Assembly (NCBI GenBank): GCA_963837055.1
Contig: CAWILU010000003.1
Location: forward strand, 199,524-263,523
From: an uncultured Acidobacteriota bacterium
GTDB taxonomy: Bacteria > Actinomycetota > Acidimicrobiia > Spongiisociales > ZC4RG35
DNA length: 64,000 nucleotides
Direction of reading: 5' to 3'
Shown here: positions 1 through 64,000 of the stretch, piece by piece
Layout of the letters: the number at the start of each line of letters is the position of its first letter
How positions within the stretch are numbered: position 1 is the first letter of the stretch
Notes under the pieces: model-generated
Seen by the model: only the letters and a program-made list of their open reading frames with translations
Database searches by the model: none
What the model was told of the DNA's origin: nothing
Program-made: the position numbers and the translations under genes

Positions 1-1608
<1,608 letters not shown>

Positions 1609-1616
<8 letters not shown>

Positions 1617-2563
1617 CCAAATCACCCTGCAAGACCAAAACGTCCTCGTCACCGGCGGCCACGGTTTCATCGGTCGCCACGTGGTGAGCGCCCTCTCACA
1701 CGCCGGCGCCAACCCGCTGGCGATCTCACAGCACGAGGGTTCTGCCCTGCCCGACTTGCCCGGGAAGTCGGTAACTGTCGATCTCGAGGAGCGTCGTGGG
1801 CTCGATCAGGTCATGAAGGGAGTCGATGCCGTCATCCATCTGGCGGCCAGGGCCGGGGGCATCCAGTTCCAGCAGAAAGGTGGAGGGGATGTCTTCGCCA
1901 CGAATCGCCGTGTCACTGACAACCTGTTGGCGGCATCCGCCGAGGCCGATGTGCAGCGCGTCTTCCTCGCCTCCTCCCTGGTGACCTATCGTGCCGCCGA
2001 CGGAACCCCTCACCGAATCTCACGCTCAACTCGGGCCTGCTGACCGGCCCGACCCTTACGCCTGGTCCAAGATCAGCGACGAGGTCGTCGCCTCATGGCA
2101 ACAAGAGTTGGATACGGTCGTGGGCAGGTTCGGCAACGTATACGGGCCGGGTGCGCCGTTCGAGCCGGACAGGTCAACAGTGGTCCATGCCCTGATCGAT
2201 CGCGCCGCCCGGCTCAGCGACAACGAGGATCTCGTCGTTTGGGGAGATGGCGCCACAGTCAGGAGCTTCGTCTTCGTTGAAGACGCCGCCCAGGCCGTGC
2301 TTATCGCCCTGACCAAGGGGGAGTCCGGGGAGGCCTACAACGTGGACAGCGGTGTCGAGCTGAGCATCGGCCAGCTCGCCGACACCGTGCGTCGTCACGT
2401 CAACCCGGCCTTGAACATCGTCTATGACCAGTCAAAGCCGGCGGGAGCGCCCTACCGGGTCGCCTCGATCGCCAAGCTGGAGGCCATTGGCTTCTCCCCT
2501 CGGGTGGACCTAGATGAGGGGATAGATCGAACCGTGGAGTGGTACCGAGCGGCTATCCGCTGA
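1609..2563 (+). pseudogene. NAD-dependent sugar epimerase/reductase (GDP-4-keto-6-deoxymannose reductase / GDP-fucose-synthase-like SDR) with one +1 frameshift
   Basis: The N-terminal part has the VLVTGGHGFIGRH Rossmann motif (ORF 1609-2043). The C-terminal part has PYAWSK (the YxxxK catalytic motif) and continues in ORF 1991-2563. The shift is near 2008, in a cccc run. The GTG start overlaps the gmd stop (GTGGCTGA). Confidence 0.75.
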
Positions 2564-2570
2564 CGGCAAG

Positions 2571-4400
2571 TCATCGTCCCTTGCCGAGAGAGCGGATGCG
2601 ACGGATAGGTGCAGTGAGGCGCCAACTCTTGCTCCCTTTCATCATCTCGATCGTGGCGTAGGCCTGTTCGGTTTCTTGCCGGAGTCGAGATACCGCGGCC
2701 TCTTGCTCTCGCTGTTTGGAGAGAAGCGAATCGCGTTCGACCCGAAACGACTCCTGTGCAGCCACCAACTCATTGCGCTCCAGGGCCAACGCCTCGAGAT
2801 CTCTCACCGTGGCATCTCGTTCTTGGAGGGATGTTTCGAGCTCCGATGACAAGGCTTCTCGCTGTGCCAACTCACCATCTCGTTCGACGGCAAGTCGTTG
2901 ATTCTCTCGAACGACCGCATCTCGCTGGATCTCGACTGCAGCCAGCCACTCCCAAGCCAGGGGTATCTCAGGCCAGAACGCAACACCCTCCGATGTCACT
3001 TCCTGCCAGCGATCCAATAGATCCCGGATGACCCGGTCGTTTCTGGAGTGCAGCAGCAAGAAAGACACGATGGCAGTGACGTCATTAGGAAGCTCAGCTG
3101 AGTTGATTCGAGACGCCCGTGGGAGCCTAAGTCCGGGTTGGTCGTCCATAGGTCCCCAGAGGCCCACTATGAACGTCAGGATCGAGAAGTAGCCGTCGCC
3201 CGGCCAGGAGACGTCTCCAGGCGCGTCGGAGACGGCACCGTAATCGATCAAGTGAGCGCGACGCTCATCGGCATCCCAGAGCACATTCCACAACCGGAGG
3301 TCTTCGTGATACAGGCCGTGCTCCTCGAGGATGGCAAGAGCCGATATGACCTGGGTCATCACCTCAGTACGCTCTGAATGATCCAGGGTGCCGACAATCT
3401 CATCCAACCGCTCCCCCGGAAGAAGCGACTGCATGACGACAGATTCGTCGGGGCCATCCGTGAATTCCAACAAGTCAGGGGCCTCGACGTCGGTGCCTGC
3501 GAGTGCCTCCAGGACATGCGCGCATCGGCGTGATTCGATTCGTCGCTCCATCAAGACTTTGGCTTGGACCGACTCGGAGAATCGGCCGGTGATGATCACA
3601 AGACCGTCAGGCAGAACGAAATAGCGGACGCGCCCCACGAGTAGCCCGGGCGCGGCCGAATGCGGTTCCTCAAACCAAGACTGAATCGGCGCCAAGCGTC
3701 CATTCACCAAAGCGAGCAAACGGCTGCAGAAGAGAACGGGGCGTCGAACTTCTCCAAGATGGGTGGACGTGCGGCCCAATTCCCGAATGAACGGATACGG
3801 CGAAAGGGTGATCCTCGGATCGAGGGGAAGCGCCTCTGCCCAATACATAGCCTCGCTCGAGAGTGCCATTTCGAAGACGGCGTGTGGGATCGGTTCCATG
3901 AGTTGCCTGACGAGCTCAACGGCACGACCATGCCCATCGCGATATGCAATGTGGTGCAACACTGCCAATCCGATGACTAGGTCGAACGTCTCGAGTTCGA
4001 CCAGAGAAGCGGTGTCGATCAAATCGCCTTCGATGAAAGCCACATCAAGATCAGGGTGTTCGGCGGCCAGTGCTTTGCTGACTGCGATGTTGATCGGCAG
4101 ATAGTCGATCCCGGTGACATGGTGGTAACCCTCCGCGAGCCGCAGTGCCACGTACCCCTGGGCCGAACCGAGATCCAAGATTCGAAGGGGACGTCCAAGG
4201 TCCGCGGAAAGAAGAGGTACCAGATCCAACAGGTAGTCGACCCGCGAGTCGTCGCTGAGCCGAGAACTCGCGAATGCGGGATAGCCATAGATCGGTTGAT
4301 ATGTCTCAGGCAGCTGAGAGACCAAAGCCTGTAGAGCTGGCTCCATATCCCGCGACTCCGCCTCCAACTCCGGTTCAAACCTCATGTCAATCGATCCCAA
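2571..4400 (-). CDS. WbdD-like tri-domain protein: class I SAM methyltransferase + protein-kinase-like domain + long C-terminal coiled coil (putative glycan chain terminator / length regulator)
   Basis: 609 aa. MTase motif I ILDLGSAQGYVALRLA...DLVIGLAVLHHI. Kinase-like catalytic loop HEDLRLWNVLWD followed by LIDYG. The last ~110 aa (RENQRLAVERDGELAQREALSSELETSLQERDATVRDLEALALERNELVAAQESFRVERDSLLSKQREQEAAVSRLRQETEQ) are heptad-rich. Confidence 0.7.
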   Translation of the reverse strand: MGSIDMRFEPELEAESRDMEPALQALVSQLPETYQPIYGYPAFASSRLSDDSRVDYLLDLVPLLSADLGRPLRILDLGSAQGYVALRLAEGYHHVTGIDYLPINIAVSKALAAEHPDLDVAFIEGDLIDTASLVELETFDLVIGLAVLHHIAYRDGHGRAVELVRQLMEPIPHAVFEMALSSEAMYWAEALPLDPRITLSPYPFIRELGRTSTHLGEVRRPVLFCSRLLALVNGRLAPIQSWFEEPHSAAPGLLVGRVRYFVLPDGLVIITGRFSESVQAKVLMERRIESRRCAHVLEALAGTDVEAPDLLEFTDGPDESVVMQSLLPGERLDEIVGTLDHSERTEVMTQVISALAILEEHGLYHEDLRLWNVLWDADERRAHLIDYGAVSDAPGDVSWPGDGYFSILTFIVGLWGPMDDQPGLRLPRASRINSAELPNDVTAIVSFLLLHSRNDRVIRDLLDRWQEVTSEGVAFWPEIPLAWEWLAAVEIQRDAVVRENQRLAVERDGELAQREALSSELETSLQERDATVRDLEALALERNELVAAQESFRVERDSLLSKQREQEAAVSRLRQETEQAYATIEMMKGSKSWRLTAPIRRIRSLGKGR

Positions 4401-4505
4401 TGCTGACCCTACATTTGCCTTGATACTCGGCGAAGCCAGCGGTCTGCACGGACGATAGACAACGCAAGAGGCGTGAGAGGGCAGCGGGGCAATTATCGAA
4501 CTCCA

Positions 4506-5537
4506 TCATGTGGACCCCGTGAACCGGTCCCAGATCTCTGCGGCCTGACGATCGTGGTTGTCCATCCAGGCCCGCGCCCGCTGCACCGCCTCATCTCTCA
4601 CGCTCAGCAAGCGGCGGGCGGCGTCGGCGATGGCCGAGGGATCGTCGGGCCGATCGGTGGTGGTGATCTCCCAGAGTCGAGGATCGTCGGCGAACACTCC
4701 CGACACCCGGGAGATCAGGCACGGCACCCCGGCCAGGTAAGACTCCTGGGGTGTTGAGGGATGACACTCCGAGAGGGTCACATAGAAGTTCAGGTCGACC
4801 GAGCCCTGGATCGCAACGAACTGCTCCCAGGGCAATTCCCCGTGCTCAACCACATCCAGCCCTTCGAGATAGGACACCTCAGGTCGTCTCATCACATGAG
4901 CCACCGCCCCATCGAGCAAACCGACAGCGAGCAGCTGGGTGACGACATTCTTCCTCCAGAACGGCTCGGCGAACACGCCGATGTGCAAACCCGCCCCGAG
5001 ATCGACCGGATCCAGGTGGGGCAAGACCGGGACCCGGTTGGGTACATATGTCACCGGATAGCCGGCGGCCGTGAACGCCGCGGGGACTCCCACCTTGGCC
5101 ATGCCCACCTCGGTGAGGATGCCGCTGCGGCCGAGGGAAAGGACTTCATCGGCTACGGCCGCCTCGCCCATCTCGGCCCCGTGCTGGGCGGGTGAGGAGT
5201 GAAGGACGCATTTCACCTCGATCCCCACTTCCGCCAGCCGGGTGGCGAGACCGGCGGCGCCGGGGGGCCAGCCCTGGATCACGACCGTCTCGATACCGGC
5301 TGAAGTCATGTGATCGATGAGATGGTCCGCCCATAGGGTGAGGTTGTCGCACTCCACCACCGGGGTGCGGAACGAGTAGGCGACGGTGCGCACCCCCCGC
5401 CAGTCCGGGTGGCAGATCTGGATGACCCGCTCGGTCGCAGCCAAGACGTCCCATGAGCCGAAGGAGAGTTGCGGATCCCGAGTTGCCGGCTGGTCAGGCC
5501 CACGGATCAGGCCGCGAGCCCGATCACGCAGGGGCAA
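4506..5537 (-). CDS. Putative GT-B fold glycosyltransferase-like protein
   Basis: 343-aa ORF with coding-type GC3. Its C-terminal TLSECHPSTPQESYLAGVPCLIS resembles the GT-B E-x7-E region. It overlaps the end of wecB by 14 nt, so it is in the same operon. Confidence 0.5.
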   Translation of the reverse strand: MPLRDRARGLIRGPDQPATRDPQLSFGSWDVLAATERVIQICHPDWRGVRTVAYSFRTPVVECDNLTLWADHLIDHMTSAGIETVVIQGWPPGAAGLATRLAEVGIEVKCVLHSSPAQHGAEMGEAAVADEVLSLGRSGILTEVGMAKVGVPAAFTAAGYPVTYVPNRVPVLPHLDPVDLGAGLHIGVFAEPFWRKNVVTQLLAVGLLDGAVAHVMRRPEVSYLEGLDVVEHGELPWEQFVAIQGSVDLNFYVTLSECHPSTPQESYLAGVPCLISRVSGVFADDPRLWEITTTDRPDDPSAIADAARRLLSVRDEAVQRARAWMDNHDRQAAEIWDRFTGST

Positions 5538-6643
5538 TGAGCTTTCCTATCTCTGCCACCGTGCGTGCCGAGGCGCTGCCATCGCCGTAGGGGGAAGGGA
5601 TGCCGGCCAGGCGCTGATGGAGCCCGGCGATATCGGCGGTCCAGGTTCCGGCCACCTCTGCTATGCCGGGCCCGGGCTCGACCAGCTCGGCGAACGTCCC
5701 GAGCACCTCAGGGCGCTCGGTGCTCCTCCGCACGACGATGACCGAGCGCTTGTAGACCGACACCTCCTCCTGCACCCCTCCCGAGTCAGAGACGAGGAAA
5801 GCGGATTCCGCTCCCAGCCCGAGGAACTCCTGGTAACCGATGGGTTCCACCACCTTTACCTGCCGCGAGCAGATCACCCATGTCGTGCTCGGCGGCCTGG
5901 ATCTTCGAGCGCGGGTGCAGCGGTAATAGAACCGGTAGTTCCATCGAAGCGAGCTGGCGGAGCAGTGCCCGGAAGCGTTCCGGGCGGTCGACGTTCTCGG
6001 GACGATGGAAGGTGGAAAGGACAAAGGAACCAGCCCTGAGCCCATACTCGTCCAACAGTTTGGCTCGTTGCGTTTGCGGCGGCATCAACTCGAGCACCGC
6101 CTCGACCACAGTGTTGCCGGTCACCCTGATCCGGGACTCGGGAATCCCCTCCTCGAGCAGGTTCTTCCGGGACACATCGGTAGGGGCGCAGAGCAGCTCT
6201 CCGATGTGATCGACCACGACACGGTTGTGCTCTTCGGGCATTCGGCGGTCGTAGCTGCGCAGACCGGCTTCGACGTGGACTAGCGGCGTCTCATGGGCGT
6301 TGGCGGCCAGGCCACCGGCCAGGGCGGTGTTGGTGTCGCCCTGGACCACCACCGCGTCCGGGCGCAGCTCAGCGAGCTGTTGGTCGAGGGCTTGAACCGC
6401 CAAACCGATCTGTTGGCCGCGGGTCTGACCCCCAACCCCTAGGTAGGCGTGAGGCTCGTCCAGCCCAAATGCGTCGATGAAGGTGCCGGAGAGCCCCCGG
6501 TCGTAGTGCTGCCCCGTGTGAAGGACGACAGCGGCGGGTCCGAGGAGCCGGATGACATGGGCCAGCTTGATGATCTCAGGCCTGGTACCGAGTACCACCG
6601 CCACCGAGCGCGGTCGTAGGTCGATTAATGGTGCGGCGGACAT
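5524..6643 (-). pseudogene. wecB: UDP-N-acetylglucosamine 2-epimerase (non-hydrolysing) with one +1 frameshift
   Basis: N-terminal 250 aa in ORF 5786-6643 (VLGTRPEIIKLAHV...HVEAGLRSYDRRMPEEHNR...TGNTVVEA). C-terminus in ORF 5524-6045 (VKVVEPIGYQEFLGLGAESAFLVSDSGGVQEE...). Frames switch near 5855. Confidence 0.8.
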
Positions 6644-6752
6644 GGTGGGAGTGGTCGGACCAGCGCCATGCTAAAGGCTGAACCGGACCACTCTTGGAAC
6701 ATGCCTATCGAGGAGGTCGATCCGGCCGAAAGGACCCGCCGAGTGGGCGTGG

Positions 6753-8126
6753 TCAGGCGGATTGCTTCTCCAGCGCCACCAGCGAAATTGCGACGCTCAG
6801 CTCTCGGTCATCCGCACTGAGTCCGACATCTACGGGCCGCCAAGTCCGATTGGCCTGCAGCACCACGTCTTGGGACCCAGTCTCGATGTCCATCGGGAAT
6901 ACCCATGAGAACCAGCCCTCGCCGGCGCGGGCGTGGCCCGAGACCTCGCTCCCGGCCACGGTGGCCCGAACCTCGATCACTCCGCCGACTTCGTCGGGAG
7001 GTGCTGCACCTTCGATTCGGAGCACACCACGTCCCCGGAACGTCGGCGAAAGCAACACTGTGGCCATGGGCTCCTTGCCCATCCATCTGATGTCACGATC
7101 GATAATGGTCTCGCGGGAGTGGAAACCCTGGCACTGCAGATCGTCGTTACGCCCGACCTCCATATAGGGCAGCACGGCCCGTGAGAGAGCATGGCGGCTC
7201 TGATACAACCAATCGGGGTATCTCCATCGGTCTGGTCCTTTTGCCGTAGCCACCACAAACACATACTCGCCACGGTTGTCTCGTTCTATAGCTGGGATCC
7301 CGGTCGGTACGGGCGGAGGAGCAGGGCTGATATCGGCAGTGAACATCTGCTCGATTTCGAAACCCAGGTCTTCCAGCAGAAGCCGAAGCTCGGCAGCGGT
7401 GTATTCGCGATTGTGTCGTCCGTGTACGCCGTAGCCGGATATCGGTTCGTACACGTTTTCCCCTTTGAGCATTTTTAGGAGATTCTCGGCGCGGGACGGG
7501 TTGGGTGTCGTCAGGACCAGTACACCGTTTGGCTTAGTGAGCACGCGATGGATTTCCGCCAAGGCATTGATCGGATCCACTGGCAAGTGCTCGAGAATCT
7601 CACAGAAGTAGACGAGGCCGAATGTCTCATTCTCGTAGGGGAAGCGATCTGTCTCGATATTGAAGTGGTCGTAGACATACTCTCGACTCTCTCCGGCCAG
7701 TGGGCTGGAGATCATCTGTATTCCGGTCGAACCAGTCTCGACACCTTCCCCGAACCAATTGGCACATGTGACATCAAAACTCCGACGTTGCAGCATCCTG
7801 GTGAAGAAATACGGGTTGGATCCGAGCTCGAGGACCCGATCCCCGTCGGAAAGGCTCGGCGTGATGGCGAGTGTGATCCGAAACCGTTCCAGTGCATGAG
7901 ACAGGTAGTTCGATGCCTCCTCCGTCGCAGTTCCGAAGACGTCTGTGTCGGCCAAGAAAGTCCGGAGCTCCTCCCGGTCAGCAATGTCGGCAGGAAAGTG
8001 GATCGTGTTCTCGGGCTGCGGGAGCGGCGGTGTGACGCGTCGATAGGCAGCCGACAGGCGCCGCTTCACGGGATCGGGAAGTGACCACAATGCCCGGCGC
8101 GCCGCTCGACCCAGCGCCGTGGTCAT
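6753..8126 (-). CDS. Class I SAM-dependent methyltransferase with a ~170-aa beta-rich C-terminal domain of unknown function
   Basis: 457 aa. Has VLELGSNPYFFTRML, FGLVYFCEILEHL and NGVLVLTTPN motifs. ATGA overlap with the upstream wzt (8123-8126). Confidence 0.75.
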   Translation of the reverse strand: MTTALGRAARRALWSLPDPVKRRLSAAYRRVTPPLPQPENTIHFPADIADREELRTFLADTDVFGTATEEASNYLSHALERFRITLAITPSLSDGDRVLELGSNPYFFTRMLQRRSFDVTCANWFGEGVETGSTGIQMISSPLAGESREYVYDHFNIETDRFPYENETFGLVYFCEILEHLPVDPINALAEIHRVLTKPNGVLVLTTPNPSRAENLLKMLKGENVYEPISGYGVHGRHNREYTAAELRLLLEDLGFEIEQMFTADISPAPPPVPTGIPAIERDNRGEYVFVVATAKGPDRWRYPDWLYQSRHALSRAVLPYMEVGRNDDLQCQGFHSRETIIDRDIRWMGKEPMATVLLSPTFRGRGVLRIEGAAPPDEVGGVIEVRATVAGSEVSGHARAGEGWFSWVFPMDIETGSQDVVLQANRTWRPVDVGLSADDRELSVAISLVALEKQSA

Positions 8127-8902
8127 GATGTTTCCGGATGGGCATATGCATCCACGACACTGGCGGGATCACCCACCATCACGGTTCGCCCGTGGTCGAG
8201 CCAGAGGACTCTGTCGGACATCGCTTTGACCGTCTCAAGATCGTGGGACACGAAAAGGACGGCAGCACCGGAATCGATGAGCGCCTTGATTCTTCCTTTC
8301 GATTTCTCCTGAAAGGCGGTGTCGCCCACCGACAGGACTTCGTCCACGACCAGCACGTCCGGCTCGATGTCGGTGGCGACCGCAAAGCCAAGACGAGCCA
8401 TCATTCCAGATGAGTAACTGCGAATGGGGACGTCGATGAAATCGGTGAGCTCGGCCCATTCCGAAATCGCGTCGACTCGATCCCTCATCTGTGATGGCGT
8501 CCGGCCGAGCAGTGTCCCGTACAGGACGATGTTCTCGTAGGCACTCATCTCCGGGTTGAAACCGGCGCCGAGCTCGATCATCGGCGCCACGACACCGCGA
8601 ACCACCATGCGCCCCTCAGTGGGTGGCAACACCCTGGCCACCATCTTCATGAGGGTGCTCTTGCCCGCCCCGTTAGGCCCGATGACACCGAGGACTTCGC
8701 CAGAGTGCAGCGAGAAGCTGACATCTCTGACCGCCCAGAACTCCTCTCGTTGCACCTTCCGCTTGAGGGTGCTGATAGCGAATTCCTTCATCGTTCCAGC
8801 CCGATCCCGGGTGAGCCGGTATGCGAGAGAGACCTCGGCCGCCTCCACCGCAGCGGTCACAGAACGACCACCAAGTTCTTCCAAGACCGCGTGAACACCC
8901 AC
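8123..8902 (-). CDS. wzt: Polysaccharide/teichoic-acid ABC exporter ATP-binding protein (Wzt/TagH type), short form without a C-terminal glycan-binding domain
   Basis: Walker A GPNGAGKST, signature YSSGMMARL, Walker B LVVDEVLSVGD. Only 259 aa. The start may be an internal GTG, since the ORF overlaps wzm by 46 nt. Confidence 0.85.
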   Translation of the reverse strand: MGVHAVLEELGGRSVTAAVEAAEVSLAYRLTRDRAGTMKEFAISTLKRKVQREEFWAVRDVSFSLHSGEVLGVIGPNGAGKSTLMKMVARVLPPTEGRMVVRGVVAPMIELGAGFNPEMSAYENIVLYGTLLGRTPSQMRDRVDAISEWAELTDFIDVPIRSYSSGMMARLGFAVATDIEPDVLVVDEVLSVGDTAFQEKSKGRIKALIDSGAAVLFVSHDLETVKAMSDRVLWLDHGRTVMVGDPASVVDAYAHPETS

Positions 8903-9687
8903 ACCCCGAGCAGTAGAACGATGATCGAACTGCCGATCATCATCACGAAGTTCCAGGTAGGAGCGAAGACGCCTTCATAGACGAATCCCCGGAAGACGAC
9001 GAGGTATGAGTAAAGGGGGTTGGCATAGATCAGGGGAAGGAATTGCTCGGGAACAATGGAGATCGGATAGAAGGTAGGAGTGAGATACCCGACCAGTTGA
9101 GTCATGACCGCGGTGAGGTCGAGGACGTCATAGAAGTAGACCGCAGCGGACGCAACCAGCAACCCGAGACCGGCGACGAGCAACAAGAGGAAGAACGCCG
9201 GGATCGGGGTGAGCAGCACAGTCCAGGGAATGCCGACACCCGTGACCAATTGGATGATGAGGAGGGGGACGAGGCTTATCAAGAAATTGACCAGGGCCGC
9301 TACCGCCGCCGCCACCGAGAACACCTCGGCCGGGACGTAGACCTTGGACAGGACAGACGCACTGTTGACGATCGACGAGCCGGTGGCGATCACCCCCTGG
9401 GCAAAGAAGGTGATCAGCAATATCCCGGAGAGCAGGTAGACGATGTATGGCACGTCTCCTGGCACGTCGAAACGAAAGAACTGGCTGAAGACGATCCACA
9501 AGACCGCCATCGTCAGAAGCGGGTTGAGCAGTGTCCACCACACTCCGAGAGTCGACCGCTTGTAACGCACCGTCAGATCACGAGTGACCAGCAGTTTCAA
9601 GAGACCTCGATATGCCCAGAGATTGGTGAACTCTGTCGCGATGGGGCGGCGAGGTTGATCTGAGTCGTAGACGTAGGTCGAGGTCAT
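8857..9687 (-). CDS. wzm: ABC-2 type polysaccharide exporter permease (Wzm/TagG type)
   Basis: 276 aa with about 6 hydrophobic segments. N-terminal LWAYRGLLKLLVTRDLTVRYKRSTLGVWWTLLNP is the ABC-2 permease signature. It lies directly upstream of wzt. Confidence 0.85.
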   Translation of the reverse strand: MTSTYVYDSDQPRRPIATEFTNLWAYRGLLKLLVTRDLTVRYKRSTLGVWWTLLNPLLTMAVLWIVFSQFFRFDVPGDVPYIVYLLSGILLITFFAQGVIATGSSIVNSASVLSKVYVPAEVFSVAAAVAALVNFLISLVPLLIIQLVTGVGIPWTVLLTPIPAFFLLLLVAGLGLLVASAAVYFYDVLDLTAVMTQLVGYLTPTFYPISIVPEQFLPLIYANPLYSYLVVFRGFVYEGVFAPTWNFVMMIGSSIIVLLLGVWVFTRSWKNLVVVL

Positions 9688-9866
9688 GTCGGCACCGGGG
9701 AGAACTGGAGACTCCTGTGAACCACCCCGGCAGTGCAGAGTACTAGCGGAGAAATCGCTTCAAATGACTCCCTACGCGACTCTCCAAGACCAATGGTCTG
9801 GCCGGCGGAGACTTGGAAAATCCGAAGGAACGAAGAGGCGGTTCCAGGTGAGGGGTTCGCCGAGAT

Positions 9867-10052
9867 CTATTCCACTGTTGTGGGGGTCTCAGTGTCCGGT
9901 GATGGCTCGCCTTCAACCTTCTTGGGAGACTTACCTGTCACCTTCTGCCAGTAGTAACGCCCGGCAACGCCGATGGCGGCGACGCCGCCCACGATGATCT
10001 GGAGCACCATGCTCCCGGTTCCGGGGTCGAGGTAGGCAAGGACGAGTTTCAT
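9867..10052 (-). CDS. Small membrane protein (61 aa) with an N-terminal LDPGTGSM motif
   Basis: MKLVLAYLDPGTGSMVLQIIVGGVAAIGVAGRYYW: one TM helix and a charged tail. GAAGGGA Shine-Dalgarno-like sequence 7 nt upstream. Confidence 0.5.
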   Translation of the reverse strand: MKLVLAYLDPGTGSMVLQIIVGGVAAIGVAGRYYWQKVTGKSPKKVEGEPSPDTETPTTVE

Positions 10053-10092
10053 GAGTGAGTTTCCCTTCGTTCATCGGGAGGATACCCCTGGG

Positions 10093-10112
10093 ACCGGGAT
10101 TTGTAACCGGGA
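10093..10112. promoter_or_regulatory. Direct repeat ACCGGGA-N6-ACCGGGA in a divergent intergenic region
   Basis: Read directly: gggACCGGGAtttgtaACCGGGAgtgg, between the small membrane gene (-) and the GT2 gene (+). Confidence 0.2.
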
Positions 10113-10145
10113 GTGGTTCCTCCACCGCTCCTACCCTGATCTCCG

Positions 10146-11297
10146 ATGCTCAGGTTCATCGTCCAACTGGCCCAGACCGCCCTGATCGCCCTGGCCGGCT
10201 ACAACGCGGTGACCGCGCTGTGGGGCTGGCGGAATCGGGTCCCCTCGCCGGTCTCCGCTCGGAGGCGGGCGCTTCGGGTGGTGGTGCCGGCCCATGACGA
10301 GGAAGCGGTGATCGCCAAGGTGGTCTCCGATCTTTCCGATTCGGACTACTCCTCCAAGCAGATCTGGGTGATAGCCGACCACTGTTCGGACTCGACTGCC
10401 GAGATTGCTGGTGGTCGAGGTGCCAATGTGGCCGTCCGGTCCGAGGGACCGCCGGGTAAGGGGGCGGCTCTCGCTTGGTACCTGGGCCAGCACCCTCTGG
10501 CCGCGGACGAAGCCCTGGTCGTCTTCGATTCCGACAATCGAGTCCCTGCCACGGCATTGGGCCGGATCGCCGATGAGATCGAGGCCGGTCACGAGGTGGT
10601 GCAGTGCTATCTCGACGTGGCCAACCCGGACGGCTCCCTGATGTCGGAGGCGTCCGCCCTGTCCTATTGGGCAGGGAACCGAATGGTGCAGCTGGCCCGA
10701 TCCAACCTGGGCTGGTCGGCCGATCTGGGTGGGACCGGGATGGCGCTCACCGGAGCCGCACTGGAGAGGGTCGGGGGTTTCGGCGACTCGCTCACCGAGG
10801 ATCAGGAGCTGGGAGCGAGGCTGGTCCTGGCCGGGATGCGGGTGGAATGGCTCCACGACGTGAGGATCGAGGACGAGAAGCCGGATTCGGTGGCGGTCGC
10901 GGTCCGGCAACGGGCCAGGTGGATGGCCGGCAAACGCGAGGCTTCACGAAAGCACCTCGCCGCTCTGGTGAGCCAGGGCTCCCCCGCCTCGCTAGACCAG
11001 GCTCTTCGCCTGGTTCAGCCCGGGCGCTCTTTCGTCGCTCTGGTTTCGGCGGTCATGACCGTCCTCGCCGGCGTCACAGGTTCCAAATGGTTCCTTCCCT
11101 GGCAGGTGTGGGGCCTGGCCACCGCGGTGCAGGTCCTGGAGCCCATCCCCTTTCTCGCCCGGGAAGGTGTCGAACCAAAGCGCATCGTCCGCTACCCGGT
11201 ACTGGTGATCCTGGCCGGGCTTTGGCTGCCGATACGTTTTCTCTCGGGGCGGGTGCGGAGCTGGTATCACACCCCGCACACCGGGCCTAGCTCCTGA
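10146..11297 (+). CDS. Membrane-embedded family-2 glycosyltransferase, synthase-like (D, DxD, Q-x-x-R-W motifs)
   Basis: 383 aa. N-terminal TM, VVVPAHDEE, VVFDSDN, TEDQELG, RQRARW, then C-terminal TM helices. This architecture matches processive beta-glycan synthases. Confidence 0.8.
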   Translation: MLRFIVQLAQTALIALAGYNAVTALWGWRNRVPSPVSARRRALRVVVPAHDEEAVIAKVVSDLSDSDYSSKQIWVIADHCSDSTAEIAGGRGANVAVRSEGPPGKGAALAWYLGQHPLAADEALVVFDSDNRVPATALGRIADEIEAGHEVVQCYLDVANPDGSLMSEASALSYWAGNRMVQLARSNLGWSADLGGTGMALTGAALERVGGFGDSLTEDQELGARLVLAGMRVEWLHDVRIEDEKPDSVAVAVRQRARWMAGKREASRKHLAALVSQGSPASLDQALRLVQPGRSFVALVSAVMTVLAGVTGSKWFLPWQVWGLATAVQVLEPIPFLAREGVEPKRIVRYPVLVILAGLWLPIRFLSGRVRSWYHTPHTGPSS

Positions 11298-12327
11298 GGC
11301 TTCGAATCGGGCCCGGGCCACGAATGAGGCCCCAGACCATGCCGATCCCGTAGGCGAGATGCATGATCCCGGCTGCAATCAGCACGAGGGCCGGCGAGGT
11401 CTGGCTGCGGGTCGCAACCCAGATCAGCAGCAGTGCCCACGCACCCGAGATCACCACGATCGGCCACCAGACCCCGTTGCCGACACCAACGATCAGGCCG
11501 GAGAGAAGACCCAGGACGAGTAGCAGCGGGGCGAGGGGCCGGACTGAGGGGAGCTCGCCATTGAGCCAGAGCATCTCCGCCTTGCCCTGGCCATAGCGCA
11601 GATACTGACGCCACAGCGCACCCGGCGTGTCACGTGGCCGGTAAGTGGACAAGATCGCTGGGTCGACGAAGACGGTCCGACCCGAGACCCTCCATCGGTA
11701 GTAGAAGTCGGCGTCCTCTGACGTCCCCGACGGGAACGGTCGGAACCCGCCCAACTGCTCGAAGCCTGACTTCTCGAAGGCGCCGAGATACACCGTGTCG
11801 ACCTGCTCTCTGGTGGTGGCGTGATGGAACCGGCCGGGACCCATGGTCAGTGGGCTCGCCATGGCGGCCGTCACGGCTCGCCCGAAGTCGCTCTCGCCTG
11901 AGGGCCTCATCCGCCCACCAACGGCAGCGTCCAGCTCCTCGATGGCTTTGATCGACTTGCTGACGTAGTCGGGGGCATACCGGGTATGGCCGTCCGCCCT
12001 CACCAGGATCGAGCCGGAGGAGGCCGCTGCTGCCAAATTGAGTCCGAATGCCTGGCGTCGATCCGGGTTGTCGATCACCTTCACCCTCGACTCACGGTTC
12101 ACCCAATTGTCCAGCTTTGCCTTGGTCCCATCGGTCGATCTGCCATCGGCGACTATCAACTCGAGTGGGCCGGGGTAGTCCTGGGCCATGATGTCGCCGA
12201 TCACGTCATCGATGAGATCGACCTCATCCAGGATCGGGAGGATGACGGATACGGAGGGCTCGGTCGCCACGGGCCGGTGAGGATATATCCCGGTGTGGTC
12301 GAGCAGGGATCTAGCGTTCTCGTCCAT
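11287..12327 (-). CDS. Family-2 glycosyltransferase with C-terminal TM helices
   Basis: SVSVILPILDE...IVADGRSTDGT...RADGHTRYAPDY. The ORF stays open to 12648, but that extension is antisense to the methyltransferase gene. Likely starts are ATG 12327 or GTG 12270. Confidence 0.75.
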   Translation of the reverse strand: MDENARSLLDHTGIYPHRPVATEPSVSVILPILDEVDLIDDVIGDIMAQDYPGPLELIVADGRSTDGTKAKLDNWVNRESRVKVIDNPDRRQAFGLNLAAAASSGSILVRADGHTRYAPDYVSKSIKAIEELDAAVGGRMRPSGESDFGRAVTAAMASPLTMGPGRFHHATTREQVDTVYLGAFEKSGFEQLGGFRPFPSGTSEDADFYYRWRVSGRTVFVDPAILSTYRPRDTPGALWRQYLRYGQGKAEMLWLNGELPSVRPLAPLLLVLGLLSGLIVGVGNGVWWPIVVISGAWALLLIWVATRSQTSPALVLIAAGIMHLAYGIGMVWGLIRGPGPIRSLRS

Positions 12328-12915
12328 ATGAGCGCCGACCGGGAGTACACCGCCCGACTCGAGAGGGAGACTGCGAAGGGCTGGAAGAGGGCGCTCGGGG
12401 CCCAGGCGCCCTACCGCCGTCACATTCGGAGAGTGGTCGAGGGCAGGGTCCTCGATGTGGGGTGTGGCATCGGGCGCAACCTCCATCATCTCGACGGTCA
12501 AGGCGTCGGCGTGGACATCAATCCACACTCCGTCGAAGTGGCACGGAGCAACGGTCTCACCGTCTACACGGTCGAGGAATTCGAGAGCGGGCCAGACGCG
12601 GCTCGGGGCGAGTACGACACTCTCCTCTTCGCCCATGTCCTCGAGCACATGACCCAGCCAGAGGCTTCATCCCTGCTCGGTGCCTATCTTCCCTACCTCC
12701 GGACCGGGGGCCGGCTGGTGGTCATCGTTCCCCAGGAAGCCGGGTTCAAATCGGACGCGACCCATGTCACCTTCCTCGATCTGGCCGACCTCGGTGTCCT
12801 GGAGGAGGAGCATGGCTTGGTCCGGGAGACCGGGTACTCCTTCCCGCTTCCCCGGTCGGCCGGTCGTTTCTTCACCCACAACGAGACGGTGGCGATCTCT
12901 CGCAAGGCTCACTGA
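12328..12915 (+). CDS. Small class I SAM-dependent methyltransferase (type 11-like)
   Basis: VLDVGCGIGRNL...DTLLFAHVLEHM...GGRLVVIVP. I chose the ATG at 12328; the ORF-track N-terminal extension from 11986 is antisense to the GT2 gene. Confidence 0.7.
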   Translation: MSADREYTARLERETAKGWKRALGAQAPYRRHIRRVVEGRVLDVGCGIGRNLHHLDGQGVGVDINPHSVEVARSNGLTVYTVEEFESGPDAARGEYDTLLFAHVLEHMTQPEASSLLGAYLPYLRTGGRLVVIVPQEAGFKSDATHVTFLDLADLGVLEEEHGLVRETGYSFPLPRSAGRFFTHNETVAISRKAH

Positions 12916-12957
12916 GGTCTCTCTAAAGCGGCTGGACGCGCCCTTATCCTGCCGGTC

Positions 12958-14296
12958 GTGCGTCTTCCCCGTCCTGCCCTGCCTGGTTGGCTGCTCGCCG
13001 CCACGGCGGCGATCCCCGTCTTCGTGTGGTGGCTGGGCTGGTACCCGGGGTTCGGCTCATCCGACACCATCGATCAGTTCGGCCAAGTCGCCGAGCGGGA
13101 CCTATTTCAACCATCACCCGGCGATCCACACCCTGTACCTCGACATCCTCAGCCTCGGTGGGGCGAGACCGGGGTTGGTCGCTCTCGTCCAGTTGGTCGT
13201 GCTCGGCGTACTCCTCGCCTATGCCGCCTGCTGGCTGGTCGAAGCTGGGGTGCCGCTCTGGCTGGCCATCGGCACCGCCTGGCTGCTCGGGCTCTCCCCC
13301 GCGGTGGCCCCGACCACCCTGGCCCTCTGGAAAGACGTTCCCTTTGCCCTGTTCATGCTCTGGGCCTGGATCGAGCTCCTCGCCTTCGCCCTCGACCCGG
13401 ACCAAGCCTGGCGACCGTGGCCCGCGATCCGACTCGGGCTGGCTCTGGCCGGCGTGTGGCTATTCCGGGGAAACGGGCCGATCACGGTTCTCCTCGTCCT
13501 TCTGGCCCTGGCGTGGGTCTACCGCAGAAAGCTGCGCGTGGTCGGGATCACTACCGGCACAGCTGTCGTCGTCGTCTTCCTCACGATCGGACCGCTGTAC
13601 TCGGTCCTCGATGTTCAAGGGGCAAGCATCGAACCGGCCCAGGTGTTCCTGCCCGACGTCGCAGCCTCCTACAACGACGAGCCGGAGACCTTCACGGAGG
13701 CGGACGTCGACATGCTGGAAGCGATCGCCCCGCCGCTCATCTGGAACACCGAGTACGACTGCTACGACAGCACTCCCCTCCTCTTTCACCCGATGTTCGA
13801 TCAGGTCCCGGTCAGGGAGTCGCCGGGGGACTATCGGGCCCTCGAGGTCGATGTCCTGCTCCGTGACTTCGACACGGTGCTGAGCCACCGTCTCTGTGCG
13901 GCGAACTTCGTCTACGCCCCGAACCAGCCTGCCGATGCCTACTTCCATCGCCCGCCGTACGACTTCCCCCCCAACGATCTGGGTCTCGCCAGGGCTCCGG
14001 TGCTCGGGATCGCTTTCGACGTCACCGACCGGATCTGGCGCTGGGCCGAGATCGACAGCAGGCTGTGGCTCACCTGGAGACCCGCCATCGTCCTCCTCCC
14101 TGCCCTCGCCGCGGTGGTCGTGTTTGCCTTTCGGGCCCGGCGCCTACTCCTTCCGTCTGCCCTCCTGGTCGCTCACACCCTCAACGTCATGGCCACCTCC
14201 CCGGCCCAGGAATTCAGGTACGCCTACCCGCTCTACCTGATGGCGGCCCTCACCCTCCCCTTGCTCTGGCCGATGCTCCGAAGGCCACCCCTCTGA
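12958..14296 (+). pseudogene. Polytopic membrane protein, GT-C-like glycosyltransferase/polymerase candidate, one +1 frameshift
   Basis: N-terminus in ORF 12958 (MRLPRPALPGWLLAATAAIPVFVWWLGWYPGFGSSDTIDQFGQVAE). It continues in ORF 12680 frame (GTYFNHHPAIHTLYLDILSLGG..., followed by more than 8 TM segments). Shift near 13096. Confidence 0.6.
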
Positions 14297-14416
14297 CACC
14301 GTGCTTGCTGCAGCCTGATCGAACCCAGATCCACTGTGGGAATGGCCCCGTGACGGCGACGTCGCGGAGGTTCAGGTTGTTACCCTGCCCGAGATCTCAG
14401 CGCCAGACCAGGAGAC

Positions 14417-15595
14417 ATGATCATGAGGAGAATCACCAGGCTTGTGCTCACCCTCGCCGCGGTGACCGTCGGCTTGTTCATCGGAGCCGGCACTCTCGCC
14501 GCGCTCACCCTCAATTTCTCGGGCACCATCGACGGGTCCGATCCGACCATGCCGGTGGTGTTCATCACCTCGCCGGTTTGCACCAGCCAAGGAGTGACTC
14601 CCGTCCACTATGAGGTGATCGAGTTGGTCCGCCCCCTTCCCGGGACCCATGTCATCGATGTGACCAGCACTGCTGACTTCGCCTCGGCCTATCTGTACGA
14701 AGGGAGCTTCGACCCGGCCAATCCGCTGGAGAACTGCGTGGCGGCCGACAACAGCGGCCCCATCCAGATCACCTACGACTTCGTCCGCAACACCCCGTCC
14801 TATTTCCTGGTCGTCTTCGATGACACCGGCGCACAACTTGGGGGCGACTATCAGGTAGTGGTGAACACGCCGGACCCGCCGCCCAGCACTGTGGGTTTGG
14901 TCGACCCTGTTTCGGGTGAATGGCATCTGCGCAACCAGGTCGGTGCTGTCACCACCTTTGTTTATGGAAACCCGGGCGATGTGCCTTTCATGGGCGACTG
15001 GGACTGTGACGGGGACGACACACCGGGGCTGTTCCGCACCTCCGATGCCTTCGCTTACCTGCGCAACGCGAACTCTCAGGGGATCGCCGACATCCGGTTC
15101 TTCTTTGGCAACCCCTCCGACATCCCATTGGCCGGCGACTTCGACGGAGACGGGTGTGACACCCTCAGCATCTACCGACCCTCCGAACAACGGTTCTACA
15201 TCGTCAATGAGCTGGGTGCTAACAACGGTGGCCTCGGACCAGCGGAGTTCTCGTTCGTTTTCGGAGACCCCGGGGACAAGCCATTCGTCGGTGATTTCGA
15301 TGGCGACGCGATCGACGAGGTCGGACTGCATCGGGAGTCGACCGGGTTCGTCTACTACCGCAACACCCTGACCACCGGCATCGCCGACAACGAGTTCTTC
15401 TTCGGAGACCCTGGAGACCGATTCGTAGCCGGAGACTGGGGCATCGTGGACCGGGTGGAGACTCCCGGCGTGTTCCGACCGGCGGCCATCACCTTCTACT
15501 TCAGGCACACCAACACCCAAGGCAACGCCGACAGCAGTTTCGCCTTCGGCATCCCAAGCTGGTTACCCGTCAGCGGAGACTTCGGCCTCGGCTAG
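14417..15595 (+). CDS. Secreted protein: unknown N-terminal domain + 4.5x FG-GAP-like repeat module
   Basis: Signal/TM MIMRRITRLVLTLAAVTVGLFIGAG. The repeats are of the form [FY]G[ND]PxDxPxxGD[WF]DGDGxDTxxxYR. Confidence 0.8.
   Translation: MIMRRITRLVLTLAAVTVGLFIGAGTLAALTLNFSGTIDGSDPTMPVVFITSPVCTSQGVTPVHYEVIELVRPLPGTHVIDVTSTADFASAYLYEGSFDPANPLENCVAADNSGPIQITYDFVRNTPSYFLVVFDDTGAQLGGDYQVVVNTPDPPPSTVGLVDPVSGEWHLRNQVGAVTTFVYGNPGDVPFMGDWDCDGDDTPGLFRTSDAFAYLRNANSQGIADIRFFFGNPSDIPLAGDFDGDGCDTLSIYRPSEQRFYIVNELGANNGGLGPAEFSFVFGDPGDKPFVGDFDGDAIDEVGLHRESTGFVYYRNTLTTGIADNEFFFGDPGDRFVAGDWGIVDRVETPGVFRPAAITFYFRHTNTQGNADSSFAFGIPSWLPVSGDFGLG
14897..15592 (+). repeat. Coding repeat module (about 4.5 FG-GAP-like blades), copy 1 of 3 in the window
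   Basis: YGNPGDVPFMGDWDCDGDDTPGLFR / FGNPSDIPLAGDFDGDGCDTLSIYR / FGDPGDKPFVGDFDGDAIDEVGLHR / FGDPGDRFVAGDWGIVDRVETPGVFR / FGIPSWLPVSGDFG. Confidence 0.8.
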
Positions 15596-15863
15596 ATCGA
15601 GGGCGGATATCTCACGGGCTGAGGCATACCGTCCCTTTGGCGGCTGATACGGCTGTCATAGCCTGCGCTCCCACTCGGGACGGTGGCGACCCCCGCCTTG
15701 TCGACACCAGGCTCTGCTTCTCCTCAGATGCGAGCCACTTTGATTCCGAAGGAGAACAGGGCCGCGGAACCCATTGAGTTCCGGCGACGTTCGGACGAAA
15801 CAATGTGCTGCCGGGTGCACGGGGCATGCCGGCGGAGCGGTTATCGAATTCGGGTAGGGGTAA

Positions 15864-17000
15864 ATGAAGACGAGAGGGATTGTTCGGCCACGTCTCAGAC
15901 ACGTACTCGTGGCCGTGCCGATGAGTCTCATCCTGTTGGCCGTGCCGGCCACTTCCGCGGTCGCCCTGCCCGACGATGGCTTGACCCCGAAAAGCATGTT
16001 CCTCGACCTCGGCGGCGCGAGTGCCGAGGAGATCGCTGCCCGGGTCGACCGAATCTGCTCCGAGCACCGAGATCCCAGCAACGACGGCTACATCGCGAAC
16101 GTCGTCATCGTGGGGGTCCTCGACCAGCGAGGTGCCCTTCGCGTGGACCAGCTGCTCGCAGTCCTCCCCCATGTCCCTGGCGGCGGACGCAAGACATGCT
16201 TTGACAACGTGTTCATCGGCCCAACCCAGCTCGACGGGTCAGGGCAACCGTGGAAGAGCCGGGCAGACTTCCCCGGTGGGCTCGAGGCTTGGTGCGCCGA
16301 CAGCCTGTACTGCGGCGGGATCCTCACCCCTTCGTGGCGATGGGACAACATCGCAGCAAATCGACGAGCGGCAGATCAGTTTCTGGCATTCGTCGACTTT
16401 CATTTCCCGGGCGTCCGAAACACCTTGAACTGGTATATGACCTACGAGGGCTACTTCGACTGGATGGGCGGGAACCGCTACAGCGACGGCATCGCCTCGG
16501 CATACACCGCCTACATGCTCGAACTCGTCAAGACCTTCAACGATGCGCTCCAATACGCCGGTGAGCAACCCCAGACTTCCAGCCGGTCCGTGCTCTGGTC
16601 GCCCGCCTATGCCAATTCCTACTACTCGCACTCACAGCTTCAGCTGAACAACATTCGGGACAACCTCCGCACGGTCTTTCAGAACGTCCAGACAATGGCC
16701 GCCGGCGAAGGGATTGCCCGCGGGGTGGACTGGCTCGACATGCAGGACAAACTCGGCCAGACCGATTGCTTTTCGTTTGACTGCTACAGCGGCGTCAAGC
16801 ACTGGTATGACTTCCTCACCACCGTCAATTACGAGCAGTTCGCTTTTGCCAGTCTGAGGGTCAATATGGAGTTGTTCTCGACGAACCTGCCGGTGCCCGA
16901 CCTGAACGAGCAAATGGCCCGCCAAAACTTCTACGAGGCCAATGGCATCCCGATCGGAGCTTCGTGGGAGCTCCGGTTCTGGGACAGGCCCTCACTCTGA
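15864..17000 (+). CDS. Secreted hypothetical protein, possibly glycoside-hydrolase-like
   Basis: 378 aa with a signal peptide (VLVAVPMSLILLAVPATSAVA). Trp/Tyr-rich (NWYMTYEGYFDWMGG). The function is inferred only from its glycan-locus context. Confidence 0.5.
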   Translation: MKTRGIVRPRLRHVLVAVPMSLILLAVPATSAVALPDDGLTPKSMFLDLGGASAEEIAARVDRICSEHRDPSNDGYIANVVIVGVLDQRGALRVDQLLAVLPHVPGGGRKTCFDNVFIGPTQLDGSGQPWKSRADFPGGLEAWCADSLYCGGILTPSWRWDNIAANRRAADQFLAFVDFHFPGVRNTLNWYMTYEGYFDWMGGNRYSDGIASAYTAYMLELVKTFNDALQYAGEQPQTSSRSVLWSPAYANSYYSHSQLQLNNIRDNLRTVFQNVQTMAAGEGIARGVDWLDMQDKLGQTDCFSFDCYSGVKHWYDFLTTVNYEQFAFASLRVNMELFSTNLPVPDLNEQMARQNFYEANGIPIGASWELRFWDRPSL

Positions 17001-17056
17001 GCGGCGAGCTCGCCGACCCCGGCTAGCCCAACTGGCTTGCGTATCCTCACCGGTCG

Positions 17057-18190
17057 ATGGGGCCCGAAACAAACTTGCCGACGCCGGTCGCCTCGGTGAC
17101 GGTCATCACCACCGTTTTCAACGAGGGGCACGGCGTGATCGACATGCTCGACTCGGTGATGACGGGCAATGTCGTGCCTGCCGAGGTTGTAGTCGCAGAC
17201 GGCGGGTCCACCGACGGCACGCTGCGACTGCTCGCCGACTACGCCCGAGCTCATCCCCAGGTGAAGCTGTTGACCGACACCGGCGGTCGATCAGCGGGCC
17301 GAAACGCCGCGATCGAAGCCGCGAGCCACGACCACATCGTCTGCATCGACGGGGGCTGTGTCGCCGAGCCGGAATGGCTCGGAGAGATCAGTGAGCCGCT
17401 GCTCGCCGGGAGTGGGTGGGTCGGCGGCTTCTACCGTCCCCGGGGTGACACCGCGCTCTCGACTGCGATCGGACTGACGATGGTCTTCGTCGAAGAGGAA
17501 GTCGTGCTCCCCTACTTCCTGCCGTCGGCCCGATCCATGGCGTTCCATCGATCGCTGTGGCGGGAGGTCGGCGGGTTCCCCGAGGACGAGCAGTTCGCCG
17601 AGGACACGTCGTTCGGATACGCGCTGCTCGCGGCAGGCCACGCGCTGGTGTTCAACCCGCGCGCGGTGGTGGCGTGGACGCCCCCGTCCAGCTTGTTGGC
17701 CCAGGCCCGGACCCTGTTCGCCTGGGGACGGGGGGACGGACGTCTCGGTTTGCGCTCGGTCTACTACCAGCGACTCTTCGTCCAGGGCCTCCTCGCATTC
17801 GCCCTGCTCATCGTCGGGATCTTCTATCTGCCCCTACTTGCTTTCGGCATCCTCGGGTTGGCTGCCGTCGTCGTCTACAAGAGCCGGATGAAACTCCGCC
17901 ACATGGACGGGTGGCTGAAGTGGCTCCTCATCCCTCTGGCGACCGTCAACGGGCTCGTCAGTTCGCTGGCCGGGTTCATCAGAGGCGACCTGGAGCGAAG
18001 GTCCCGGAGACGTAGACCGCCGGTGGCGTCAGCCGACCAGCAGCTGCCCTCGGTCGCCGAGCCGGTCGAGAAGCGGGGCGACCCTTCGACCCCAGTGCGC
18101 GGCCAAAGCATGCCGACGCAGGTCGAGCCTCTCGCCGGGGGTCAACGCGAGGGCGGTGTCGATCGCGGCGGCGAAGTCATTGGGGCCTGA
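17057..18190 (+). CDS. Family-2 glycosyltransferase with C-terminal TM region
   Basis: VTVITTVFNEG...VVADGGSTDGT...GRSAGRNAA...CIDGG...FAEDTSFG. The last ~55 codons overlap the convergent GT4 gene, so the true 3' end is uncertain. Confidence 0.7.
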   Translation: MGPETNLPTPVASVTVITTVFNEGHGVIDMLDSVMTGNVVPAEVVVADGGSTDGTLRLLADYARAHPQVKLLTDTGGRSAGRNAAIEAASHDHIVCIDGGCVAEPEWLGEISEPLLAGSGWVGGFYRPRGDTALSTAIGLTMVFVEEEVVLPYFLPSARSMAFHRSLWREVGGFPEDEQFAEDTSFGYALLAAGHALVFNPRAVVAWTPPSSLLAQARTLFAWGRGDGRLGLRSVYYQRLFVQGLLAFALLIVGIFYLPLLAFGILGLAAVVVYKSRMKLRHMDGWLKWLLIPLATVNGLVSSLAGFIRGDLERRSRRRRPPVASADQQLPSVAEPVEKRGDPSTPVRGQSMPTQVEPLAGGQREGGVDRGGEVIGA

Positions 18191-19174
18191 AGCCGTATCG
18201 ACGGCAGGCTCGCTGACACAGGCGGGCAGAGGCGTACCGACCATCGGGACCCCGCATGCCAGGTACTCGTACATCTTGAGCGGAGTCACCGCCTCCGTCA
18301 TCTCGTCGACGATGAACGGAAGGATGCCGACTTTGAAGCCACGGACGAAGTCGGCGATCTGCTGGGACGGCTGGGCCGGAATGAGGGTCACATTGCCCTG
18401 TTGCCGCAGTTCTCGAGCCTGATCTCTCACTTCGGGGTCGACCGGGCCGACCAAGACGAAGTCGAGCTCAGGCCTCAGGCCGGCCACGGCGTCAAACAGC
18501 TCGAAGTCGAACCATGGCGCAAGGGCACCGTGATAGCCGACGACCGGACCCTCGGGGAGGGCGTCGGCGATGGGCCCCACAGAATCGAAGCGATCCACGT
18601 CGACCCCGTTCTCCACCAGCAGCATGTCGGGACGCTCCGCCCGGTGCCGGTCGACGAGGACCGGGTTGGATGCGATGACGACATCGGCGCTCTCCACCAG
18701 CGGCCCGTGATGATGTCTCACCGTCCGGGCTCGAGGCATTCCGTCCTCCATGGGCTCGTAGATGGCCAAGTCGTCCAGGAGGTCGTAGACCACGACCCGA
18801 TCGGCGTAGCGGTCGATGAGAGTGCGAGTGGGGGCGAAATGGGTGTAGACGATCACACCCGAGCGTGGCGTGTCCCGGATCGAGGGGACCAGGTGGATCC
18901 GTCCTTCCACCACACTCGACTCGCCCAGACGCGGGTCGACGAACCACACCTCATGACCGGCCGCGGCAAGGGCCTCGAGCAAATACTGAGGGCGCTGCTT
19001 CATCGTCTCCCAGCCCAGCCAGGTAGGGAGATAGACCACCGGCCGCAGAGATCCGGGCCGTGGGACCGGGCCGCGCGGGTAGTCGTACATGCGATCGCGC
19101 AGCTCCATTGCCCCTGGAAGCCGCTTTAGCGCTCGCTTCACCCGACCGGGAACGACGGAGACCACACGGTTCAT
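18029..19174 (-). CDS. GT-B (GT4/TuaH-like) glycosyltransferase
   Basis: KQRPQYLLEALAAAGHEVWFVDP...GYHGALAPWFDFEL...LPF...TPLKMYEYLACGVPMV. I chose the ATG at 19174 (MNRVVSV), 4 nt after the upstream stop. The ORF track extends to 19246. Confidence 0.75.
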   Translation of the reverse strand: MNRVVSVVPGRVKRALKRLPGAMELRDRMYDYPRGPVPRPGSLRPVVYLPTWLGWETMKQRPQYLLEALAAAGHEVWFVDPRLGESSVVEGRIHLVPSIRDTPRSGVIVYTHFAPTRTLIDRYADRVVVYDLLDDLAIYEPMEDGMPRARTVRHHHGPLVESADVVIASNPVLVDRHRAERPDMLLVENGVDVDRFDSVGPIADALPEGPVVGYHGALAPWFDFELFDAVAGLRPELDFVLVGPVDPEVRDQARELRQQGNVTLIPAQPSQQIADFVRGFKVGILPFIVDEMTEAVTPLKMYEYLACGVPMVGTPLPACVSEPAVDTASGPNDFAAAIDTALALTPGERLDLRRHALAAHWGRRVAPLLDRLGDRGQLLVG

Positions 19175-19178
19175 CGAC

Positions 19179-21455
19179 TCACTCGTTCTCCGACGGTAGG
19201 AAGTCACCGTCGCCAGGCGTGGTATCCACTCCGGATTGTGCGGCAAAGCCTTGGGCGAGGCCGTTGTGTCCTACCACCGGCAGCAGGCCACGGTCGGCGA
19301 GGCCGAACCCGATGACGTGATCAGCGACGCCCTGGGTGTTGGAGAGGCGGATGTACCAGTTGCCGTCGGACGGCCGGAAGATGGCCGGTGAGTCGCTTCC
19401 GTCACCATCCCAGTCGGCGGCCACGAGGAAGTCGCCGGGGTCCCCATAGATGAAATCTCGGTCTGCCCTACCCGTGGTCAGGCTGAACCGGAAATAGACC
19501 CGGCCCGTGGACTCCCGATGGAGACCCACCTCATCGAGCCCATTGCCGTCGAAATCGCCGACGAACGGCTTGTCTCCGGGGTCGCCGAACATGAAGGAGT
19601 GCTCGGCGAAGCCGAGCCCGGCATCTCCGGCGCCCAACCGGTTGATGACGTAGAACCGCTGCTCGGAAGGGCGATAGATCGACAGCGTGTCGCACCCATC
19701 CCCGTCGAAGTCGCCCGGGATCGGGATGTCGCTCGGATTGCCGAAGAAGAACTTGATGTCGGCGACTCCCTGGGAGTTGGAGTTACGGAGATAGGCGTAA
19801 CCGTCCGAGCGCCGGTAGAGGCCGGGGGTGTCGACTCCATCGCAATCCCAGTCACCCATGAAGGGCGTGTCCGCCGGGTTGCCATAGAAGAAGTTCGACT
19901 CAGACGAGCTCCACGCCACCTCGTGAGCGAGGCGCCAAGACCCGCCTTCATCCACGTACCCGATCTGATCGCACGCCCCGACGCACAGCGGCCCGGCGTC
20001 GAACGTGTTCGGCCCCGGGTTGGTGAACCAGGACCCGAGGTTGGCGATGGCGCGATCCGGGACACCGCCGAGCCAGACCGAGACGCGGCCGCCCGACAAG
20101 ACGTACAGATCGACACGGCCGTCCCCATCGAAGTCTCCCGGAAGCACCGACGAATCGCCGGCGACCGTCATCGAGGTGTTCAGTCGCTGCGGGCTCCCGC
20201 CATAACCACTTGCCCAGAGGATCACATCGACCCGGGCGTTGGCGCCCGAGCCCACCAGCCAAATGTCGGTATTGCCGTCGACATTGCGGTCGGCGAGGAC
20301 GATCTTCGAGCTCCCCACGGGGACGGTGAGATTCGAGGTGTGGGCCAGTTGCTGATAGCCGGATGCAGACGAGTACACCTCGACCCGGCCCGTGTTACGC
20401 CGGAACACGTAGAGGTCCGGGATCCAGTCGGCCTGGTCGAACAGGGCCAGGCCCAATTCGGCATCGGCCGACCAGGTGGCGCCGGTAGTGACTTGTTTGC
20501 CGACAGTGCCGAATCGGGACCGGTCGTAGTAGACGTCAGCCGTGATGTTGCCCCCGGTGTTGAAGCGCCAGAGGTCGGCGCGGCCATCACCATCGGCATC
20601 GGCGAACATCGGGACACCGTCGCTTGGAGCGCCGCTGGTCCATCTGAGACCGAGCACCCCGAACCGTGCCCCTGCCCCGGCGACCTGCACCTGCCAGCGA
20701 CCGTTCACCGGAACCAATCCGTACAGGTCGTCGGCACCATCTCGTCGCTTGCCAGACATGGCGAGGGCGCCGGCGCCCCCGAGGGCCGATGGGCCCTCGA
20801 CGGCCCTGGTTGTGAAGCTTGCTGCCGCAGTCAGCGGGGCATAGGGCGCGATCCGAGCCATCAGACCGGCCCGGGCCGCAGGGCCGCGCCACGAGTAGTG
20901 CATGCTGTCCTTGCTGAACCGCCAGGAACCGCCCCAGCAGAATCCGGCCGAAATCCATGCTTCCCGGTAGGCCGGCGGCATGTCCGTGATCAGTTGCCCA
21001 TTGGTGACCGGGTTTTGCGGCGGGTTGATATCGAGGGCATTGGCGACGGCGTGATGTGACATCTGGTTGCTGCCCGCGATGTTGCGCCAGGCCCAGGCAT
21101 CGCCGGTCCTGATGGTGTATCCCACGCCGGAGGCATTGATCCGCTGAGCTGCGCCCTGGAAGGAGGCGAGGGCCCTGCCATGAACGCGGTATCCGTGGCC
21201 GGAGGGATCGACCCAGTTGACCAGCGATGAGGACACCTGGCCGAAGTTTCGCCCGAAGTAGTCGGCAAACGGGCCGTATATGCGATCACCCAACCGATTG
21301 GACGGGCTGAGCGGCCCCCTCATCCCATAGACCCCGCAGCTGCTCGACTCGGTGAAGTTCGGGGTGGAGTCTCCCGCGGTCGACGATGCGCCATATGCAG
21401 GGGAGGCCAGGGCCAGAAAAAGGGCGAGGGCGATCGGAATCCGCTTCATAACCAA
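19179..21455 (-). CDS. Secreted peptidase M15-like cell-wall hydrolase + FG-GAP/VCBS region + C-terminal 4.5x repeat module
   Basis: Signal peptide MKRIPIALALFLALASPAYG. M15 motifs SHHAVANALDI and DSMHYSW. Central DADGDGRADLW / GDFDGDGRVDLY FG-GAP repeats. The C-terminal module is paralogous to 14897-15592. Confidence 0.75.
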   Translation of the reverse strand: MVMKRIPIALALFLALASPAYGASSTAGDSTPNFTESSSCGVYGMRGPLSPSNRLGDRIYGPFADYFGRNFGQVSSSLVNWVDPSGHGYRVHGRALASFQGAAQRINASGVGYTIRTGDAWAWRNIAGSNQMSHHAVANALDINPPQNPVTNGQLITDMPPAYREAWISAGFCWGGSWRFSKDSMHYSWRGPAARAGLMARIAPYAPLTAAASFTTRAVEGPSALGGAGALAMSGKRRDGADDLYGLVPVNGRWQVQVAGAGARFGVLGLRWTSGAPSDGVPMFADADGDGRADLWRFNTGGNITADVYYDRSRFGTVGKQVTTGATWSADAELGLALFDQADWIPDLYVFRRNTGRVEVYSSASGYQQLAHTSNLTVPVGSSKIVLADRNVDGNTDIWLVGSGANARVDVILWASGYGGSPQRLNTSMTVAGDSSVLPGDFDGDGRVDLYVLSGGRVSVWLGGVPDRAIANLGSWFTNPGPNTFDAGPLCVGACDQIGYVDEGGSWRLAHEVAWSSSESNFFYGNPADTPFMGDWDCDGVDTPGLYRRSDGYAYLRNSNSQGVADIKFFFGNPSDIPIPGDFDGDGCDTLSIYRPSEQRFYVINRLGAGDAGLGFAEHSFMFGDPGDKPFVGDFDGNGLDEVGLHRESTGRVYFRFSLTTGRADRDFIYGDPGDFLVAADWDGDGSDSPAIFRPSDGNWYIRLSNTQGVADHVIGFGLADRGLLPVVGHNGLAQGFAAQSGVDTTPGDGDFLPSENE
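19270..19967 (-). repeat. Coding repeat module, copy 2 of 3
   Basis: YGNPADTPFMGDWDCDGVDTPGLYR / FGNPSDIPIPGDFDGDGCDTLSIYRPSEQRFYVIN / FGDPGDKPFVGDFDGNGLDEVGLHRESTG / YGDPGDFLVAADWDGDGSDSPAIFR. Long stretches are near-identical in protein to copy 1. Confidence 0.8.
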
Positions 21456-21534
21456 CTATCTGATGCAGGGCGTCACGAATACGTGATGTACTGCATTCGG
21501 ATGGGGCCCGGCTGAGGGTACCCACGGGCCGGAT

Positions 21535-22632
21535 TCATGAAACATCGACCAAACGACGCTCGGATCGGTTGAGATCGTCGACGCCTGACGGGCCGCAGGC
21601 CACGATGTCCTCGATTCTGACCCCGAATTCCTGGGGAAGGTAGATGCCCGGCTCGATCGAGAAGGTCATCCCCACTTCCAGCTCGAGGTCGTTCCCCTCC
21701 ACCACGTACGGGTGCTCATGGACCTCCAGACCGATCCCATGCCCGGTGCGATGGATGAAGTACTCCCCGAACCCGCCGTCCTCGATCACCTGCCGGGCCG
21801 CCCGATCGATGTCCTGACACACGACGCCCGGGGCGACGATGGAACGGGCTGCCTCATTGGCCGCGGCCACCAGGGCATGCACTTCGACCTGTCGAGGTGA
21901 CGGCTCGCCGACCACGAAGGTCCGGGTGGTATCGGAGTGATAGCCACCCACTCGGCCGCCGAAGTCGCACACGACCAAGTCCCCGCCCTGAACCACCCGA
22001 TCCGATGGCTCGTGATGCGGCGAGGCCCCATGAGGGCCGGAGGCGACGATTGGTGCCCAGGCAGAGTCGTGACCTTCGGCGATGGTCATGTCGCTCAGGT
22101 CACGGGCGATCTCCCGCTCGGTCCGTCCCTCAAACCTGATTTCCCGGGGCACCCTGGCCACCACGCGGTCGGTCGCTGTTGCCGCCCGGCGCAGATGCTC
22201 GATCTCGGCATCTTCCTTCCGCATGCGCAACGGCCCGGTCAGCTGCGATGCCAGCGACCAAGTCGTGTCGGTCATCTCGGCCTGCAGCCCGATCAGGAAC
22301 GTCGACCAGGTGTGATCGCCAACAGCGGCCCGCCGCGTCGCCCCGGCCGCCCTGACCACGAGACGGATCGGATCATCGGTCTCCGCCCACGGGATGAGTT
22401 CGAATGGGCCCGGTTCGACCCGGGGCGCCTCCAGCTCGGGTACGAACAATGCGCAGTCACCGTCGGCAGGGACGACCAGCATGGTTAGACGCTCCAACGG
22501 CACCGCCTCGTAACCGGTGAAGTAAGGGAGGTCAGAGCCCGTCGACAGCAACACCACGTCGACTGATTGGTCCTTCATCTGCTCCTGGAGACGGCCCACG
22601 CGAGCGCTGTAGTCGAACGTGGGAGCGATCAT
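21535..22632 (-). CDS. M24 family Xaa-Pro aminopeptidase/dipeptidase
   Basis: 365 aa. Has DFGGRVGGYHSDTTRT, HRTGHGIGLEVHEHPY and SIEPGIY metal-ligand motifs. Confidence 0.85.
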   Translation of the reverse strand: MIAPTFDYSARVGRLQEQMKDQSVDVVLLSTGSDLPYFTGYEAVPLERLTMLVVPADGDCALFVPELEAPRVEPGPFELIPWAETDDPIRLVVRAAGATRRAAVGDHTWSTFLIGLQAEMTDTTWSLASQLTGPLRMRKEDAEIEHLRRAATATDRVVARVPREIRFEGRTEREIARDLSDMTIAEGHDSAWAPIVASGPHGASPHHEPSDRVVQGGDLVVCDFGGRVGGYHSDTTRTFVVGEPSPRQVEVHALVAAANEAARSIVAPGVVCQDIDRAARQVIEDGGFGEYFIHRTGHGIGLEVHEHPYVVEGNDLELEVGMTFSIEPGIYLPQEFGVRIEDIVACGPSGVDDLNRSERRLVDVS

Positions 22633-22642
22633 CTCGGTGGGT

Positions 22643-24106
22643 CTACCGGGCCATGGGCACGAGCCCGGCCAGCCCCACTCCGGCGTCGAGAGTCACGTCG
22701 GCAGGACCATTGCCGTTCGAGTTCTTGACGTAGAGGAGGCCGTTGCCTGGCCGGTACACCGCAATGGTGTCCGTGCCGTTGGAGTCCCAATCCCCGGCGA
22801 TCAGTCGGTCGCCCGGGTCACCAAAGATGAACTGCGCGTCGGCCGCGCCTCCCTCGTGCGCATTGTTCAGATACACATTGCCTGTCGAGGGTCGATGTAG
22901 ACCTACCGTGGCGATGCCATCGCCGTTGAAGTCACCTACGAACGGGACGTCCGAGGGGTTGCCGAAGGCATAGGAGTGCTCGGCGGGGCCTAGTCCGCCC
23001 CCGTTCAGACCGAGATCGTTTATCACATAGACCCTCTCCTCGGAGGGCCGGTAGATCGAAACGGTGTCCAGCCCGTCCCCGTCGAAATCCCCGGCAAGGG
23101 GCACGTCGCCCGGATTGCCGAAATAGAAAGTGATGTCAGCCACCCCTTCGGTGTTGGAATTCCTCAGATAGACGAATCCATCGGATTGGCGGTAGAGGCC
23201 GGGGGTGGCCACGCCGTCTCCATCCCAGTCGCCAGAGAAGGCGATGTCGTTCGGGTTGCCGTAGTAGTAGGCGCTCGTCTGATGCTCGTGGTTGATCTGA
23301 TCCCACAGATAGAAACGCGAGCTTCGGTCGTAGAAGGCGACGGTGTCACAATTGCCACCCGGGCACGGGGCGGGGCCGCCAACCGGCAGCGTCCGGCCCG
23401 GGGCGTAGACCGGGCCTACGCCGGCAGGCTCGAACCAGACATGCACCGGCAGCCCGATCCAGAGCTGGCCTTCCAGCCAGGAGCTGTCCCACATCGTGAG
23501 ACGGATGCAGCCGTGAGAGGCCGGGAAGGCGGGCACGCTGGGCGAGCCATGGAGGGCGTACCCCCCGGTGAAGTACCACGGATTCCACAGGACGCCGAGG
23601 AATGAGATCCGCTCGCCACGGATATGGCGCTGGATCCGAAAATCACCGGTCGGGGTGTGGGCCTGGCTGAAGCTGCCGAACTGGTTCGTGTAGGCCTCCC
23701 CGTTCCCCGAACTGATCGGGAACACCTGGTCCAGGACGCCCCCTTTGAACAGATAGGCAACCTGACGGGTCAGATTGACCTCCACCCGGTCGGGCTCGTT
23801 GAACCGGAATGGGGTCCACGGCTTCACGTAGGTGTTGAGCAAGCCCCAGAGCGAGTCATCCCAGTTGAAGCTGCGGCCCGCCCCCACTTCCTTGCGAAAG
23901 GCCATGACCGCCTGTTGGGTTTGCGGCCCGTAGCTGCCGTCGATGGCGCCGCGGTAGAAACCGGTATCGGTGAGCGCCTGTTGCAGCGTCGCGGTGGCAG
24001 CGTCCTGGGTGCCGAACTCTGACGGGTCGGCCGCGGCCGGAGCGACGAGCACCGACCCCAGCAACAGGATCGAGACGACACTCGCAGCAAGCCCTCTGCG
24101 CAACAT
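22643..24106 (-). CDS. L,D-transpeptidase (YkuD) with N-terminal peptidoglycan-binding domain and C-terminal 4.5x repeat module
   Basis: Signal peptide. PG_binding-like LTDTGFYRGAIDGSYGPQTQQAVMAFRKE. YkuD catalytic motif HGSPSVPAFPASHGCIRL. C-terminal repeat module. Confidence 0.85.
   Translation of the reverse strand: MLRRGLAASVVSILLLGSVLVAPAAADPSEFGTQDAATATLQQALTDTGFYRGAIDGSYGPQTQQAVMAFRKEVGAGRSFNWDDSLWGLLNTYVKPWTPFRFNEPDRVEVNLTRQVAYLFKGGVLDQVFPISSGNGEAYTNQFGSFSQAHTPTGDFRIQRHIRGERISFLGVLWNPWYFTGGYALHGSPSVPAFPASHGCIRLTMWDSSWLEGQLWIGLPVHVWFEPAGVGPVYAPGRTLPVGGPAPCPGGNCDTVAFYDRSSRFYLWDQINHEHQTSAYYYGNPNDIAFSGDWDGDGVATPGLYRQSDGFVYLRNSNTEGVADITFYFGNPGDVPLAGDFDGDGLDTVSIYRPSEERVYVINDLGLNGGGLGPAEHSYAFGNPSDVPFVGDFNGDGIATVGLHRPSTGNVYLNNAHEGGAADAQFIFGDPGDRLIAGDWDSNGTDTIAVYRPGNGLLYVKNSNGNGPADVTLDAGVGLAGLVPMAR
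22646..23350 (-). repeat. Coding repeat module, copy 3 of 3
   Basis: YGNPNDIAFSGDWDGDGVATPGLYR / FGNPGDVPLAGDFDGDGLDTVSIYRPSEERVYVIN / FGNPSDVPFVGDFNGDGIATVGLHR / FGDPGDRLIAGDWDSNGTDTIAVYR. Confidence 0.8.
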
Positions 24107-24181
24107 TGAGCCGACAGGGTAACCCTGTGCCTTATCAATGCAGATCGTCAGATATTCGTGACGATGAACCTCAGGTTTGCG

Positions 24182-25855
24182 TCAGCAGACGACACCGACC
24201 GCGTCCCGGCTCTCCTTGGCGTGGTAGCTAGAGCGGACCAGCGGGCCGGATTCGACGTGAGGGATGCCCAGGCCCTCTCCGTACTTCTTGTACTCCCCGA
24301 ACTCCTCTGGGTGGACATAGCGGGCGATAGGTCGGTGTCTCGGGGTGGGTCGCAGGTACTGGCCAATGGTGATGATGTCGATGCCCACCGCACGCATGTC
24401 GGCCAGAGCGCCGAGCACTTCCTCCCGGGTCTCCCCCATCCCGACGATGAGCCCGGACTTGATGAGCCCATCGGGGTTCATCTGCTTCGCACGCCAGAGC
24501 AGCGCCAGAGATCTGCCATAGCTGGCCGAAGTCCTGATGTCGCGCTGCAAACGGAGCACGGTCTCGGTGTTGTGGTTGAGCACCTCAGGCACCGCGTCCA
24601 TCACGGTCTGCAGGGCCTCACGATCGCCTTTGAAGTCGGGGATGAGCACCTCGATCTCGGTTCCCGGGGATCGGCGTCTGCTCTCGGTGATGGTGTGGGC
24701 GAAGATCCCGGCCCCCCCGTCATCGAGGTCGTCCCTGTTCACCGAGGTGATCACGGCGTGCTTGAGGTTCATCTGATGGATCGCCTCAGCGGCCCGGAAC
24801 GGCTCGAATACGTCGAACTCAGTGGGTTTCCCGGTGGTCACATTGCAGAAGGAGCAAGCCCTGGTGCATTTATCCCCCAAGATCATCAGAGTGGCGGTCC
24901 CCATGCCCCAGCACTCGTAGATGTTGGGGCAATTCGCCTCCTCGCACACCGTGTTGAGCTGCAGGCCGCGCATCATCTTCTTCAACTCGATGTAGTCGCC
25001 GTCGAGCCGGGCCGTCACCTTCATCCAGTCTGGGCGGGGCGGCTCTCCGGGGAGACGCCCGTTGATGAGAATCGGCTCCGCGCTTCGCTTCTCCGGGCTG
25101 AACGTCCCCGACTCGACCAGCCGATCGACCTCGAACTCGGGACGCCGACCCTGGCCTCGTGCGAAGGCCCCCAACTGGATCTCTGTCTCGGGATAACCGA
25201 AGACCTCCTCGAAACGAGGGATCAGCGCCCGGGTCGCCTCCTCGAGAGTGACCTTCCTCCCCACCAGATCAGACAGCGTCGTGACCGGGCGATCGGAGAT
25301 CCCACACGGGTTCATCATCCCGAAATAGGTGAGGTCGGGGTGGAGGTTGAGCGCGAAACCGTGCATCGTGACCTTCCGCGCCACCCTCACACCAATGGCT
25401 GCCACCTTGCCGCTTGCCGTCCACACTCCGGTCAAACCAGGCTCGGCCCAGGCCTCGACTCCGAAGTCGGACAAGGTTGCGATCAGGGTCTGCTCGAGCC
25501 GCCGCACGTAGGGGACGATCTGCTTGGGGTCGTCGAGGGTCAAGATCGGGTATCCGACCAGCTGACCGGGGCCGTGGAACGTGATGTCGCCACCCCGATC
25601 GACGTGGTGGACCTCGACCCCGAGGCCCACCCGATCGACGAGGAGGTTCGAGCCGTCACCATTCCTCCCGATCGTGAACACCGCTGGGTGCTCGAGCAGC
25701 AGGAGGTAGTCGTCCGTCGTACGCCCGACCACTTTCCCCTCGTGGATGGCGCGTTGCAGATCCCACGCCTCGGTGTAGGGAAGGCGGCCCAGCCAGCGGG
25801 TGCGGAGAATCTCGTTTTGCGAATGGTCAGGAGTCAAGCCAGCTCCTGCTCCCAA
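24182..25855 (-). CDS. lipB-lipA: Octanoyltransferase LipB fused in one ORF to lipoyl synthase LipA
   Basis: 557 aa. LipB part (aa ~15-222): HPAVFTIGR...DRGGDITFHGPGQLVGYP...KVAAIGVRV. A ~45-aa linker follows. LipA part: NTVCEEANCPNIYECW...CTRACSFCNV radical-SAM clusters...RSSYHA. Confidence 0.8.
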   Translation of the reverse strand: MGAGAGLTPDHSQNEILRTRWLGRLPYTEAWDLQRAIHEGKVVGRTTDDYLLLLEHPAVFTIGRNGDGSNLLVDRVGLGVEVHHVDRGGDITFHGPGQLVGYPILTLDDPKQIVPYVRRLEQTLIATLSDFGVEAWAEPGLTGVWTASGKVAAIGVRVARKVTMHGFALNLHPDLTYFGMMNPCGISDRPVTTLSDLVGRKVTLEEATRALIPRFEEVFGYPETEIQLGAFARGQGRRPEFEVDRLVESGTFSPEKRSAEPILINGRLPGEPPRPDWMKVTARLDGDYIELKKMMRGLQLNTVCEEANCPNIYECWGMGTATLMILGDKCTRACSFCNVTTGKPTEFDVFEPFRAAEAIHQMNLKHAVITSVNRDDLDDGGAGIFAHTITESRRRSPGTEIEVLIPDFKGDREALQTVMDAVPEVLNHNTETVLRLQRDIRTSASYGRSLALLWRAKQMNPDGLIKSGLIVGMGETREEVLGALADMRAVGIDIITIGQYLRPTPRHRPIARYVHPEEFGEYKKYGEGLGIPHVESGPLVRSSYHAKESRDAVGVVC

Positions 25856-27285
25856 TCCCAGGTCTCCAGGTTTTGCTTGATGCGCTGGAGGAAGAGCACC
25901 GCCGTCGAGCCATCGAAGGCGCGGTGATCCCAGGTCAGGCCGAGATAGCCGATGTGCCGGATGGCGATCATGTCCTGGCCCTCAGGGTCGGTCACCACGG
26001 TCGGGCGCTTGGAGACCGTGTCCGTGGAGAGAATGGCGACATTGGGCACGTTGATGATCGGGGCCGACATGAACGAGCCAAATGGCCCAGGGTTGGTGAT
26101 GGTGAAGGTCGACCCGGTCAGATCGTCGACGCCGAGCTTCCCATCCCGTGCCTTGTCGGCCATCTCCTTGATCGATCGGGCGATGCCGACCAACCGCAAA
26201 CCGTCGGCATTCCGGACCCGGGGCACGACCAAACCTTGCTGGTCGAGGTCCACTGCGATGCCGAGATCGACATTGCGATGGAAGACCGCCTTCTTCTCCT
26301 CGAGGTGGAATGAGCTGTTGACGACGGGGAAGGCCCGCAGGGCATCGATGGTGGCCCGGGAGATGAAGGGCAAATAGGTGAGCGAGAAGCCCTCCGCCGC
26401 CTTGAACTGATCCTTGTTGGCCTGACGCACCCGCTCCACCCGCTCGAAGTCGACCTCCACCGAGGTCCAGACGTGGGCGGCGGTCTGCTTGGCCTTGATC
26501 ATGTTCTCCGCGGTGCGGACCCGGATCCTGTCGAGGTCGGTTTCCTCTCCCGCCTGGGGCGCCGCGGCCGGGGCCGTGGCCGGCTGCGCGCCAGACGCGG
26601 CTGCGGGCGCCGGCGCGGCTTCGGGCTCGGTCGCCGGCGCCGCAGGTGCGGCCGCCTCGGACGGTCCCGACTCGAGGTACGCCTCGACGTCCTTCCGGGT
26701 GATACGGCCACCGTCGCCGGTGCCGGTGAGCCGTGAGACGTCGATGTCGTTCTCCCTGATGAGCTTTCTCACCACTGGTGAGAGAAGGTTGGGCTTTTTC
26801 TCGGTCTCGTCGGGCTCGGCAAAGAAGGCATCGACCTCGGCGTCGGATGTCTCTCCCCCCGGCGAAGGCGTGGGCTCGGCGGGAGCTTCCTCGCTGACCG
26901 GGGCGGGCTCGCCTGCGGGCTCTTCAGCCGGCTCCTCAGCGGTTGTCTCTGGAGCGGGCGGCTCCTCGACGGCGGTCTCTTCCGCAGGTTTCTCCTCGGC
27001 GGGCGGTGTCTCGTCCGCCGCCTCCTCCGCCGCCGGGGCCTCTTCACCTTCGGCGCCGATGACGACCAGCGCAGTCCCTACCGAGACGGTGTCGCCCTCA
27101 TTGACCAGGATCTCGAGGATGGTGCCTGCGGCAGGCGAGGGGACCTCGGTATCGACCTTGTCGGTCGAGATCTCGACCAGGACCTCGTCCTCGGCGATGG
27201 TGTCGCCAACCTGCTTTGCCCAGCGCAGGATGGTCCCCTCGGTGACCGTCTCACCCAGTTGCGGCATCGATACCGTCGTAGCCAA
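25834..27285 (-). CDS. 2-oxoacid dehydrogenase E2 dihydrolipoamide acyltransferase (single lipoyl domain)
   Basis: Lipoyl domain EISTDKVDTEVPSP. Ala/Pro/Glu linkers. PSBD SPVVRKLIRENDIDVSRLTGTGDGGRITRKDV. Catalytic DHRAFDG. Confidence 0.9.
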   Translation of the reverse strand: MATTVSMPQLGETVTEGTILRWAKQVGDTIAEDEVLVEISTDKVDTEVPSPAAGTILEILVNEGDTVSVGTALVVIGAEGEEAPAAEEAADETPPAEEKPAEETAVEEPPAPETTAEEPAEEPAGEPAPVSEEAPAEPTPSPGGETSDAEVDAFFAEPDETEKKPNLLSPVVRKLIRENDIDVSRLTGTGDGGRITRKDVEAYLESGPSEAAAPAAPATEPEAAPAPAAASGAQPATAPAAAPQAGEETDLDRIRVRTAENMIKAKQTAAHVWTSVEVDFERVERVRQANKDQFKAAEGFSLTYLPFISRATIDALRAFPVVNSSFHLEEKKAVFHRNVDLGIAVDLDQQGLVVPRVRNADGLRLVGIARSIKEMADKARDGKLGVDDLTGSTFTITNPGPFGSFMSAPIINVPNVAILSTDTVSKRPTVVTDPEGQDMIAIRHIGYLGLTWDHRAFDGSTAVLFLQRIKQNLETWDWEQELA

Positions 27286-27296
27286 GGTCTCTCCTC

Positions 27297-28664
27297 TCAG
27301 TGAAGACTGCGGCCGGCGGCTGACATGAGAGTCTCACCAACCGTCTCGGACAAACTCGGATGTGCATGGACGAAGGCGGCAGCCTCTTCGGGCAAAGCCT
27401 CCCAACCGACTGCGAACATCAGCTCATGGATCATCTCACCAGCCTGGGGACCGACGACGGCGGCCCCCACGATCGGGCCGTCCTTCTCGGAGATGACCTT
27501 CACGAAGCCCTGGTTGTCGCCGATGATGATTGCCCGGCCGACTCCATTGAAGAAGTGCTTGGCCGTCTCGACCTCGAGCCCGCGCTCGGTCGCTTGTGCC
27601 TCGGTCAGACCCACCTCCGCGACCTCGGGATGGGTGTAGGTGACCCGGGGGATTGCCTGGTAGTTGACAGGTTTCGCCTGACCGGTGGCGATGTGGGTCA
27701 CCGCCGACATACCTTCTGCGAACCCGACATGGGCCAGCTGGGGAGTCCCGGCGACGATGTCTCCAACCGCGTACAGACCGGGCTCGGCTGTCTCCATGGT
27801 GCTCAAATCGACCTCGACGAACCCTCGGTCGACCTTGGCGGCGACAGTGTCCAGACCGACGTCGTCCGTGTTCGGCCCCCGGCCCACCGACACGAGCACC
27901 ACATCGACCTCCACGCTCTCGTCGCCGAACGGAACCACCACCGTCTCGCCGACCTTCGGGGCATCGACCTCGACACCGACGTGGAACTTGACCCCGCGCT
28001 TCTGCAGTTGACGCTGAAGCTGTTTGGAGGCGTCGGCGTCGGAGCCAGGGATGATCTGGTCCATGACCTCGAAGACATGAACCTCGGTGCCGACGTCAAC
28101 GAGAAAAGAGGCGAACTCGCACCCGATGACGCCGCCACCGACGATCGCCACCCGGTTGGGGCGCTGGGGCCAGTCCAAGGCATGATCCGAGCTGACCACC
28201 CTCTCACCGTCGAAGTCATAGCCCGGGATGGTGCGGGCATGGGAACCGCTGGCAAGGATCACCGCACCTCCCTCGATCGTGCTCCGGCCGTCTTCGCCTT
28301 CGACCTCGACCTTGTGACCGCCGGCGAGCCGGCCGTACCCGGTGATGACCTCGACGCCCTTCTTCTTGAGCAGCCCACCCAGGCCGCGCACCACGCCCTC
28401 GACGGTCTGGGTCTTGCGGGCGAGCGCCGCATCCCAGTCGAGGGTCGGCTGTTCGGTGACGACGCCGAATTCGGCGGCATGGGAGACCGTGGAGAACACC
28501 TCTGCGATGTAGAGCCACTGCTTTGCGGGAATGCAACCTCGAAGGAGACACGTGCCGCCGGGACGCTCCTCGTCGATGAGAGCCACTGAAAGACCGAAGT
28601 TCTCCGCGTAGAGAGCGGCGGCGTAGCCGCCGGGCCCGCCGCCGATTATGACGATGTCGTGCAA
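27297..28664 (-). CDS. lpdA: Dihydrolipoyl dehydrogenase (E3)
   Basis: IIGGGPGGY FAD motif, redox-active GGTCLLRGCIPAK, and HAHPSLSE at the C-terminus. Confidence 0.9.
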   Translation of the reverse strand: MHDIVIIGGGPGGYAAALYAENFGLSVALIDEERPGGTCLLRGCIPAKQWLYIAEVFSTVSHAAEFGVVTEQPTLDWDAALARKTQTVEGVVRGLGGLLKKKGVEVITGYGRLAGGHKVEVEGEDGRSTIEGGAVILASGSHARTIPGYDFDGERVVSSDHALDWPQRPNRVAIVGGGVIGCEFASFLVDVGTEVHVFEVMDQIIPGSDADASKQLQRQLQKRGVKFHVGVEVDAPKVGETVVVPFGDESVEVDVVLVSVGRGPNTDDVGLDTVAAKVDRGFVEVDLSTMETAEPGLYAVGDIVAGTPQLAHVGFAEGMSAVTHIATGQAKPVNYQAIPRVTYTHPEVAEVGLTEAQATERGLEVETAKHFFNGVGRAIIIGDNQGFVKVISEKDGPIVGAAVVGPQAGEMIHELMFAVGWEALPEEAAAFVHAHPSLSETVGETLMSAAGRSLH

Positions 28665-28730
28665 CCTGAGCCTTTCGGTGGAACTGCGGATCCGAGCCTA
28701 GTTGTACCCATGGTTACCCTCCCCGAACCC

Positions 28731-28823
28731 ATGCAGACGCGCTGGCTCCTCGTTGCGACGGCGGTGCTCGGCTTTGTGATCGTCGGTGCCGCTGCCGTCT
28801 GGCTGCTGGTGGCCTTCACATGA
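28731..28823 (+). CDS. Possible 30-aa single-TM micropeptide
   Basis: My translation: MQTRWLLVATAVLGFVIVGAAAVWLLVAFT*. Its stop overlaps the ATG of the next gene (ACATGA). Too short for the ORF track, so speculative. Confidence 0.25.
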   Translation: MQTRWLLVATAVLGFVIVGAAAVWLLVAFT

Positions 28824-29419
28824 TCGAGCGGGTCGAATTGACGACTTCGGACGGGGAGACCCTCGAAGCGCGCTGGGATCGGCCCGTTCTCCCATCTGGG
28901 GTCGTCGTGTGCTGTCACCCCCACCCTCAGATGGGGGGGACGATGATGGCGCCACTGATGGTGGCGGTCACCTCCCGGTTGGTCGAACGGGGATTCTCCG
29001 TGCTCCGGTTCAACTTCAGGGGGATCGGAGCGTCCACCGGGAAGCACGACTTTGGCGGAGCGGAGCTCCTCGACGTCGGGGCTGCGATCGAGGCTGCCCG
29101 CGCCACTGGGCTGTCGCTCCATCTCTCCGGATGGTCGTTTGGGGCAGCCATGGCATTGCGTTGGCTCGCCGCCCAATCCGAGCCGATTCCCTATTCGGGC
29201 ATCGCGCCACCGCCGTCCGACCTGCCGGCGGATCTCCCACCCGGGCCAAAGCGGATCGTCGTCGGGACGAGAGATCAAGTCGTCGATATCGAGATGATCA
29301 GGGCCTATGCCGAGCGGTATTCGATCGACCTGATCCTCACTCCCGGCGACCACTTCTTCCACGGTCGCGGCAAGAAAATCGGCAATCTGGTCGCCCAGGG
29401 CTTCGAAGCCCCAACCTGA
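28820..29419 (+). CDS. Alpha/beta hydrolase family protein
   Basis: 199 aa. HPHPQMGGTM...FNFRGIGASTG...LSGWSFGA (nucleophile elbow GxSxG). Confidence 0.7.
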   Translation: MIERVELTTSDGETLEARWDRPVLPSGVVVCCHPHPQMGGTMMAPLMVAVTSRLVERGFSVLRFNFRGIGASTGKHDFGGAELLDVGAAIEAARATGLSLHLSGWSFGAAMALRWLAAQSEPIPYSGIAPPPSDLPADLPPGPKRIVVGTRDQVVDIEMIRAYAERYSIDLILTPGDHFFHGRGKKIGNLVAQGFEAPT

Positions 29420-29429
29420 TTGGGGTCCT

Positions 29430-29651
29430 TCAGCGGGCGGCCGAAGCGGGTGCCGGCCGAAATCCCCGGTTCATCGCCTCCGTGGGTTCGTCTGGAGCGA
29501 ATACCTGGAGCAGCTTCTTCCCCACCAGCCCCTCCCCGGTCACCCGGGCCGAGATCTCGGCGAACTGCACCTCGTCGTCGCAGTCGTAGAACCGCATGGT
29601 GTCCCTGACGCCGACGTATCGATACGCCTCGAACCGGGAGAGGCGAGCCAT
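29430..29651 (-). CDS. Hypothetical 73-aa protein
   Basis: MARLSRFEAYRYVGVRDTMRFYDCDDEVQFAEISARV... is the internal part of ORF 29430-29963. The ATG lies 7 nt after the zinc-ribbon gene stop. Strong GC3 bias. Confidence 0.45.
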   Translation of the reverse strand: MARLSRFEAYRYVGVRDTMRFYDCDDEVQFAEISARVTGEGLVGKKLLQVFAPDEPTEAMNRGFRPAPASAAR

Positions 29652-29658
29652 CAGGTGC

Positions 29659-29979
29659 TCACTCCTCCTCATCCAGGTTGCCCAGCCCGGTCCTGACCTC
29701 CGCCCCGCAGTTGGGACAGGTAGCAACCGCGATCTCACCGACGATGAAGCTGAAGGCGCACTCCGGGCACTCGATCTTTGGAAGTGGAGGCTTGGGAGGG
29801 GGCGGGGGTGGTGGTTGTGCCTCACCCGCACCCGGCGCCGTCGGGTACCCACCCATGGTCGCTGGTGCCCCGCCGGCAGCCTCCCGCACCACGTTGACCG
29901 ACCCGCAGACCGGACAAGCGAAGCGCCCCGCACCGGGGACTTCGAACTGCGTCCGGCAAGCACCGCAACGCACCATCAT
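29659..29979 (-). CDS. Double zinc-ribbon protein with a poly-Pro linker
   Basis: CGAC...CPVCG and CPEC...CPNCG pairs, separated by PPPPPPPKPPLP. Confidence 0.65.
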   Translation of the reverse strand: MMVRCGACRTQFEVPGAGRFACPVCGSVNVVREAAGGAPATMGGYPTAPGAGEAQPPPPPPPKPPLPKIECPECAFSFIVGEIAVATCPNCGAEVRTGLGNLDEEE

Positions 29980-30422
29980 TCTTCCTCACCTCCATCGGGG
30001 TCGACCCTCTCGCCGACGGCGCCGATGCGGTACAGGTAATCGGCTTCGTGACGGAGGACGTCTTCTACGTTTTCGGGAGAGTAGGACACCCCGTGTTTTG
30101 AGGCGATCTGCTCGGTGATGTACTCGATCGACGCCTCGTGGCCCCCGGCCACCGTATCGACCGGGTTCTTCCGGTCATCCTGGGCCAGACCCTGCAGGTA
30201 GAAGACCTCCCACTCGAGGATCCTGCGGATGTCGGCCCGGCTCATCGTGGTATCTCCTTCGGCCTCGAGGCCGGCCTCGACATGCCTCACCGCGTCCTCG
30301 ACCACGTATTCCAGGGGCTCATAGCTGGGACGCCGCCTCGCCTCCTGCCAGACGATCAAGGCGAGGATGACGAGGAACACGCCAACAAGAAGGACGATCA
30401 GGGTCAGGACCGATGCCGACAC
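29976..30422 (-). CDS. Membrane-anchored hypothetical protein
   Basis: N-terminal TM VLTLIVLLVGVFLVILALIVW with an acidic C-terminus. ATGA overlap with the downstream zinc-ribbon gene. Confidence 0.55.
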   Translation of the reverse strand: MSASVLTLIVLLVGVFLVILALIVWQEARRRPSYEPLEYVVEDAVRHVEAGLEAEGDTTMSRADIRRILEWEVFYLQGLAQDDRKNPVDTVAGGHEASIEYITEQIASKHGVSYSPENVEDVLRHEADYLYRIGAVGERVDPDGGEEE

Positions 30423-30444
30423 AGCGGGGAAGGTACCTGCCGGG

Positions 30445-32241
30445 CTAGAAGGCCTCCACGGGCAGCGTCATCAAAGACCCGTCTTCGCTCTCGGCGGCGG
30501 TTCGCCGCGTCGCCACCTCGGCGGCTGCCTTGTCGAGGAACCAGCGAGCCGAGGCGACCTTCCCGCGATAGAACGGATCGGTCTCGGACTTTGGATAGGC
30601 GATCTCGGCATGACGGAGCAGCTGCCATGAGATGATCACCTCGGCCGTCGAAGCGAGCAGGGAGTTGGTGTGGAGCCCGACCTCGTAGATCTCGTCGGAC
30701 TTGCCGGCTAATGACGCCATCAGGTGTTCCACCATGGAACCGAGGTGTCCCTGGAGATCGTCGAGCATCGCCCCCAATCGCTCTCGCTCGTTGGCGATGG
30801 GGTCGCCGTCGCTCCCACCTTTCACGAACTCGGTGATCTCGGCTACCAAGGCCGCGATGGTTGCCCCCTGATCCCTCGCGATCTTGCGGAAGAAGAAGTC
30901 CAGGGCTTGGATCCCGGTTGTGCCCTCGTAGATGGTGTCGATCTTGGTGTCCCGGATGTACTGCTCCAGCGGATAGTCCTGGGTGAACCCGGACCCACCG
31001 AAGATCTGGAGGGCGTCGGCCAGCTGCTCGTAGGCCTTCTCAGACGAGTAGCCCTTGACCAGGGGCAGGAGGAGATCGGACCGGCGCTCCCAGTGGTCGT
31101 CATCGGGGTGAAGGCGATCCTGGTCTTGGACCCACGCCGTGTACATGACGAGGGCGCGCAGACCCTCCGAGTACGCCTTCAGGTTCATCAACATGCGTCG
31201 CACGTCGGGGTGATCGATGATGGGGACTCGTGGCGCCGTCTTGTCGGAGGCCACGGTGAGGTCCGCTCCCTGCCGGCGCTCCTTGGCGTACTCGAGGGCG
31301 TTGAGGTACCCGGTGCTGAGTGTCCCCATCGATTTCGTCCCGATCATCATCCGAGCGCCTTCGATGACCCGGAACATCTGGCGGATCCCCTCGTGCTTGT
31401 CGCCGACCAGATACCCGATGGCGGGCTCGTCGGCCCCGAACGTCATCTCGCAGGTGGTGGACCCTTTGAGCCCCATCTTCTTCTCGATGTTGGTGGCGAC
31501 GACACCGTTTCGTGGGCCGAGCGATCCGTCGTCGTTCACGAAGTACTTGGGCACGACGAACAGCGAAAGCCCCTTTGTGCCTGCCACTGCTCCCTCGGGG
31601 CGGGCGAGGACCAGGTGGATGATGTTCTCGGCCGCGTCGTGCTCGCCCCCGGTGATGAACCGCTTCACCCCCTCGATGTGCCAGGTGCCGTCACCCATGT
31701 CGATCGCCTTGGTGGAGGCCGCCCCGACATCGGAGCCGGCGTCCGGCTCGGTGAGGATCATCGATCCGGACCATTGCTTGTCGAGCCAGAGGCGGGCGAG
31801 ATCCTTCTGCGCCTCGTTGCCTTCCTCGAACAGAACCGTGGCGAACAAGGCACCGCCCGAATACCACGACACGGTGGTGTTGGCGGCGAGCTGCATCTCC
31901 TGGGTGGCCCAGGAGAGGCTGGGGGGGACGGGCATGCCGCCCATGTCGGCCGGGACGGCAAGCCGGTCCCATCCCCCCTCCTTGTACGCACGCACCCCGG
32001 CTTTCACCGAGTCCGGCAGGTGGACTTCCCCGTCCTCGAGGACGAGGGGGATGCGGTCCTGATCGACATACGAGGCGGCGAAATCCTCACGGGCGAGGCG
32101 TTCGATCTCGATGAGGATGTCGCGCGCAGTCGCTTCGTCGAGATCGGGCCACGGGCCGGTGCCCAGATAATCCTGAATCCGGTTGACCTCGAAGAGATTG
32201 AACTCGAGATCACGGAGATTCGACCTGTAATGGCTCGCCAT
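30445..32241 (-). CDS. Long-form acyl-CoA dehydrogenase (FadE-type with C-terminal extension)
   Basis: 598 aa. GSMILTEPDAGSDVG...GGEHD...QIFGGSGFTQDYPLEQYIRDTKIDTIYEGTTGIQ. Confidence 0.9.
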   Translation of the reverse strand: MASHYRSNLRDLEFNLFEVNRIQDYLGTGPWPDLDEATARDILIEIERLAREDFAASYVDQDRIPLVLEDGEVHLPDSVKAGVRAYKEGGWDRLAVPADMGGMPVPPSLSWATQEMQLAANTTVSWYSGGALFATVLFEEGNEAQKDLARLWLDKQWSGSMILTEPDAGSDVGAASTKAIDMGDGTWHIEGVKRFITGGEHDAAENIIHLVLARPEGAVAGTKGLSLFVVPKYFVNDDGSLGPRNGVVATNIEKKMGLKGSTTCEMTFGADEPAIGYLVGDKHEGIRQMFRVIEGARMMIGTKSMGTLSTGYLNALEYAKERRQGADLTVASDKTAPRVPIIDHPDVRRMLMNLKAYSEGLRALVMYTAWVQDQDRLHPDDDHWERRSDLLLPLVKGYSSEKAYEQLADALQIFGGSGFTQDYPLEQYIRDTKIDTIYEGTTGIQALDFFFRKIARDQGATIAALVAEITEFVKGGSDGDPIANERERLGAMLDDLQGHLGSMVEHLMASLAGKSDEIYEVGLHTNSLLASTAEVIISWQLLRHAEIAYPKSETDPFYRGKVASARWFLDKAAAEVATRRTAAESEDGSLMTLPVEAF

Positions 32242-32259
32242 ATCCCCTTCCTGACCTTT

Positions 32260-32271
32260 GAGTGATCACTC
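32260..32271. promoter_or_regulatory. Perfect 12-bp palindrome GAGTGATCACTC, candidate TetR operator
   Basis: Read directly in the AT-richer fadE/tetR divergent intergenic region. It is flanked by TTTGAG...CTCAAA (32257-32292). Confidence 0.45.
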
Positions 32272-32406
32272 TAATTTGAATCAACGCTCAAATAAAGGGG
32301 TGGCGGAGGAAAGTCGCCGAAATCGGACCCAGACCGGAGTGCACCGCGTCTGGAATCGCGGCACCAAACATCGGCAAGCTGGTGAGAGCGGTCTACCGTT
32401 TCCGGT

Positions 32407-32967
32407 ATGCGGTACAAGGCCGGGCTGGAGACGAGGGAGAGGATTCTCGAGGCCACCAGGTCACTCGTCGCCGAGAACGGTCTGGATGGGACAACCATCA
32501 AAGCGATTTGCGATCAGGCAGGGGTCCTGCCCGGGTCCTTCTACAACCTCTTCGCCTCCAAAGAGCAGGCGATCCTCACCGTGGTCCGGGAGGCAATCGA
32601 CGCCGTCGACCCCGACCCCGCCCACCAGGGCACTGACACTCTCGAAGAGCTGGTCGCGGCGTATGTGCGGTTTCTCGAGGAGTCGCCCGCGCTTTCCCGG
32701 GTCTACATACGGATCGGGGTCTCCGGAGCCGGATCCAGCCCGGAGCTCAGCGGCCGGATGGTCAGACACCACGAAGCCCGGGTGGCTCGGTTCGCCGCGG
32801 CCATGAAACGACAGAGCCCCGAGCTCTCCGAGACTCTGGCCGAGAGACGCGCCGAGACCCTCGTCCTCGCCTTGAACGGCATCGCCCTCCATCGCATCAT
32901 CGACCCCCATTTCGACGTGGCCTGGCACGCCCGGGCGCTTCTCGAGGACGCCGCCGCGGTTTCCTGA
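32407..32967 (+). CDS. TetR family transcriptional regulator
   Basis: N-terminal HTH ILEATRSLVAENGLDGTTIKAICDQAGVLPGSFYNLFASKE. Divergent from fadE. Confidence 0.85.
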   Translation: MRYKAGLETRERILEATRSLVAENGLDGTTIKAICDQAGVLPGSFYNLFASKEQAILTVVREAIDAVDPDPAHQGTDTLEELVAAYVRFLEESPALSRVYIRIGVSGAGSSPELSGRMVRHHEARVARFAAAMKRQSPELSETLAERRAETLVLALNGIALHRIIDPHFDVAWHARALLEDAAAVS

Positions 32968-32996
32968 CCGCGAGAGGCGGTCGATAGGCTCCGTCG

Positions 32997-33911
32997 ATGG
33001 ACCTCGGAATTCAGACCCGTGGCGCATGGGACCAGGTGCTCGACGCAGCGCACTGGGCGGAGGATCGAGGCCTGGTGGCCCTGGCCCTGCCCGATCACTA
33101 TCTGGAACGAGGGGACGACACCGGACAGCCCGCGTTCGACCATCTCGTCCACCTCGCAGCCCTGGCCCGGGAGACGACACGGATCGAATTGGTGTCACTC
33201 CTCTCCCCCGTCACCTTCCGGCACCCGGCGGTGTACTACAAGATGGGCGTCACGATCGACGAAGTCTCGGGCGGGCGATTCACGATGGGCGTCGGGACCG
33301 GATGGATGGACGAGGAGTTCACCCTGTTCGGACTTGCCTACCCCGACCAGCCGACCCGATTCGAGATGTTGGAAGAGTGCCTGGCCTATCTCGCCGCCGC
33401 GTTGTCGGAGGAGTCGAAGGGGTTCGAGGGAAGTCACTATCGACTCGACTCGTTCCCGCGCGGTCCTCAACCAACGAATCTGAGACTGCTCGTCGGCGGA
33501 GGAGGAGCCGAGAAGACCCCGACGCTGGCGGGCCGCTACGCCGACGAGTTCAACATCTATGCCTGCAAGCCCGATGAGTACGTCGCCCGTCGGGAACTTG
33601 CCGAAAAGACTGCAGCCGAGGTGGGGCGTGACCCCAGTTCCATCCTGTTCTCGTCGGCGTCGCCTGCGATCGCAGCCAAGAAGGAGACGGACTACCGCCG
33701 ACTCCTCATGATGATGGCCGACCGCACCGGATCCCCGCCGGAACGAATCGAGCAGATCTACGAGGAGCGCGGATACCCGCACGGCTCGGGATCAAGACCC
33801 TCCGAGATGCTCTCCGCCCTCCACCAAGCCGGCTGCCGGCGCTTCTATCCGCAGATGTTCATGCGGAACCCGGCCGACTTCGACGTCATCCTCGACGCCT
33901 ACCGGCCCTGA
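32997..33911 (+). CDS. Luciferase-like monooxygenase (LLM class, likely F420-dependent) oxidoreductase
   Basis: LPDHY...SGGRFTMGVGTGW...LLVGGGG. Confidence 0.75.
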   Translation: MDLGIQTRGAWDQVLDAAHWAEDRGLVALALPDHYLERGDDTGQPAFDHLVHLAALARETTRIELVSLLSPVTFRHPAVYYKMGVTIDEVSGGRFTMGVGTGWMDEEFTLFGLAYPDQPTRFEMLEECLAYLAAALSEESKGFEGSHYRLDSFPRGPQPTNLRLLVGGGGAEKTPTLAGRYADEFNIYACKPDEYVARRELAEKTAAEVGRDPSSILFSSASPAIAAKKETDYRRLLMMMADRTGSPPERIEQIYEERGYPHGSGSRPSEMLSALHQAGCRRFYPQMFMRNPADFDVILDAYRP

Positions 33912-33913
33912 TC

Positions 33914-34939
33914 ATGCCTAGCGTCGCCATCCTCGGGACCGGGCTCATCGGTGCATCAGTGGGGCTTGCCCTTCGCGAACAAGGGTGGTCTTCGATCGGG
34001 TGGGACCCATCGCCTCTGGCACTCGAGCGGGCCTCCGAGCGTCTTGCCGCCGACTCCGCGGGCTCGATGTCCGAGGCGATCGAGGGCGCCGACCTTGTTG
34101 TCCTCTCCGGGCCTCTGAGCGCCAACGTTGCCACGCTCGCGGGCCTCGAGACCGATGCCCTCGTCACCGACGTGACCAGCGTCAAGCTGCCCCTGCTCGG
34201 CGCCGTCCGCAACGGGGTCCGATTCGTTGGCGGCCATCCCATGGCCGGACGAGAGCACGCCGGGCCCGAGGCCGCGTCACCCGCTCTGTTCCGGGGAGCG
34301 CCTTGGGTCATCTGCGACGACAACGCCTCGGCGGACGATGTCGAGCGGCTGACCGAGATCGTGAGATCGACAGGGGCCAACCCCATCGTGATGTCCGCTC
34401 AGCGCCATGACGAAGTGGTGGCCTCGGTGTCGCATCTCCCTCATCTGCTGGCGGTGGCGCTGGTCAACACCATTTCGAGCCACCCCGATGCAACCGAGCT
34501 GGTGTCCGGCAGTTTTCGCGATCTGACCCGGGTCGCCTCGGCCGAATCGTCATGGTGGCCCGAGGTGCTGACCTCTAACTCGCAAGCGGTGACCGGGGCC
34601 ATCGATGAGCTGGTGCAGAGCCTCGAGGAGCTCCGATCGCGGGTCGTGACCGGGGACATGGACGGCCTTGCGGAGCAGCTCGACGAGGCGCGGTCACACC
34701 GGAGTGCCATGGCGCCGCCGGTGACGATGGTCCAGGTGATCCTTCAAGACAAGCCGGGGGAGATTGCCGCTGTCGGCCATGCTCTCCAAACCAGCAAAGT
34801 GGACGTGCGCGACCTCCAGCTGAGACACGCCGTCCACGGTGGCGGCGGCATCCTCAGCCTCTCAGTCCGGCCCGGTGAGGCCGAGACCCTCAAGGCAGCC
34901 CTGGTCAATGAGGGTTTTGCCATCGAAGTCGAGGATTAG
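33914..34939 (+). CDS. tyrA: Prephenate dehydrogenase with C-terminal ACT domain
   Basis: ILGTGLIGASVG...VTDVTSVK...FVGGHPMAG. C-terminal VILQDKPGEIAAVGHAL ACT-like segment. Confidence 0.85.
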   Translation: MPSVAILGTGLIGASVGLALREQGWSSIGWDPSPLALERASERLAADSAGSMSEAIEGADLVVLSGPLSANVATLAGLETDALVTDVTSVKLPLLGAVRNGVRFVGGHPMAGREHAGPEAASPALFRGAPWVICDDNASADDVERLTEIVRSTGANPIVMSAQRHDEVVASVSHLPHLLAVALVNTISSHPDATELVSGSFRDLTRVASAESSWWPEVLTSNSQAVTGAIDELVQSLEELRSRVVTGDMDGLAEQLDEARSHRSAMAPPVTMVQVILQDKPGEIAAVGHALQTSKVDVRDLQLRHAVHGGGGILSLSVRPGEAETLKAALVNEGFAIEVED

Positions 34940-34967
34940 CCTCCCGAATCCCCATCCAGGAAGCCCA

Positions 34968-35876
34968 TTGCTCTACTCGATCATGACCGAGCCCCAGATG
35001 GGGGGCACATACGACGACATCCTCCGGGTGGCGCGTCTCGCCGAGTCGGAGGGCCTCTATTCGTTTGCCCGATCGGACCATCTCGCCTGGACGAGAGAAC
35101 CCGCCCCCGATGCAACCGACGCGTTCGCCACCCTGGCCGGCCTGGCCCGCGACACACAGAGGGTGCGCCTTTGCGTCCTGGTCACCCCGATCACGTTCCG
35201 GCACCCCGCCATCATCGCCAAGAACGCAGCGACCATCGACCAGATGTCGGGTGGCCGTTTCGATCTCGGCATCGGCACCGGCTGGAACCACTTCGAGCAC
35301 GAGGCGTTGGGCCTCCCATTCCCCGAATCGCAGGAGCGATGGGCCCGGCTCGAGGATGCCATCGACTACCTGGGGGCAGCGTTCGGACCAGGAGAGGGTC
35401 GACATCACGGCCCGTACTACCGCCTCGAGCTCGACGTGGAGCCCAAACCGACCGGCATCCGTCTGATCATCGGTGGGAGTGGCCCGAAACGGACCCCCAC
35501 TCTGGCCGGCACCAGAGCCGACGAGTACAACATCTTCATCTGCCCCGCCGAGGAAGCGAGAGCCAAGATCCAGGTGATGCGTAGCGCGGCCGGCGATCGC
35601 CATGTCGAGGCGACGATGATGGGGCCGGTGACCGCGGCCGGCTCCGACGCCGAGCTTGCCGACCTAGTCTACGCGGCCGCGGGGCGCCGCAATATCACGA
35701 ACGATGAGTTGATCAATCGATGGCACAAGGCGGGAAAGCTGTTCGGGACCCCGCCACAAGTGAGGGAGCAGATAGCTGCGCTCGAGGAGGCCGGGGTCGA
35801 ACGCCTCTATCTCCAATGGCTCGATCTCGGCGACTATGACGGCCTTGCCCGGATGGTGGAGCTGGTGCGGACGTGA
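34968..35876 (+). CDS. Luciferase-like monooxygenase (LLM class) oxidoreductase, paralogue of 32997-33911
   Basis: SGGRFDLGIGTGW...LIIGGSG. I chose TTG 34968 (AGGAAG 4 nt upstream) by alignment with the paralogue N-terminus. The ORF-track start at 34839 overlaps tyrA; ATG 34983 is an alternative. Confidence 0.7.
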   Translation: MLYSIMTEPQMGGTYDDILRVARLAESEGLYSFARSDHLAWTREPAPDATDAFATLAGLARDTQRVRLCVLVTPITFRHPAIIAKNAATIDQMSGGRFDLGIGTGWNHFEHEALGLPFPESQERWARLEDAIDYLGAAFGPGEGRHHGPYYRLELDVEPKPTGIRLIIGGSGPKRTPTLAGTRADEYNIFICPAEEARAKIQVMRSAAGDRHVEATMMGPVTAAGSDAELADLVYAAAGRRNITNDELINRWHKAGKLFGTPPQVREQIAALEEAGVERLYLQWLDLGDYDGLARMVELVRT

Positions 35877-36358
35877 GCGAGCTACCCGAGGCGAGTCGAC
35901 GATTGGCCTCATCCTTGGACGGATTCGAAATGGACACCCGCGTGTTCCCCGAAGGCACCAAGACCGCGGAGGATGCGGCGAGGGCCGTCGGCTGCCCGGT
36001 GTCGGCGATCGTCAAGTCGCTCGTATTCGTCTTGATCGGCCCCGATGCCTCCGAGGAACCCGTCGTCGCCCTCATCCCCGGTGATCTGCGTCTCGATACC
36101 GTGAAACTGGCGGATGCGGCCGGGGTCACAGGCTCGAGACGGGCGACACTCGACGAGGCTCGCGTAGCGACCGGCTACGCCGCGGGCGGGACGCCGCCCT
36201 TCGGCCATGCCACACCAGTGCGTGTCTTTGCCGACAATCGGCTGCGCCGCAACGACCCGGTGTGGGCGGCCGCCGGCACCCCGACCACGGTGTTCCCGAT
36301 CTCCATTGACGACCTCGACCGTCTTGCCCGGCCAGTCTGGGCAGACTTGAGCGAGTGA
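35873..36358 (+). CDS. YbaK/EbsC-type aminoacyl-tRNA editing (deacylase) domain protein
   Basis: 161 aa. AIVKSLVFV...GYAAGGTPPFGH motifs. Confidence 0.7.
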   Translation: MSELPEASRRLASSLDGFEMDTRVFPEGTKTAEDAARAVGCPVSAIVKSLVFVLIGPDASEEPVVALIPGDLRLDTVKLADAAGVTGSRRATLDEARVATGYAAGGTPPFGHATPVRVFADNRLRRNDPVWAAAGTPTTVFPISIDDLDRLARPVWADLSE

Positions 36359-36368
36359 TCACCCGTTC

Positions 36369-36400
36369 ATTTCCCCTACGGCAATAGTGCAAATACCATT
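36369..36400 (+). promoter_or_regulatory. Imperfect dyad + TACCAT (-10-like) immediately upstream of sufC-sufS-sufU (suf box 1)
   Basis: ATTTCCCCTACGGCAATAGTGCAAATACCATT. 21 of 25 positions are identical to 45284-45308. TACCAT ends 6 nt before the GTG start. Confidence 0.5.
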
Positions 36401-36405
36401 GGGGG

Positions 36406-37161
36406 GTGAGCGACACCACTCCCCTCCTTCAGATCGAAGGGCTGCGCGCCGGCGCCGGTGACATCGAGATCCTCAAAGGCGTCGACCTCACCGTCAACCA
36501 CGGGGAGATCCACGCCCTCATGGGTCCCAATGGCTCCGGCAAGTCCACCCTCGCTTCAGTGCTCATGGGGCATCCCGTCTACCGGGTGAACGCTGGTCGC
36601 ATCCTCTACAAGGGCGAAGACGTGACGGCGGCCACTGCCAGCCACCGCGGGGCTGCCGGCATGTTCCTCGCCTTTCAACACCCCGAGTCGATACCGGGCG
36701 TCTCGGTGATCCAGTTCCTCCGTCAGGCCCTGTCCAATCGCACCGGTGTCGACCTGACCGTGCTCGAGCTGCGTCTCAAGGTGATGGACACCATGAAAGA
36801 GCTGGGTATGGAGTCTTCGTTCGCCGATCGCTATCTCAACGAGGGTTTCTCGGGCGGTGAGAGGAAGCGGAACGAGGTGCTGCAGATGGCGGTGCTCAAA
36901 CCCGATCTGGCCATCATGGACGAGACCGACTCGGGGCTCGACATCGACGCCTTGCGCACCGTCGCCGACGGGGTCAACAAGCTCACCGGCCCCGATCGTG
37001 GGTTCCTCATCATCACCCACTATCAGCGTCTTCTCGACTACGTGACGCCGGATGTGGTGCACATCTTCATGGACGGGCGCATCCTCGAGAGCGGTGGCCC
37101 CGAGCTGGCGACCCGCCTCGAGCTCGAGGGATACGATTCATTCCGGACGGTGTTGACCTAG
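36406..37161 (+). CDS. sufC: Fe-S cluster assembly ATPase SufC (copy 1)
   Basis: GPNGSGKSTL, FSGGERKRNEVLQM, AIMDETDSGLDIDAL, ITHYQRLL. Confidence 0.9.
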   Translation: MSDTTPLLQIEGLRAGAGDIEILKGVDLTVNHGEIHALMGPNGSGKSTLASVLMGHPVYRVNAGRILYKGEDVTAATASHRGAAGMFLAFQHPESIPGVSVIQFLRQALSNRTGVDLTVLELRLKVMDTMKELGMESSFADRYLNEGFSGGERKRNEVLQMAVLKPDLAIMDETDSGLDIDALRTVADGVNKLTGPDRGFLIITHYQRLLDYVTPDVVHIFMDGRILESGGPELATRLELEGYDSFRTVLT

Positions 37162-37163
37162 AC

Positions 37164-38381
37164 GTGACAGATCTCTCGCATCTGAAAGCCGATTTCCCGG
37201 TCCTCTCCAACGGGGTCCACTTCCTCGATTCAGGTGCGTCGTCACAGAAGCCGATCCCGGTCCTCGAAGCGATGGATCGGTTCGCTCGCACCTCCTACGC
37301 CAACGTGCACCGTGGCGCATACAAGCTCTCTGTGGCATCCACCGACGCCTACGAAGCGGCACGGGCCCGGGTCGCCGCCTTCATTGGCAGCCCCGATCCT
37401 CGTCAGGTGATCTTCACCAGGGGCACCACCACCGCGCTCAACACCGTTGCCTTTGGCTGGGGGATGGAGCACCTCGGGCCCGGTGATCGGATCCTCGCCA
37501 CCGAGATCGAGCATCACGCCAACCTCGTGCCCTGGCAAATGGTCGCCAAGCGATCCGGCGCCAGCCTGGACCACGTGCCGATGACAGATGAGTTCAGGCT
37601 GGACCTCGCCGCCTACGAGCAAATGCTCGGGCCTGACGTCAAGATCGTCGCAGTGACCGGAATGTCGAACGTGCTCGGCATCATGCCCCCGATCCGGTTC
37701 ATCTCAGACCTCGCCCATCGGCACGGCGCTCGAGTCGTGGTGGATGCGGCACAGTTGGTGCCCCATTCGCCGGTCGACGTCGAGGCATTGGGGGCGGATT
37801 TCGTCGCCTTCTCGTCACACAAGATGCTGGGCCCGACCGGCATCGGAGTGCTTTGGGGCCGTATGGATGCCCTCGAGGACACCGAGCCTTTCGAGGGCGG
37901 CGGCGAGATGATCTCCGATGTCACTCTGCACGACGCGACCTGGGCGGAGATCCCCCACCGCTTCGAGGCGGGGACACCGCCGATCATCGAGGCCGTCGGA
38001 CTTCATGCCGCCATCGACTATCTCGACTCGATCGGTATGGACCAGGTGATCGATCACGACCGAGAGCTGACCGGTATCGCCCTGGATCGGCTCAGCGACG
38101 TCCCCGGTCTGCACGTCCAGGGCCCGACCAGCCTCGAAGACCGGGGTGGGGTCGTGTCGATGTCGATGGATGGGGTGCATGCCCATGACCTGGCCACCAT
38201 CCTCGATGAGGAAGGCGTGGCGGTCCGTTCCGGCCACCACTGCGCCAAGCCGTTGATGCGGCGTCTTGGGGTCGCTGCCACCGCCAGGGCGAGTTTCTAC
38301 GTCTACAACACCGAGGAGGACATCGATGCCTTGATCGGTGGCCTCCGTCGTGCCGGGGAGCTGTTCGGAGTCGGGTCGTGA
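37164..38381 (+). CDS. sufS: Cysteine desulfurase SufS (class II aminotransferase V)
   Basis: YANVHRG...FSSHKMLGPTGIGVL...RSGHHCA. Confidence 0.9.
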   Translation: MTDLSHLKADFPVLSNGVHFLDSGASSQKPIPVLEAMDRFARTSYANVHRGAYKLSVASTDAYEAARARVAAFIGSPDPRQVIFTRGTTTALNTVAFGWGMEHLGPGDRILATEIEHHANLVPWQMVAKRSGASLDHVPMTDEFRLDLAAYEQMLGPDVKIVAVTGMSNVLGIMPPIRFISDLAHRHGARVVVDAAQLVPHSPVDVEALGADFVAFSSHKMLGPTGIGVLWGRMDALEDTEPFEGGGEMISDVTLHDATWAEIPHRFEAGTPPIIEAVGLHAAIDYLDSIGMDQVIDHDRELTGIALDRLSDVPGLHVQGPTSLEDRGGVVSMSMDGVHAHDLATILDEEGVAVRSGHHCAKPLMRRLGVAATARASFYVYNTEEDIDALIGGLRRAGELFGVGS

Positions 38382-38818
38382 GTCTCGAGGATCTCTACCG
38401 CGAGGTGATCCTCGATCATTATCGAAGCCCCCGGAACCAGGGTCATCTGGAAAGCCCGGACGCCAAGGCAGAGGGGGTCAACCCCTTGTGCGGAGATGAG
38501 CTGACTATCGAGCTCAACTTCCAGGACGGCCGGGTCTCCGAGGTGGCCATCGACGGGCAAGGGTGCTCGATCAGCCAATCGTCCGCCTCGATGATGACCG
38601 AGGCGATCAAGGGAAAGACTCGTGAGGAGATCGAGACCATCACTCAGAAGTTCCGGGACATGATGTCCTTGGACGGCGAGACCGACATCGGGCTCGATCC
38701 GGAACGACCCGGCGCGGTGCTTGGGGACCTCGAGTCCCTCCAGGGCGTCCGCAAGTACCCGGTCCGGATCAAGTGCGCCAGCCTCGGCTGGAACGTGCTT
38801 GTCGATGCGCTGTCCTAA
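38378..38818 (+). CDS. sufU: SufU/IscU-like Fe-S scaffold / sulfurtransferase
   Basis: LYREVILDHYRSPRN...NPLCGDE...GCSISQSS...KCASLGW. Confidence 0.9.
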   Translation: MSLEDLYREVILDHYRSPRNQGHLESPDAKAEGVNPLCGDELTIELNFQDGRVSEVAIDGQGCSISQSSASMMTEAIKGKTREEIETITQKFRDMMSLDGETDIGLDPERPGAVLGDLESLQGVRKYPVRIKCASLGWNVLVDALS

Positions 38819-38939
38819 TTGCCGGCCGTCTTCGCCCCTCAGCCACCCTCAGTCAATCGAAAGCGGCGTCAGCGACCCTCACACCTCGGGGCGAACAGAC
38901 GCCGGTCGGCCGGGGCTTCCGTCGCGTTGAAAGGTCCCC

Positions 38940-39140
38940 TCAATCGAAGTCGGTGAGGACCTCTTCGAGCCGCTCGCCCACCGAGTCGAGGCGGGCCCGG
39001 CAGAAGGCGAGTAGGTCGGAGGCGCGCTGCACGTCGGCGAGGAGCGTGTCGATATCGACCTCGTCGCCGCGGAGCCGGGCATGGATCGCCCGCAACTCGT
39101 CCAAAGCCTCCCGGTAGGTCATCTGAGACTCGGTCATCAA
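38940..39140 (-). CDS. xseB: Exodeoxyribonuclease VII small subunit
   Basis: 66 aa. TYREALDELRAIHARL. Confidence 0.8.
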   Translation of the reverse strand: MMTESQMTYREALDELRAIHARLRGDEVDIDTLLADVQRASDLLAFCRARLDSVGERLEEVLTDFD

Positions 39141-40369
39141 TCCTCCACCCTCATCCGCACCGACCCGTCGGCCAGTCTGACGCCGACTCGATCGCCAGGA
39201 TTGAGCTCGCCGGCGCTTCGCACCACCGCCCCATCAGGACGCGTGACCAGTGCGAAACCGCGCTTCAAGGTCGGCTCGACACCGATCGCGGCGAACATCT
39301 CGGCGAAGACCGACATTTGCTCTCGCTGCCGCTGGACCCCGGCCCGGGCCCCCTCGCCCAGACTCGTCTCCAAGACGTCGAGTTGGTCGCTCTGTCTGAG
39401 AAGCACGCCTCGAGTGCCGGCGAGCTGAGATGCCGTGTGGTCGAGCCCCACGATGGCGCCGTTCCAGGCCGTTTGTGCCGCATCACGAATCAGGCGCCTG
39501 GCCGTCTCCAACCTGCCCGAGTAGTCCGCAACCCTTGCCACGATCCACTCCGCTGCCGCAGTCGGTGTCTTCAGGGCAACAGCCGCGGTCTCGTCGGCGA
39601 CGGTGCGATCTGTCTCATGGCCGACCCCGGTGACAACGGGCACGGGCATCCGGGCAATGATTCTCCCGACTTCCTCGGCGTCGAAGGCCGCCAGATCCAG
39701 CTTGGATCCCCCGCCTCGGACGATGGCGACGAGATCCACGTCCTCGGCGGCGAGCCGCTCCATTGCCCGAACCAGATTGGAGACCGCAGCCTCACCCTGC
39801 ATGGCGGCCTGGACCGTTCGCACCGAGAACCGGTACCCGGGGCGCCGAAGCTGATCGAGGAAATCGGCGTGAGCAGCTGAACCGCGACTGGTCACCAGTC
39901 CGATCGTCAATGGCAGGAGGGGAAGCTCCAGACGGCCATTGGCATCCAGGGAGCCATCGGCGGCGAGACGGCGCATCACCTCGTCACGGTCGAGTGCCAG
40001 CCGCCCCGCCGTGAAGGCAGGGTCGACCTCGAGAAGGCTGAGCTGCAGGTGTCCCCGGTTGCGGCGGACCCCGACGGTCCCCTTGACCCGCACCTCGATC
40101 CCGCTGCGGAGACCGCCGACACCAGCCGAGTCCAGCGCTTGTGAGACGGTCATCATCATTCGTCCCGACGCTCCCACCTCGATGGCATTGTCGGAATGCT
40201 CGGGATCCACCAGCCGGAAGAACGCTGCGCCTCGATTGGTGCGCTGAAAGCCGGATACCTCGCCTCGCACCCAAACCGAGCCGGGCACCGCGGCTCCGAC
40301 TGCTGTTTCCAGGGTGGTCAGGAGCTGGGCGACGGTGAGAGTCTCCTCGCTCACCTCAGGTGATCCCAC
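39137..40369 (-). CDS. xseA: Exodeoxyribonuclease VII large subunit
   Basis: 410 aa. [12 protein letters not shown]-fold start, [30 protein letters not shown]. Confidence 0.9.
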
Positions 40370-41753
40370 CCTCGGTCATCTTCTTGAGGTCGAGGGCGGC
40401 ATCGAGTTCAGCCTCTGTCATCAGCCCGGCTTCGAGCACCAGCTCTCGTACTGGGCGACCGGTCGCTGCCGACTCCTTAGCGATCCGGGCCCCGTTGTCG
40501 TAGCCGATATGAGGGTTGAGGGCGGTCACGATCACCGCGTTACGCTCGAGAAGCTCTTTGATCCGCCCAGCATTCACCTCGATCCCATCGACACATCTCG
40601 TGGCGAAGGTGCGACTGGCCGACGAGAGAAGGCCGATCGACTCGAGCAGGTTGTGGGTCATCACCGGCATCATCACGTTCAACTCGAAGTTCCCGTTCGC
40701 CCCACTCCAGGCGACGGTGGTGTCGTTGCCGACGACTTGGGCTGCCACCTGCATCATCATCTCGGACATGACCGGGTTGACCTTGCCCGGCATGATGGAC
40801 GAACCGGGCTGAAGCTCGGGAATCCTGATCTCGGCTATGCCCGAGGTCGGTCCTGAACCGAGGAACCTGATGTCGTTGGCAATCTTGAACAGGGAGACCG
40901 CGATGGTCTTGAGGACTCCGGAAGCCATCACGACGGCATCCTTGGCGCCTTGCGCTTCGAAATGATCCGCGGCCTCCGTGAATGGAAAGCCGGTTCGCTC
41001 CGCCATCAGGGCGATGACGGCCGCCGCGAAGCCGGACGGCGCGTTGATCCCGGTACCGACCGCTGTCCCCCCGAGTGCCAGCTCCTCCAATTCGGGCAGC
41101 ACCTTGTCCAGCCGGGCGACCCCTTTGCGCACTTGAGCCCCCCACCCGCCGAACTCCTGGCCCAAGGTGACAGGGGTGGCGTCCATCAGGTGGGTCCGAC
41201 CCGACTTGACGACATCTTCGAACTCGCTGGACTTCGCCTCCAGCGATGAGGCGAGCACGGACAGGGCTGGAAGCAGGTCTTCTCGGATCGCCGAGACCGC
41301 GGCGACGTGAATGGCAGTCGGTATCACGTCGTTCGAGGACTGACCGAAATTGACGTCGTCGTTCGGGTGCACCCGCCCTGACCCGGTCTCGCCACCAAGG
41401 ATCTCGGTCGCCCGGCCGGCGATGACCTCATTGGCGTTGGTGTTGGTCGAGGTCCCCGACCCGGTCTGGAAGATGTCGAGCACGAACTGGTGATCGAGTC
41501 GCCCGTCCATCACCTCGTCGGCGGCCACTCTGATGGCGTCGGCTTTTTCCTGCTCGAGATGGCCCTGCTGCTCGGCTATCTCGGCTGCGGAGCCCTTGAT
41601 GAGACCGAGCGCCCAGATGAATCGCCGGCCAAAGCGAAGTTGCGAGATCGGAAAGTTCTCCACCGCTCGCTGGGTCGAAGCCCCGTAATAGGCGTCGGAC
41701 GGGACCCGCACCTCACCCATCGAGTCCTTCTCGACCCTGTGCTCCACAGTCAT
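40356..41753 (-). CDS. fumC: Class II fumarate hydratase
   Basis: [11 protein letters not shown] signature and typical fumarase/aspartase motifs. Confidence 0.95.
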
Positions 41754-41792
41754 CTCTCCTTTTGGCTCGGACGGTAGTGGTCGGATTCAGGG

Positions 41793-42872
41793 TCAGCCGA
41801 GGAGGTGTCGGTACCCGTCATATCTCGCATCGAGCCTCTCCTGGAGATCCCATTCCCCATCGACGGCTTGTGCGGAGACGAGCAGCAGATCCACCAGGCC
41901 GTGGAAATCGTCGAGCGACACCTCCTCCATCATCGGGCGAGCAGCGCCATGCCCGGCCTCGACCTCATCGAGATTGCCCATGTTGTGGTAGTTGCCCAAA
42001 GGCAGACATAGGCCGGCGGCCCGATAGCCGTACACCCCGAAGGACGTCGCCTCACAAGAGCCTCCGCTCATGAGTTTCCGCTGATGCTTCGAGCCGGATT
42101 CGAACGCTGCCGTGCTGATCAGGTTGGTCAGATCCCGATCGAAGACGGTCGTGGCATCGCCGACCCTGATGACCGGCCCGCCACCCAGCGGAGCGTCAGC
42201 CGACGCGCGGGACGTCTCAATCGAAAGGATCCGGGCCGCAAGCGGGATGCTGCGGTGCTTGGCGGCATGAATCGCCCCGATGAATCCCATCTCCTCGGCC
42301 CGGGTCAACAAGACCCCGAAGTGATTCAGTTCCTCCCCCTCGCGAGCCCGATCGAGCGCCACCAGGGCCGCGGCGCAACCGGCCAGGTCGTCGCAGGCCG
42401 GGGCGCTCAGCCGCCCTTCTTTCGGACTCCTGGAGGCGAAATGCCACCGGGCGATGTCCCCGGGCCTCGGCATCGGGCCTCGCCGAACTTCGATCACGCC
42501 ACTCCTTCCCGCCGACTCGTAGGTCGACACCTGCGCACTCTCTGCCGGGCCGGTGACGAAATCGACCCGGGCCTGGTCGAAATACTCCGCTCTGACGCCT
42601 CCCCGGAATTCGAAGTCGGCCTCTCGCCCCGTGACGCCGGTGACGACGAAGGCCGGATGATCCATGTGAGCCACCGCCAGGACCGGGTCCCGTCGCCTCC
42701 GGCCTTTTCGGGTGATGAGGATGTTTCCCCCGGAGTCCTCGGTGAGCTTCAGGTCGGGTCTTCGCTCCACCCATGTCCTGACCCAATCGATCACTTCGTG
42801 TTCGAGCCCAGAGGCGGTGGGAAGGTTGGCCAGCTCGGCGAGCCATCTCCCGGCAACCGATCTCGACGCCAT
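41793..42872 (-). CDS. M42/M28-like metallopeptidase
   Basis: 359 aa. SGLEHEVIDWV...LAVAHMDHPAF...DDLAGCAA. Confidence 0.6.
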   Translation of the reverse strand: MASRSVAGRWLAELANLPTASGLEHEVIDWVRTWVERRPDLKLTEDSGGNILITRKGRRRRDPVLAVAHMDHPAFVVTGVTGREADFEFRGGVRAEYFDQARVDFVTGPAESAQVSTYESAGRSGVIEVRRGPMPRPGDIARWHFASRSPKEGRLSAPACDDLAGCAAALVALDRAREGEELNHFGVLLTRAEEMGFIGAIHAAKHRSIPLAARILSIETSRASADAPLGGGPVIRVGDATTVFDRDLTNLISTAAFESGSKHQRKLMSGGSCEATSFGVYGYRAAGLCLPLGNYHNMGNLDEVEAGHGAARPMMEEVSLDDFHGLVDLLLVSAQAVDGEWDLQERLDARYDGYRHLLG

Positions 42873-42885
42873 CAGCAGCGACGAT

Positions 42886-43686
42886 TCACACGTCGAAGGG
42901 GGTATCGGTGAAGAAATCGGCGGGGCGCCGGACCGGGTCGGTGCTGGTCTCCATCAAGCCAAGACGTTCCCGCACCGCCTTGTAACCGCCGGACTCGAGC
43001 TCTTCGGCAAGCTCGGCACCACCGGAGTCGACGATGCGACCATCGATCATGATGTGAATGCGATCGGGCGTGACGTAGCGCAGGATCCGGTTGTAGTGGG
43101 TGATCATCAGGACACCGAGCTCGGGGGACCGCATCTCCTCCACCGCCTGCGCCACCTGCTTCACGGCGTCGATGTCCAAACCGGAGTCGATCTCGTCGAG
43201 AAGGGCGACCCGGGGGCGGAGCACGGCCATCTGGAAGATCTCGGAACGCTTCTTCTCCCCACCGGACAGATCGTTGTTGAGCGCCCGATCGAGGAACCTG
43301 GTCATGTCGAAACGGGCTGCCTCCGCCTCGATCCGCTGTGACGCCTCCTCTTCGTCGACGCCCCGCTCCTCGGAGGCCTCGAGGAGGAATTCCCGCAAGC
43401 CGACCCCGGGGACCTCCGTTGGATACTGGAAGGACTGCAACAAGCCGAGACGGGCCCGCTCGTCGACTTCGAGCGAGAGCAAGTCCTGGCCCTCGAGAAA
43501 TGCCTCCCCGGTGACCCGGTAGCCGGCCTTGCCGGTGAGGACATGGCACAGCGTCGACTTCCCCGAGCCGTTGGGGCCCATCAGCGCGTGCACCTCGCCG
43601 TAGGGGAAGACCAGATCGAGCCCTTCGAGTATCTGCTTGCTGTCAACCGCCGCAGAGAGCCCGCGCACGTCGAGCGCCGTGGTCAT
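42886..43686 (-). CDS. sufC: Fe-S cluster assembly ATPase SufC (copy 2, with ~25-aa C-terminal extension)
   Basis: GPNGSGKSTL, LSGGEKKRSEIFQM, LLDEIDSGLDIDAV, ITHYNRIL. The ATG at 43686 overlaps the Rieske gene stop (ATGA). The ORF-track N-terminal extension is rejected. Confidence 0.9.
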   Translation of the reverse strand: MTTALDVRGLSAAVDSKQILEGLDLVFPYGEVHALMGPNGSGKSTLCHVLTGKAGYRVTGEAFLEGQDLLSLEVDERARLGLLQSFQYPTEVPGVGLREFLLEASEERGVDEEEASQRIEAEAARFDMTRFLDRALNNDLSGGEKKRSEIFQMAVLRPRVALLDEIDSGLDIDAVKQVAQAVEEMRSPELGVLMITHYNRILRYVTPDRIHIMIDGRIVDSGGAELAEELESGGYKAVRERLGLMETSTDPVRRPADFFTDTPFDV

Positions 43687-43994
43687 GAAGCCTCCCACAT
43701 GAGGTAGACGATGCCATCCTCGATCACGACTTCGTAGGTCGGCACCGGCTTGGTGGCGGGGAGTGAGAGGGGTTTGCCAGATCGCAGATCGAACTCTGAG
43801 CCGTGTCGGGGACATTCCACTTCGTGGTCGAAGACCTCGCCCTCGGCGAGGGACGCCTCGGCGTGCGAGCAGCGATCCCCGACCGCGAACACCTCATTGC
43901 CGATCCGGAACATGGCGATTTGGTCTTCGCCGAGAGTGACCCGGATGCCGCGATCCCGGGGAAGGGTGTCGATGGCGCCTATCTCGACCTTCAT
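43683..43994 (-). CDS. Rieske [2Fe-2S] ferredoxin-like protein (suf-operon associated)
   Basis: CSHAEASL...CPRHGSEF. Confidence 0.85.
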   Translation of the reverse strand: MKVEIGAIDTLPRDRGIRVTLGEDQIAMFRIGNEVFAVGDRCSHAEASLAEGEVFDHEVECPRHGSEFDLRSGKPLSLPATKPVPTYEVVIEDGIVYLMWEAS

Positions 43995-45253
43995 GCCACC
44001 CGTCCCTCCACCTGGGCGGTGACGAACCGGCGGAATACCTCATCCGATACCGGCTCTTCCAGGCCCTCGATCGGCAACCGGTCGATGACCTGCTGAAAGA
44101 AGCCACGGATCAACAGCCGTTCGGCCCGCTCCCGGTTCAGGCCGCGACTCATCAGGTAGTAGAGGTGATCGGACTCGAGAGGGCCGACCGATGAGGCATG
44201 CCCGCAAATCACGTCATTGCACAGGATCTCCAGGTTGGGCACCGAGTGGGCCTTTGCGTTCTCGGACAGCACCAGATTCCGATTCGTCTCGAAGGTCGAC
44301 GTTCGCGCCGCCTCCTTCTCGATCCTGAGGAGGCCGGTGAACACGCTCTGGGCATCGTCCTCCACGGCGCCCTTGAGGAAGACATCCGAGGTGGTGTTCC
44401 GGCCCTGATGATTTATCACCATCCGGTAGTCGAGGGTCTGATCGCCTTCGCCGAAGTAGAGGCCGACCACCTCCGACGACGCTCCGTCGCCGACCAGGCT
44501 CACACCGAGATCGAGCCTGGCCAATCTCGCACCCAGACCCACTTCTCCGATTCGCGAGGTGGCATCGCGACCAAGGACCGCTCGCTGATGCACCACCGTG
44601 GTCGCGGCGTGGTCGAAGCCTTGGACCGATAGAAAACGCAGCCTGGCACTGTCACCGACTTCGAGATCGATCCGAGGGACCACGAGCAGACGGGCGCCAT
44701 CGGCCGAGCGATAGGCGACCAAGACGCTTGCCTCGGCATTCTCGCCTACCTGGATGTGAAGGTGGGGAAACGAGGCGGTGCCTTCTGCTGACGCCTGGAT
44801 CTCGACCACGAGCGGGGTGTCCATCACCACGCCGGGCTTCACATCGACGTGAACGCCGTCTGTGGAGAAGGCCGCATGCGCCGCCGCGAGCTTGTTGAGG
44901 TCGACTGGGACCAGATCGGGGAACCCGGGATCTTCGGCGAGCTCAGTGAACCGGACGACATCGGCAATCTCCGATTCGACCTCGATGACGTGCCCATCGA
45001 CCATCAGGACATGGCCGGAACGCTCCGGAAGCGAGGCTACGAAGGGACCAGGCTCGAGGGCCGATCCGGGCCGGGCAACGGGCATGAGATCCTCGAATGA
45101 ATGGTCGTATTCGACATATCGCCAGTCCTCCTCGGCCCCGGTTGGCTCCTCCATGTCGGCGAAAACCTCATAGGCCGCCTCCATCCGTGACCGTCTCCAG
45201 ACAGGGGCAGAGGCGGCTGCCTGGGTGAGATTCTCTCGGTCGAACGCGGTCAA
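43991..45253 (-). CDS. sufD: Fe-S cluster assembly protein SufD
   Basis: 420 aa. beta-helix region and C-terminal VICGHASSVGPLESDHLYYLMSRGL. The size and N-terminus fit SufD rather than SufB. TTG start. Confidence 0.8.
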   Translation of the reverse strand: MTAFDRENLTQAAASAPVWRRSRMEAAYEVFADMEEPTGAEEDWRYVEYDHSFEDLMPVARPGSALEPGPFVASLPERSGHVLMVDGHVIEVESEIADVVRFTELAEDPGFPDLVPVDLNKLAAAHAAFSTDGVHVDVKPGVVMDTPLVVEIQASAEGTASFPHLHIQVGENAEASVLVAYRSADGARLLVVPRIDLEVGDSARLRFLSVQGFDHAATTVVHQRAVLGRDATSRIGEVGLGARLARLDLGVSLVGDGASSEVVGLYFGEGDQTLDYRMVINHQGRNTTSDVFLKGAVEDDAQSVFTGLLRIEKEAARTSTFETNRNLVLSENAKAHSVPNLEILCNDVICGHASSVGPLESDHLYYLMSRGLNRERAERLLIRGFFQQVIDRLPIEGLEEPVSDEVFRRFVTAQVEGRVA

Positions 45254-45277
45254 ACACTGCTCCGGACGGGTCGACAG

Positions 45278-45308
45278 AATGGTATTTCACCTATGGCGAT
45301 AGTGCGAA
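45278..45308 (-). promoter_or_regulatory. Imperfect dyad + TACCAT upstream of sufD-Rieske-sufC (suf box 2)
   Basis: Plus strand AATGGTATTTCACCTATGGCGATAGTGCGAA. In gene orientation it reads ...CACTATCGCCATAGGTGAAATACCATT, which shares AAATACCATT with box 1. Confidence 0.5.
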
Positions 45309-45368
45309 CTCTCCTTCCCCAGAAGCGAAGCGACGTTGGGGGAGGTGGCCCCAAGGGCAGAGGGTGTC

Positions 45369-46829
45369 CTATTCGGCCGCGAGGGCGTCCATCGTCACAT
45401 TCGAGGCCGCGTTCCACAGCATCCAGCCCAGGCCAAATTGCTCGGCAACCTCGATCTGAGCCCGGACCTGGTCAGGGGTGTAGCCGAAGTCCTGGAGCCA
45501 AGGCCGGACCACGACGTTCCGAGCCAGTCGAGCCATTCCGTCCTCGAGAGCCCGGGTAACCATCGGTCCGGGGTGATCGTTGGGATTATCGAAGTCATAC
45601 CAACCCGCTGCGTAGTGAGACGGATAGACCATCGGTGACGCCACATCGACCACCTGGGTGACCTGATCCCAGTTTTGGCCGATCCCTCCATCGTCGGCAG
45701 CGGCCGTGGTGAACCCGAACACATCGGCGCCAACCGCGCAACCCATCGGGTGCAGCAAGGCGACCGCCTCTTCGAGGAACCCGATGATCGTCGTCGTCCT
45801 GGTCTCGAGACTCACCCCCTGGTCGAAAGTAGTGCTCTCGGACCGAACATCGGGGAATCGGATGTAGTCGAATTGGACTTCGTCCAACCCCATGGCGCAC
45901 GCTTCCTCGGCCAGGGCCAGGCCATAGGCGCGCGCAGCCGGATCAGTCGGGTCCAGGAAGTACTGGCCATTCGCCTGGTAGGGCTGATTGGTCGCAGCAT
46001 CCCAGACCGACATGTCCGGCTTCTTGATGGCCGCGGTCGGATCGTTGAACACCACGAGCCGGCCGATGAGGTACAAACCGTCCTGTTCGGCCCGGGCCGC
46101 GATCGCACTCAAGTCATAGACCCCCTGAATGGCCCCCACTTCGGTCGCCGTGGGGTCCGAGCTGTTGTACCAAACCAGCCCCGACTCGTCCTTCAGGTCG
46201 ATCATCAACGCATTGAGCTCGGTGGTCTCGGTCATCTGGAAGAACCTCGCTATGTCCTCCTCGGCTGCCTCCCCCGAGATGTGCACCGCACGGGCGATGA
46301 ACGGCGCCAACTCGACTACCGACTCCCCCGCTCCGCCATCCCACTCGACCGATGCGGGGATCCAGGCCGGTCGGGACACAGCAACGGTTCCGGGTTCAGC
46401 CCCACGAAGACTGATCTTTCCCTCAGCATCCGTGGTGCCAGAAGCGGGGCCGGCGACTACTACAGCGGACTCCACGGGCGTGCCCTCGGGGTCGAGGACG
46501 CGACCACGGAAGATCCTCGCCTTCAAAACAACGTCGAACACCCCGTCAGGGCGCTCTGCGATCGTCACGGTCTTGGGCACGTGACCGGCCGCACTCACCT
46601 CGAGGACCGTGGCGGACCGATTCCATTCGACGTCGACAGAACCGTCTTCGGTGGTCGTCCCCACCTGGCGGGCGCTGATGTCCACCGATGCCGCCGCGAT
46701 CGGCGCCCCGGCGTCATCGAGGACCCTGAGGGTGTAGGGAGTTGCACGACCGAGCAGCGACCAGCCTGCCCACAATGCCCAAACGATGGTGAGCGCCACC
46801 AGCAATCGGAACTGCGATCGACGCGTCAC
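45369..46829 (-). CDS. Membrane-anchored putative glycoside hydrolase (DUF4015/GHL-type TIM barrel) with N-terminal Ig-like/carboxypeptidase-regulatory-like domains
   Basis: 486 aa. LNALMIDLKDESGLVWY...DEVQFDYIRFP...MVYPSHY. Confidence 0.6.
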   Translation of the reverse strand: MTRRSQFRLLVALTIVWALWAGWSLLGRATPYTLRVLDDAGAPIAAASVDISARQVGTTTEDGSVDVEWNRSATVLEVSAAGHVPKTVTIAERPDGVFDVVLKARIFRGRVLDPEGTPVESAVVVAGPASGTTDAEGKISLRGAEPGTVAVSRPAWIPASVEWDGGAGESVVELAPFIARAVHISGEAAEEDIARFFQMTETTELNALMIDLKDESGLVWYNSSDPTATEVGAIQGVYDLSAIAARAEQDGLYLIGRLVVFNDPTAAIKKPDMSVWDAATNQPYQANGQYFLDPTDPAARAYGLALAEEACAMGLDEVQFDYIRFPDVRSESTTFDQGVSLETRTTTIIGFLEEAVALLHPMGCAVGADVFGFTTAAADDGGIGQNWDQVTQVVDVASPMVYPSHYAAGWYDFDNPNDHPGPMVTRALEDGMARLARNVVVRPWLQDFGYTPDQVRAQIEVAEQFGLGWMLWNAASNVTMDALAAE

Positions 46830-46935
46830 TGAGTGGCGGAGATTACTTGTTCACCATGTGTTAATCGGAAAACCGTTTGCCAGATTCAGCCAGGAGCGTT
46901 AGTTTTCCACAGGGGTTTGACAGGAAGGGCCAGAT

Positions 46936-47886
46936 TTGGGGAAGGCCATAAGGGCCAAAGATGCCAGACCCGAGCGGGGCTCGAGTCCCGCCGACACCGT
47001 CGGTCTCTATCTCGACGAAGTCTCTGCCCATTTGCTCCTCACCGCCGAGGACGAAGTCCATCTCTCCAGATCCATGGAGTTGGGCAAGAAGGCAAAGGCC
47101 ACCCTTGAAACCGGTGACTACGACAAGGCCGACCGGGCCAAGTTGATGCGTCTCGTCGCCGAGGGCGACGAGGCCAAGATGACCTTCATCAGGTCGAATC
47201 TCCGGCTGGTGATCTCGATCGCCAAGCGCTACACCGGGCGGGGCCTGGACCTCCTAGACCTCATCCAGGAAGGGAATCTCGGGCTGATCCGAGCTGTGGA
47301 GAAGTTCGACTGGCGCAAAGGCTTCAAATTCTCCACCTATGCCACTTGGTGGATCCGCCAGGCGATCACCCGTGGTCTGGGCAACAACGGCAAGACCATC
47401 CGCCTCCCCGTTCACATGGTCGACGTCGTCCGCACGGTCCAGGACACCCGACAAAGTCTGCATGACAAGTACCACCGGGCGCCAACGCTCGAGGAGATCT
47501 CGGAGGCATCGGGTCTGGACACCGAACGGGTCCTGGCCGCCCTCGAAGCCCCTGCCGAGACCGTTTCCCTGGACAGACCGGTGGGCGAGGACGGTGACGC
47601 CTCTCTCCAGGACTTCGTCGAGGACGCCACCGCCGTCGACCCAGAGGCCCGTGCCGCGGCGGCGTGGCGCCGGGACCGGCTCATCAAGGCCCTCCAGATC
47701 CTCGACCCGGAAGAGCAGCAGGTGTTGTGGCTGCGTTTCGGCCTGGATGGAGACGAACCCTGGACCTTGTCCGATGTCGGCAAGGTGATCAACTCCACCC
47801 GGGAGCGGGTGCGTCAGATCGAAGCCAGGGGGTTGGCCAAACTTCGCCACCCCAGCTGCGACATCGATCTGCAGGCCCTGCTCTAG
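46936..47886 (+). CDS. Sigma-70 family RNA polymerase sigma factor, group-2 (SigB-like)
   Basis: Regions 1.2-4.2: DTVGLYLDEV, LVISIAKRYTGRGLDLLDLIQEGNLGLIRAVEKFDWRKGFKFSTYATWWIRQAITR, TLEEIS, REQVLWLRFGL, RERVRQIEA. TTG start with AGGAAGG 7 nt upstream. Confidence 0.9.
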   Translation: MGKAIRAKDARPERGSSPADTVGLYLDEVSAHLLLTAEDEVHLSRSMELGKKAKATLETGDYDKADRAKLMRLVAEGDEAKMTFIRSNLRLVISIAKRYTGRGLDLLDLIQEGNLGLIRAVEKFDWRKGFKFSTYATWWIRQAITRGLGNNGKTIRLPVHMVDVVRTVQDTRQSLHDKYHRAPTLEEISEASGLDTERVLAALEAPAETVSLDRPVGEDGDASLQDFVEDATAVDPEARAAAAWRRDRLIKALQILDPEEQQVLWLRFGLDGDEPWTLSDVGKVINSTRERVRQIEARGLAKLRHPSCDIDLQALL

Positions 47887-48077
47887 CGGCCTGCCCTGGC
47901 GGTCGCCGGGGCTTTTTGTTCCTGTTCGGCAGAGTTGTTCTCTGCGAACACCGACTCACATCTGGAGCAGAGCAGGCTCAGCCCAACGACTTCACCATTG
48001 AGGCCCTTGTCGATTCCGAGAAGATTGGCTTCCTCGTGACCGCATGTCGGACACGGGAAACCGACGGCAAGATTCAT
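47883..48077 (-). CDS. Small CxxC...CxxC zinc-ribbon-like protein (64 aa)
   Basis: CPTCG...CSRCE. GGAGGG Shine-Dalgarno 6 nt upstream of the ATG. Its 3' end overlaps the sigma gene stop by 4 nt. Confidence 0.5.
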   Translation of the reverse strand: MNLAVGFPCPTCGHEEANLLGIDKGLNGEVVGLSLLCSRCESVFAENNSAEQEQKAPATARAGR

Positions 48078-48203
48078 CGTGATCCCTCCAGTTGGTCGTG
48101 GCCCTCACGACCCAGGACGATCGTGCCTCACCTGAACGGCATCTGAACAGGGGGATCGCCCCTTGGGGAATTACCCCTACGGGCGCTCTACGTTCTACGT
48201 TTC

Positions 48204-49487
48204 TTACGACGTGCGGAGAGCGCGTTCCAGACGGGAGAAGCCCTCGTCTGCCTCCTCCTCGGTGATCGAGAGCGGAGGGGCCAGCCGCAGCGAGTTGCCG
48301 TAGAGACCGCCCTTTCCAATCAGGAGGCCCTCTTCCCTGGCGGCCTCCAGGACCGCGGAGGCAGCCTCCGGCGCCGGCGTCCCATCGGGCTTCACCAATT
48401 CGAGGCCGATCATCAGGCCCTTGCCCCGCACCTCGCCGATGATCTCTAGCTCCTCGGAAAGAGGCACCAGGTTCTGCATCAGCCGGTTCCCCACCTTGAG
48501 GGCGTTGGTCTGGAGGTCGTTGTCGAGCAGATAGTCGAGATTGGCCAGCGCTCCGGCCGTCGCCAGTGGGTTGCCACCGAAGGTGGATATGCCGAGAGCC
48601 GGATAGGAGTCCATCAACTCGGCAGAGGCCACCACCCCCCCGATGCTGAGCCCATTGCCTATCCCCTTGGCGAAGGTGAGCAGGTCGGGAACGATGTCAT
48701 GGGCCTGGTAGCCCCAGAAGTGCTCGCCGGTCCGTCCCCAACCGGTTTGGACCTCATCCGAGATGAAGAGGATCCCGTGCTCGTCGAGGACCTCTTTCAT
48801 CGCCCGAAAGAAGCCATCGGGCGGTGTCACGAAGCCTCCGACACCCTGTATCGGCTCGGCGATCATCACCGCCGGGCTCCCCGCCGCGGCGACGCCGAGC
48901 AGGTCTTTGAGATCGGCGACACATGCGGCGATGAACTCCTCGTCGGGCAGGTGCCCGAACGGGCTGCGCAGCTTGTAACCGCCGTGGACATAGGTCACCT
49001 GGAACGGGGAGAAACTGGTGCCGGACCAGGCCTTTTGACCGGTGACCGCGATCGCCGAGTGTGACTTGCCGTGATAGCTGCCCCGAATCGCCAGCACCTG
49101 GTTCGACTTCTGCTGGGTAGTGGCGATCATCAGGGCGGTGTCATTGGCCTCGGTACCCGAATTCGTGAAGAAGACTTTGGCGTCAGGGATCCCGGAGAGC
49201 CCGGCGACCCGCTCCGCAAGCTCGATCTGTGACTCGATCAGATAGAGCGTCGAGGTGTGGAGCATCTTGTCTGCCTGCGCCTTGATTGCCTGCACCACCT
49301 CGGGCACCTTGTAGCCCGACATCGTGACCAGGATCCCGCCGAAGAAATCGAGGTACCGATTTCCCTCAGCATCGGTGACCCACCGGCCATCACCGTCGAC
49401 GATGGCGATGGGCTGCTCGTAGTAGAGGGGTGCCCATCCGGGCAACACCGACTTGTGTCTTTCGTAGAGCTCGGCGTGCCGTCCCAT
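48204..49487 (-). CDS. Class III (omega) PLP aminotransferase
   Basis: TNSGTEANDTAL...EPIQGVGGF...DEVQTGWGRTG...TFAKGIGNG. Confidence 0.85.
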   Translation of the reverse strand: MGRHAELYERHKSVLPGWAPLYYEQPIAIVDGDGRWVTDAEGNRYLDFFGGILVTMSGYKVPEVVQAIKAQADKMLHTSTLYLIESQIELAERVAGLSGIPDAKVFFTNSGTEANDTALMIATTQQKSNQVLAIRGSYHGKSHSAIAVTGQKAWSGTSFSPFQVTYVHGGYKLRSPFGHLPDEEFIAACVADLKDLLGVAAAGSPAVMIAEPIQGVGGFVTPPDGFFRAMKEVLDEHGILFISDEVQTGWGRTGEHFWGYQAHDIVPDLLTFAKGIGNGLSIGGVVASAELMDSYPALGISTFGGNPLATAGALANLDYLLDNDLQTNALKVGNRLMQNLVPLSEELEIIGEVRGKGLMIGLELVKPDGTPAPEAASAVLEAAREEGLLIGKGGLYGNSLRLAPPLSITEEEADEGFSRLERALRTS

Positions 49488-49514
49488 CGTTCCTCCCTTG
49501 CTAGTGGCCCGTCA

Positions 49515-50240
49515 CTAGGCCTTCAAATATCGCATGAACAGCGAGCGATCGCCCATCAAGGCCCGGTCGAGCCTCATGTCGAGCGGTGGCTCGGCAGACG
49601 CTCCGTGAGCGATCCGGGCCGAATGGCCCGCGATCATGATGGGTGCGAGGGTCAAGTCGAGCTCATCGACCAAATGCTCGGCGACGAATTGGCCAACCAA
49701 CGTGGGCCCTCCTTCACAGAGGATCACTTTGGCCGCGGCCAGCCGGGCCAGAATCGCACCTGGGGTCACCTCGTCGAGGATCACGACGTCCGCCGCGTCC
49801 CCCAGCATCGCCAGCTTGGCAGGATCGGCCTGGGGCCCCGTTATGACCATGGGCCGATACTCGGGATCCGAGAACACCCGGGCTTCAGGATCGAAACTGA
49901 GCCGCCCGGAGACGATCGCCAGCAGCGGGACCTCGGTCAGCCCGGCGGCTACCCTCCTTTCCCGCCGTTCCTCATCGAGGCTGACGGGGTGATAATCCTC
50001 CGCCTCAACAGTCCCCGACCCGACCAGGACGATGTCGGGGACCGCCCGCAGAGCCTGGAACACAGCCTTGTCGTCGGGATCACCGAGACTCGAAGACTTC
50101 CCGTGGATCGCCGTCCCGCCGTCTGCGGAGCTGATGAAATTGACCAGCACCCAGGGTCGACTCTCGGCTTTGCGCTCGTCAGCCAGATAGAGACCGACGA
50201 GATCTTCGACCGCCTCGCCGGATTCGGACCTTCGCAGCAT
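49515..50240 (-). CDS. RibD C-terminal domain / dihydrofolate-reductase-like pyrimidine reductase family protein
   Basis: 241 aa. NFISSADGG...DKAVFQALRAVPDIVLVGSGTV...ILCEGGPTL. Confidence 0.65.
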   Translation of the reverse strand: MLRRSESGEAVEDLVGLYLADERKAESRPWVLVNFISSADGGTAIHGKSSSLGDPDDKAVFQALRAVPDIVLVGSGTVEAEDYHPVSLDEERRERRVAAGLTEVPLLAIVSGRLSFDPEARVFSDPEYRPMVITGPQADPAKLAMLGDAADVVILDEVTPGAILARLAAAKVILCEGGPTLVGQFVAEHLVDELDLTLAPIMIAGHSARIAHGASAEPPLDMRLDRALMGDRSLFMRYLKA

Positions 50241-50269
50241 CGGCGCAAGTTAGCGGCCCGGGCTCAGCC

Positions 50270-51661
50270 CTACTCCTCGACGATGAAGGCCGTCACCATC
50301 CCGAACATCCCCTCGTCCCTCTCCACATGGGTGAGGATGTGGCAGTGCCAGACCCAGACGCCCGGGTCCTCGAGTTGCATCAACACCGAATACCGCTCAC
50401 CCGGGGCGACGTTGAGTGTGTCGATCCAATAGGGGTGATCGAGTGGCACGCCGTCCTTGGCGTAGACCAGTTGACGGAATTGATGCTGGTGCATCGGGTG
50501 AATCTGGAGGCCCTCGTTGAAATAGTGGACCACCACCCAATCCCCAACCTTGCCGGTGTACGGCTGGGTGGCCGGGAACGACTTCCCGTTGAGGCTCAGA
50601 CCGATGACCCCTGCATCGTTCAGGACCATCGGGATCTCCTGGGAAACCACCAGGTCTTCTGGGATCTCGACGCCTGAGACGGTCTGGCCGACCGGCTTCG
50701 CTACCTCGCCGACCATGAACGTCCCGAACATCCCGTTGGGGACCTGCATCTGCCCGTGGTGATGGGCGTGGTACATCGCCACCATCGGCTCCCGGGTGGT
50801 GAACTCGTAGACGAAGCTCTCACCGGATTTGATGAGCGGCTGGGTGATAGGCGCGACCCCGTCCATGCTGTTGGGGACCTTCACCCCATGCCAGTGGACA
50901 TCGGTACCCATCGGAAGTTGGTTCTCCACGACCACTCGCACCTTGTCCCCTACCTCCACCTGGATCCTCGGCGCCGGCACCATCCCGTTGTACGTCCAGG
51001 CTTCGACCAACTTGCCCGGCTCGACTTCCCAGTCGGTGATCGCCGCCGTCAGGTGGAACTCCTTGGTGCCGTCGGCCAGAACGGTCGGCTCGAGCGTCTG
51101 ATTGCCCAGACCCTCCGTCTCGGCGGGGAAGGCAAGGATCGACTCCTCCATCAGCCGATCGAGCTCGGCCCAATCGGCTTCGGTGCCCTCGTGGTCGCCA
51201 TGGTCGCCCTCACCGGGGCCAACCGCCCCTTCGACCACGTTGATCGTTGCCTCCATCCCCGCCTCCCGATGACCCGCGATCGAGCAGAAGATCACATAGG
51301 AGCCCGGGGCGAGCTCGCCAACGTCCAATTGCGCCGATTCTCCGGCGGCGAGGTCCGGGGTAGTCGGTCCACCCTCCAGGGTCAGATTGTGGGCCGTCGA
51401 CCCATCATTCGTGGCCTGAAGCACGGTTGCCCCGGCCGGGATCTCGGACGAGCCGTCGATAGCGAACTCCGACAACGAGTACTCGATGATCTGTTGGTCA
51501 GCAGGCTCACCCTCCTCGCCGGTGGCGCCCGCCGGCTCGCCGCGGAAAGCGACGATCGCGGCCAGGACGGCCACCGCCACACCGAGCAACGCCAGGATTA
51601 TCAGGAAGCGATCGAAGGCGCGGGCAGGCGAGAGATCCCGCGTGTCATCACGTTCAGTCAT
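50270..51661 (-). CDS. Membrane-anchored cupredoxin domain fused to a two-domain multicopper oxidase
   Basis: N-terminal TM. Cupredoxin TAHNL...FCSIAGHREAGM. All four MCO Cu motifs are present: HWHGV, MYHAHHHG, HPMHQH and WHCHILTHVERDEGM. Confidence 0.8.
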   Translation of the reverse strand: MTERDDTRDLSPARAFDRFLIILALLGVAVAVLAAIVAFRGEPAGATGEEGEPADQQIIEYSLSEFAIDGSSEIPAGATVLQATNDGSTAHNLTLEGGPTTPDLAAGESAQLDVGELAPGSYVIFCSIAGHREAGMEATINVVEGAVGPGEGDHGDHEGTEADWAELDRLMEESILAFPAETEGLGNQTLEPTVLADGTKEFHLTAAITDWEVEPGKLVEAWTYNGMVPAPRIQVEVGDKVRVVVENQLPMGTDVHWHGVKVPNSMDGVAPITQPLIKSGESFVYEFTTREPMVAMYHAHHHGQMQVPNGMFGTFMVGEVAKPVGQTVSGVEIPEDLVVSQEIPMVLNDAGVIGLSLNGKSFPATQPYTGKVGDWVVVHYFNEGLQIHPMHQHQFRQLVYAKDGVPLDHPYWIDTLNVAPGERYSVLMQLEDPGVWVWHCHILTHVERDEGMFGMVTAFIVEE

Positions 51662-51695
51662 GGAAGAGAAACTAAGAACCCCGCGGCATGCCCAA

Positions 51696-51713
51696 TAGGG
51701 ACGATCGGCCCTA
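51696..51713. promoter_or_regulatory. Near-palindrome TAGGGACGATCGGCCCTA (DevR/DosR-box-like) in the MCO/CBS divergent intergenic region
   Basis: Read directly. 8 of 9 symmetric pairs. GGGAC-N4-GgCCC matches the GGGAC-N4-GTCCC core spacing of the mycobacterial DevR box. Confidence 0.4.
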
Positions 51714-51769
51714 AACGACCTCGTGCCCCGGGGCGAAGATCGGATGAGACATCAATGGAGGTTTTTCAG

Positions 51770-52147
51770 ATGAGAGTGCGGGAACTGGTTGGAGGCGACG
51801 TGGTGTGGGTCGCGCCGGGGGCCACACTGCGCCAGGCCGCCGAGTTGATGATCTCCACCGAGGTCGGCTCTGTCGCGGTAGAGGTCGACGGCGCCCTCGA
51901 GGGGATCCTCACTGAGCGCGACATCCTGCGAGCCGTCGCCGACGATGCCGACCTCGACACCGACTCCACGAGCGGGTGGATGACGGAGTATCCCGACTCG
52001 TTCACCCCCGAGATGGAGGTCCACGACGCGGCCGATTGGATGCTGGCCACGGGTTTCAGGCATCTCCCGGTCGTCGATGGCGACGAGGTGCTCGGGGTTA
52101 TTTCGATCAAGGACGTCCTCTGGGCCCTCACAGATGAAAAGGGGTGA
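51770..52147 (+). CDS. CBS-pair-only protein
   Basis: MRVRELVGGDVVWVAPGATLRQAAELM...GILTERDILRAV...HLPVVDGDEVLGVISIKDVL. GGAGG lies 8 nt upstream. The long ORF-track N-terminal extension from 50756 is antisense to the MCO gene. Confidence 0.8.
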   Translation: MRVRELVGGDVVWVAPGATLRQAAELMISTEVGSVAVEVDGALEGILTERDILRAVADDADLDTDSTSGWMTEYPDSFTPEMEVHDAADWMLATGFRHLPVVDGDEVLGVISIKDVLWALTDEKG

Positions 52148-52150
52148 GCC

Positions 52151-52613
52151 TTGGAGCCAATCAGCGACGAGGAGGCCATCGAGTTCCTCAGGGATGCGAT
52201 GGTGGCCCATCTCGGCGTCGTCCATGACGGCGAGCCTTATGTGACCCCGATGTCGTTCGTCGTCGACGGGCGACGTCTCCTGTTTCGTACCAAGCCGGGC
52301 AAGAGGTTCGAGGCAATCGAGGAGAATCCAAGGGTGTGCGTCGAAGTCTCCCGCTTCGACGACGTGTCCGGGGACTGGGTGAGCGTTGTGGTCAAAGGGA
52401 ATGCGGTCGAGCGAACCGACGAGCCGACCACCTCCCGCGCTGTCGAGACTGCTCCTCGAGAAGTATGCGTCGGTCCTCGGGTCGCCCCTGAGCACCGGTG
52501 GCCTGCAACCAATGGCGAGCTTCCCCCATGTGCTCGAAGTCAGCATCGATGAGATCACCGGCTTGACATCAGGCCGTGGGTTCTCCTATCGGACCCGGCC
52601 CGGCCGCCTCTGA
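52151..52613 (+). pseudogene. Pyridoxamine 5'-phosphate oxidase-like (FMN/F420 split-barrel) protein with one +1 frameshift
   Basis: N-terminus in ORF 52151 (LRDAMVAHLGVVHDGEPYVTPMSFVVDGRRLLFRTKPG...VCVEV). C-terminus in ORF 52386 frame (LLLEKYASVLGSPL...HVLEVSIDEITGL). Shift near 52448. The second-frame stop overlaps the next ATG (TGATG). Confidence 0.65.
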
Positions 52614-53071
52614 TGTTCCTCCACCATGAGGCCGACCTGCCTCTGAGCATGCCCGAGGTGGAGCATGGAATCGAGGCGCTTCGCTCCGATCTCGGCACCA
52701 TCGCCAACGTCGCATATCGGAAAGGGGAGGAATTGCGGGCCAAGGTCGGCCCCGGAACTGGAAGTGTCGCCAAGGAGGTGCGACTCGAAATCGGCTCTCC
52801 GGAAATCCACCGCACCGGGCTGATCTACCCGGTCAAGTGGTCAGCGGTGGGCTCGGAGGTGCTCTTCCCGCGCTTGACCGCCGACTTGATCGTCTCTCAT
52901 GTCGGTCACGATCGGACAAGGATCGTCCTGGACGGAACCTACCAGCCGCCGCTCGGCCAACTGGGCAAGGTCGTCGACCGAGTGCTGTTGCGACGGGTCG
53001 CCGAATCCACCGTCAAATCGTGGATGGACGGCCTGGCGGATTCGCTCACCTCGGGTCGGCCCGTCACCTGA
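52613..53071 (+). CDS. Hypothetical protein (possibly SRPBCC-like)
   Basis: 152-aa ORF, coding-type GC3, translationally coupled to the upstream gene. Confidence 0.45.
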   Translation: MFLHHEADLPLSMPEVEHGIEALRSDLGTIANVAYRKGEELRAKVGPGTGSVAKEVRLEIGSPEIHRTGLIYPVKWSAVGSEVLFPRLTADLIVSHVGHDRTRIVLDGTYQPPLGQLGKVVDRVLLRRVAESTVKSWMDGLADSLTSGRPVT

Positions 53072-54173
53072 TCGGCAGACGAACCTCTACGATCGTCCCC
53101 GAGCCCTCCGCGCTCTTCACCTGAACCTCTCCGCCAAGCCCCTCCGCACGGGCGCTCAAGTTGGCCAACCCCATCCCGGTTGCCGTTAGCGAAGGGTCGA
53201 ACCCGGCCCCGTTGTCGGAAACCACCACCTGAGCCGAATCGTCGTCGGCATCGACGACAACCTCGACTCGAGTGCCCCGGGAATGGCGCAGTGCGTTGCT
53301 CAGGGCCTCGGTGACGAATTTGACGACCTCGTCCTCGAGCTGCCCGGTGGGCAGGCGTGCGATGGCGATCTCCAGCGTCACCGACGCCGGATAGGCCGAG
53401 CCCATGCGTGAGACCAGCTCCTGGAGGCGGTCGTCGAGTTGACGTCTGTCGCCGCTCGTTCGCAGCTGGAAGATGTAGGCGCGCAGCGCCTCGACGACTT
53501 CGTCCAACCGGTCCACCGAAGCATCGATGGTCGCGGCGGCCGCAGAGTCGGTCACCCGCTCGGCGATCCCCTGCAGGGCAAGACCGACCGCAAACAGGTC
53601 TTGAATCACCGAGTCATGTAGGTCCCGGGCAATTCTCTCCCGATCCTCGCCGACCGCGATCGAGCGGAGACGCTCCTGAAGCCGTGCCGTGGTCACCGCC
53701 GAGCCGGCGATACGGCTCAACGCCTCGACGAGCACCACGTCGTCATCGGTGAACCCACCCTTTTTCTCGGTGAGATAGAGGTTGCCGAAAGCCTTTCCGC
53801 CCGCCGCCACCGGGACACCCAGGAAAGAGCGCATCGGCGGGTGGTTCGGCGGGAAGCCATAGGAGTCGGCGTGATCGGCGATCGAATCCAGGCGAATTGT
53901 TCGCTTCTCCCGTACCAACGTCCCCAGCACCCCCTTCCCGGTTGGTAGCGCTCCTATCCGTGCGGTTTGCTCCTCCGTGAATCCATCGTGGAGGAATTCG
54001 CTGAGCACCCCGTGCTCCCCGATGACGCCGAGAGCGGCGTATCTGGCTCCGGTTGCCGCCTTCGCCTCTGCCACCAGACCTCTGAGCACTTGCTCCAGAT
54101 CCCCGGCTCCAACCACGGCTGCTGCCGCTTCGATCAGCTCGGGTAACCGGCGCACACCTTTTGACTTGCCCAT
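53064..54173 (-). CDS. Cytoplasmic GAF-domain sensor histidine kinase (HisKA_3 / NarL-partner type)
   Basis: GAF: ARYAALGVI...FLGVPV...FGNLYLTEK. H-box RERIARDLHDSVIQDLF. HATPase NALRHS...DNGAGF...GMGLANL. Confidence 0.85.
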   Translation of the reverse strand: MGKSKGVRRLPELIEAAAAVVGAGDLEQVLRGLVAEAKAATGARYAALGVIGEHGVLSEFLHDGFTEEQTARIGALPTGKGVLGTLVREKRTIRLDSIADHADSYGFPPNHPPMRSFLGVPVAAGGKAFGNLYLTEKKGGFTDDDVVLVEALSRIAGSAVTTARLQERLRSIAVGEDRERIARDLHDSVIQDLFAVGLALQGIAERVTDSAAAATIDASVDRLDEVVEALRAYIFQLRTSGDRRQLDDRLQELVSRMGSAYPASVTLEIAIARLPTGQLEDEVVKFVTEALSNALRHSRGTRVEVVVDADDDSAQVVVSDNGAGFDPSLTATGMGLANLSARAEGLGGEVQVKSAEGSGTIVEVRLPIR

Positions 54174-54207
54174 CTGCCGGCGACCATACCGCTACCGTTT
54201 TTCCCCG

Positions 54208-54885
54208 ATGTCGAAACTCAAAGTCCTATTGGTTGACGACCACGAGATCGTCCGAGCCGGGATCAAGGCACTTCTCGACGCCGAGGACGACCTCGTCGTC
54301 GTCGGTGAGGCCGGAACGGCGACCGAGGCGGTGCGGCGGGTTGGCTATGACGAGCCCGATGTAGTTGTGCTGGATGTTCGTCTTCCCGACGGGAGCGGGG
54401 TCGAGGCATGCCGGGACATCCGGTCCCGGTTCCCGGAGGTGAAAGTGCTGATGCTGACCTCGTTCGCAGACGAGGAGGCACTGATGTCGGCGATCCTGGC
54501 CGGTGCTTCCGGCTATGTCCTCAAACGGGTGAAGATGACCGATCTGGTCGACGACATCCGGAGAGTGGGCGCTGGCGAGTCCCTTCTCGATCCGGACATG
54601 ACCGAGCGTCTGTTCGCCCGTCTCCGCAGTGGCCCCAATGATGACCCTCTCCTGTCGAGACTGAGCAAACAGGAGCGAACGATCGTCGGCCACATCGCCG
54701 ATGGGCTTACCAACAAGCAGATCGCCGACGAGATGTTCCTGGCCGAGAAGACGGTGAAGAACTACGTATCCAACCTCCTGGCCAAGATGGGAATGAGCCG
54801 CCGGAGCGAGGCCGCTGCCTATGTTGCCCGGCTCGAGGGCGAGCACGAGGGCGCCGAGTCGGCTCAGGGCTGGGGAGAGGATTGA
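54208..54885 (+). CDS. NarL/LuxR family response regulator
   Basis: KVLLVDDHEIVRAGI...VVVLDVRLPDGSG...LMLTS. LuxR HTH LSKQERTIVGHIADGLTNKQIADEMFLAEKTVKNYVSNLLAKMG. Confidence 0.9.
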   Translation: MSKLKVLLVDDHEIVRAGIKALLDAEDDLVVVGEAGTATEAVRRVGYDEPDVVVLDVRLPDGSGVEACRDIRSRFPEVKVLMLTSFADEEALMSAILAGASGYVLKRVKMTDLVDDIRRVGAGESLLDPDMTERLFARLRSGPNDDPLLSRLSKQERTIVGHIADGLTNKQIADEMFLAEKTVKNYVSNLLAKMGMSRRSEAAAYVARLEGEHEGAESAQGWGED

Positions 54886-54897
54886 CCTAGCGCACCC

Positions 54898-55905
54898 TCA
54901 CCACGTCGGGACGTACGACGTGAGCGTCTTCATGTAGTTCGACCGCTCGAAGGCAGACGGGTCGGGCACCGCCAGCTGGCTCAGGCTGCCTCGAGCCTGG
55001 GCCACCGACTCGTAATCGTTCTCCTCCAGCCATCCGGCCACGCCATCCCGAACCTCGGTGAGCCGACCCGGCCCGTGACGGAGAAGTGCCGAGGCCATCA
55101 TCACCACCGTGGCGCCGGCCAGGATCGCCTTCACCGCATCTTCGGCCTCGTGGACCCCGGTGGTGGCGGCGAGATCGGCGTCGATCCGACCATGCAGGAT
55201 CGCCATCCATCTCAGCACGAGCCGCAACTCCGCGGAAGAGGACAGATTGAGGTTGGGAGCGACCGCGAGCGTGTCGAGGTCGATGTCCGGCTGATAGAAG
55301 CGGTTGAACAGGACCAGCCCATCCGCGCCGGCATCGGCGAGACGTCTGGCCATCGATGCCATGGCCGAGAAGTAGGGGCCGACCTTGACGGCCAGTGGAA
55401 CATCCACCGCAAACCGGACCGCTTCGACGAGCCGCAGATAGGAGTGCTCGACGTCGGACCCATCCAGGTCGATGTCGGCGGCGACGCGATAGATGTTGAG
55501 CTCGAGTGCGTCGACCCCGCTGTCTTGGAGGATCTTGGCGTAGAGAGTCCAGCCCCCGGTCGACACGCCGTTGAGGCTGGCAATCACGGGGACCTGGGTC
55601 TCCTGCCTGGCTCGTCTCATCAACTCGAGATAGGTCTGCGGCCCGGTGTTGTAGTCATCGAGACGGGGCAGATAGCCACTGGGTGCCTCGGCGAACCCCT
55701 CTGCTCCCATCTCGAGCTCGAAATGGACGGCCAGGGCGTCATGCTCTATCTGCTCCTCGAAGAGACTGGGAAGCACGATCGCAGGGGCGCCGGCCTCGAC
55801 CAACGCCAGGATGTGATCGACATCGCCGGTGAGCGGGGACGCCGATGGCATGATCGGCGAAGACAGGTCGAAGCCCAGATAGCGGGTGGTCAGATCGACA
55901 CTCAC
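54898..55905 (-). CDS. Dihydroorotate dehydrogenase-like (class 1 DHOD fold) protein, PFOR-associated
   Basis: 335 aa. TIM-barrel flavoprotein motifs: PIMPSASP...ASLNG...LELNIY...PLAVKVGPY...LVLFNR...ATTGV. ATGA overlap with the PFOR stop. Confidence 0.7.
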   Translation of the reverse strand: MSVDLTTRYLGFDLSSPIMPSASPLTGDVDHILALVEAGAPAIVLPSLFEEQIEHDALAVHFELEMGAEGFAEAPSGYLPRLDDYNTGPQTYLELMRRARQETQVPVIASLNGVSTGGWTLYAKILQDSGVDALELNIYRVAADIDLDGSDVEHSYLRLVEAVRFAVDVPLAVKVGPYFSAMASMARRLADAGADGLVLFNRFYQPDIDLDTLAVAPNLNLSSSAELRLVLRWMAILHGRIDADLAATTGVHEAEDAVKAILAGATVVMMASALLRHGPGRLTEVRDGVAGWLEENDYESVAQARGSLSQLAVPDPSAFERSNYMKTLTSYVPTW

Positions 55906-58900
55906 GAGTCGTCCTCCTCATAGATCGCGGTGCGGTGGATGCCCACCATCTGCTCGTAGAGCTGCCACCGGTCATCGATGTCTCGCTGCGCGAGCTCGGC
56001 GAGCTCGGCGGCTCGCTCCGGGTTGGTTCGGCCGAGCATTGCGAATCGTCCCTCGTTCTTGGCGAAGTCGGCGAAGCGAATCGTCGGCTTGCGACTGTCG
56101 AGACGCAGCCCAGGCTCACCGGCACGCTCCCGGGCTGGGTCGTACCTGAAGAGTGGCCAGTACCCGGAGTCCGCCGCCTCCTTCTGATGGGACATCTGGG
56201 TCGACATGTCGATGCCGTGTGCGATGCAAGGGCTGTAGGCGATGATCAGAGACACGCCCTCGTGTGCCTCGGCCTCTGCGAAAGCCTTGACCGTCTGGGT
56301 CTGGTTGGCGCCCATCGCGATCTGGGCAACGTAGACGTTGCCGTAAGCCATCGCGAACTGACCTAGGTCCTTCTTCCCGGTCGTCTTCCCGCCGGCAGCG
56401 AACTTGGCGATGGCCGCCCTCGGCGTTGCTTTGGAGGCCTGACCTCCGGTGTTGGAGTAGACCTCGGTGTCGAGCACGAGGATGTTCAGGTCCCGCCCCG
56501 TCGACAGGACATGGTCCAGGCCGCCGAAGCCGATGTCGTAGGCCCAGCCATCACCCCCGACGATCCAGATGCTCGTCTCCACCAGGGAATCTGCGACTCC
56601 CTCTAGCCGTCGTGGCAGCGGGCCTTCGAGCCCGGCCAGCCTCGTCTTGAGCTCGGACACCAATTCACGCTGTCTCGACACCAGATGGTCGAGATCGGTG
56701 CGATCCGGGATCTCGTCGACCGCGAGAATCTCCTCTGCCAGGGCGCCCAGTTCGGGAGCCAGGGCAGTCACCAACAGAAGGGCATCCTTTCGCTGCGCCT
56801 CGAGGGCGAGCCTCATCCCCAGCCCGAACTCGGCGTTGTCCTCGAACAGACTGTTCGCCCACGCCGGGCCACGCCCTTGATCGTCCGTAGCCCACGGCGT
56901 CGTCGGCAGGTTCCCGCCGTAGATCGATGAGCAACCCGTGGCATTGGCGACGATCACCCGGTCGCCGAGCATCTGGGTCATCAGCTTGAGATACGGGGTC
57001 TCCCCGCATCCGGCACACGCGCCAGAGAACTCGAAAAGTGGGCGTTGGAATTGAGATCCCTTCACCGAGGCGACCTTGAGCTGGGACCGGGGAGTCTCCG
57101 GGATCTCGAGGAAATAGGTCCAGTTACGCCGCTCCCGATCGAGATGCTCGCCCTTGGGGCGCATGTTGATCGCTTTGTGCTTGACCATCTCTTTGGACCG
57201 TGCCGGGCAAACATCGACACACACCCCGCATCCGGTGCAATCGTCCGGTGCCACCTGGACATTGATCTTCCATCCGGCCAGGTCGTTGGTCTCTGATTCC
57301 TTCCAAGGGAATTCTTCAGGCGTCTTCGTCGACCAATCGAACGCCTTGATCCGGATCGCTGCGTGCGGGCACACCAGGGCGCACTTGCCGCAATCGATGC
57401 AGATCGACGGGTCCCATATCGGGATCTCGTCGGCGATCGACCGTTTCTCCCAGAGCGCGGTCGCGGTCGGGAACGTCCCGTCGACAGGCATCGCGGAGAC
57501 CGGGAGCAGATCGCCCCGCCCGGCCATCATCATCGCGGTGATTCGCTTCACGAAGTCGGGGGCGACTTCGGGGACGATCGGCATAGCGGGCGATGCCGGT
57601 GGAGCCTCGCCGACCTCGACCCGGAAGAGGCCGTTCAAGGCCCGGTCCACAGCCTCTTCGTTCCTTCGCACCACGGTCTCGCCCTGTCGCCCATAGCTCT
57701 TCCGGATGTGGGCCTTGACCGACGCCACGGCGGTCTCTGTGTCGAGGATGTCGGTCAGATGGAAGAAGCAAGTCTGGAGCACCGTGTTGACCCGGCCACC
57801 CAACCCGAGCTCACGGGCGATGGCGAGTGCGTCCACCGCCCAGACCTCCAGGTCCTTTTCCACGATCCGCCGCCGGATATGCGACTGGGAGTCTCGACCA
57901 GACGTCATCGGGCGGATAGGGGCAATTGAGCAAGAACCGTGGCGCCGTCGAGCTGCGATCTCGAGGGCGTCGTCGGCGTCCAGGAAGTCGAACTGGTGGA
58001 CGGCGACGAAGTCCGCCTGGTCGATCAGGTAGGTGGAGCGGATCTCTCGGGGCGAGACGCGCAGATGGGAGACGGTGCGAGACCCCGACTTCTTCGAGTC
58101 GTAGACGAAGTATCCCTGGGCATACATCGGCGTCTCTTCGCCGATGATCTTGACCGAGTTCTTGTTGGCCCCGACCGTCCCGTCGGAGCCGAGCCCGTAG
58201 AAGACGGCTCTGGCCACGTCCTCTGGCTCTTCCCACCAGAGCGGCTCGTAGGTGATGGAGCTGCGAGACACATCGTCGACGATGCCGACCGTGAAATGCC
58301 GTCGCGGTTCGTCGTCCCGGACTTCGTCGAAGACGCCGGCCACCATTGCCGGGGTGAACTCCTTCGACGAAAGCCCATAGCGACCGGCGAAGACGTCGGC
58401 TCGCCAACCACCTTCCGCCAGTGCGGTGACGACATCGAGGTAGAGCGGATCGCCGACAGCGCCGGGCTCCTTGGTGCGGTCCATGGCCACCACGCGGTTG
58501 ACACTCTGCGGCAGCTCGCCCAGAAAAGCGGCCACGTCGAATGGCCGATACAGGCGAACTACGAGAACCCCAACCTTTTGTCCTTCTTCGACGAGACGAT
58601 CCACGGCCTCGATCGCCGCCCCTGCTCCGGAGCCCATGATCACCAGCACCGTCTCGGCATCGGCGGCGCCGTGATACTCGAAGGGCTTGTACCGGCGACC
58701 CGTTTCCTCGGCCAGCTTGTCCATGGCGCCGATGACGATCGTCGGCACCAGATCGTAGAAGGGGTTTGCCGCCTCTCGGGCCTGGAAGAAGACGTCCGGG
58801 TTCTGGGCCGAACCTCTGAGCACGGGGCGGTTTGGATTGAGAGCCCGCAACCGATGCGCAGCGATCAGATCCTCGTCGATGAGTCGGCGCAGGACAGCGT

Positions 58901-59465
58901 CGCCGATCCGCTCGATCTTGGCGACCTCGTGGGACGTCCTGAACCCGTCGAAGAAGTGGAGAAAGGGCACCCGCGACTCGAGCGTGGCCAGGTGGGCGAC
59001 CAGGGCAAGGTCGTGAGCTTCCTGGACCGAGCCCGAGGAGAGCATGGCGAACCCGGTTTGCCGGGCCCCCATCACGTCGGAGTGGTCGCCGAATATGGAG
59101 AGGGCGTGAGTGGCGATCGACCTCGCCGCCACGTGAATGACCACGGGAGAGAGCTCGCCCGCGATCTTGAACATGTTGGGCAGCATCAGGAGCAGGCCCT
59201 GCGAGGCGGTGAAGGTCGTGGTAAGCGCACCGGCCTGCAGCGAACCGTGAACCGCGCCGGCGGCACCTGCCTCACTCTGCATCTCGATGACATCGGGGAC
59301 GACGCCCCAGAGGTTGGGTATTCCCTCCAGTGCCCAGGCATCGGCGAGCTCGCCCATCGGCGAAGCCGGCGTGATCGGGTAGATCGCTATGACCTCGCTG
59401 AGGGGATAGGCGATCATGGCGGCGGCCTCATTGCCGTCGACGATCACGAAGTCAGGCGTGCCCAC
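55902..59465 (-). CDS. nifJ: Pyruvate:ferredoxin (flavodoxin) oxidoreductase, single-polypeptide NifJ/PFOR type
   Basis: VDGNEAAAMIAYPLSEVIAIYPITPASPMGE, two 4Fe-4S motifs (CIDCGKCALVCPHAAI, CTGCGVCVDVCPA), and TPP domain GGDGWAYDIGFGG. The ORF is open to 59594, but the GTG at 59465 gives a canonical N-terminus. It contains a compensated frameshift (57885-57937). Confidence 0.9.
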   Translation of the reverse strand: MGTPDFVIVDGNEAAAMIAYPLSEVIAIYPITPASPMGELADAWALEGIPNLWGVVPDVIEMQSEAGAAGAVHGSLQAGALTTTFTASQGLLLMLPNMFKIAGELSPVVIHVAARSIATHALSIFGDHSDVMGARQTGFAMLSSGSVQEAHDLALVAHLATLESRVPFLHFFDGFRTSHEVAKIERIGDAVLRRLIDEDLIAAHRLRALNPNRPVLRGSAQNPDVFFQAREAANPFYDLVPTIVIGAMDKLAEETGRRYKPFEYHGAADAETVLVIMGSGAGAAIEAVDRLVEEGQKVGVLVVRLYRPFDVAAFLGELPQSVNRVVAMDRTKEPGAVGDPLYLDVVTALAEGGWRADVFAGRYGLSSKEFTPAMVAGVFDEVRDDEPRRHFTVGIVDDVSRSSITYEPLWWEEPEDVARAVFYGLGSDGTVGANKNSVKIIGEETPMYAQGYFVYDSKKSGSRTVSHLRVSPREIRSTYLIDQADFVAVHQFDFLDADDALEIAARRRHGSCSIAPIRPMTSGRDSQSHIRRRIVEKDLEVWAVDALAIARELGLGGRVNTVLQTCFFHLTDILDTETAVASVKAHIRKSYGRQGETVVRRNEEAVDRALNGLFRVEVGEAPPASPAMPIVPEVAPDFVKRITAMMMAGRGDLLPVSAMPVDGTFPTATALWEKRSIADEIPIWDPSICIDCGKCALVCPHAAIRIKAFDWSTKTPEEFPWKESETNDLAGWKINVQVAPDDCTGCGVCVDVCPARSKEMVKHKAINMRPKGEHLDRERRNWTYFLEIPETPRSQLKVASVKGSQFQRPLFEFSGACAGCGETPYLKLMTQMLGDRVIVANATGCSSIYGGNLPTTPWATDDQGRGPAWANSLFEDNAEFGLGMRLALEAQRKDALLLVTALAPELGALAEEILAVDEIPDRTDLDHLVSRQRELVSELKTRLAGLEGPLPRRLEGVADSLVETSIWIVGGDGWAYDIGFGGLDHVLSTGRDLNILVLDTEVYSNTGGQASKATPRAAIAKFAAGGKTTGKKDLGQFAMAYGNVYVAQIAMGANQTQTVKAFAEAEAHEGVSLIIAYSPCIAHGIDMSTQMSHQKEAADSGYWPLFRYDPARERAGEPGLRLDSRKPTIRFADFAKNEGRFAMLGRTNPERAAELAELAQRDIDDRWQLYEQMVGIHRTAIYEEDDS

Positions 59466-59502
59466 CTGGCCAACGTTATCTCGGAATATCGTGCGCCTAC
59501 CA

Positions 59503-59516
59503 GGGACCAAAGACCC
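59503..59516. promoter_or_regulatory. GGGACCAAAGACCC, second DevR/DosR-box-like element, between PFOR and the divergent decarboxylase gene
   Basis: Read directly. GGGAC-N4-GaCCC, 38 nt upstream of the proposed PFOR GTG. Confidence 0.3.
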
Positions 59517-59557
59517 TCCATGAGCGACCGTTTCGTCGGGGTCGGTATCTTCCAAGA

Positions 59558-60899
59558 ATGGAAGAGCTGCTCCGAGAGGCTGCCAACCGCGCAATCCGGT
59601 ACCGCCAGGGTCTTCCCAGCGAGCCAGTCAGGCCAGATCCCACCGCCGACCTGAGCGAACTGGGAGGGGACCTCCCGGAGAGCCCAACCGATCCGATGAA
59701 AGTCCTCGAGCTCATCGACGAGGTCGGCTCGCCCGCCACTATGGGGTTCTCCAGCCCCCGGTTCTTCGGGTGGGTTATTGGAGGGCGTCCAGCCGGTGGC
59801 GCTGGCTGCGGACTGGATGGTGTCGGCATGGGATCAGCCCACCTACGCCGCCGCTGCCAGCCCAGCAACAGTGGCGATGGAGGCTTCCGCAATCCGATGG
59901 ATCAAAGAGGCGACGGGACTACCTGAGAGCTCCTGGGGCGTCTTCGTGACCGGGACCACCGTGGGTCACATCGCAACACTCGCGGCCGCCCGGTCGGCGG
60001 TCCTTGCCGCGGAAGGCTGGGATGCCACCCGGGATGGCCTGTTTGGGGCTCCCCCGATCGAAGTCGTGGTCGGGGAAGAAGTGCATCCATCGTTGGTGAA
60101 GGCTTTGGGCGTAGTCGGGCTCGGACGGGACAGGGTGACCCGGGTCCCGGTCGATGATCAAGGTCGCATGCGCGCCGATGCATTTCCCGATATCAAGTCG
60201 CCGGCGATCGTCTGTCTCCAGGCAGGGAACGTCAACACCGGCTCCTTCGACCCGATGGCCGAAATCATCCCCCGGGCGAAGGAATCAGGGGCCTGGGTCC
60301 ACATCGATGGTGCATTCGGGTTCTGGGCGGCAGCTTCTCCCCGACTCTCGCATCTCGTCGCAGGGATGGAATTGGCCGACTCCTGGGCAACCGACGCCCA
60401 CAAGTACCTGAATGTCCCTTACGACTCCGGGCTGGCCCTCGTCCGCAACCCTTCGACCCTGGAGAGGCTCATGAGCGTGGAAGCTGCCTACCTGCTCGAG
60501 GGTGAGATGGCCCAGGACCCAGGGCCTTATGCGCCAGAGATGTCCCGCCGCGCCCGTGGCGTGCCCACCTGGGCCGTCCTCAAGACCCTGGGTAGGGCTG
60601 GGCTAGCCGATGCCATCGAAAGCACAGTCCTCATGGCTCAGCGCTTCTCTGAGGCAATGGCCAACGCCGGGTTCTCCATCCTGAACGACGTAGTTCTCAA
60701 TCAGGTCTTGGTCAGCTTCGGCAGCGCGGATGAGACGGAGAGAATCGTCGAACAGGTTCAGCTCGACGGCACGATGTACGCAGGCCCGACCGTCTGGCAG
60801 GGCCAAACGGCGATGCGTGTTTCGGTCTCGAACTTCGACACCGATGAACAGGCCATCGATGAGAGCGTCGCCGCTGTGCTCAGCGCCGCCCGCCCTTAG
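59558..60899 (+). pseudogene. Group II PLP-dependent decarboxylase with one +1 frameshift
   Basis: N-terminus in ORF 59558 (...GSPATMGFSSPRFFGWVIGG). It continues in ORF 59778 (VQPVALAADWMVSAWDQ...SWATDAHKYLNVPYDSG). Shift near 59786. Confidence 0.75.
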
Positions 60900-61921
60900 A
60901 TCCCGAGGTTCTTGCGAACGGTGGCGAGGTCACCCTGCCAGACGTTCTGGATCAGGATCGGCTTGAAGCCCATCTCGACGTTGATGCTCAACATCGGTGC
61001 GTTCGAGCCCGCGTTCTCGGTATCGATCCGTCGCACGTTCGGGTACATCTCACGGATCTTCAGGGCCATGGCTGCCTTGACCCACCGTCCCAAGCCCTTG
61101 TTGCGATGCTTGGGGTCGACCCCGGTGTCCCACTGGTCGACCAAATCAGGCTGAAGACGCTTCTGGCCAACGGTCGTGTAGCCGGCGAACTGGCCGGTCG
61201 GCTTGTGGCGGGCCACGTAACTCAAGATGTCGCGACCCGTCAATGCCATCTTTGATTCGATATCACGCCAGATCTCCGGCGTCATCGTCTCTTCCTCTTC
61301 GATGTAGTCCTCACGCGGCGCCGTGTTCATCACGAACATGAGATCACAAAAGGCCTCGAGGTACTCGTCCTCGACCGGGCTACGCAGGAACAACAACTCG
61401 TAGTCGGAGGCGCGCTCAGCCGCTCGTGACATCCACGACTCCATCAGCTCCCAATCGATCTCGTCGAAGATGAGACGGCTCACCTTTTCTCGATAAGCCG
61501 ACTTCATCCCGGCGCGCTTTGCCAGTCCTTCCTCGGACCGCCCGTCGGGGATCGCTACCGCCATCCGGGTTCGGCCATCGGCCTGGGCGGCATCCGCCAT
61601 CGCAGTCGCTATCGCTCGGCCGTAACCAGATCCACGATGGAGGGGATGGACGAAGACCCACCCGAATGCGTTCTCCAGGTTCTCCACCAGATCGAGGTGA
61701 AGACCCGACGTAGCCACGATCTCGGGGCCCTTCCACATGACCCAATGAGACACCCGCTCGACTTCGAGTGGATGACGCCAGTCGAGAAGACGCTGGGCGA
61801 GGGGAACGGGTGGATCGCCGGGCAATACTTCCTCGTCGAAGATGAGATGCAGGTCATGCATCGCCTCGAGGGTCTCCTCGGGCGCAACACGAGTGTCGAC
61901 GAATTCGATGTGGGAAGACAT
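60896..61921 (-). CDS. Two-domain GNAT family acetyltransferase
   Basis: 341 aa with two acetyl-CoA-binding-like motifs: VHPLHRGSGYGRAI and VDPKHRNKGLGRWV. Confidence 0.7.
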   Translation of the reverse strand: MSSHIEFVDTRVAPEETLEAMHDLHLIFDEEVLPGDPPVPLAQRLLDWRHPLEVERVSHWVMWKGPEIVATSGLHLDLVENLENAFGWVFVHPLHRGSGYGRAIATAMADAAQADGRTRMAVAIPDGRSEEGLAKRAGMKSAYREKVSRLIFDEIDWELMESWMSRAAERASDYELLFLRSPVEDEYLEAFCDLMFVMNTAPREDYIEEEETMTPEIWRDIESKMALTGRDILSYVARHKPTGQFAGYTTVGQKRLQPDLVDQWDTGVDPKHRNKGLGRWVKAAMALKIREMYPNVRRIDTENAGSNAPMLSINVEMGFKPILIQNVWQGDLATVRKNLGI

Positions 61922-61933
61922 AACCCGTCGAGG

Positions 61934-62548
61934 CTAGGAATCGCTGGTTCCAGCTGCGGGTGAATTATCAGCTGCGGTCGGGTCTTGGGTCTGCTCGGCC
62001 CACTCCATCCGGGTGATCCGATACACGATGTGGTGGCGAAGCCGAGCATCGTCGAGAAGACGGGGATGATCGAAGTCCAGCTCGGGAGCGCGGCTCATAC
62101 CCAAACGGATCATCACTTCCTGGGAGCGCTCATTGGCCGGGACCGTCCAGCTGAGGACATCCTCGAGATCCGCTTCGTCGAAGCCGAAGTCGAGTGCTGC
62201 CTTGGCGGCTTCAGTGGCAAACCCGTTGCCCCACTCGGCGCGGGCGAAGCGCCAACCGATCTCGACCGCAGGAGTGAAGTGGGTGCGGAAGGTTGGGACG
62301 GCAAGACCTGCGAATCCGACGAGTCTCGGCGACCATCTGGTTTCGACTGCCCACAGACCGAATCCGAACTCTTCGAAATGACGTTCGAATTGGTTCAGCA
62401 GCTGGTCCGATTCTTCCCGTGCGAGGATACCGGGGAAGTGCTCCATCACCTCGGGGTCGGCGTTGAGCGCAGCGAAACCATCACGATCTTGGTCGCTCCA
62501 TCTTCGGAGGACGAGGCGCTCGGTCTCGATGGTCGGCCCGCTGGCCAT
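61934..62548 (-). CDS. GNAT family N-acetyltransferase (RimJ/RimL-like)
   Basis: TERLVLRRWSDQD...WGNGFATEAA...N.RS..VM.RLGM pattern. Confidence 0.8.
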   Translation of the reverse strand: MASGPTIETERLVLRRWSDQDRDGFAALNADPEVMEHFPGILAREESDQLLNQFERHFEEFGFGLWAVETRWSPRLVGFAGLAVPTFRTHFTPAVEIGWRFARAEWGNGFATEAAKAALDFGFDEADLEDVLSWTVPANERSQEVMIRLGMSRAPELDFDHPRLLDDARLRHHIVYRITRMEWAEQTQDPTAADNSPAAGTSDS

Positions 62549-62576
62549 TGGATGAGGGTAGGCAGGGTGGATCGAG

Positions 62577-63626
62577 TCAACCAGGTGCCGGCGGATCGGA
62601 CCCGGGCTTGATGAAGCGAATCCGACCAGGACCCAGACGGGGGTCGATCCGGTAACCGAAGCCGTGGACGACCACGTGATGATGAAACCAACAAAGCGTT
62701 GTCAGATTCTCCGGCGTGGTCGGCCCGCCCTCCGACCACGGGACGATGTGATGAACCTCGAGCCGATATCGACTCGGGCATCCATCGCAGGTGCATCCCC
62801 AGTCCCGATGAAGGACGAATCGCCGCAACTTGTTGGGTATGACCCGACTTCGTCTCCCCACTGCGAGGGGGCGGCCATCAGACGTCCGGATGAGCTCCAA
62901 ACTGCCGGCGCAGGCCACCTTGTCCAATATCTCCGGACCGACGGCTGTTGAGCCTCCCACCTCCACGCCCATGTCGTCGACGAAGACCGAGATGAGTGGG
63001 GTGGTCGTCCCGGTTGGACGGGATTCTTCGCAAATGGCGGTCAATGCAACCGCTTTTCGGTATCCGAGCCCGGGGCGAGTCCCATCTGGCAGCGGGCCGA
63101 TGGTGTCGGCGACCTCGGTCAGGACCTTGTCCACGACAGGGCCTGAATAGCCGTCGAGCTCGCCCCACAGGGCCCACCGCGATTCATCGAGATTGGGCTG
63201 GAGAGTCAGCGCTTGGGCGGCATGCGAAACATGGTCGTCGGCCCGGGAAAGACGGCGGTGTCTGGCGGCAACGCGGCGCAGGCCTTGGATGTCGAGGCCG
63301 TAGTGCCATTCGGCGCGGCTTTCAGCCGGGATCCTCGACATGGCCTCGGCCCGATCGAAGGTGATCTCACCACGCTGGAGTGCCTGGGCCAGCTCGGGAG
63401 CGTCCTGAAGACGCTGGGCGGTCGAAGTGAGCCGATAGGCAGTCTCCGACGACAGGTCGAGCCTGCCAGAGGCCCATTCTCGCAACGTCCTGCAACCGTC
63501 GGCGATCGGTAGCTGCATCCGATCGGCGAGTGCCAGCAGCGCCAGCTGGCGGGCCCTTGCGGCGCCAACCTTCGCCTCTTCGGCTAGAAGCTCTTGTTCG
63601 ATCTGATCTGGTGTCAAACCCCTCAT
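62577..63626 (-). CDS. DUF222 + HNH endonuclease domain protein (mycobacterial 13E12-repeat-like family)
   Basis: C-terminal HNH: CDGCPSRYRLEVHHIVPWSEGGPTTPENLTTLCWFHHHVVH. The N-terminal helical domain is typical of DUF222. Confidence 0.8.
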   Translation of the reverse strand: MRGLTPDQIEQELLAEEAKVGAARARQLALLALADRMQLPIADGCRTLREWASGRLDLSSETAYRLTSTAQRLQDAPELAQALQRGEITFDRAEAMSRIPAESRAEWHYGLDIQGLRRVAARHRRLSRADDHVSHAAQALTLQPNLDESRWALWGELDGYSGPVVDKVLTEVADTIGPLPDGTRPGLGYRKAVALTAICEESRPTGTTTPLISVFVDDMGVEVGGSTAVGPEILDKVACAGSLELIRTSDGRPLAVGRRSRVIPNKLRRFVLHRDWGCTCDGCPSRYRLEVHHIVPWSEGGPTTPENLTTLCWFHHHVVVHGFGYRIDPRLGPGRIRFIKPGSDPPAPG

Positions 63627-63676
63627 GCCCCAAACGTAGGAGGGGGGTGTGACATTTTTTCCCCGTCAGCGGGGAA

Positions 63677-64000
63677 TCAGTCGACCTTTTTTCCGATTTT
63701 CTCGGTGGCGTCCTTCACAGTGTCGCCGGCCTTCGAAGCAGCGTCCTTCATGGAGTCGCCCGCCTTCTTGGCGACGTCACCGACTTCATCCGCCACATTC
63801 GAGGCTGTCTTCTTCGCGTCGCCGGCGACTTTCTTCGCCGTGGTGCCCACATCGTCGGCAAAGTCGTTGGCAGCCTTCTTGGCGCTATCGACTGCGTCCT
63901 CGATGAGTACTCCGGTTTCCTTCAGACGCGGGATCACCTGGTCGGCCACATCCGCGGCTCGGTCCTCACCGATGATCGGACCCAGCTTCGATTCGAATTT
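63677..64000 (-). CDS. Lys/Ala/Asp-rich protein built from 11-residue repeats (LEA-3/CsbD-like stress protein candidate), possibly 5'-truncated by the window end
   Basis: VGTTAKKVAGD/AKKTASNVADE/VGDVAKKAGDS/MKDAASKAGDT/VKDATEKIGKK. The frame stays open upstream of the GTG at 63949 to the window end. Confidence 0.5.
   Translation of the reverse strand, partial: KFESKLGPIIGEDRAADVADQVIPRLKETGVLIEDAVDSAKKAANDFADDVGTTAKKVAGDAKKTASNVADEVGDVAKKAGDSMKDAASKAGDTVKDATEKIGKKVD

Follow-up and report, generated by a model that had tools for sequence, protein, structure and literature searches.

Two prototypes of chain-length control, both Gram-negative, frame the question raised by this locus: capped chains that are read by a carbohydrate-binding module (CBM) on Wzt, and uncapped chains that go with a short Wzt. 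A CBM is part of Wzt in all capped systems that have been characterised (PMC11231755); the characterised CBM-less systems owe their chain length to the stoichiometry of the transporter or to the polymerase and have no coiled-coil terminator (PMC11231755; PMC7494350). The stretch of 64,000 nucleotides analysed here, which we call the window, encodes both a WbdD-like protein and, nearby, a Wzt of the CBM-less kind (Table 1). Does this protein terminate and measure the glycan of its own locus and, if so, how is termination related to export? With moderate confidence, we regard it as a WbdD-family bifunctional chain terminator and ruler that serves the glycan of this locus, exported by the adjacent Wzm/Wzt.

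Table 1. Features of the glycan locus, in window coordinates.
Feature	Coordinates	Strand	Remarks
WbdD-like terminator ORF	2571..4400	-	609 aa from TTG 4400; stop codon 2571-2573
Class I SAM methyltransferase domain, aa ~20-226	3723..4343	-	WbdD phosphate-methyltransferase residues present
Eukaryotic-like kinase domain, aa ~227-480	2961..3722	-	catalytic loop and LIDYG
Single 109-residue helix, aa 481-589, putative coiled-coil ruler of ~16 nm	2634..2960	-	AF2 model
C-terminal basic amphipathic helix, motif S-W-R-L-T-A-P-I-R at aa 592-600	2574..2633	-	net charge +6
Cassette	2548..4512	.	in window and L002; missing from otherwise syntenic L009 (20 bp at junction)
gmd, GDP-mannose 4,6-dehydratase	637..1620, approximate	+	four single-base indels versus L002: 993, 1112, 1187, 1479
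NAD-dependent GDP-sugar epimerase/reductase	1609..2563	+	one indel at 1999; convergent with WbdD gene
Conserved protein, 343 aa, no family match	4506..5537	-	directly upstream of WbdD gene; adjoins wecB in L009 and L002
UDP-GlcNAc 2-epimerase (WecB/MnaA-like)	5524..6643	-	frameshift splits assembly copy; L009 copy intact, 367 aa
MT457, SAM methyltransferase with C-terminal beta-sandwich domain (aa ~320-457)	6753..8126	-	start overlaps wzt stop by 4 bp
wzt, nucleotide-binding domain only	8123..8860 (ORF extends to 8902)	-	245 aa (259 aa extended)
wzm, ABC-2 permease, 276 aa	8857..9687	-	4-bp overlap with wzt
GT2 glycosyltransferase, 383 aa	10146..11297	+	
GT2 glycosyltransferase, ORF 453 aa	11287..12648	-	real start probably later
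Small SAM methyltransferase	12214..12915	+	start approximate, from 233-aa L009 homologue
DUF6020 polytopic membrane protein	12956..14296	+	kept beside cluster in L009; start approximate

The initial annotation had assigned the 609-aa methyltransferase-kinase-helix ORF the domain order of E. coli O9a WbdD, and sequence and structure searches bear this out. E. coli O9a WbdD was the best match in a phmmer search of the PDB (E=1.4e-60, query residues 22-416), with the runner-up sequence at 9e-6; identity to the E. coli protein is about 28%. When the AF2 model of the protein (pLDDT 86) was submitted to Foldseek, WbdD entries took the first five places among PDB structures (E 1e-33 to 3e-30, TMt 0.75-0.80) and the first non-WbdD match followed at 3e-8. 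Failure of the central domain to model as a kinase would have counted against the initial annotation, but the kinase fold is recovered in the model. Pfam finds the class I methyltransferase at aa 74-155 (E=9e-11), and its Pkinase and RIO1 matches, at or below gathering thresholds, cover aa 287-393. The quoted catalytic-loop motif, HEDLRLWNVLWD, and LIDYG are both present in the ORF. Judged by sequence and model, the ORF product is a true WbdD-family methyltransferase-kinase and a relative of E. coli WbdD. It shares the order methyltransferase, kinase, putative coiled coil and putative C-terminal membrane-proximal segment with the E. coli O9a and K. pneumoniae O3 WbdD proteins (PDB 4azs, 4uw0). 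A public gene call of the identical sequence (P0212) starts at ATG 4346, giving 591 aa.

In the methyltransferase, residues Y34, H149, H150 and R220 align with E. coli Y16, H132, H133 and R203; in the kinase, H365-E-D367-LRLW371N372 and D386 of LIDYG correspond to E. coli H349, D351, W355, N356 and D369. The window protein has all nine of the WbdD residues checked, none of which varies across 92 homologues, and several of them are covered by reported mutagenesis (PMC3482155). From these residues, and by analogy with E. coli WbdD, the protein is predicted to phosphorylate the non-reducing end of a glycan and to methylate the phosphate. The acceptor-binding Tyr230 of the E. coli enzyme is replaced by His247. 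A clade-specific change of acceptor at this position was considered and rejected, as His is the majority residue (85 of 92 homologues) and the E. coli Tyr is the exception.

The heptad-rich coiled coil of ~110 residues that had been proposed for the C-terminal part is recovered as a helix, and only partly as a heptad repeat. In the AF2 model residues 481-589 form one uninterrupted helix (pLDDT 85-93), with a second helix at 591-606. A hydrophobic periodicity of 7 residues is significant along the long helix (p=0.0008, 20,000 shuffles), but the canonical 3.5-residue a/d signal is weak and atypical. The coiled coil of E. coli WbdD oligomerises as a trimer. Compared with that coil, for which ~20 nm has been reported (PMC5082667), the window helix is shorter, at an estimated ~16 nm, a length still compatible with a ruler. 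Against the 80%-identical orthologue in a related locus of the same gene arrangement (L002), dN/dS is 0.23 overall; the catalytic domains stand at 0.15-0.16 and the coil, whose length is identical, at 0.68. The coil is fast-evolving in sequence, yet constant in length among close relatives. Judged by dN/dS and the identical coil length, the WbdD gene is functional.

The C-terminal basic helix is a putative contact end for the membrane or the polymerase. The motif SW[RK]xTxP[LIV]R is confined to WbdD-like ORFs and, in fused forms, lies at the junction to glycosyltransferase modules; two metagenomic loci (L039 and L019) have the WbdD module fused to glycosyltransferases in this way. Across the family the catalytic loop and the C-terminal motif lie 167 to 349 aa apart, which fits the expectation for a tunable spacer, and the family is a source of natural coiled coils of very different lengths on which the ruler model could be tested. 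Coil lengths in whole-heptad steps (69+7k), suggested by the first 16 homologues, were dropped as a candidate rule when 51 non-redundant sequences gave no clear mod 7 preference. The tail that follows the helix in the window protein has only ~18 aa, compared with 58-143 aa after the motif in many homologues that adjoin a long wzt, so that docking to the membrane or polymerase may differ.

The exporter genes are as the initial annotation described them, namely a same-orientation Wzm/Wzt pair with a short Wzt that lacks the C-terminal carbohydrate-binding domain. The pair lies on the minus strand 3.7-5.3 kb from the start of the WbdD gene, from which wzt is separated by other genes; translational coupling links wzm, wzt and MT457. 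The window Wzt, at 245-259 aa, has an ABC_tran match only; the Wzt_C domain was sought in it and is absent, and the 64-kb window has no second wzt. Its best matches are the A. aeolicus NBD and then RfbE (1e-50) and TagH/TarH, and among NCBIfam models that for the galactan exporter Wzt/RfbE comes first. It thereby resembles the CBM-less exporters of K. pneumoniae O1/O2a, of mycobacterial galactan (RfbD/RfbE, PDB 9qfx) and of the TagGH/TarGH type, in which Wzt is likewise limited to the nucleotide-binding domain. In mycobacterial galactan, the known actinobacterial example, length is set through the polymerase (PMC7494350). Unlike these CBM-less systems, the window locus includes a WbdD-type terminator gene, and unlike capped systems with a terminator and a cap-reading Wzt, with which it shares the linkage of terminator and wzm/wzt, its Wzt has no CBM. 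Because no carbohydrate-binding module is fused to Wzt, export is probably not gated by cap recognition through this protein, and the WbdD-like enzyme would determine length and end group and would not license export.

On the favoured reading, residue conservation and the E. coli mechanism suggest that the kinase would act on a polyprenol-linked glycan growing at the cytoplasmic membrane face and phosphorylate a hydroxyl on the terminal sugar at its non-reducing end, whereupon the methyltransferase would methylate the terminal phosphate and extension would be blocked. From the structure, the 109-residue helix may oligomerise into a coiled coil and hold the catalytic head ~16 nm from the basic C-terminal helix; with that helix at the membrane or polymerase, modal chain length would be set ruler-wise. 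To go by position only, the substrate would be the glycan that the locus makes and the adjacent Wzm/Wzt exports. Genes of the locus specify a GDP-6-deoxyhexose pathway, a UDP-ManNAc pathway, GT2 enzymes and methyltransferases. A WbdA-like multi-domain polymerase is absent from the window; by analogy with L002 and with L009, a locus described below, it would lie past the left window edge. Scans of the 64-kb window for tRNAs and Rfam families found nothing, a promoter and terminator scan of the locus gave no informative signal, and a single-protein search of the genome contigs returned one weak, irrelevant match.

Co-occurrence of such proteins with ABC-2 exporters, the lack of which in relatives would have counted against the initial annotation, was found among distant relatives and in two loci of the clade, but not among the closest relatives, and to that extent the annotation is weakened. 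Wzm/Wzt are the usual partners of WbdD homologues. In 49 of 72 more distant metagenomic loci wzt lies directly upstream of wbdD, and L006 (Ilumatobacteraceae) and L015 (metagenome) have wzm, wzt and the WbdD-like gene together. The WbdD-like proteins of these two loci (38-39% identity) end in a short basic tail with the SWR motif, as in the window, and their Wzt is a 397-aa protein with Wzt_C; in L006 a 1105-aa triple-GT4 polymerase is encoded directly upstream of the WbdD gene. With L006 and L015 as canonical modules, the clade of the window holds ordinary members of the known system. By contrast, wzm/wzt are absent within ~10 kb of the WbdD gene in L003, L004, L005 and L007, the four non-redundant closest informative relatives (46-53% identity). 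In L003 the homologue (53%) lies amid unrelated genes, and in the other three the WbdD gene is paired with a large GT1-family enzyme; GT1-family enzymes near the WbdD gene in relatives have 727-1105 aa. Such pairing of a terminator with a CBM-less exporter is rare. Wzt is long in 48 of the 51 Wzt proteins seen at the 72 distant loci, and 50 of 55 Wzt proteins of related loci have at least 380 aa.

Within the window the WbdD gene also stands apart from its surroundings. Its GC3 is 0.65, against 0.72-0.80 in most neighbours and 0.78-0.80 in the genes directly beside it, and the related locus L009 has the matching flanking genes and a matching short Wzt without any WbdD gene. Because it is absent from L009 and lower in GC3, the WbdD gene is a strain-variable accessory cassette of ~2 kb within a mosaic cell-surface glycan locus. 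For the same two reasons, only its position suggests a functional coupling between the WbdD-like protein and the adjacent exporter. The terminator might instead serve another glycan pathway, with an exporter (perhaps CBM-bearing) and a polymerase elsewhere, and be present here as a mobile cassette in a recombination-prone glycan region. This is doubtful: both the cassette features and the surroundings of L003, L004, L005 and L007 speak for it, whereas accessory genes in glycan loci normally modify the product of that locus, the arrangement is kept in L002 under purifying selection, and the whole window is devoid of any other wzt. If the gene did serve an exporter elsewhere in the genome, it would be just another member of a known family.

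If the glycan of the locus is the substrate, as we favour, cap recognition might still be supplied in trans, the beta-sandwich of MT457 binding the capped end and handing the glycan to the CBM-less transporter. Several features invite this reading, which we nevertheless think quite unlikely. The model of MT457 (pLDDT 90.6) has an all-beta C-terminal domain; MT457 and wzt overlap by 4 bp; the same domain type recurs C-terminally in a Wzt (after Wzt_C), in Wzy_C ligase-like proteins and in GT-C enzymes; and one Foldseek match of the model is to some part of a GH26 mannanase. K. pneumoniae O7 ORF6, a coiled-coil methyl-phosphate terminator, is the sole terminator polypeptide previously reported to bear an Ig-like CBM-type domain (PMC11231755), an arrangement comparable to the methyltransferase plus beta-sandwich protein encoded beside the window wzt; the kinase of ORF6, however, is unrelated to that of WbdD and glycosyltransferase modules are fused to it, whereas the kinase of the window WbdD-like protein is of the WbdD type and this protein has neither a CBM nor a glycosyltransferase module. 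Against transfer in trans, the C-terminal domain of MT457 has no detectable Wzt_C homology: there is no Pfam match at E<=10, a PDB profile search returned only Ig/FnIII-like chains and no Wzt CBD, and hhalign against 42 Wzt_C domains gave a probability of 0.6%. The idea of a displaced Wzt CBD was accordingly rejected at the level of homology, leaving a generic beta-sandwich fold and a recurrent fusion to glycan enzymes. The MT457 family, moreover, is found with a long CBM-bearing Wzt (L008), with a short Wzt and in the absence of WbdD (L009), and is thus not a specific CBM substitute.

Four frameshifts in gmd and one each in the epimerase and wecB could mean that the locus is decaying and the WbdD gene a functionless relic, the more so as the WbdD gene of a sister assembly is broken into pieces of 241 aa and 303 aa. 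That is very unlikely. The sister assembly is ~99% identical at the protein level and broken at other positions than the window, which is the signature of long-read indel noise, so the frameshifts are more likely assembly noise than pseudogenisation. The WbdD ORF of the window is intact, with all catalytic residues and the low dN/dS given above, and at 17-62 kb each of the larger ORFs scanned has a full-length family match. A reading of the central domain as a Ser/Thr protein kinase of signalling type, and of the protein as no sugar-modifying enzyme, is hardly credible despite generic Pkinase and RIO1 being the best kinase-type Pfam matches, as the E-value for WbdD is better than that for any protein kinase by ~50 orders of magnitude in the sequence search and by ~25 in Foldseek, and the fused methyltransferase retains the phosphate-nucleophile residues.

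The genome had been called actinobacterial in type, and its class proved to be Acidimicrobiia: at 90% identity Wzm shares a cluster with an NCBI protein of an Acidimicrobiia MAG, and the named homologues of WbdD and MT457 belong to Acidimicrobiales or Ilumatobacteraceae. As an actinobacterium, the host is monoderm. Beyond the shorter helix, the short tail and the His in place of Tyr230, the window system differs from that of E. coli in its host, in a gene that is not directly downstream of wzt and in the partner Wzt without a CBM. Among Gram-positive bacteria, Geobacillus reportedly has a capped S-layer glycan, associated with WsaE. The S-layer glycan of C. difficile SLCT-11, a monoderm, is ABC-transporter-dependent, and a cap at the non-reducing end is thought to end its synthesis (PMC6254364). 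The caps in these Firmicutes, phosphate-containing or methyl, resemble the window locus as we read it in coming from monoderm, ABC-transporter-dependent systems; no WbdD homologue has been reported there, and enzymes and hosts differ.

A bolder interpretation is that a monoderm uses a WbdD-type ruler and a methyl-phosphate end on a wall-associated glycan with an exporter that has no cap reader, termination and export being uncoupled, or coupled in trans through MT457, as a third organisational mode beside the two prototypes. We consider this rather unlikely; were it true, termination would be separable from export gating, and ruler-type length control would reach the wall glycans of an actinobacterial class about which little is known. 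A 2019 census by Mann, Kimber and Whitfield (Glycobiology 29:822) may already list such arrangements. No WbdD-type terminator was described for any actinobacterium in the papers that the literature search covered. The suggestion of an undescribed length-control and export arrangement is partly supported; it is weakened by the classical modules of L006 and L015, by the closest relatives with no exporter nearby, by L009 without WbdD and by the fact that the family already has a name. A literature search for the JGI product names gave no matches in papers, and in the JGI annotation itself homologues are already labelled 'O-antigen chain-terminating (bifunctional) methyltransferase(/kinase)'.

The WbdD-like gene encodes 609 aa when counted from its first in-frame start, TTG; the public gene call for an identical sequence (P0212, on a 466,562-bp contig) starts at ATG 4346, for a length of 591 aa. 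Pfam assigns aa 74-155 to the class I methyltransferases (E = 9e-11) and matches Pkinase/RIO1 weakly at aa 287-393. When all PDB chains were searched by sequence, the top match was the Escherichia coli O9a chain terminator WbdD (E = 1.4e-60, residues 22-416), with the runner-up at only 9e-6. An AlphaFold2 model computed from 24 homologues (mean pLDDT 86) was compared with the PDB using Foldseek, which placed the five WbdD entries at ranks 1-5 (E 1e-33 to 3e-30, TM 0.75-0.80 on the target) and the sixth match at 3e-8. As the model also contains a long helix, the methyltransferase-kinase-coiled coil architecture proposed in the initial annotation is correct, and by every sequence and structure criterion tested the protein belongs to the WbdD family.

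In E. coli WbdD, the substitutions Y16F, H132A, H133A and R203A abolish phosphate methylation, D351 is required for kinase activity, and Y230 has a role in acceptor binding (PMC3482155). In an alignment of 92 homologues to the E. coli protein, Y16, H132, H133, R203, H349, D351, W355, N356 and D369 are invariant; the window counterparts are Y34, H149, H150, R220, H365, D367, W371, N372 and D386, respectively. The predicted chemistry is therefore that of WbdD, in which a terminal sugar hydroxyl would be phosphorylated and the phosphate then methylated. At position 230 the window protein has His, as do 85 of the 92 homologues, which makes the E. coli Tyr the exception and rules out this His as a peculiarity of the window's clade.

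The modelled long helix runs unbroken over residues 481-589 (109 residues, pLDDT 85-93) and is followed by a short second helix at 591-606. Its hydrophobic positions recur with a 7-residue period (p = 0.0008, 20,000 shuffles), but with only a weak 3.5-residue harmonic the heptad pattern departs from a textbook a/d repeat. Directly after the helix lies the motif S-W-[RK]-x-T-x-P-[LIVFM]-R, which occurred 47 times among ORFs of at least 100 aa from about 90 loci, always in WbdD-like ORFs. Across the family it lies 167 to 349 aa from the catalytic loop. In two comparison loci, L039 and L019, GT4 and GT2 modules continue C-terminal to the motif in a single polypeptide, which places the motif at the helix end that faces the polymerase or membrane. 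With 1608 and 1862 aa, these fusions combine terminator and polymerase in one protein built around the WbdD module. Many WbdD-like proteins encoded beside a long wzt extend 58-143 residues beyond the motif. The window protein ends 9 residues past it, and its basic tail (+6) shows moderate amphipathicity and is reasonably viewed as a putative membrane-surface anchor.

Upstream of the WbdD gene, on the same strand, are genes for a 343-aa conserved protein without any family match, a UDP-GlcNAc 2-epimerase, the methyltransferase MT457, and the exporter proteins Wzt and Wzm, with 4-bp overlaps at wzm/wzt and wzt/MT457. The shared orientation and the short Wzt without a C-terminal carbohydrate-binding domain were both noted initially and hold: Wzt has 245-259 aa and comprises only the nucleotide-binding domain (NBD). 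Its closest structural relatives are the Aquifex aeolicus Wzt NBD, the mycobacterial galactan exporter RfbE and TagH/TarH, and its top NCBIfam model is galactan exporter Wzt/RfbE. Genes for a GDP-sugar epimerase/reductase and GDP-mannose 4,6-dehydratase lie downstream, convergent with the WbdD gene.

Positions of features in the window, or in a comparison locus where named
Feature	Position	Strand	Remark
gmd locus	637-2563		gmd indels at 993, 1112, 1187, 1479; epimerase indel at 1999
WbdD junction	2548-4512		1,965 bp; 20 bp in L009
WbdD-like gene	2571-4400	-
Motif after helix	2598-2627
wecB-like gene	5524-6643		split
MT457	6753-8126	-	457 aa
MT457 beta domain	6753-7238		aa ~296-457
Glycan locus compared with L009	1-16000
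Small methyltransferase	12214-12915	+	kept beside exporter cluster in window and L009
DUF6020 polytopic membrane protein	12956-14296	+	kept beside exporter cluster in window and L009
ORF without clear function	14417-15595	+
ORF without clear function	15864-17000	+
ORF without clear function	19179-21455	-
Lipoyl transferase/synthase ORF	24182-25855	-	557 aa
L039 fusion protein	9980-14806		1608 aa; GT4/GT2 modules
L019 fusion protein	1060-6648		1862 aa; GT4/GT2 modules
L039 short Wzt	18801-19559		252 aa, NBD only

Association with an exporter was assessed in the window, six loci fetched via exact proteins and 80 metagenome loci. Among the 72 loci with distant homologues (<38% identity), Wzt is present in 51, its gene is directly upstream on the same strand in 49, and it is long (at least 380 aa) in 48. 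The window's own clade (at least 38%, window included) has Wzt in 5 of 15 loci, none with the gene directly upstream on the same strand; the long forms are those of L006, L015 and probably L013. The distant loci thus display the classical operon organisation, and the window's clade is heterogeneous. L006, from an Ilumatobacteraceae MAG, carries wzm, wzt with the cap-reading module Wzt_C, a gene for a 1105-aa triple-GT4 enzyme and the WbdD-like gene, in that order; in L015 a 397-aa Wzt and Wzm adjoin the WbdD-like gene. The L013 Wzt is a fragment broken by the contig end, judged probably long because it aligns with the C-terminal region of Wzt from L006. The expected co-occurrence with wzm/wzt holds for most distant loci and for L006 and L015, but the 9-10 kb on each side of the gene are free of exporter genes in four non-redundant relatives (L003, L004, L005 and L007), and in the last three a GT1-family enzyme of 727-860 aa (727-897 aa by our ORF calls) is encoded near the WbdD-like gene. 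The main rival explanation is that the WbdD-like enzyme serves another pathway whose exporter is encoded elsewhere in the genome. Outside the window, L039 (L077 is a duplicate) is the one other locus where a short Wzt alone accompanies the WbdD module, with L017 and L043 borderline. The L039 Wzt gene lies ~4 kb from the WbdD-type module fused to GT4.

The WbdD gene is an accessory cassette, present in the window and L002, which have the same arrangement and 80% identical WbdD proteins, and replaced by a 20-bp junction in the syntenic locus L009. At only 68-82% nucleotide identity, L009 carries gmd, the epimerase gene, the 343-aa gene, wecB, MT457, a short wzt (242 aa), wzm, the small methyltransferase gene and DUF6020. 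Its wzm-wzt block, which adjoins MT457 in the window, is in a different position, and it carries genes missing from the window for a GT2 (304 aa), a GT1 (370 aa) and a 301-aa protein. The glycan locus is thus mosaic, with serotype-like diversity among related Acidimicrobiia, the class (phylum Actinomycetota) that bears out the actinobacterial-type genome noted initially. GC3 is 0.65 in the WbdD gene versus 0.78-0.80 in directly flanking genes, and is also lower in MT457 (0.68), wzt (0.72) and wecB (0.73). Comparison of the window with L002 shows the WbdD gene to be under purifying selection (dN/dS 0.23 across the gene, 0.15-0.16 for the catalytic domains, 0.68 for the helix). Helix length is exactly equal in the two, and a diverging sequence of fixed length is what a spacer would be expected to show. 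Relative to L002, gmd carries four single-base indels and the epimerase gene one, and the wecB-like gene is split; the remaining large ORFs scanned have full-length family matches. These frameshifts appear best explained by long-read assembly indel noise rather than gene decay, because a sister assembly (430,562-bp contig) with ~99% identical proteins is broken at different sites, its WbdD gene being in two pieces and its MT457 N-terminus shifted.

Sequence and model together support assignment to the WbdD family, with intact active sites and one long helix, as well as purifying selection and placement in a glycan locus of the ABC-transporter type. In the mechanism we propose, the WbdD-like protein would cap the polyprenol-linked glycan of the locus with methyl-phosphate, the long helix would form a coiled coil of ~16 nm that sets modal chain length, and the basic tail would anchor the protein at the membrane or polymerase. 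Export would be ungated by the cap, a step suggested solely by the absence of a carbohydrate-binding module (CBM) on Wzt. In all characterised terminated O-polysaccharides the CBM is attached to Wzt, and the CBM-less Klebsiella pneumoniae O1/O2 exporter functions without cap recognition (PMC11231755). The system in the window is not a canonical capped one, since it lacks the Wzt CBM that defines this type, nor a canonical uncapped one, because a terminator is present; this departure from both types rests on gene content, not function. The initial suggestion of an undescribed actinobacterial arrangement is supported in part, by the presence of a terminator gene and a CBM-less Wzt in one locus, but canonical versions occur in the same class and the family already carries a name in JGI annotation. 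Comparable arrangements may be covered in a published census.

The MT457 model (pLDDT 90.6) comprises a Rossmann methyltransferase and an all-beta domain that starts at aa ~296-320, ends at 457 and has no Pfam family. Comparison with Wzt_C led us to reject homology between the two. A search of 1.8 billion representative proteins found the beta domain at the C-termini of Wzy_C O-antigen-ligase-like proteins (P0175, P0182, P0204), of PMT_2 and TMEM260-like GT-C enzymes (P0184, P0186, P0201), and of a single Wzt (P0163), where it follows that protein's Wzt_C. It therefore looks like a module travelling with glycan-handling enzymes, and is a candidate undescribed glycan-binding module. That MT457 acts as a cap reader in trans is speculation; the family is found beside long and short Wzt alike, and also in clusters without WbdD.

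Further along the locus are genes for two GT2 enzymes, the small methyltransferase and the DUF6020 protein, the last two of which may form an extracytoplasmic glycan-modifying pair. The ORFs scanned with Pfam at ~17-62 kb encode cell-wall enzymes and two further glycosyltransferases, the rest being housekeeping genes that are intact. Three ORFs of unclear function lie between the glycan locus and a gene for an L,D-transpeptidase: one matches an FG-GAP-type repeat weakly, another has no match, and the 758-aa ORF combines a Peptidase_M15_4 domain with an FG-GAP-like repeat. In another ORF, a LipB-like octanoyl/lipoyl transferase domain (LplA-B_cat) is fused to lipoyl synthase (LIAS_N and Radical_SAM); neighbouring genes encode E2 and E3 of a 2-oxoacid dehydrogenase.

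Follow-up and report, generated by a model that had tools for sequence, protein, structure and literature searches.

The 64 kb stretch of DNA analysed here (the window) raises the question why three secreted proteins with unrelated N-terminal domains, encoded in or near a glycan biosynthesis locus, end in the same module, and what this module does. The features on which the following sections draw are:

366-18190, wall or surface glycan biosynthesis locus (NDP-sugar epimerase/dehydratase, methyltransferases, three GT2 and others)
5786-6643, UDP-GlcNAc 2-epimerase of the glycan locus
8123-9687, ABC-2 exporter pair of the glycan locus
12680-14296, DUF6020 membrane protein of the glycan locus
14417-15595, plus strand, protein 1 (392 aa): N-terminal signal or TM helix, head resembling a PPC/collagen-binding-domain beta-sandwich, propeller module
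about 14507-14890, plus strand, head of protein 1
14891-15592, plus strand, module copy 1 (predicted five-bladed propeller, cysteine pair present)
15864-17000, secreted protein with no assigned family, in the glycan locus
18029-19174, minus strand, GT1-family glycosyltransferase (Pfam), downstream partner of the M15-type module gene
19179-21455, minus strand, protein 2 (758 aa): Sec signal peptide, M15 domain, FG-GAP_3 region, propeller module, 25-aa tail
19257-19964, minus strand, module copy 2 (sequence used for the AF2 model, cysteine pair present)
about 20046-20678, minus strand, canonical FG-GAP_3 region of protein 2 (true FG-GAP_3 repeats by Pfam)
about 20892-21077, minus strand, Peptidase_M15_4 of protein 2 (Pfam E 7.7e-11)
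21535-22632, minus strand, M24 Xaa-Pro-type peptidase without signal peptide, between proteins 3 and 2
22643-24106, minus strand, protein 3 (487 aa): signal peptide, PG_binding_1, YkuD, propeller module
22646-23341, minus strand, module copy 3 (both cysteines of the covarying pair absent)
about 23438-23791, minus strand, YkuD L,D-transpeptidase of protein 3 ('SHGCIRL' with the catalytic Cys)
about 23894-23998, minus strand, PG_binding_1 of protein 3 (Pfam; N-terminal and separate from the module)

Three proteins share one C-terminal module

Alignment and tblastn confirmed that all three ORFs are present and end in one common module of ~235 aa, with pairwise identities of 54-66%. The aligned C-terminal ~230-235 aa of the three proteins had a mean column identity of 71%, and E-values among the three copies ranged from 1e-70 to 1e-94; across the whole 64 kb window, tblastn detected only these three. 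The catalytic heads assigned to proteins 2 and 3 in the original prediction were likewise recovered, as Peptidase_M15_4, with the Zn-ligand motifs 'SHHAVANALD' and 'DSMH' in the translation, and as PG_binding_1 plus YkuD, respectively. The near-identical stretch reported for copies 1 and 2 was found in the alignment. Gene conversion was rejected as its source, third-position identity there being only 0.4-0.6; the similarity between the paralogous module copies is due to purifying selection.

For the head of protein 1, 18 homologues were collected, and its AF2 model (pLDDT 90) matched the Tk-SP C-domain, the ColG CBD, C-CPE and PliG in Foldseek. In homologues of this head from other phyla, PEP-CTERM or IPTL-CTERM surface-sorting tags occupy the C-terminal slot that is held by the module in protein 1. 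These tags are short transmembrane sorting signals cut by dedicated sortase-like enzymes, whereas the module is a folded domain that would act by binding.

The module is predicted to form a closed five-bladed propeller

An AF2 model of module copy 2 (pLDDT 94.4, pTM 0.90) contained 20 strands, which we read as five four-stranded blades closed into a propeller. The module starts ~25 aa upstream of the repeat pattern described originally, at a conserved 'VGxVDxxGxWxLR' segment, and its sequence repeats follow a 0.5+4+0.5 scheme that, together with the 20 strands, points to five blades. The closing blade would be built from three N-terminal strands and the C-terminal strand. Blade count, velcro closure and location of the conserved residues were deduced from the secondary structure and the sequence of the model. 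Thus, the model agreed with the small propeller of FG-GAP-like type, with Ca2+-type DxDGDG loops, that had been expected; of the proposed '4.5 blades with velcro' the closure was retained in spirit, while the count had to be corrected to a complete five-bladed propeller.

Four blades bear a D-[WF]-D-G-D-G-x-D loop of Ca2+ type, one residue shorter than the DxDxDGxxD integrin motif, and by this motif the loops may bind Ca2+. A cysteine pair that occurs in 86% of the family members would join two adjacent loops. Both cysteines were found in 291 sequences, neither in 48 and only one in 2, a covariation suggestive of a disulfide. The Ca2+-type loops and the covarying pair both fit an extracytoplasmic domain.

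Although the fold constrains all blades equally, conservation was far higher in blades B-D than in A and E, and blade C carries an invariant insertion found in no other blade. We count this asymmetry in favour of a binding function. It also bears on the idea that the module is a ligand-less Ca2+ domain of structural or stabilising nature (a folding aid, spacer or protease shield) spread by domain shuffling. The module has no known ligand and most of its conserved residues resemble fold and Ca-loop residues, as would be the case for such a domain; yet the strongly asymmetric conservation of equivalent blades, the unique blade C insertion and the occupation of the sorting-tag slot of the protein 1 homologues render this idea very improbable.

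A predicted FG-GAP-like fold outside the described anchoring families

Searches of Pfam, NCBIfam and PDB sequences did not place the module in any family. Neither phmmer nor a profile-based hmmsearch gave a significant match when run against the full set of PDB sequences, and within this set homology to a characterised lectin or anchor was not detectable. No Pfam or NCBIfam match to LysM, SLH, CWB1, CWB2, SH3b, GW, WXL, SPOR, PGB1 or ChW fell on the module, and a catalogue of monoderm wall-attachment domains from 2018 (PMC5817068) lists no domain of this type. The module therefore belongs to none of the described anchoring families, as had been proposed. A literature search did not find an existing description of it, and a viral fold library contained nothing specific to it.

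Whether the module is FG-GAP or novel received a divided answer. At the sequence level, likeness was confined to sub-threshold Pfam matches on the Ca loop: FG-GAP (PF01839) reached 14.3 bits on protein 1 (gathering cut-off 22.1) and FG-GAP_3 (PF13517) 15.3 bits on protein 3 (gathering cut-off 26.9), and in these two proteins the FG-GAP-type matches fall solely inside the module. In protein 2, FG-GAP scored 16.7 bits, again below the cut-off; FG-GAP_3 exceeded its threshold there, matching best in the middle of the protein (residues 390-452). Among 143 representatives of the family, only 4 matched FG-GAP_3 at 1e-5. An hhalign comparison with the FG-GAP_3 region of protein 2 gave a probability of 12%, so that profile-level homology to canonical FG-GAP is unsupported.

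The predicted fold, however, is FG-GAP-like. Foldseek returned the UmbA4 propeller as best match (PDB 9oee, E 5.5e-7, TMq 0.56), with FG-GAP propellers next; UmbA4, ITFG2, integrin alpha, Bap1, PVL and AAL2 all matched with a probability of ~1.0 and TMq of 0.4-0.56, TM-scores which are modest throughout (<=0.56). A tachylectin-2-like five-bladed lectin was considered and rejected, being absent from the top 50 structural matches. The module shares four-stranded blades and DxDxDG-type loops with the integrin-alpha, FG-GAP and VCBS propellers (PF01839, PF13517), and its nearest structures are of the FG-GAP type, among them the fungal GlcNAc lectins PVL (2bwr) and AAL2 (4tqm). In contrast, integrin, FG-GAP, PVL and AAL2 propellers have seven blades of ~60 aa, the module five of ~47 aa.

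The closest structure, UmbA4, is a C-terminal lectin from an umbrella toxin of Streptomyces coelicolor. Its propeller is likewise secreted, actinobacterial and FG-GAP-like with conserved Ca2+-type loops; it is a C-terminal targeting domain for a Gram-positive wall glycopolymer and was solved with teichuronic acid, the polymer being held in canonical inter-blade pockets (PMC13274773). UmbA4 differs from the module in having six blades rather than five, in an identity of only 17% and in the lack of a profile-level sequence match.

A portable module on secreted proteins of Acidimicrobiia

The module family comprises 29,379 clusters at 50% identity, and its best matches came almost exclusively from Acidimicrobiia MAGs. 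ORFs of related loci were extracted from the high-GC DNA in the tblastn frame. The place of the module in these secreted proteins is either the mature N-terminus or the extreme C-terminus, next to unrelated heads. Since 24 of 76 complete ORFs have a mature N-terminal copy, a strictly C-terminal position does not hold in the wider family; in locus L053, for instance, a domain-swapped YkuD relative has the order module, PG_binding_1, YkuD. All recognised partner domains are extracytoplasmic. Enzymes of wall or envelope polymers (VanW, SpoIID, M15, YkuD, M23, LCP, PGA_cap and a beta-lactamase-like domain) were present on about 16-17 of 70 genome-derived ORFs, i.e. about a quarter, and other partners included proteases, beta-helix and pectate-lyase-like domains, adhesin-type repeats, GSDH and PD40. 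Many of these heads (GSDH, PD40, proteases) need no wall attachment in themselves. The survey thus bore out the proposed fusion of one module to different secreted heads, of which many are envelope enzymes. Genomes encode several paralogues, often in clusters, which completes a pattern of one conserved module, unrelated secreted heads and independence of position that characterises surface-retention domains. In orthologue comparisons, module identity was 56-88% while the M15 heads reached 31-79%. That the module is better conserved than its heads across the class suggests that its ligand is conserved and not specific to one locus.

Altogether, we read the module as a portable, Ca2+-type, lectin-like propeller for non-covalent surface retention, with a probability of about 50% for this reading as a whole. 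The module would fold autonomously into a closed five-bladed beta-propeller of the FG-GAP (integrin-alpha/PVL/UmbA4) structural class. Acidimicrobiia would use it as a tag at either end of many secreted proteins, most likely to hold them non-covalently at the producer's own envelope. Binding would be lectin-like, would rely mainly on the strongly conserved sector of blades B-D, and would be directed to a conserved wall carbohydrate, which may be a secondary wall glycopolymer or the glycan of the peptidoglycan. In the window, the module would co-localise a DD-carboxypeptidase-type M15 enzyme with an L,D-transpeptidase, a plausible donor-generating and cross-linking pair, and would also place the non-catalytic PPC-like protein 1 in the same wall compartment.

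The non-covalent wall-anchoring domains SLH and CWB2 follow a comparable logic, as there too one conserved module is carried by many unrelated secreted heads (amidases, proteases, adhesins) with many paralogues per genome, and the genes can adjoin a polymer biosynthesis locus (CWB2 with PSII, PMC4973711). SLH binds pyruvylated SCWP and CWB2 binds PSII, proven ligands, whereas that of the module is a candidate; moreover, SLH and CWB2 are three-fold pseudo-trimers unrelated to the propeller in sequence or fold.

The same range of heads would suit a protein-protein docking system in which the propeller binds a surface scaffold, an S-layer or a membrane protein by dockerin/cohesin-like logic instead of a carbohydrate. 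Ca2+-type loops are also typical of dockerins, and protein-binding FG-GAP propellers, namely those of integrins, ITFG2 and BBS proteins, are among the top structural matches. Nevertheless, module genes in the related loci were not accompanied by a conserved partner gene, the top structural match is a wall-polymer lectin, and the fusions to LCP, YkuD, M15, M23 and SpoIID speak for a location directly in the wall. We consider docking unlikely.

Binding to foreign targets has to be weighed as well, because the closest structure belongs to a toxin-targeting lectin and because proteases, beta-helix and pectate-lyase-like domains and adhesin-type repeats occur among the partners. In that case the module could bind polysaccharides or particles from the environment in the manner of a CBM, or recognise other bacteria as an Umb-like lectin. 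However, UmbA lectins are hyper-diversified (PMC13274773), recognise other species and belong to a toxin particle whose trypsin scaffold is inactive, whereas the module is unusually conserved and sits on housekeeping-type envelope enzymes. Trypsin-type family members kept at least one catalytic motif in 10 of 10 cases and both TAAHC and GDSGG in 7 of 10, and by these motifs would be active proteases. Heads acting on the own wall (YkuD, M15, LCP, SpoIID, VanW) would make no sense on a foreign target, and such binding seems very unlikely to us. A role as UmbA-like toxin spokes was rejected for the window proteins, which contain no trypsin domain; genes for UmbB/UmbC-like partners were absent among the annotated window neighbours, all of which are glycan-synthesis or housekeeping genes.

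Linkage to the glycan locus is limited to the M15-type gene

The original prediction placed all three module genes in or next to the glycan locus, which proved correct for proteins 1 and 2. The gene of protein 1 is flanked by the DUF6020 gene on one side and a GT2 gene on the other. The likely start codon of the GT1 gene (ATG at 19174) lies 4 nt past the stop of protein 2 and is preceded by GGAG in the junction sequence. Protein 3 lies outside the locus: between it and protein 2 lies the gene of the cytoplasmic M24 peptidase, and its other flank consists of lipoate and 2-oxoacid dehydrogenase genes. The M24 gene, also present in the closest genome locus, the syntenic L001 (CAVTFV010000006.1, module identity 88%), is probably an unrelated housekeeping passenger.

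Orthologues of the M15-type module gene were found in 8 loci; in 7 of the 8 genomes a co-directional GT1 gene follows downstream, and in the eighth an ABC-2 exporter pair is adjacent instead. Together with the position of protein 1 inside the locus, the translational coupling of protein 2 to GT1, and the precedent of C. difficile CWB2 proteins and the PSII locus (PMC4973711), this is what would be expected if the ligand were the glycan of the adjacent ABC-transporter-dependent locus, the ligand favoured originally and a special case of the surface-retention reading. On the other hand, roughly 70 of 79 related loci have no homologue of the window's glycan genes nearby, so most module genes lie elsewhere. 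Conserved glycan-gene linkage is limited to the M15-type gene and may reflect the function of its head rather than that of the module. This choice of ligand is rather doubtful.

Implications

A tentative and more far-reaching possibility is a previously undescribed, class-wide and non-covalent surface display system of Acidimicrobiia, in which a disulfide-stapled, Ca2+-dependent five-bladed propeller lectin would anchor much of the secretome to a conserved secondary wall glycopolymer, the product of ABC-2/GT1/DUF6020-type loci such as the one in the window. Its cargo might comprise wall-remodelling enzymes, LCP ligases, proteases, adhesins and dehydrogenases, as a counterpart of SLH/SCWP and CWB2/PSII.

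Soils, sediments, wastewater and oceans harbour abundant Acidimicrobiia, yet the class has barely been cultured and next to nothing is known of its envelope biology. If this very large, unannotated family is a general surface-display tag, the surface proteome of the entire class could be predicted from its sequence signature. The five-bladed FG-GAP-type propeller would then bring a new fold to the few known Gram-positive wall anchors, and offer a compact lectin scaffold that depends on Ca2+ and has a defined ligand in the bacterial wall, e.g. for labelling or capturing uncultured cells. It would also link the proposed self-directed wall anchoring to the propeller lectins by which the umbrella toxins of Streptomyces recognise foreign walls.

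Three secreted proteins share one C-terminal module

Three ORFs of the window end in the same module, as the original prediction had proposed:

14417-15595, + strand: protein 1, 392-aa ORF, ending in copy 1
19179-21455, - strand: protein 2, 758-aa ORF, ending in copy 2
22643-24106, - strand: protein 3, 487-aa ORF, ending in copy 3

Over their last ~230-235 residues the three aligned with 54-66% identity (71% mean column identity), and copy against copy gave tblastn E-values of 1e-70 to 1e-94; no fourth copy was found by tblastn in the 64 kb window. Pfam matched the heads expected for two of them, namely Peptidase_M15_4 together with a genuine FG-GAP_3 region (residues ~260-470) in protein 2, and PG_binding_1 with YkuD in protein 3. 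In the translations, the M15 Zn-ligand motifs 'SHHAVANALD' and 'DSMH' of protein 2 and the YkuD catalytic 'SHGCIRL' of protein 3 are intact, and all three proteins have signal-peptide-like N-termini.

The head of protein 1 (~115 aa) is non-catalytic and has just 18 homologues in the database. Its predicted structure is a beta-sandwich (pLDDT 90) with structural matches among PPC and collagen-binding-type domains (Tk-SP C-domain, ColG CBD, C-CPE, PliG). In other phyla, a PEP-CTERM motif (P0278; 23.5 bits, cut-off 20.7) or an IPTL-CTERM motif (P0280; 22.5 bits, cut-off 20.8) comes after this head, both of which are dedicated cell-surface sorting tags; further homologues carry in the same slot a linker rich in Thr or a small C-terminal domain that lacks annotation. 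Because in protein 1 this slot is filled by the propeller module, an independent, circumstantial line of evidence argues for a surface-retention role. The database proteins P0267-P0284 form a small, rare PPC-like beta-sandwich family of several phyla with two invariant cysteines. Their C-terminal ends are interchangeable and may be PEP-CTERM, IPTL-CTERM, a Thr-rich linker finishing with 'PAFTG' or 'RFTG', or a domain of ~75 aa that contains Cys and has no match in Pfam.

The module is predicted to fold as a five-bladed propeller

AlphaFold2 was run on an alignment (A2) of the three window copies and 56 homologues. The resulting model (pLDDT 94.4, pTM 0.90) contains 20 beta-strands and therefore five four-stranded blades, in line with the small beta-propeller with Ca2+-type loops that had been anticipated. 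A three-strand N-terminal segment ('VGxVDxxGxWxLR...F') is followed by four full repeats of ~47-52 aa and a final 'LPVxG' strand; from secondary structure and repeat register we infer that the closing blade is built from both termini, giving a complete five-bladed propeller. The velcro closure of the original prediction was thus retained, whereas its 4.5 blades were replaced by five complete ones. Within one module the blades are 39-48% identical to each other, and four of them carry a D-[WF]-D-G-D-G-x-D loop, by its sequence a Ca2+-type FG-GAP propeller loop minus one residue. The loops of two adjacent blades contain a cysteine pair ('DWDCDG' and 'DGDGCDT'). Both cysteines were present in 291 of 341 unique modules, neither in 48 and one only in 2, a covariation that reads as a disulfide signature and would fit an extracytoplasmic domain. 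Of the window copies, 1 and 2 contain this pair; 3 contains neither cysteine.

Searches of the module against Pfam, NCBIfam and PDB sequences gave no significant match, just a sub-threshold FG-GAP signal on the Asp-rich loop. When the model was compared with PDB structures using Foldseek, the top match was UmbA4 of the Streptomyces coelicolor umbrella toxin (9oee_A; E 5.5e-7, TMq 0.56, 17% identity), followed by the FG-GAP propellers of ITFG2, integrin alpha, Bap1 and the fungal GlcNAc lectins PVL and AAL2; BBS propellers were likewise among the matches. In the 9oee structure, UmbA4 is in complex with teichuronic acid from S. griseus; its six-bladed propeller, in which Ca2+-type loops are conserved across blades, holds the wall polymer in canonical inter-blade pockets (PMC13274773). 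UmbA4, PVL and the integrin propellers look like the module, but the latter belongs to none of their families: it has five blades, not seven (or six), and no sequence link of the module to any characterised lectin was found. Profile-profile comparison with protein 2's own canonical FG-GAP_3 region reached a probability of 12%, suggesting a weak sequence-level kinship to FG-GAP. Given this weak match and the FG-GAP-class fold, the module represents a distinct, unannotated sequence family inside the FG-GAP structural class.

The module scores below the FG-GAP thresholds of Pfam and, as first proposed, lies outside the described anchoring families. With SLH and CWB2 anchors it would share the functional logic, yet it belongs to neither family; a 2018 catalogue of monoderm wall-attachment domains lists no propeller or FG-GAP domain (PMC5817068), and no existing description of the module family was found in the literature. 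The fold evidence would also allow the module to dock onto a scaffold or S-layer through protein-protein contacts, which we consider rather unlikely.

Conservation is concentrated in blades B-D

Judged from codon positions, the three copies are paralogues of long standing. Identity at third positions is 0.4-0.6 even in stretches with 85-90% protein identity, which rules out gene conversion as the origin of the near-identical stretches; since third positions have diverged, these stretches reflect purifying selection. In every M15-type orthologue compared, identity is higher in the module (56-88%) than in the enzymatic head (31-79%).

Mean column entropy was 0.71 bits for blade B, 0.93 for C and 0.97 for D, against 1.71 for blade E and 1.5-1.8 for the closing blade, and blade C alone has a nearly invariant insertion, 'N.LG...GGLGAA'. 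The Arg of each 'YRxS' strand is invariant. Because the fold makes equal demands on all blades, this uneven pattern suggests that the B-D sector carries a functional surface and that the ligand would be conserved across the class. It also speaks against a merely stabilising domain with no ligand, a reading that we regard as improbable.

The module is widespread in Acidimicrobiia and fused to diverse extracytoplasmic domains

Searching 1.84 billion cluster representatives with the module profile retrieved 29,379 module-family proteins at E<=1e-3; of these, 20,995 passed E<=1e-10 and 7,245 passed E<=1e-30. In the protein database and GTDB genomes, the best matches were nearly all from MAGs labelled Acidimicrobiia or Actinomycetota, and at least 518 genomic stretches with the module were confirmed, several per genome; the few matches labelled otherwise are probably mislabelled. 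Modules of 56-88% identity occur in records labelled Acidobacteriota, Kiloniellales or Halobacteriales (loci L001, L012, L013, L026, L040, L042 and L047, protein P0007), labels that probably reflect placeholder taxonomy or mis-binning and not true presence outside Acidimicrobiia.

Frame-correct ORF extraction yielded 94 module copies in 79 loci, 15 of which have two or three adjacent module genes. The C-terminal placement seen in the window holds for part of the family: among 76 complete ORFs the module is at the extreme C-terminus in 42, but at the mature N-terminus, a few residues past the predicted signal-peptide cleavage site, in 24; it is internal or otherwise placed in 9 and stands alone in 1. 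In L053, a locus encoding a relative of protein 3, the order is reversed (module, PG_binding_1, YkuD). Among the loci of the N-terminal class, the most frequent layout is signal peptide, module and a ~300-aa C-terminal region (L009, L010, L019, L029, L037, L040, L041); this region had no Pfam match in L010, the member scanned individually. Three giant homologues, P0121 (3432 aa), P0130 (1796 aa) and P0122 (1200 aa), with 6-10 separate module-profile matches, suggest tandem modules or long arrays of the module blade type.

The fused domains are unrelated to each other and consistently extracytoplasmic, and about 16-17 of 70 genome-derived proteins carry wall/envelope-polymer enzymes.

Partner domains of the module
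Propellers: PD40, DPPIV_N
Repeats: Big_9, cadherin-like, PKD, Calx-beta
Proteases: subtilases, trypsins
Others: beta-helix domains, GSDH, CAP; Bmp-type ABC substrate-binding protein (n=1)
Wall/envelope-polymer enzymes: VanW (3), SpoIID (3), M15_4 (3), YkuD (2), M23 (2), LytR-CpsA-Psr ligases (2), PGA_cap (1), beta-lactamase-like domain (1)

Such position independence and head promiscuity are as expected of an autonomous targeting domain. Foreign surfaces or substrates are very unlikely targets, as the cargo includes self-wall enzymes, fused trypsins keep their catalytic motifs and the module shows low diversification.

Genomic context of the window copies

The genes of proteins 1 and 2 lie in or next to a glycan biosynthesis locus, listed here with further features of the window:

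1-19246: glycan locus, with NDP-sugar epimerase/dehydratase fragments, methyltransferases, UDP-GlcNAc 2-epimerase, an ABC-2 exporter pair, three GT2, one GT1 and a DUF6020 membrane protein
2571-4400, - strand, inside the locus: 609-aa ORF, SAM-methyltransferase domain and sub-threshold protein-kinase/RIO-like region
15864-17000, + strand, between protein 1 and a GT2 gene: 378 aa, hydrophobic signal-peptide-like N-terminus, no Pfam match, 75%-identical homologue in the syntenic locus L001; may be an uncharacterised glycan-pathway component
24182-25855, - strand: single 557-aa ORF, LipB-type octanoyltransferase (LplA-B_cat) fused to LipA lipoyl synthase (LIAS_N and Radical_SAM), directly upstream of 2-oxoacid dehydrogenase E2 and E3 genes
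45369-46829, - strand, among housekeeping genes: DUF4015 putative glycosyl hydrolase preceded by a CarboxypepD_reg-like domain

The gene of protein 1 sits between the DUF6020 and GT2 genes, and 4 nt separate the protein 2 stop codon (19181-19179) from the ATG at 19174, the likely start of GT1, which has GGAG upstream. All three genes had been assigned to the locus or its border; protein 3 does not fit, as a cytoplasmic M24 peptidase gene separates it from protein 2 and its other flank consists of the lipB-lipA fusion and 2-oxoacid dehydrogenase genes, with housekeeping genes beyond.

M15-type orthologues were found in 8 loci; in 7 the next gene downstream, in the same orientation, is a GT1 homologue, and in the eighth the ABC-2 pair is adjacent (61-66% identity). 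Synteny with the window is complete in L001. No homologues of the window glycan genes were found in the other ~70 related loci; the conserved linkage thus belongs to the M15-type gene rather than to modules in general. The narrower claim of the original prediction, that the ligand is the glycan of the neighbouring locus, draws on the M15-GT1 linkage and an analogy with CWB2 and PSII (PMC4973711), and is possible but less likely than not.

Proposed function

We propose, with a probability of about one half, that the module is a portable, Ca2+-type, disulfide-stapled five-bladed propeller which would bind a conserved wall carbohydrate in the manner of a lectin and so retain secreted host proteins at the producer's own envelope. 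In the window, it would bring the M15 enzyme and the L,D-transpeptidase into one compartment, where a DD-carboxypeptidase-type protein 2 could generate the tetrapeptide donors that protein 3 would use; this pairing is deduced from established peptidoglycan biochemistry. With this putative function, a new, very large, lineage-specific family would pair a fold class with a functional logic, both of which are already known.

Follow-up and report, generated by a model that had tools for sequence, protein, structure and literature searches.

The window, i.e., the entire 64-kb stretch of DNA that was analyzed (64,000 nucleotides), has a G+C content of 60-66% and carries suf genes in two separated transcription units. 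On the + strand, sufC1, sufS, and sufU lie downstream of a ybaK-like deacylase gene, and the - strand unit is transcribed from sufD through a Rieske protein gene to sufC2. The suf genes had been called correctly in the initial annotation, as both sufC copies, sufS, sufU, and sufD scored above the curated NCBIfam cut-offs; the Rieske gene was called by Pfam, its NCBIfam matches being below cut-offs. Between the two units are xseB, xseA, fumC, and an M42 peptidase gene, in the same order as in relatives, and upstream of sufD are genes for a DUF4015 protein and a sigma-70 factor. The only SufBD-family protein in the window is of the SufD type, encoded beside two sufC paralogs; sufB, a sufR-like gene, and apbC were not found within the 64 kb. 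In a more distant lineage (L126), sufB occurs upstream of sufD with a DMT-type transporter gene between the two. The closest SufD homologs are annotated as Acidimicrobiia. A third suf cluster at 48204-51661 was considered and dismissed, as that region encodes an aminotransferase, a RibD-like protein, and a multicopper oxidase instead. The features discussed below are as follows.

35873-36358, + strand: ybaK-like deacylase gene (Pfam/NCBIfam)
36369-36394, no strand: box 1, 26-bp dyad and predicted operator, ATTTCCCCTAC-GGCA-ATAGTGCAAAT; 37.6 bits; seen in orthologous loci and GTDB genomes
36394-36399, + strand: putative -10-like hexamer TACCAT of the sufC1 promoter, sharing the last base of box 1
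36406-37161, + strand: sufC1, Fe-S assembly ATPase, GTG start (TIGR01978, 312.5 bits vs. cut-off of 212.8)
37164-38381, + strand: sufS, cysteine desulfurase (TIGR01979, 536.6 bits; Pfam Aminotran_5)
38378-38818, + strand: sufU, sulfur-transfer protein (TIGR01994, 154.1 bits)
42886-43686, - strand: sufC2, second SufC paralog, 266 aa, as in relatives (TIGR01978, 272.4 bits)
43683-43994, - strand: Rieske [2Fe-2S] protein gene within the suf operon (Pfam Rieske, 4.4e-18)
43991-45253, - strand: sufD, 420 aa, TTG start (TIGR01981, 247.4 bits vs. cut-off of 222; full-length 420-aa orthologs)
45260-45263, - strand: Shine-Dalgarno sequence GGAG of sufD, 6 nt before the TTG, assigned by conservation
45279-45284, - strand: putative -10-like hexamer TACCAT of the sufD promoter, assigned by conservation
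45284-45309, no strand: box 2, 26-bp dyad and predicted operator, ATTTCACCTAT-GGCG-ATAGTGCGAAC on the + strand; 35.5 bits

The initial annotation had described one shared dyad element before both units, ATTTCCCCTACGGCAATAGTGCAAATACCATT at 36369-36400 and AATGGTATTTCACCTATGGCGATAGTGCGAA at 45278-45308 of the + strand. Both sequences and their coordinates were exact, the second lying 24 nt upstream of the TTG codon of sufD (45253, - strand). Direct comparison of 36369-36393 with 45284-45308 bore out an identity of 21 of 25 positions (mismatches at positions 6, 11, 15, and 23), and the 10-mer AAATACCATT, said to face each downstream gene in the same way, indeed occurs once per strand with each copy directed at its gene. 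As delimited here, the 26-bp box 1 reads ATTTCCCCTACGGCAATAGTGCAAAT (36369-36394) and merges into TACCAT (36394-36399), which is followed by T, five G residues, and the GTG at 36406. On the + strand, the sequence of the 26-bp box 2 (45284-45309) is ATTTCACCTATGGCGATAGTGCGAAC, and its orientation relative to its gene is inverted when compared with box 1; box 2 continues on the - strand into TACCAT (45279-45284), GGAG (45260-45263), and the TTG start at 45253. The consensus of ~26 bp, ATTT[C/G]N[C/A]CTAY-N4-RTAG[G/T]N[G/C]AAAT, has the layout ATTT-N18-AAAT, i.e., two A/T tracts ~22 bp apart on either side of a dyad core. In box 1 these tracts read ATTT...AAAT over 26 bp, and in box 2 of the window the distal tract is degenerate (GAAC vs. 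GAATT in relatives). Position 26 was T in 86% of sites, even though it was outside of the search pattern.

When the window was searched with the pattern ATTTCNCCTANGGCNATAGTGCNAA, allowing three or fewer mismatches, box 1 and box 2 were the only matches, with 0.00 expected from 100 shuffles. A weight matrix built from ~130 related sites gave the two boxes 37.6 and 35.5 bits, the third-best site of the 64-kb window -3.3, and the best site across 20 shuffled windows 9.3. The search for further copies that had been proposed as a check was thereby run on the 64-kb window and returned two copies only, both directly before suf transcription units. The match between the two boxes is beyond chance. 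An inverted-repeat finder with a 6-nt seed did not pick up the dyad because its exact arms are too short. Base pairing of the inverted repeat at the RNA level is conceivable, but folding of the boxes was no better than that of shuffled sequences (z = +0.41 and -0.12) and an RNA element was rejected; in addition, the box of sufC1 lies upstream of both the only possible start codon and the predicted transcription start. With zero chance matches expected and the only two copies in the window both at suf promoters, we find it scarcely credible that the boxes represent a chance similarity, a dispersed repeat, or a hairpin in the transcript.

Conservation and distribution of the box

Orthologous loci from six lineages (L001-L012) were fetched by way of the SufD protein (66-85% identical) and hence independently of the motif. 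Synteny was kept in these loci. A look at the suf promoters of relatives had also been proposed as a check, and it turned out in favor of the boxes, with box 2 present in 6/6 lineages and box 1 in 4/4 of those whose contig reached that far (loci L001, L004, L009, and L010). Across the SufD-fetched loci the arms ATTTC[A/C]CCTAY and RTAGTGCNAA were conserved and the central 4 nt varied freely (GGCA, GGGA, ACCC, CGGC, GCCC, CTGG, etc.). Since the arms are conserved while the central four bases change, the box has the character of a site for a dimeric protein.

In silico analysis was extended to GTDB, where one genome per species (185,579 species genomes) was scanned with the exact pattern ATTTSNCCTAYNNNNRTAGTGCNAA, yielding at least 118 loci. 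Among the matches listed, almost all were labeled as Acidimicrobiia or unclassified Actinomycetota, and about 110 of the 118 were directly upstream of a sufC-like gene or of sufD in Acidimicrobiia; the sufC-like genes behind the box in these listed matches continue into sufS-sufU. Closest to the window among the matches listed were L060 and L087, whose sufC1 shows 94% identity. Box 1 is therefore found upstream of sufC in many GTDB genomes, and box 2 is kept upstream of sufD not only in L001-L012 but in at least 26 loci of the scan. The eight other matches listed comprised six beside Fe or Fe-S genes and two that looked like chance (a Methanoregula contig and a contig with 45% G+C). In the same scan, the box was found at apbC/mrp together with a SufR-like gene (L058), at an orthologous Fe3+-type ABC binding-protein gene (L019, L052, and L062), in front of an FTR1-family iron permease gene transcribed divergently from gltB (L091, 6012-6036), and upstream of an unannotated lipoprotein gene (L055, 3680-3704). 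The last two sites suggest that in certain lineages the regulon has expanded to include iron uptake.

The scan pattern fixed an asymmetric pair of arms, which biases the matrix at the positions that the pattern specified. Symmetric variants of the box do exist among sites defined by their context, e.g., AATTGCACTAT-CACG-GTAGTGCAAATT in L216 and ATTTCTCCTAT-GCGG-GTAGGATTAAT before sufD in L126. Several contigs labeled as Bifidobacterium breve, as a Bifidobacterium sp. MAG, or as Acidobacteriota (L016, L026, L031, L059, L060, L063, L066, L067, L073, and L083) carry an Acidimicrobiia-type box together with sufC or sufD and are probably mis-binned or mislabeled. A box-like palindrome, GTTTTACACTACCCGCGTAGTGTTTTCA, was also seen at positions 49-76 of L217 and L218, between a glycosyltransferase/LPG-synthase gene and an RmlD-like gene, and may represent one more site or a coincidence.

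Promoters and start codons at the boxes

According to the initial annotation, TACCAT was a plausible -10 hexamer that would leave sufC1 leaderless. Conservation is consistent with the hexamer being a -10 element, as all close relatives have TACCAT or TAGCAT 6-7 nt ahead of the conserved GTG, and a leaderless sufC1 is likewise suggested by the lack of a Shine-Dalgarno sequence, the 6-7 nt that separate hexamer and GTG, and an in-frame TAG in the box. No start codon other than the GTG at 36406 occurs between that TAG (36385-36387) and conserved residue 8, and an earlier start of sufC1 is excluded because the TAG lies in frame inside the box. The sufC1 mRNA is probably leaderless, with its 5′ end at or beside the GTG. 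Automatic gene calls in two of the orthologous loci (L001, 18787-18832; L004, 18670-18711) extend sufC1 by 14 codons through the box, giving 265 instead of 251 aa; given the in-frame TAG inside the box of the window, this extension is an artifact. The sufC1 intergenic region is 47 nt long, 32 of which are taken up by box and -10 hexamer, so that no space is left for a second operator; in the window, 10 nt separate the stop codon of ybaK from box 1. A single lineage (L001, ~18840-18890) has an insertion between the ybaK stop codon and box 1, a perfect hairpin rich in G+C (GGCGCGCCGATCCCGG...CCGGGATCGGCGCGCC) that resembles a terminator or a small repeat element.

On the sufD side, 38 sites were compared (the window, L001-L012, and GTDB-scan loci). 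The box is immediately followed by TACCAT, TACGAT, or TAGCAT in 38/38, the GTDB-scan part being the matches listed, and by (C/T)GGAG, 6-9 nt, and a TTG codon in 37/38 of the sites listed, the exception (L110) having CTG. The 23 N-terminal residues of SufD are conserved as well and, together with the conserved Shine-Dalgarno/TTG arrangement, they show that the 420-aa TTG form of sufD is the right one. By the -10 assignment, the sufD mRNA would have a short leader of ~20 nt with the GGAG Shine-Dalgarno sequence.

A scan for E. coli-type consensus promoters and terminators found nothing at either box. Because the -35 elements of actinobacterial promoters are weak, this negative result says little, and in the absence of a consensus match the -10 assignment rests on conservation and spacing. 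The boxes could then be seen as mere promoters (-35/-10, for a housekeeping or an alternative sigma factor) common to two suf operons, with no dedicated regulator. The proximal arm does merge into the -10-like TACCAT, and, at a spacing of 17-18 nt, the distal arm offers TTCCCC or TTCGCA as a possible -35 element. Such an element would be directional, however, and at sufC the box occurred in both orientations (72 vs. 15 among the matches listed), either on the -10, as in the window, or 14-16 nt upstream of a separate TAGACT, TAAACT, or TAGAAT hexamer that precedes a leaderless ATG. The two orientations and the several distances to the start codon argue for a transcription-factor site rather than a directional promoter element. 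With the variable center of the dyad, the silence of the consensus promoter scan at the boxes, and a genome-wide restriction of the box to suf and Fe genes among the matches listed, we regard a promoter with no regulator of its own as highly improbable. The shared operator overlapping the promoter that had been proposed at the outset fits these observations better; both boxes would cover the -35 to -10 region of their suf promoters, an arrangement kept in relatives. That the boxes are a real regulatory protein site of the suf regulon is, in our judgment, hardly in doubt.

Candidate binding proteins

The regulator encoded beside the box in L058 consists of HTH_20 and MetOD1 (Pfam). Against the TIGR02702 SufR model it scored 32.9 bits, compared with a cut-off of 178.8 (E = 5e-8, residues 43-213), and by this measure it is a distant homolog of SufR_cyano and not an equivalog. 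Homologs of this SufR-like protein are very common in Acidimicrobiia, and their genes are not found beside suf but are divergent from apbC/mrp in 62/64 cases. In L058 and L131-135 the box overlaps the -10 hexamer (TAGAAT, TACAAT, or TATAAT) of the SufR-like gene, with the start codon 6-7 nt later, and the intergenic region between apbC and the sufR-like gene carries the box in four protein-fetched lineages. A further 80 SufR-like loci were fetched by protein from metagenomes, 75 of which had enough upstream sequence. The core CTAY-N4-RTAG was present on the -10 of the SufR-like gene in 59/75 of these Acidimicrobiia loci, compared with a chance expectation of ~1% in 150 nt. The consensus at SufR-like genes reads AATT(T/A)(G/C)CACTAY-N4-RTAGGTA(G/C/T)AATACC, with the start codon a few bases on, suggesting that the SufR-like gene is leaderless and has the box on its -10. 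Another 13/75 of the SufR-like genes had no box. These form a clade (L154, L159, L160, L163, L175, L180, L196, L198-L200, L203, L206, and L211) with a conserved (G/C)G(T/G)TAGGCTAA(T/C), mostly GTTAGGCTAATCGCGTG, at the leaderless start; GTTAGGCTAATCGCGTG resembles the center of the canonical iron box.

An alignment of 16 SufR-like proteins showed an invariant HPNVARHH helix, a GAGRPSKRY AT-hook, and invariant C190, C203, D206, and C238, the distance from C190 to C203 being 13 and D206 being at +3. The features that define SufR by cryo-EM are helix 3 with an R/H motif, a wing with a GRP AT-hook, and cluster ligands consisting of a Cys-X12-Cys pair, an acidic residue at +3, and one more Cys (bioRxiv 10.64898/2025.12.26.696629), and all of these are present in the SufR-like protein. 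Its AT-hook reads AGRP, as opposed to the RGRP called invariant in actinobacterial SufR. Neither a single-sequence nor a profile search of solved structures returned a SufR, only generic wHTH matches, and the AlphaFold2 model built on the alignment of 16 sequences was unusable (pLDDT of 49.6).

These results suggest, at a probability of about 0.78, that the boxes are the operator of a SufR-like (COG2345) [4Fe-4S] transcription factor conserved across the class Acidimicrobiia. The earlier proposal that one Fe-S-sensing repressor serves both halves of the suf system gains from the box at the promoter of the SufR-like gene itself in most Acidimicrobiia loci (59/75). As no SufR-like gene lies in the window, we infer its presence in this genome from relatives. 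Three regulatory genes that do lie in the window, for a TetR protein (32407-32967), a sigma-70 factor (46936-47886), and a GAF histidine kinase (53064-54173), were considered as the regulator and set aside, having no link to the motif.

The same box could be bound by a different, non-SufR regulator (e.g., an Rrf2/IscR-like protein or another Fe-S/redox sensor), with the sufR-like and apbC genes as mere members of its regulon. A dyad of 26 bp is typical of Rrf2-family sites too, apbC would be a natural member of an Fe-S regulon under any regulator, the SufR-like protein was assigned through guilt by association only, and a regulator other than SufR might conceivably act on apbC through the box between apbC and sufR. 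We nevertheless think such a regulator unlikely. Across ~200 box-bearing loci, no Rrf2 or other regulator gene lies beside the box except sufR-like and dtxR-like ones, and an Rrf2 gene in particular was not found among the annotated genes adjoining the boxes. Further, the box sits on the -10 of the sufR-like gene at a fixed distance from its start codon, suf promoters have no second conserved element that SufR might use, and the geometry of the A/T tracts is what SufR AT-hooks read.

The dtxR-like genes raise the alternative that the box is an "iron box" for an Acidimicrobiia metalloregulator of the DtxR/IdeR family, which would repress suf and iron uptake at high iron. L052 and L062 have the box flanked by a dtxR-like gene and a gene for a Fe3+-type ABC binding protein, other matches are at iron-uptake genes such as that of the FTR1 permease, and the recognition helix of the DtxR-like protein, SRASVSEM, presumably differs from that of canonical DtxR, a point that we count in favor of this alternative. 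The distribution of the box among such loci speaks against it, however. The box is present at dtxR-like genes whose neighbor is a divergent binding-protein operon (L216 and L219), is absent from a dtxR-like gene lacking that neighbor (L217/L218), and is present at a binding-protein gene that has no dtxR beside it (L019). Since the box follows the binding-protein operon with or without dtxR, it belongs to the transporter promoter and not to dtxR. Moreover, the box does not match the 19-bp iron-box palindrome TTAGGTTAGGCTAACCTAA because its half-sites are everted, and a separate palindrome lies beside the dtxR start, either TGTCAGG-N4-CCTGACA (L062 and L219) or an iron-box-like sequence (L052 and L216). 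Based on the comparison of loci with and without a neighboring binding-protein operon, a DtxR-like binder was rejected as the main explanation, and we rate it as very unlikely. The second palindrome is located at ~3241-3262 in L062, ~2948-2966 in L219, ~6275-6293 in L052, and ~2994-3010 in L216, its iron-box-like forms being TTAGGTGTGGCTAAC and TTAGGTAGGGCTGACAGAA. This palindrome is probably the DtxR-like protein's own operator, and the promoter of the Fe3+-type ABC transporter seems to be under dual control.

For the SufR-like factor, a mechanism can be proposed from the position of the boxes. Each box would cover about -36 to -11, with the gene-proximal arm merging with the TACCAT -10 hexamer, and a dimer bound there would block RNA polymerase at both promoters, i.e., those of sufC1-sufS-sufU and sufD-Rieske-sufC2, because the box covers the promoter into the -10. 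The SufR proteins of Synechocystis, Streptomyces, and M. tuberculosis bind DNA in their [4Fe-4S] form, and loss of the cluster leads to de-repression. By analogy with these characterized proteins, the cluster-bound (holo) form of the SufR-like factor would bind when the Fe-S supply is sufficient, and loss of or damage to the cluster (through iron or sulfur limitation, oxidants, or NO) would release it from the boxes, whereupon both of the separated suf transcription units would be de-repressed together. As in other SufR systems, the SufR-like gene would be autoregulated via its own box, and in relatives the same control may extend to the promoter region that the regulator shares with the divergent apbC/mrp and to some iron-uptake genes, all of which carry the box. 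For box 1 and box 2 themselves, we infer which protein binds, in which direction it acts, and to what signal it responds.

A bolder and more tentative proposal is that the SufR-like sensor, unlinked from suf and paired with apbC, is the master regulator of a dispersed regulon and acts through a highly sequence-specific 26-bp operator. The regulon would, equally tentatively, consist of two or three suf promoters, apbC, the regulator's own gene, and, in some lineages, Fe3+ ABC and FTR1 iron-uptake genes, with the Fe3+ ABC operon having in addition the separate palindrome next to the divergent dtxR-like gene. If so, the core would be read base by base, unlike in the recent model for M. tuberculosis, where the flanking A/T tracts are what SufR mainly recognizes and core changes are tolerated, and iron acquisition would be under Fe-S-cluster sensing in an actinobacterial class. 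The boxes at the Fe3+ ABC and FTR1 genes are a hint that Fe-S status feeds into iron uptake in Acidimicrobiia.

Comparison with known systems

Soils, lakes, oceans, and wastewater harbor abundant Acidimicrobiia, which are rarely cultured, and to our knowledge no regulon has been defined experimentally in this class. A literature search returned no paper naming both SufR and Acidimicrobiia, and the sequence of the box was not found described. SufR-type control of suf is already known; what appears to be new is the site sequence of the Acidimicrobiia box. A class-wide operator that can be searched by weight matrix, together with a named candidate regulator of Fe-S biogenesis, would be of use in the annotation of MAGs, and the window itself offers an example of how a split suf system might be coordinated, with one copy of the operator per transcription unit.

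Regulation of suf by proteins of a different family provides one point of comparison. Both IscR, an Rrf2 protein with a type-2 site at the suf promoter of E. coli, and the rhizobial RirA sense Fe-S clusters and use dyad sites of ~25 bp, and RirA couples iron uptake to cluster status as well. At the suf promoter it is the apo form of IscR that activates, whereas the position of the box here points to repression instead. These proteins are not of the SufR family, and no Rrf2 gene was found near any box. A closer parallel is ArnR of Corynebacterium glutamicum, a COG2345 paralog and SufR-like [4Fe-4S] repressor that occupies two A/T-rich tracts over ~30 bp; its targets are narKGHJI and hmp and not suf.

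The SufR proteins of Synechocystis, Synechococcus, and Streptomyces avermitilis belong to the same family as the candidate, and the holo-repressor logic that they apply to suf promoters is the one predicted here. The AT-hook of cyanobacterial SufR also has a non-polar residue before GRP, as in the AGRP of the SufR-like protein. Gene arrangements differ, with sufR divergent from sufBCDS in cyanobacteria, at the head of the operon in Streptomyces, and paired with apbC in Acidimicrobiia. As had been noted at the outset, the box does not match the known SufR site CAAC-N6-GTTG; its core, C[A/C]CCTAY-N4-RTAGTGC, matches neither that sequence (Synechocystis and S. avermitilis) nor the ACACT-N5-TGTGA of M. 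tuberculosis. This mismatch leaves SufR possible, because the footprinted M. tuberculosis site departs from CAAC-N6-GTTG too and has the same overall layout as the box.

Indeed, the closest resemblance is to M. tuberculosis. Its SufR (Rv1460) is of the actinobacterial COG2345 family, as is the protein for which a role as [4Fe-4S] suf repressor is predicted here, and its footprint spans 27 bp, ATTTTGTCACACT-N5-TGTGAAAAT, with terminal ATTTT/AAAAT (bioRxiv 10.1101/2020.08.10.245365). Both operators are thus 26-27 bp long, carry terminal ATTT(T) and (A)AAAT ~22 bp apart, and lie on the promoter, and the half-site GTG(N)AAAT is common to box 1 and the M. tuberculosis operator. SufR of M. tuberculosis is autoregulated, and the SufR-like genes of Acidimicrobiia carry the box at their own promoter. 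M. tuberculosis has one operator and a single suf operon, sufRBDCSUT, headed by sufR, whereas in Acidimicrobiia the regulator is unlinked from suf and divergent from apbC, with the box at three or more separate promoters. The AT-hook is AGRP in the SufR-like proteins and RGRP in M. tuberculosis SufR, and the core CCTAY-N4-RTAGTG is strongly conserved in Acidimicrobiia, in contrast to the M. tuberculosis core, which is reported to tolerate mutation. SufR recognizes the A/T tracts flanking the palindrome via its AT-hooks (bioRxiv 10.64898/2025.12.26.696629). As the core differs here while the A/T geometry is the same, this "shape reading" model becomes testable on natural variation. Taken as a whole, the putative Acidimicrobiia system would depart from known SufR systems in four respects, namely the core of the site, a regulator gene that lies apart from suf and forms a pair with apbC, a split suf system served by several operators, and boxes at iron-uptake genes in some lineages, and its box would be a third well-sampled operator type for the SufR family, with the same A/T-tract geometry and a different, strongly conserved core.
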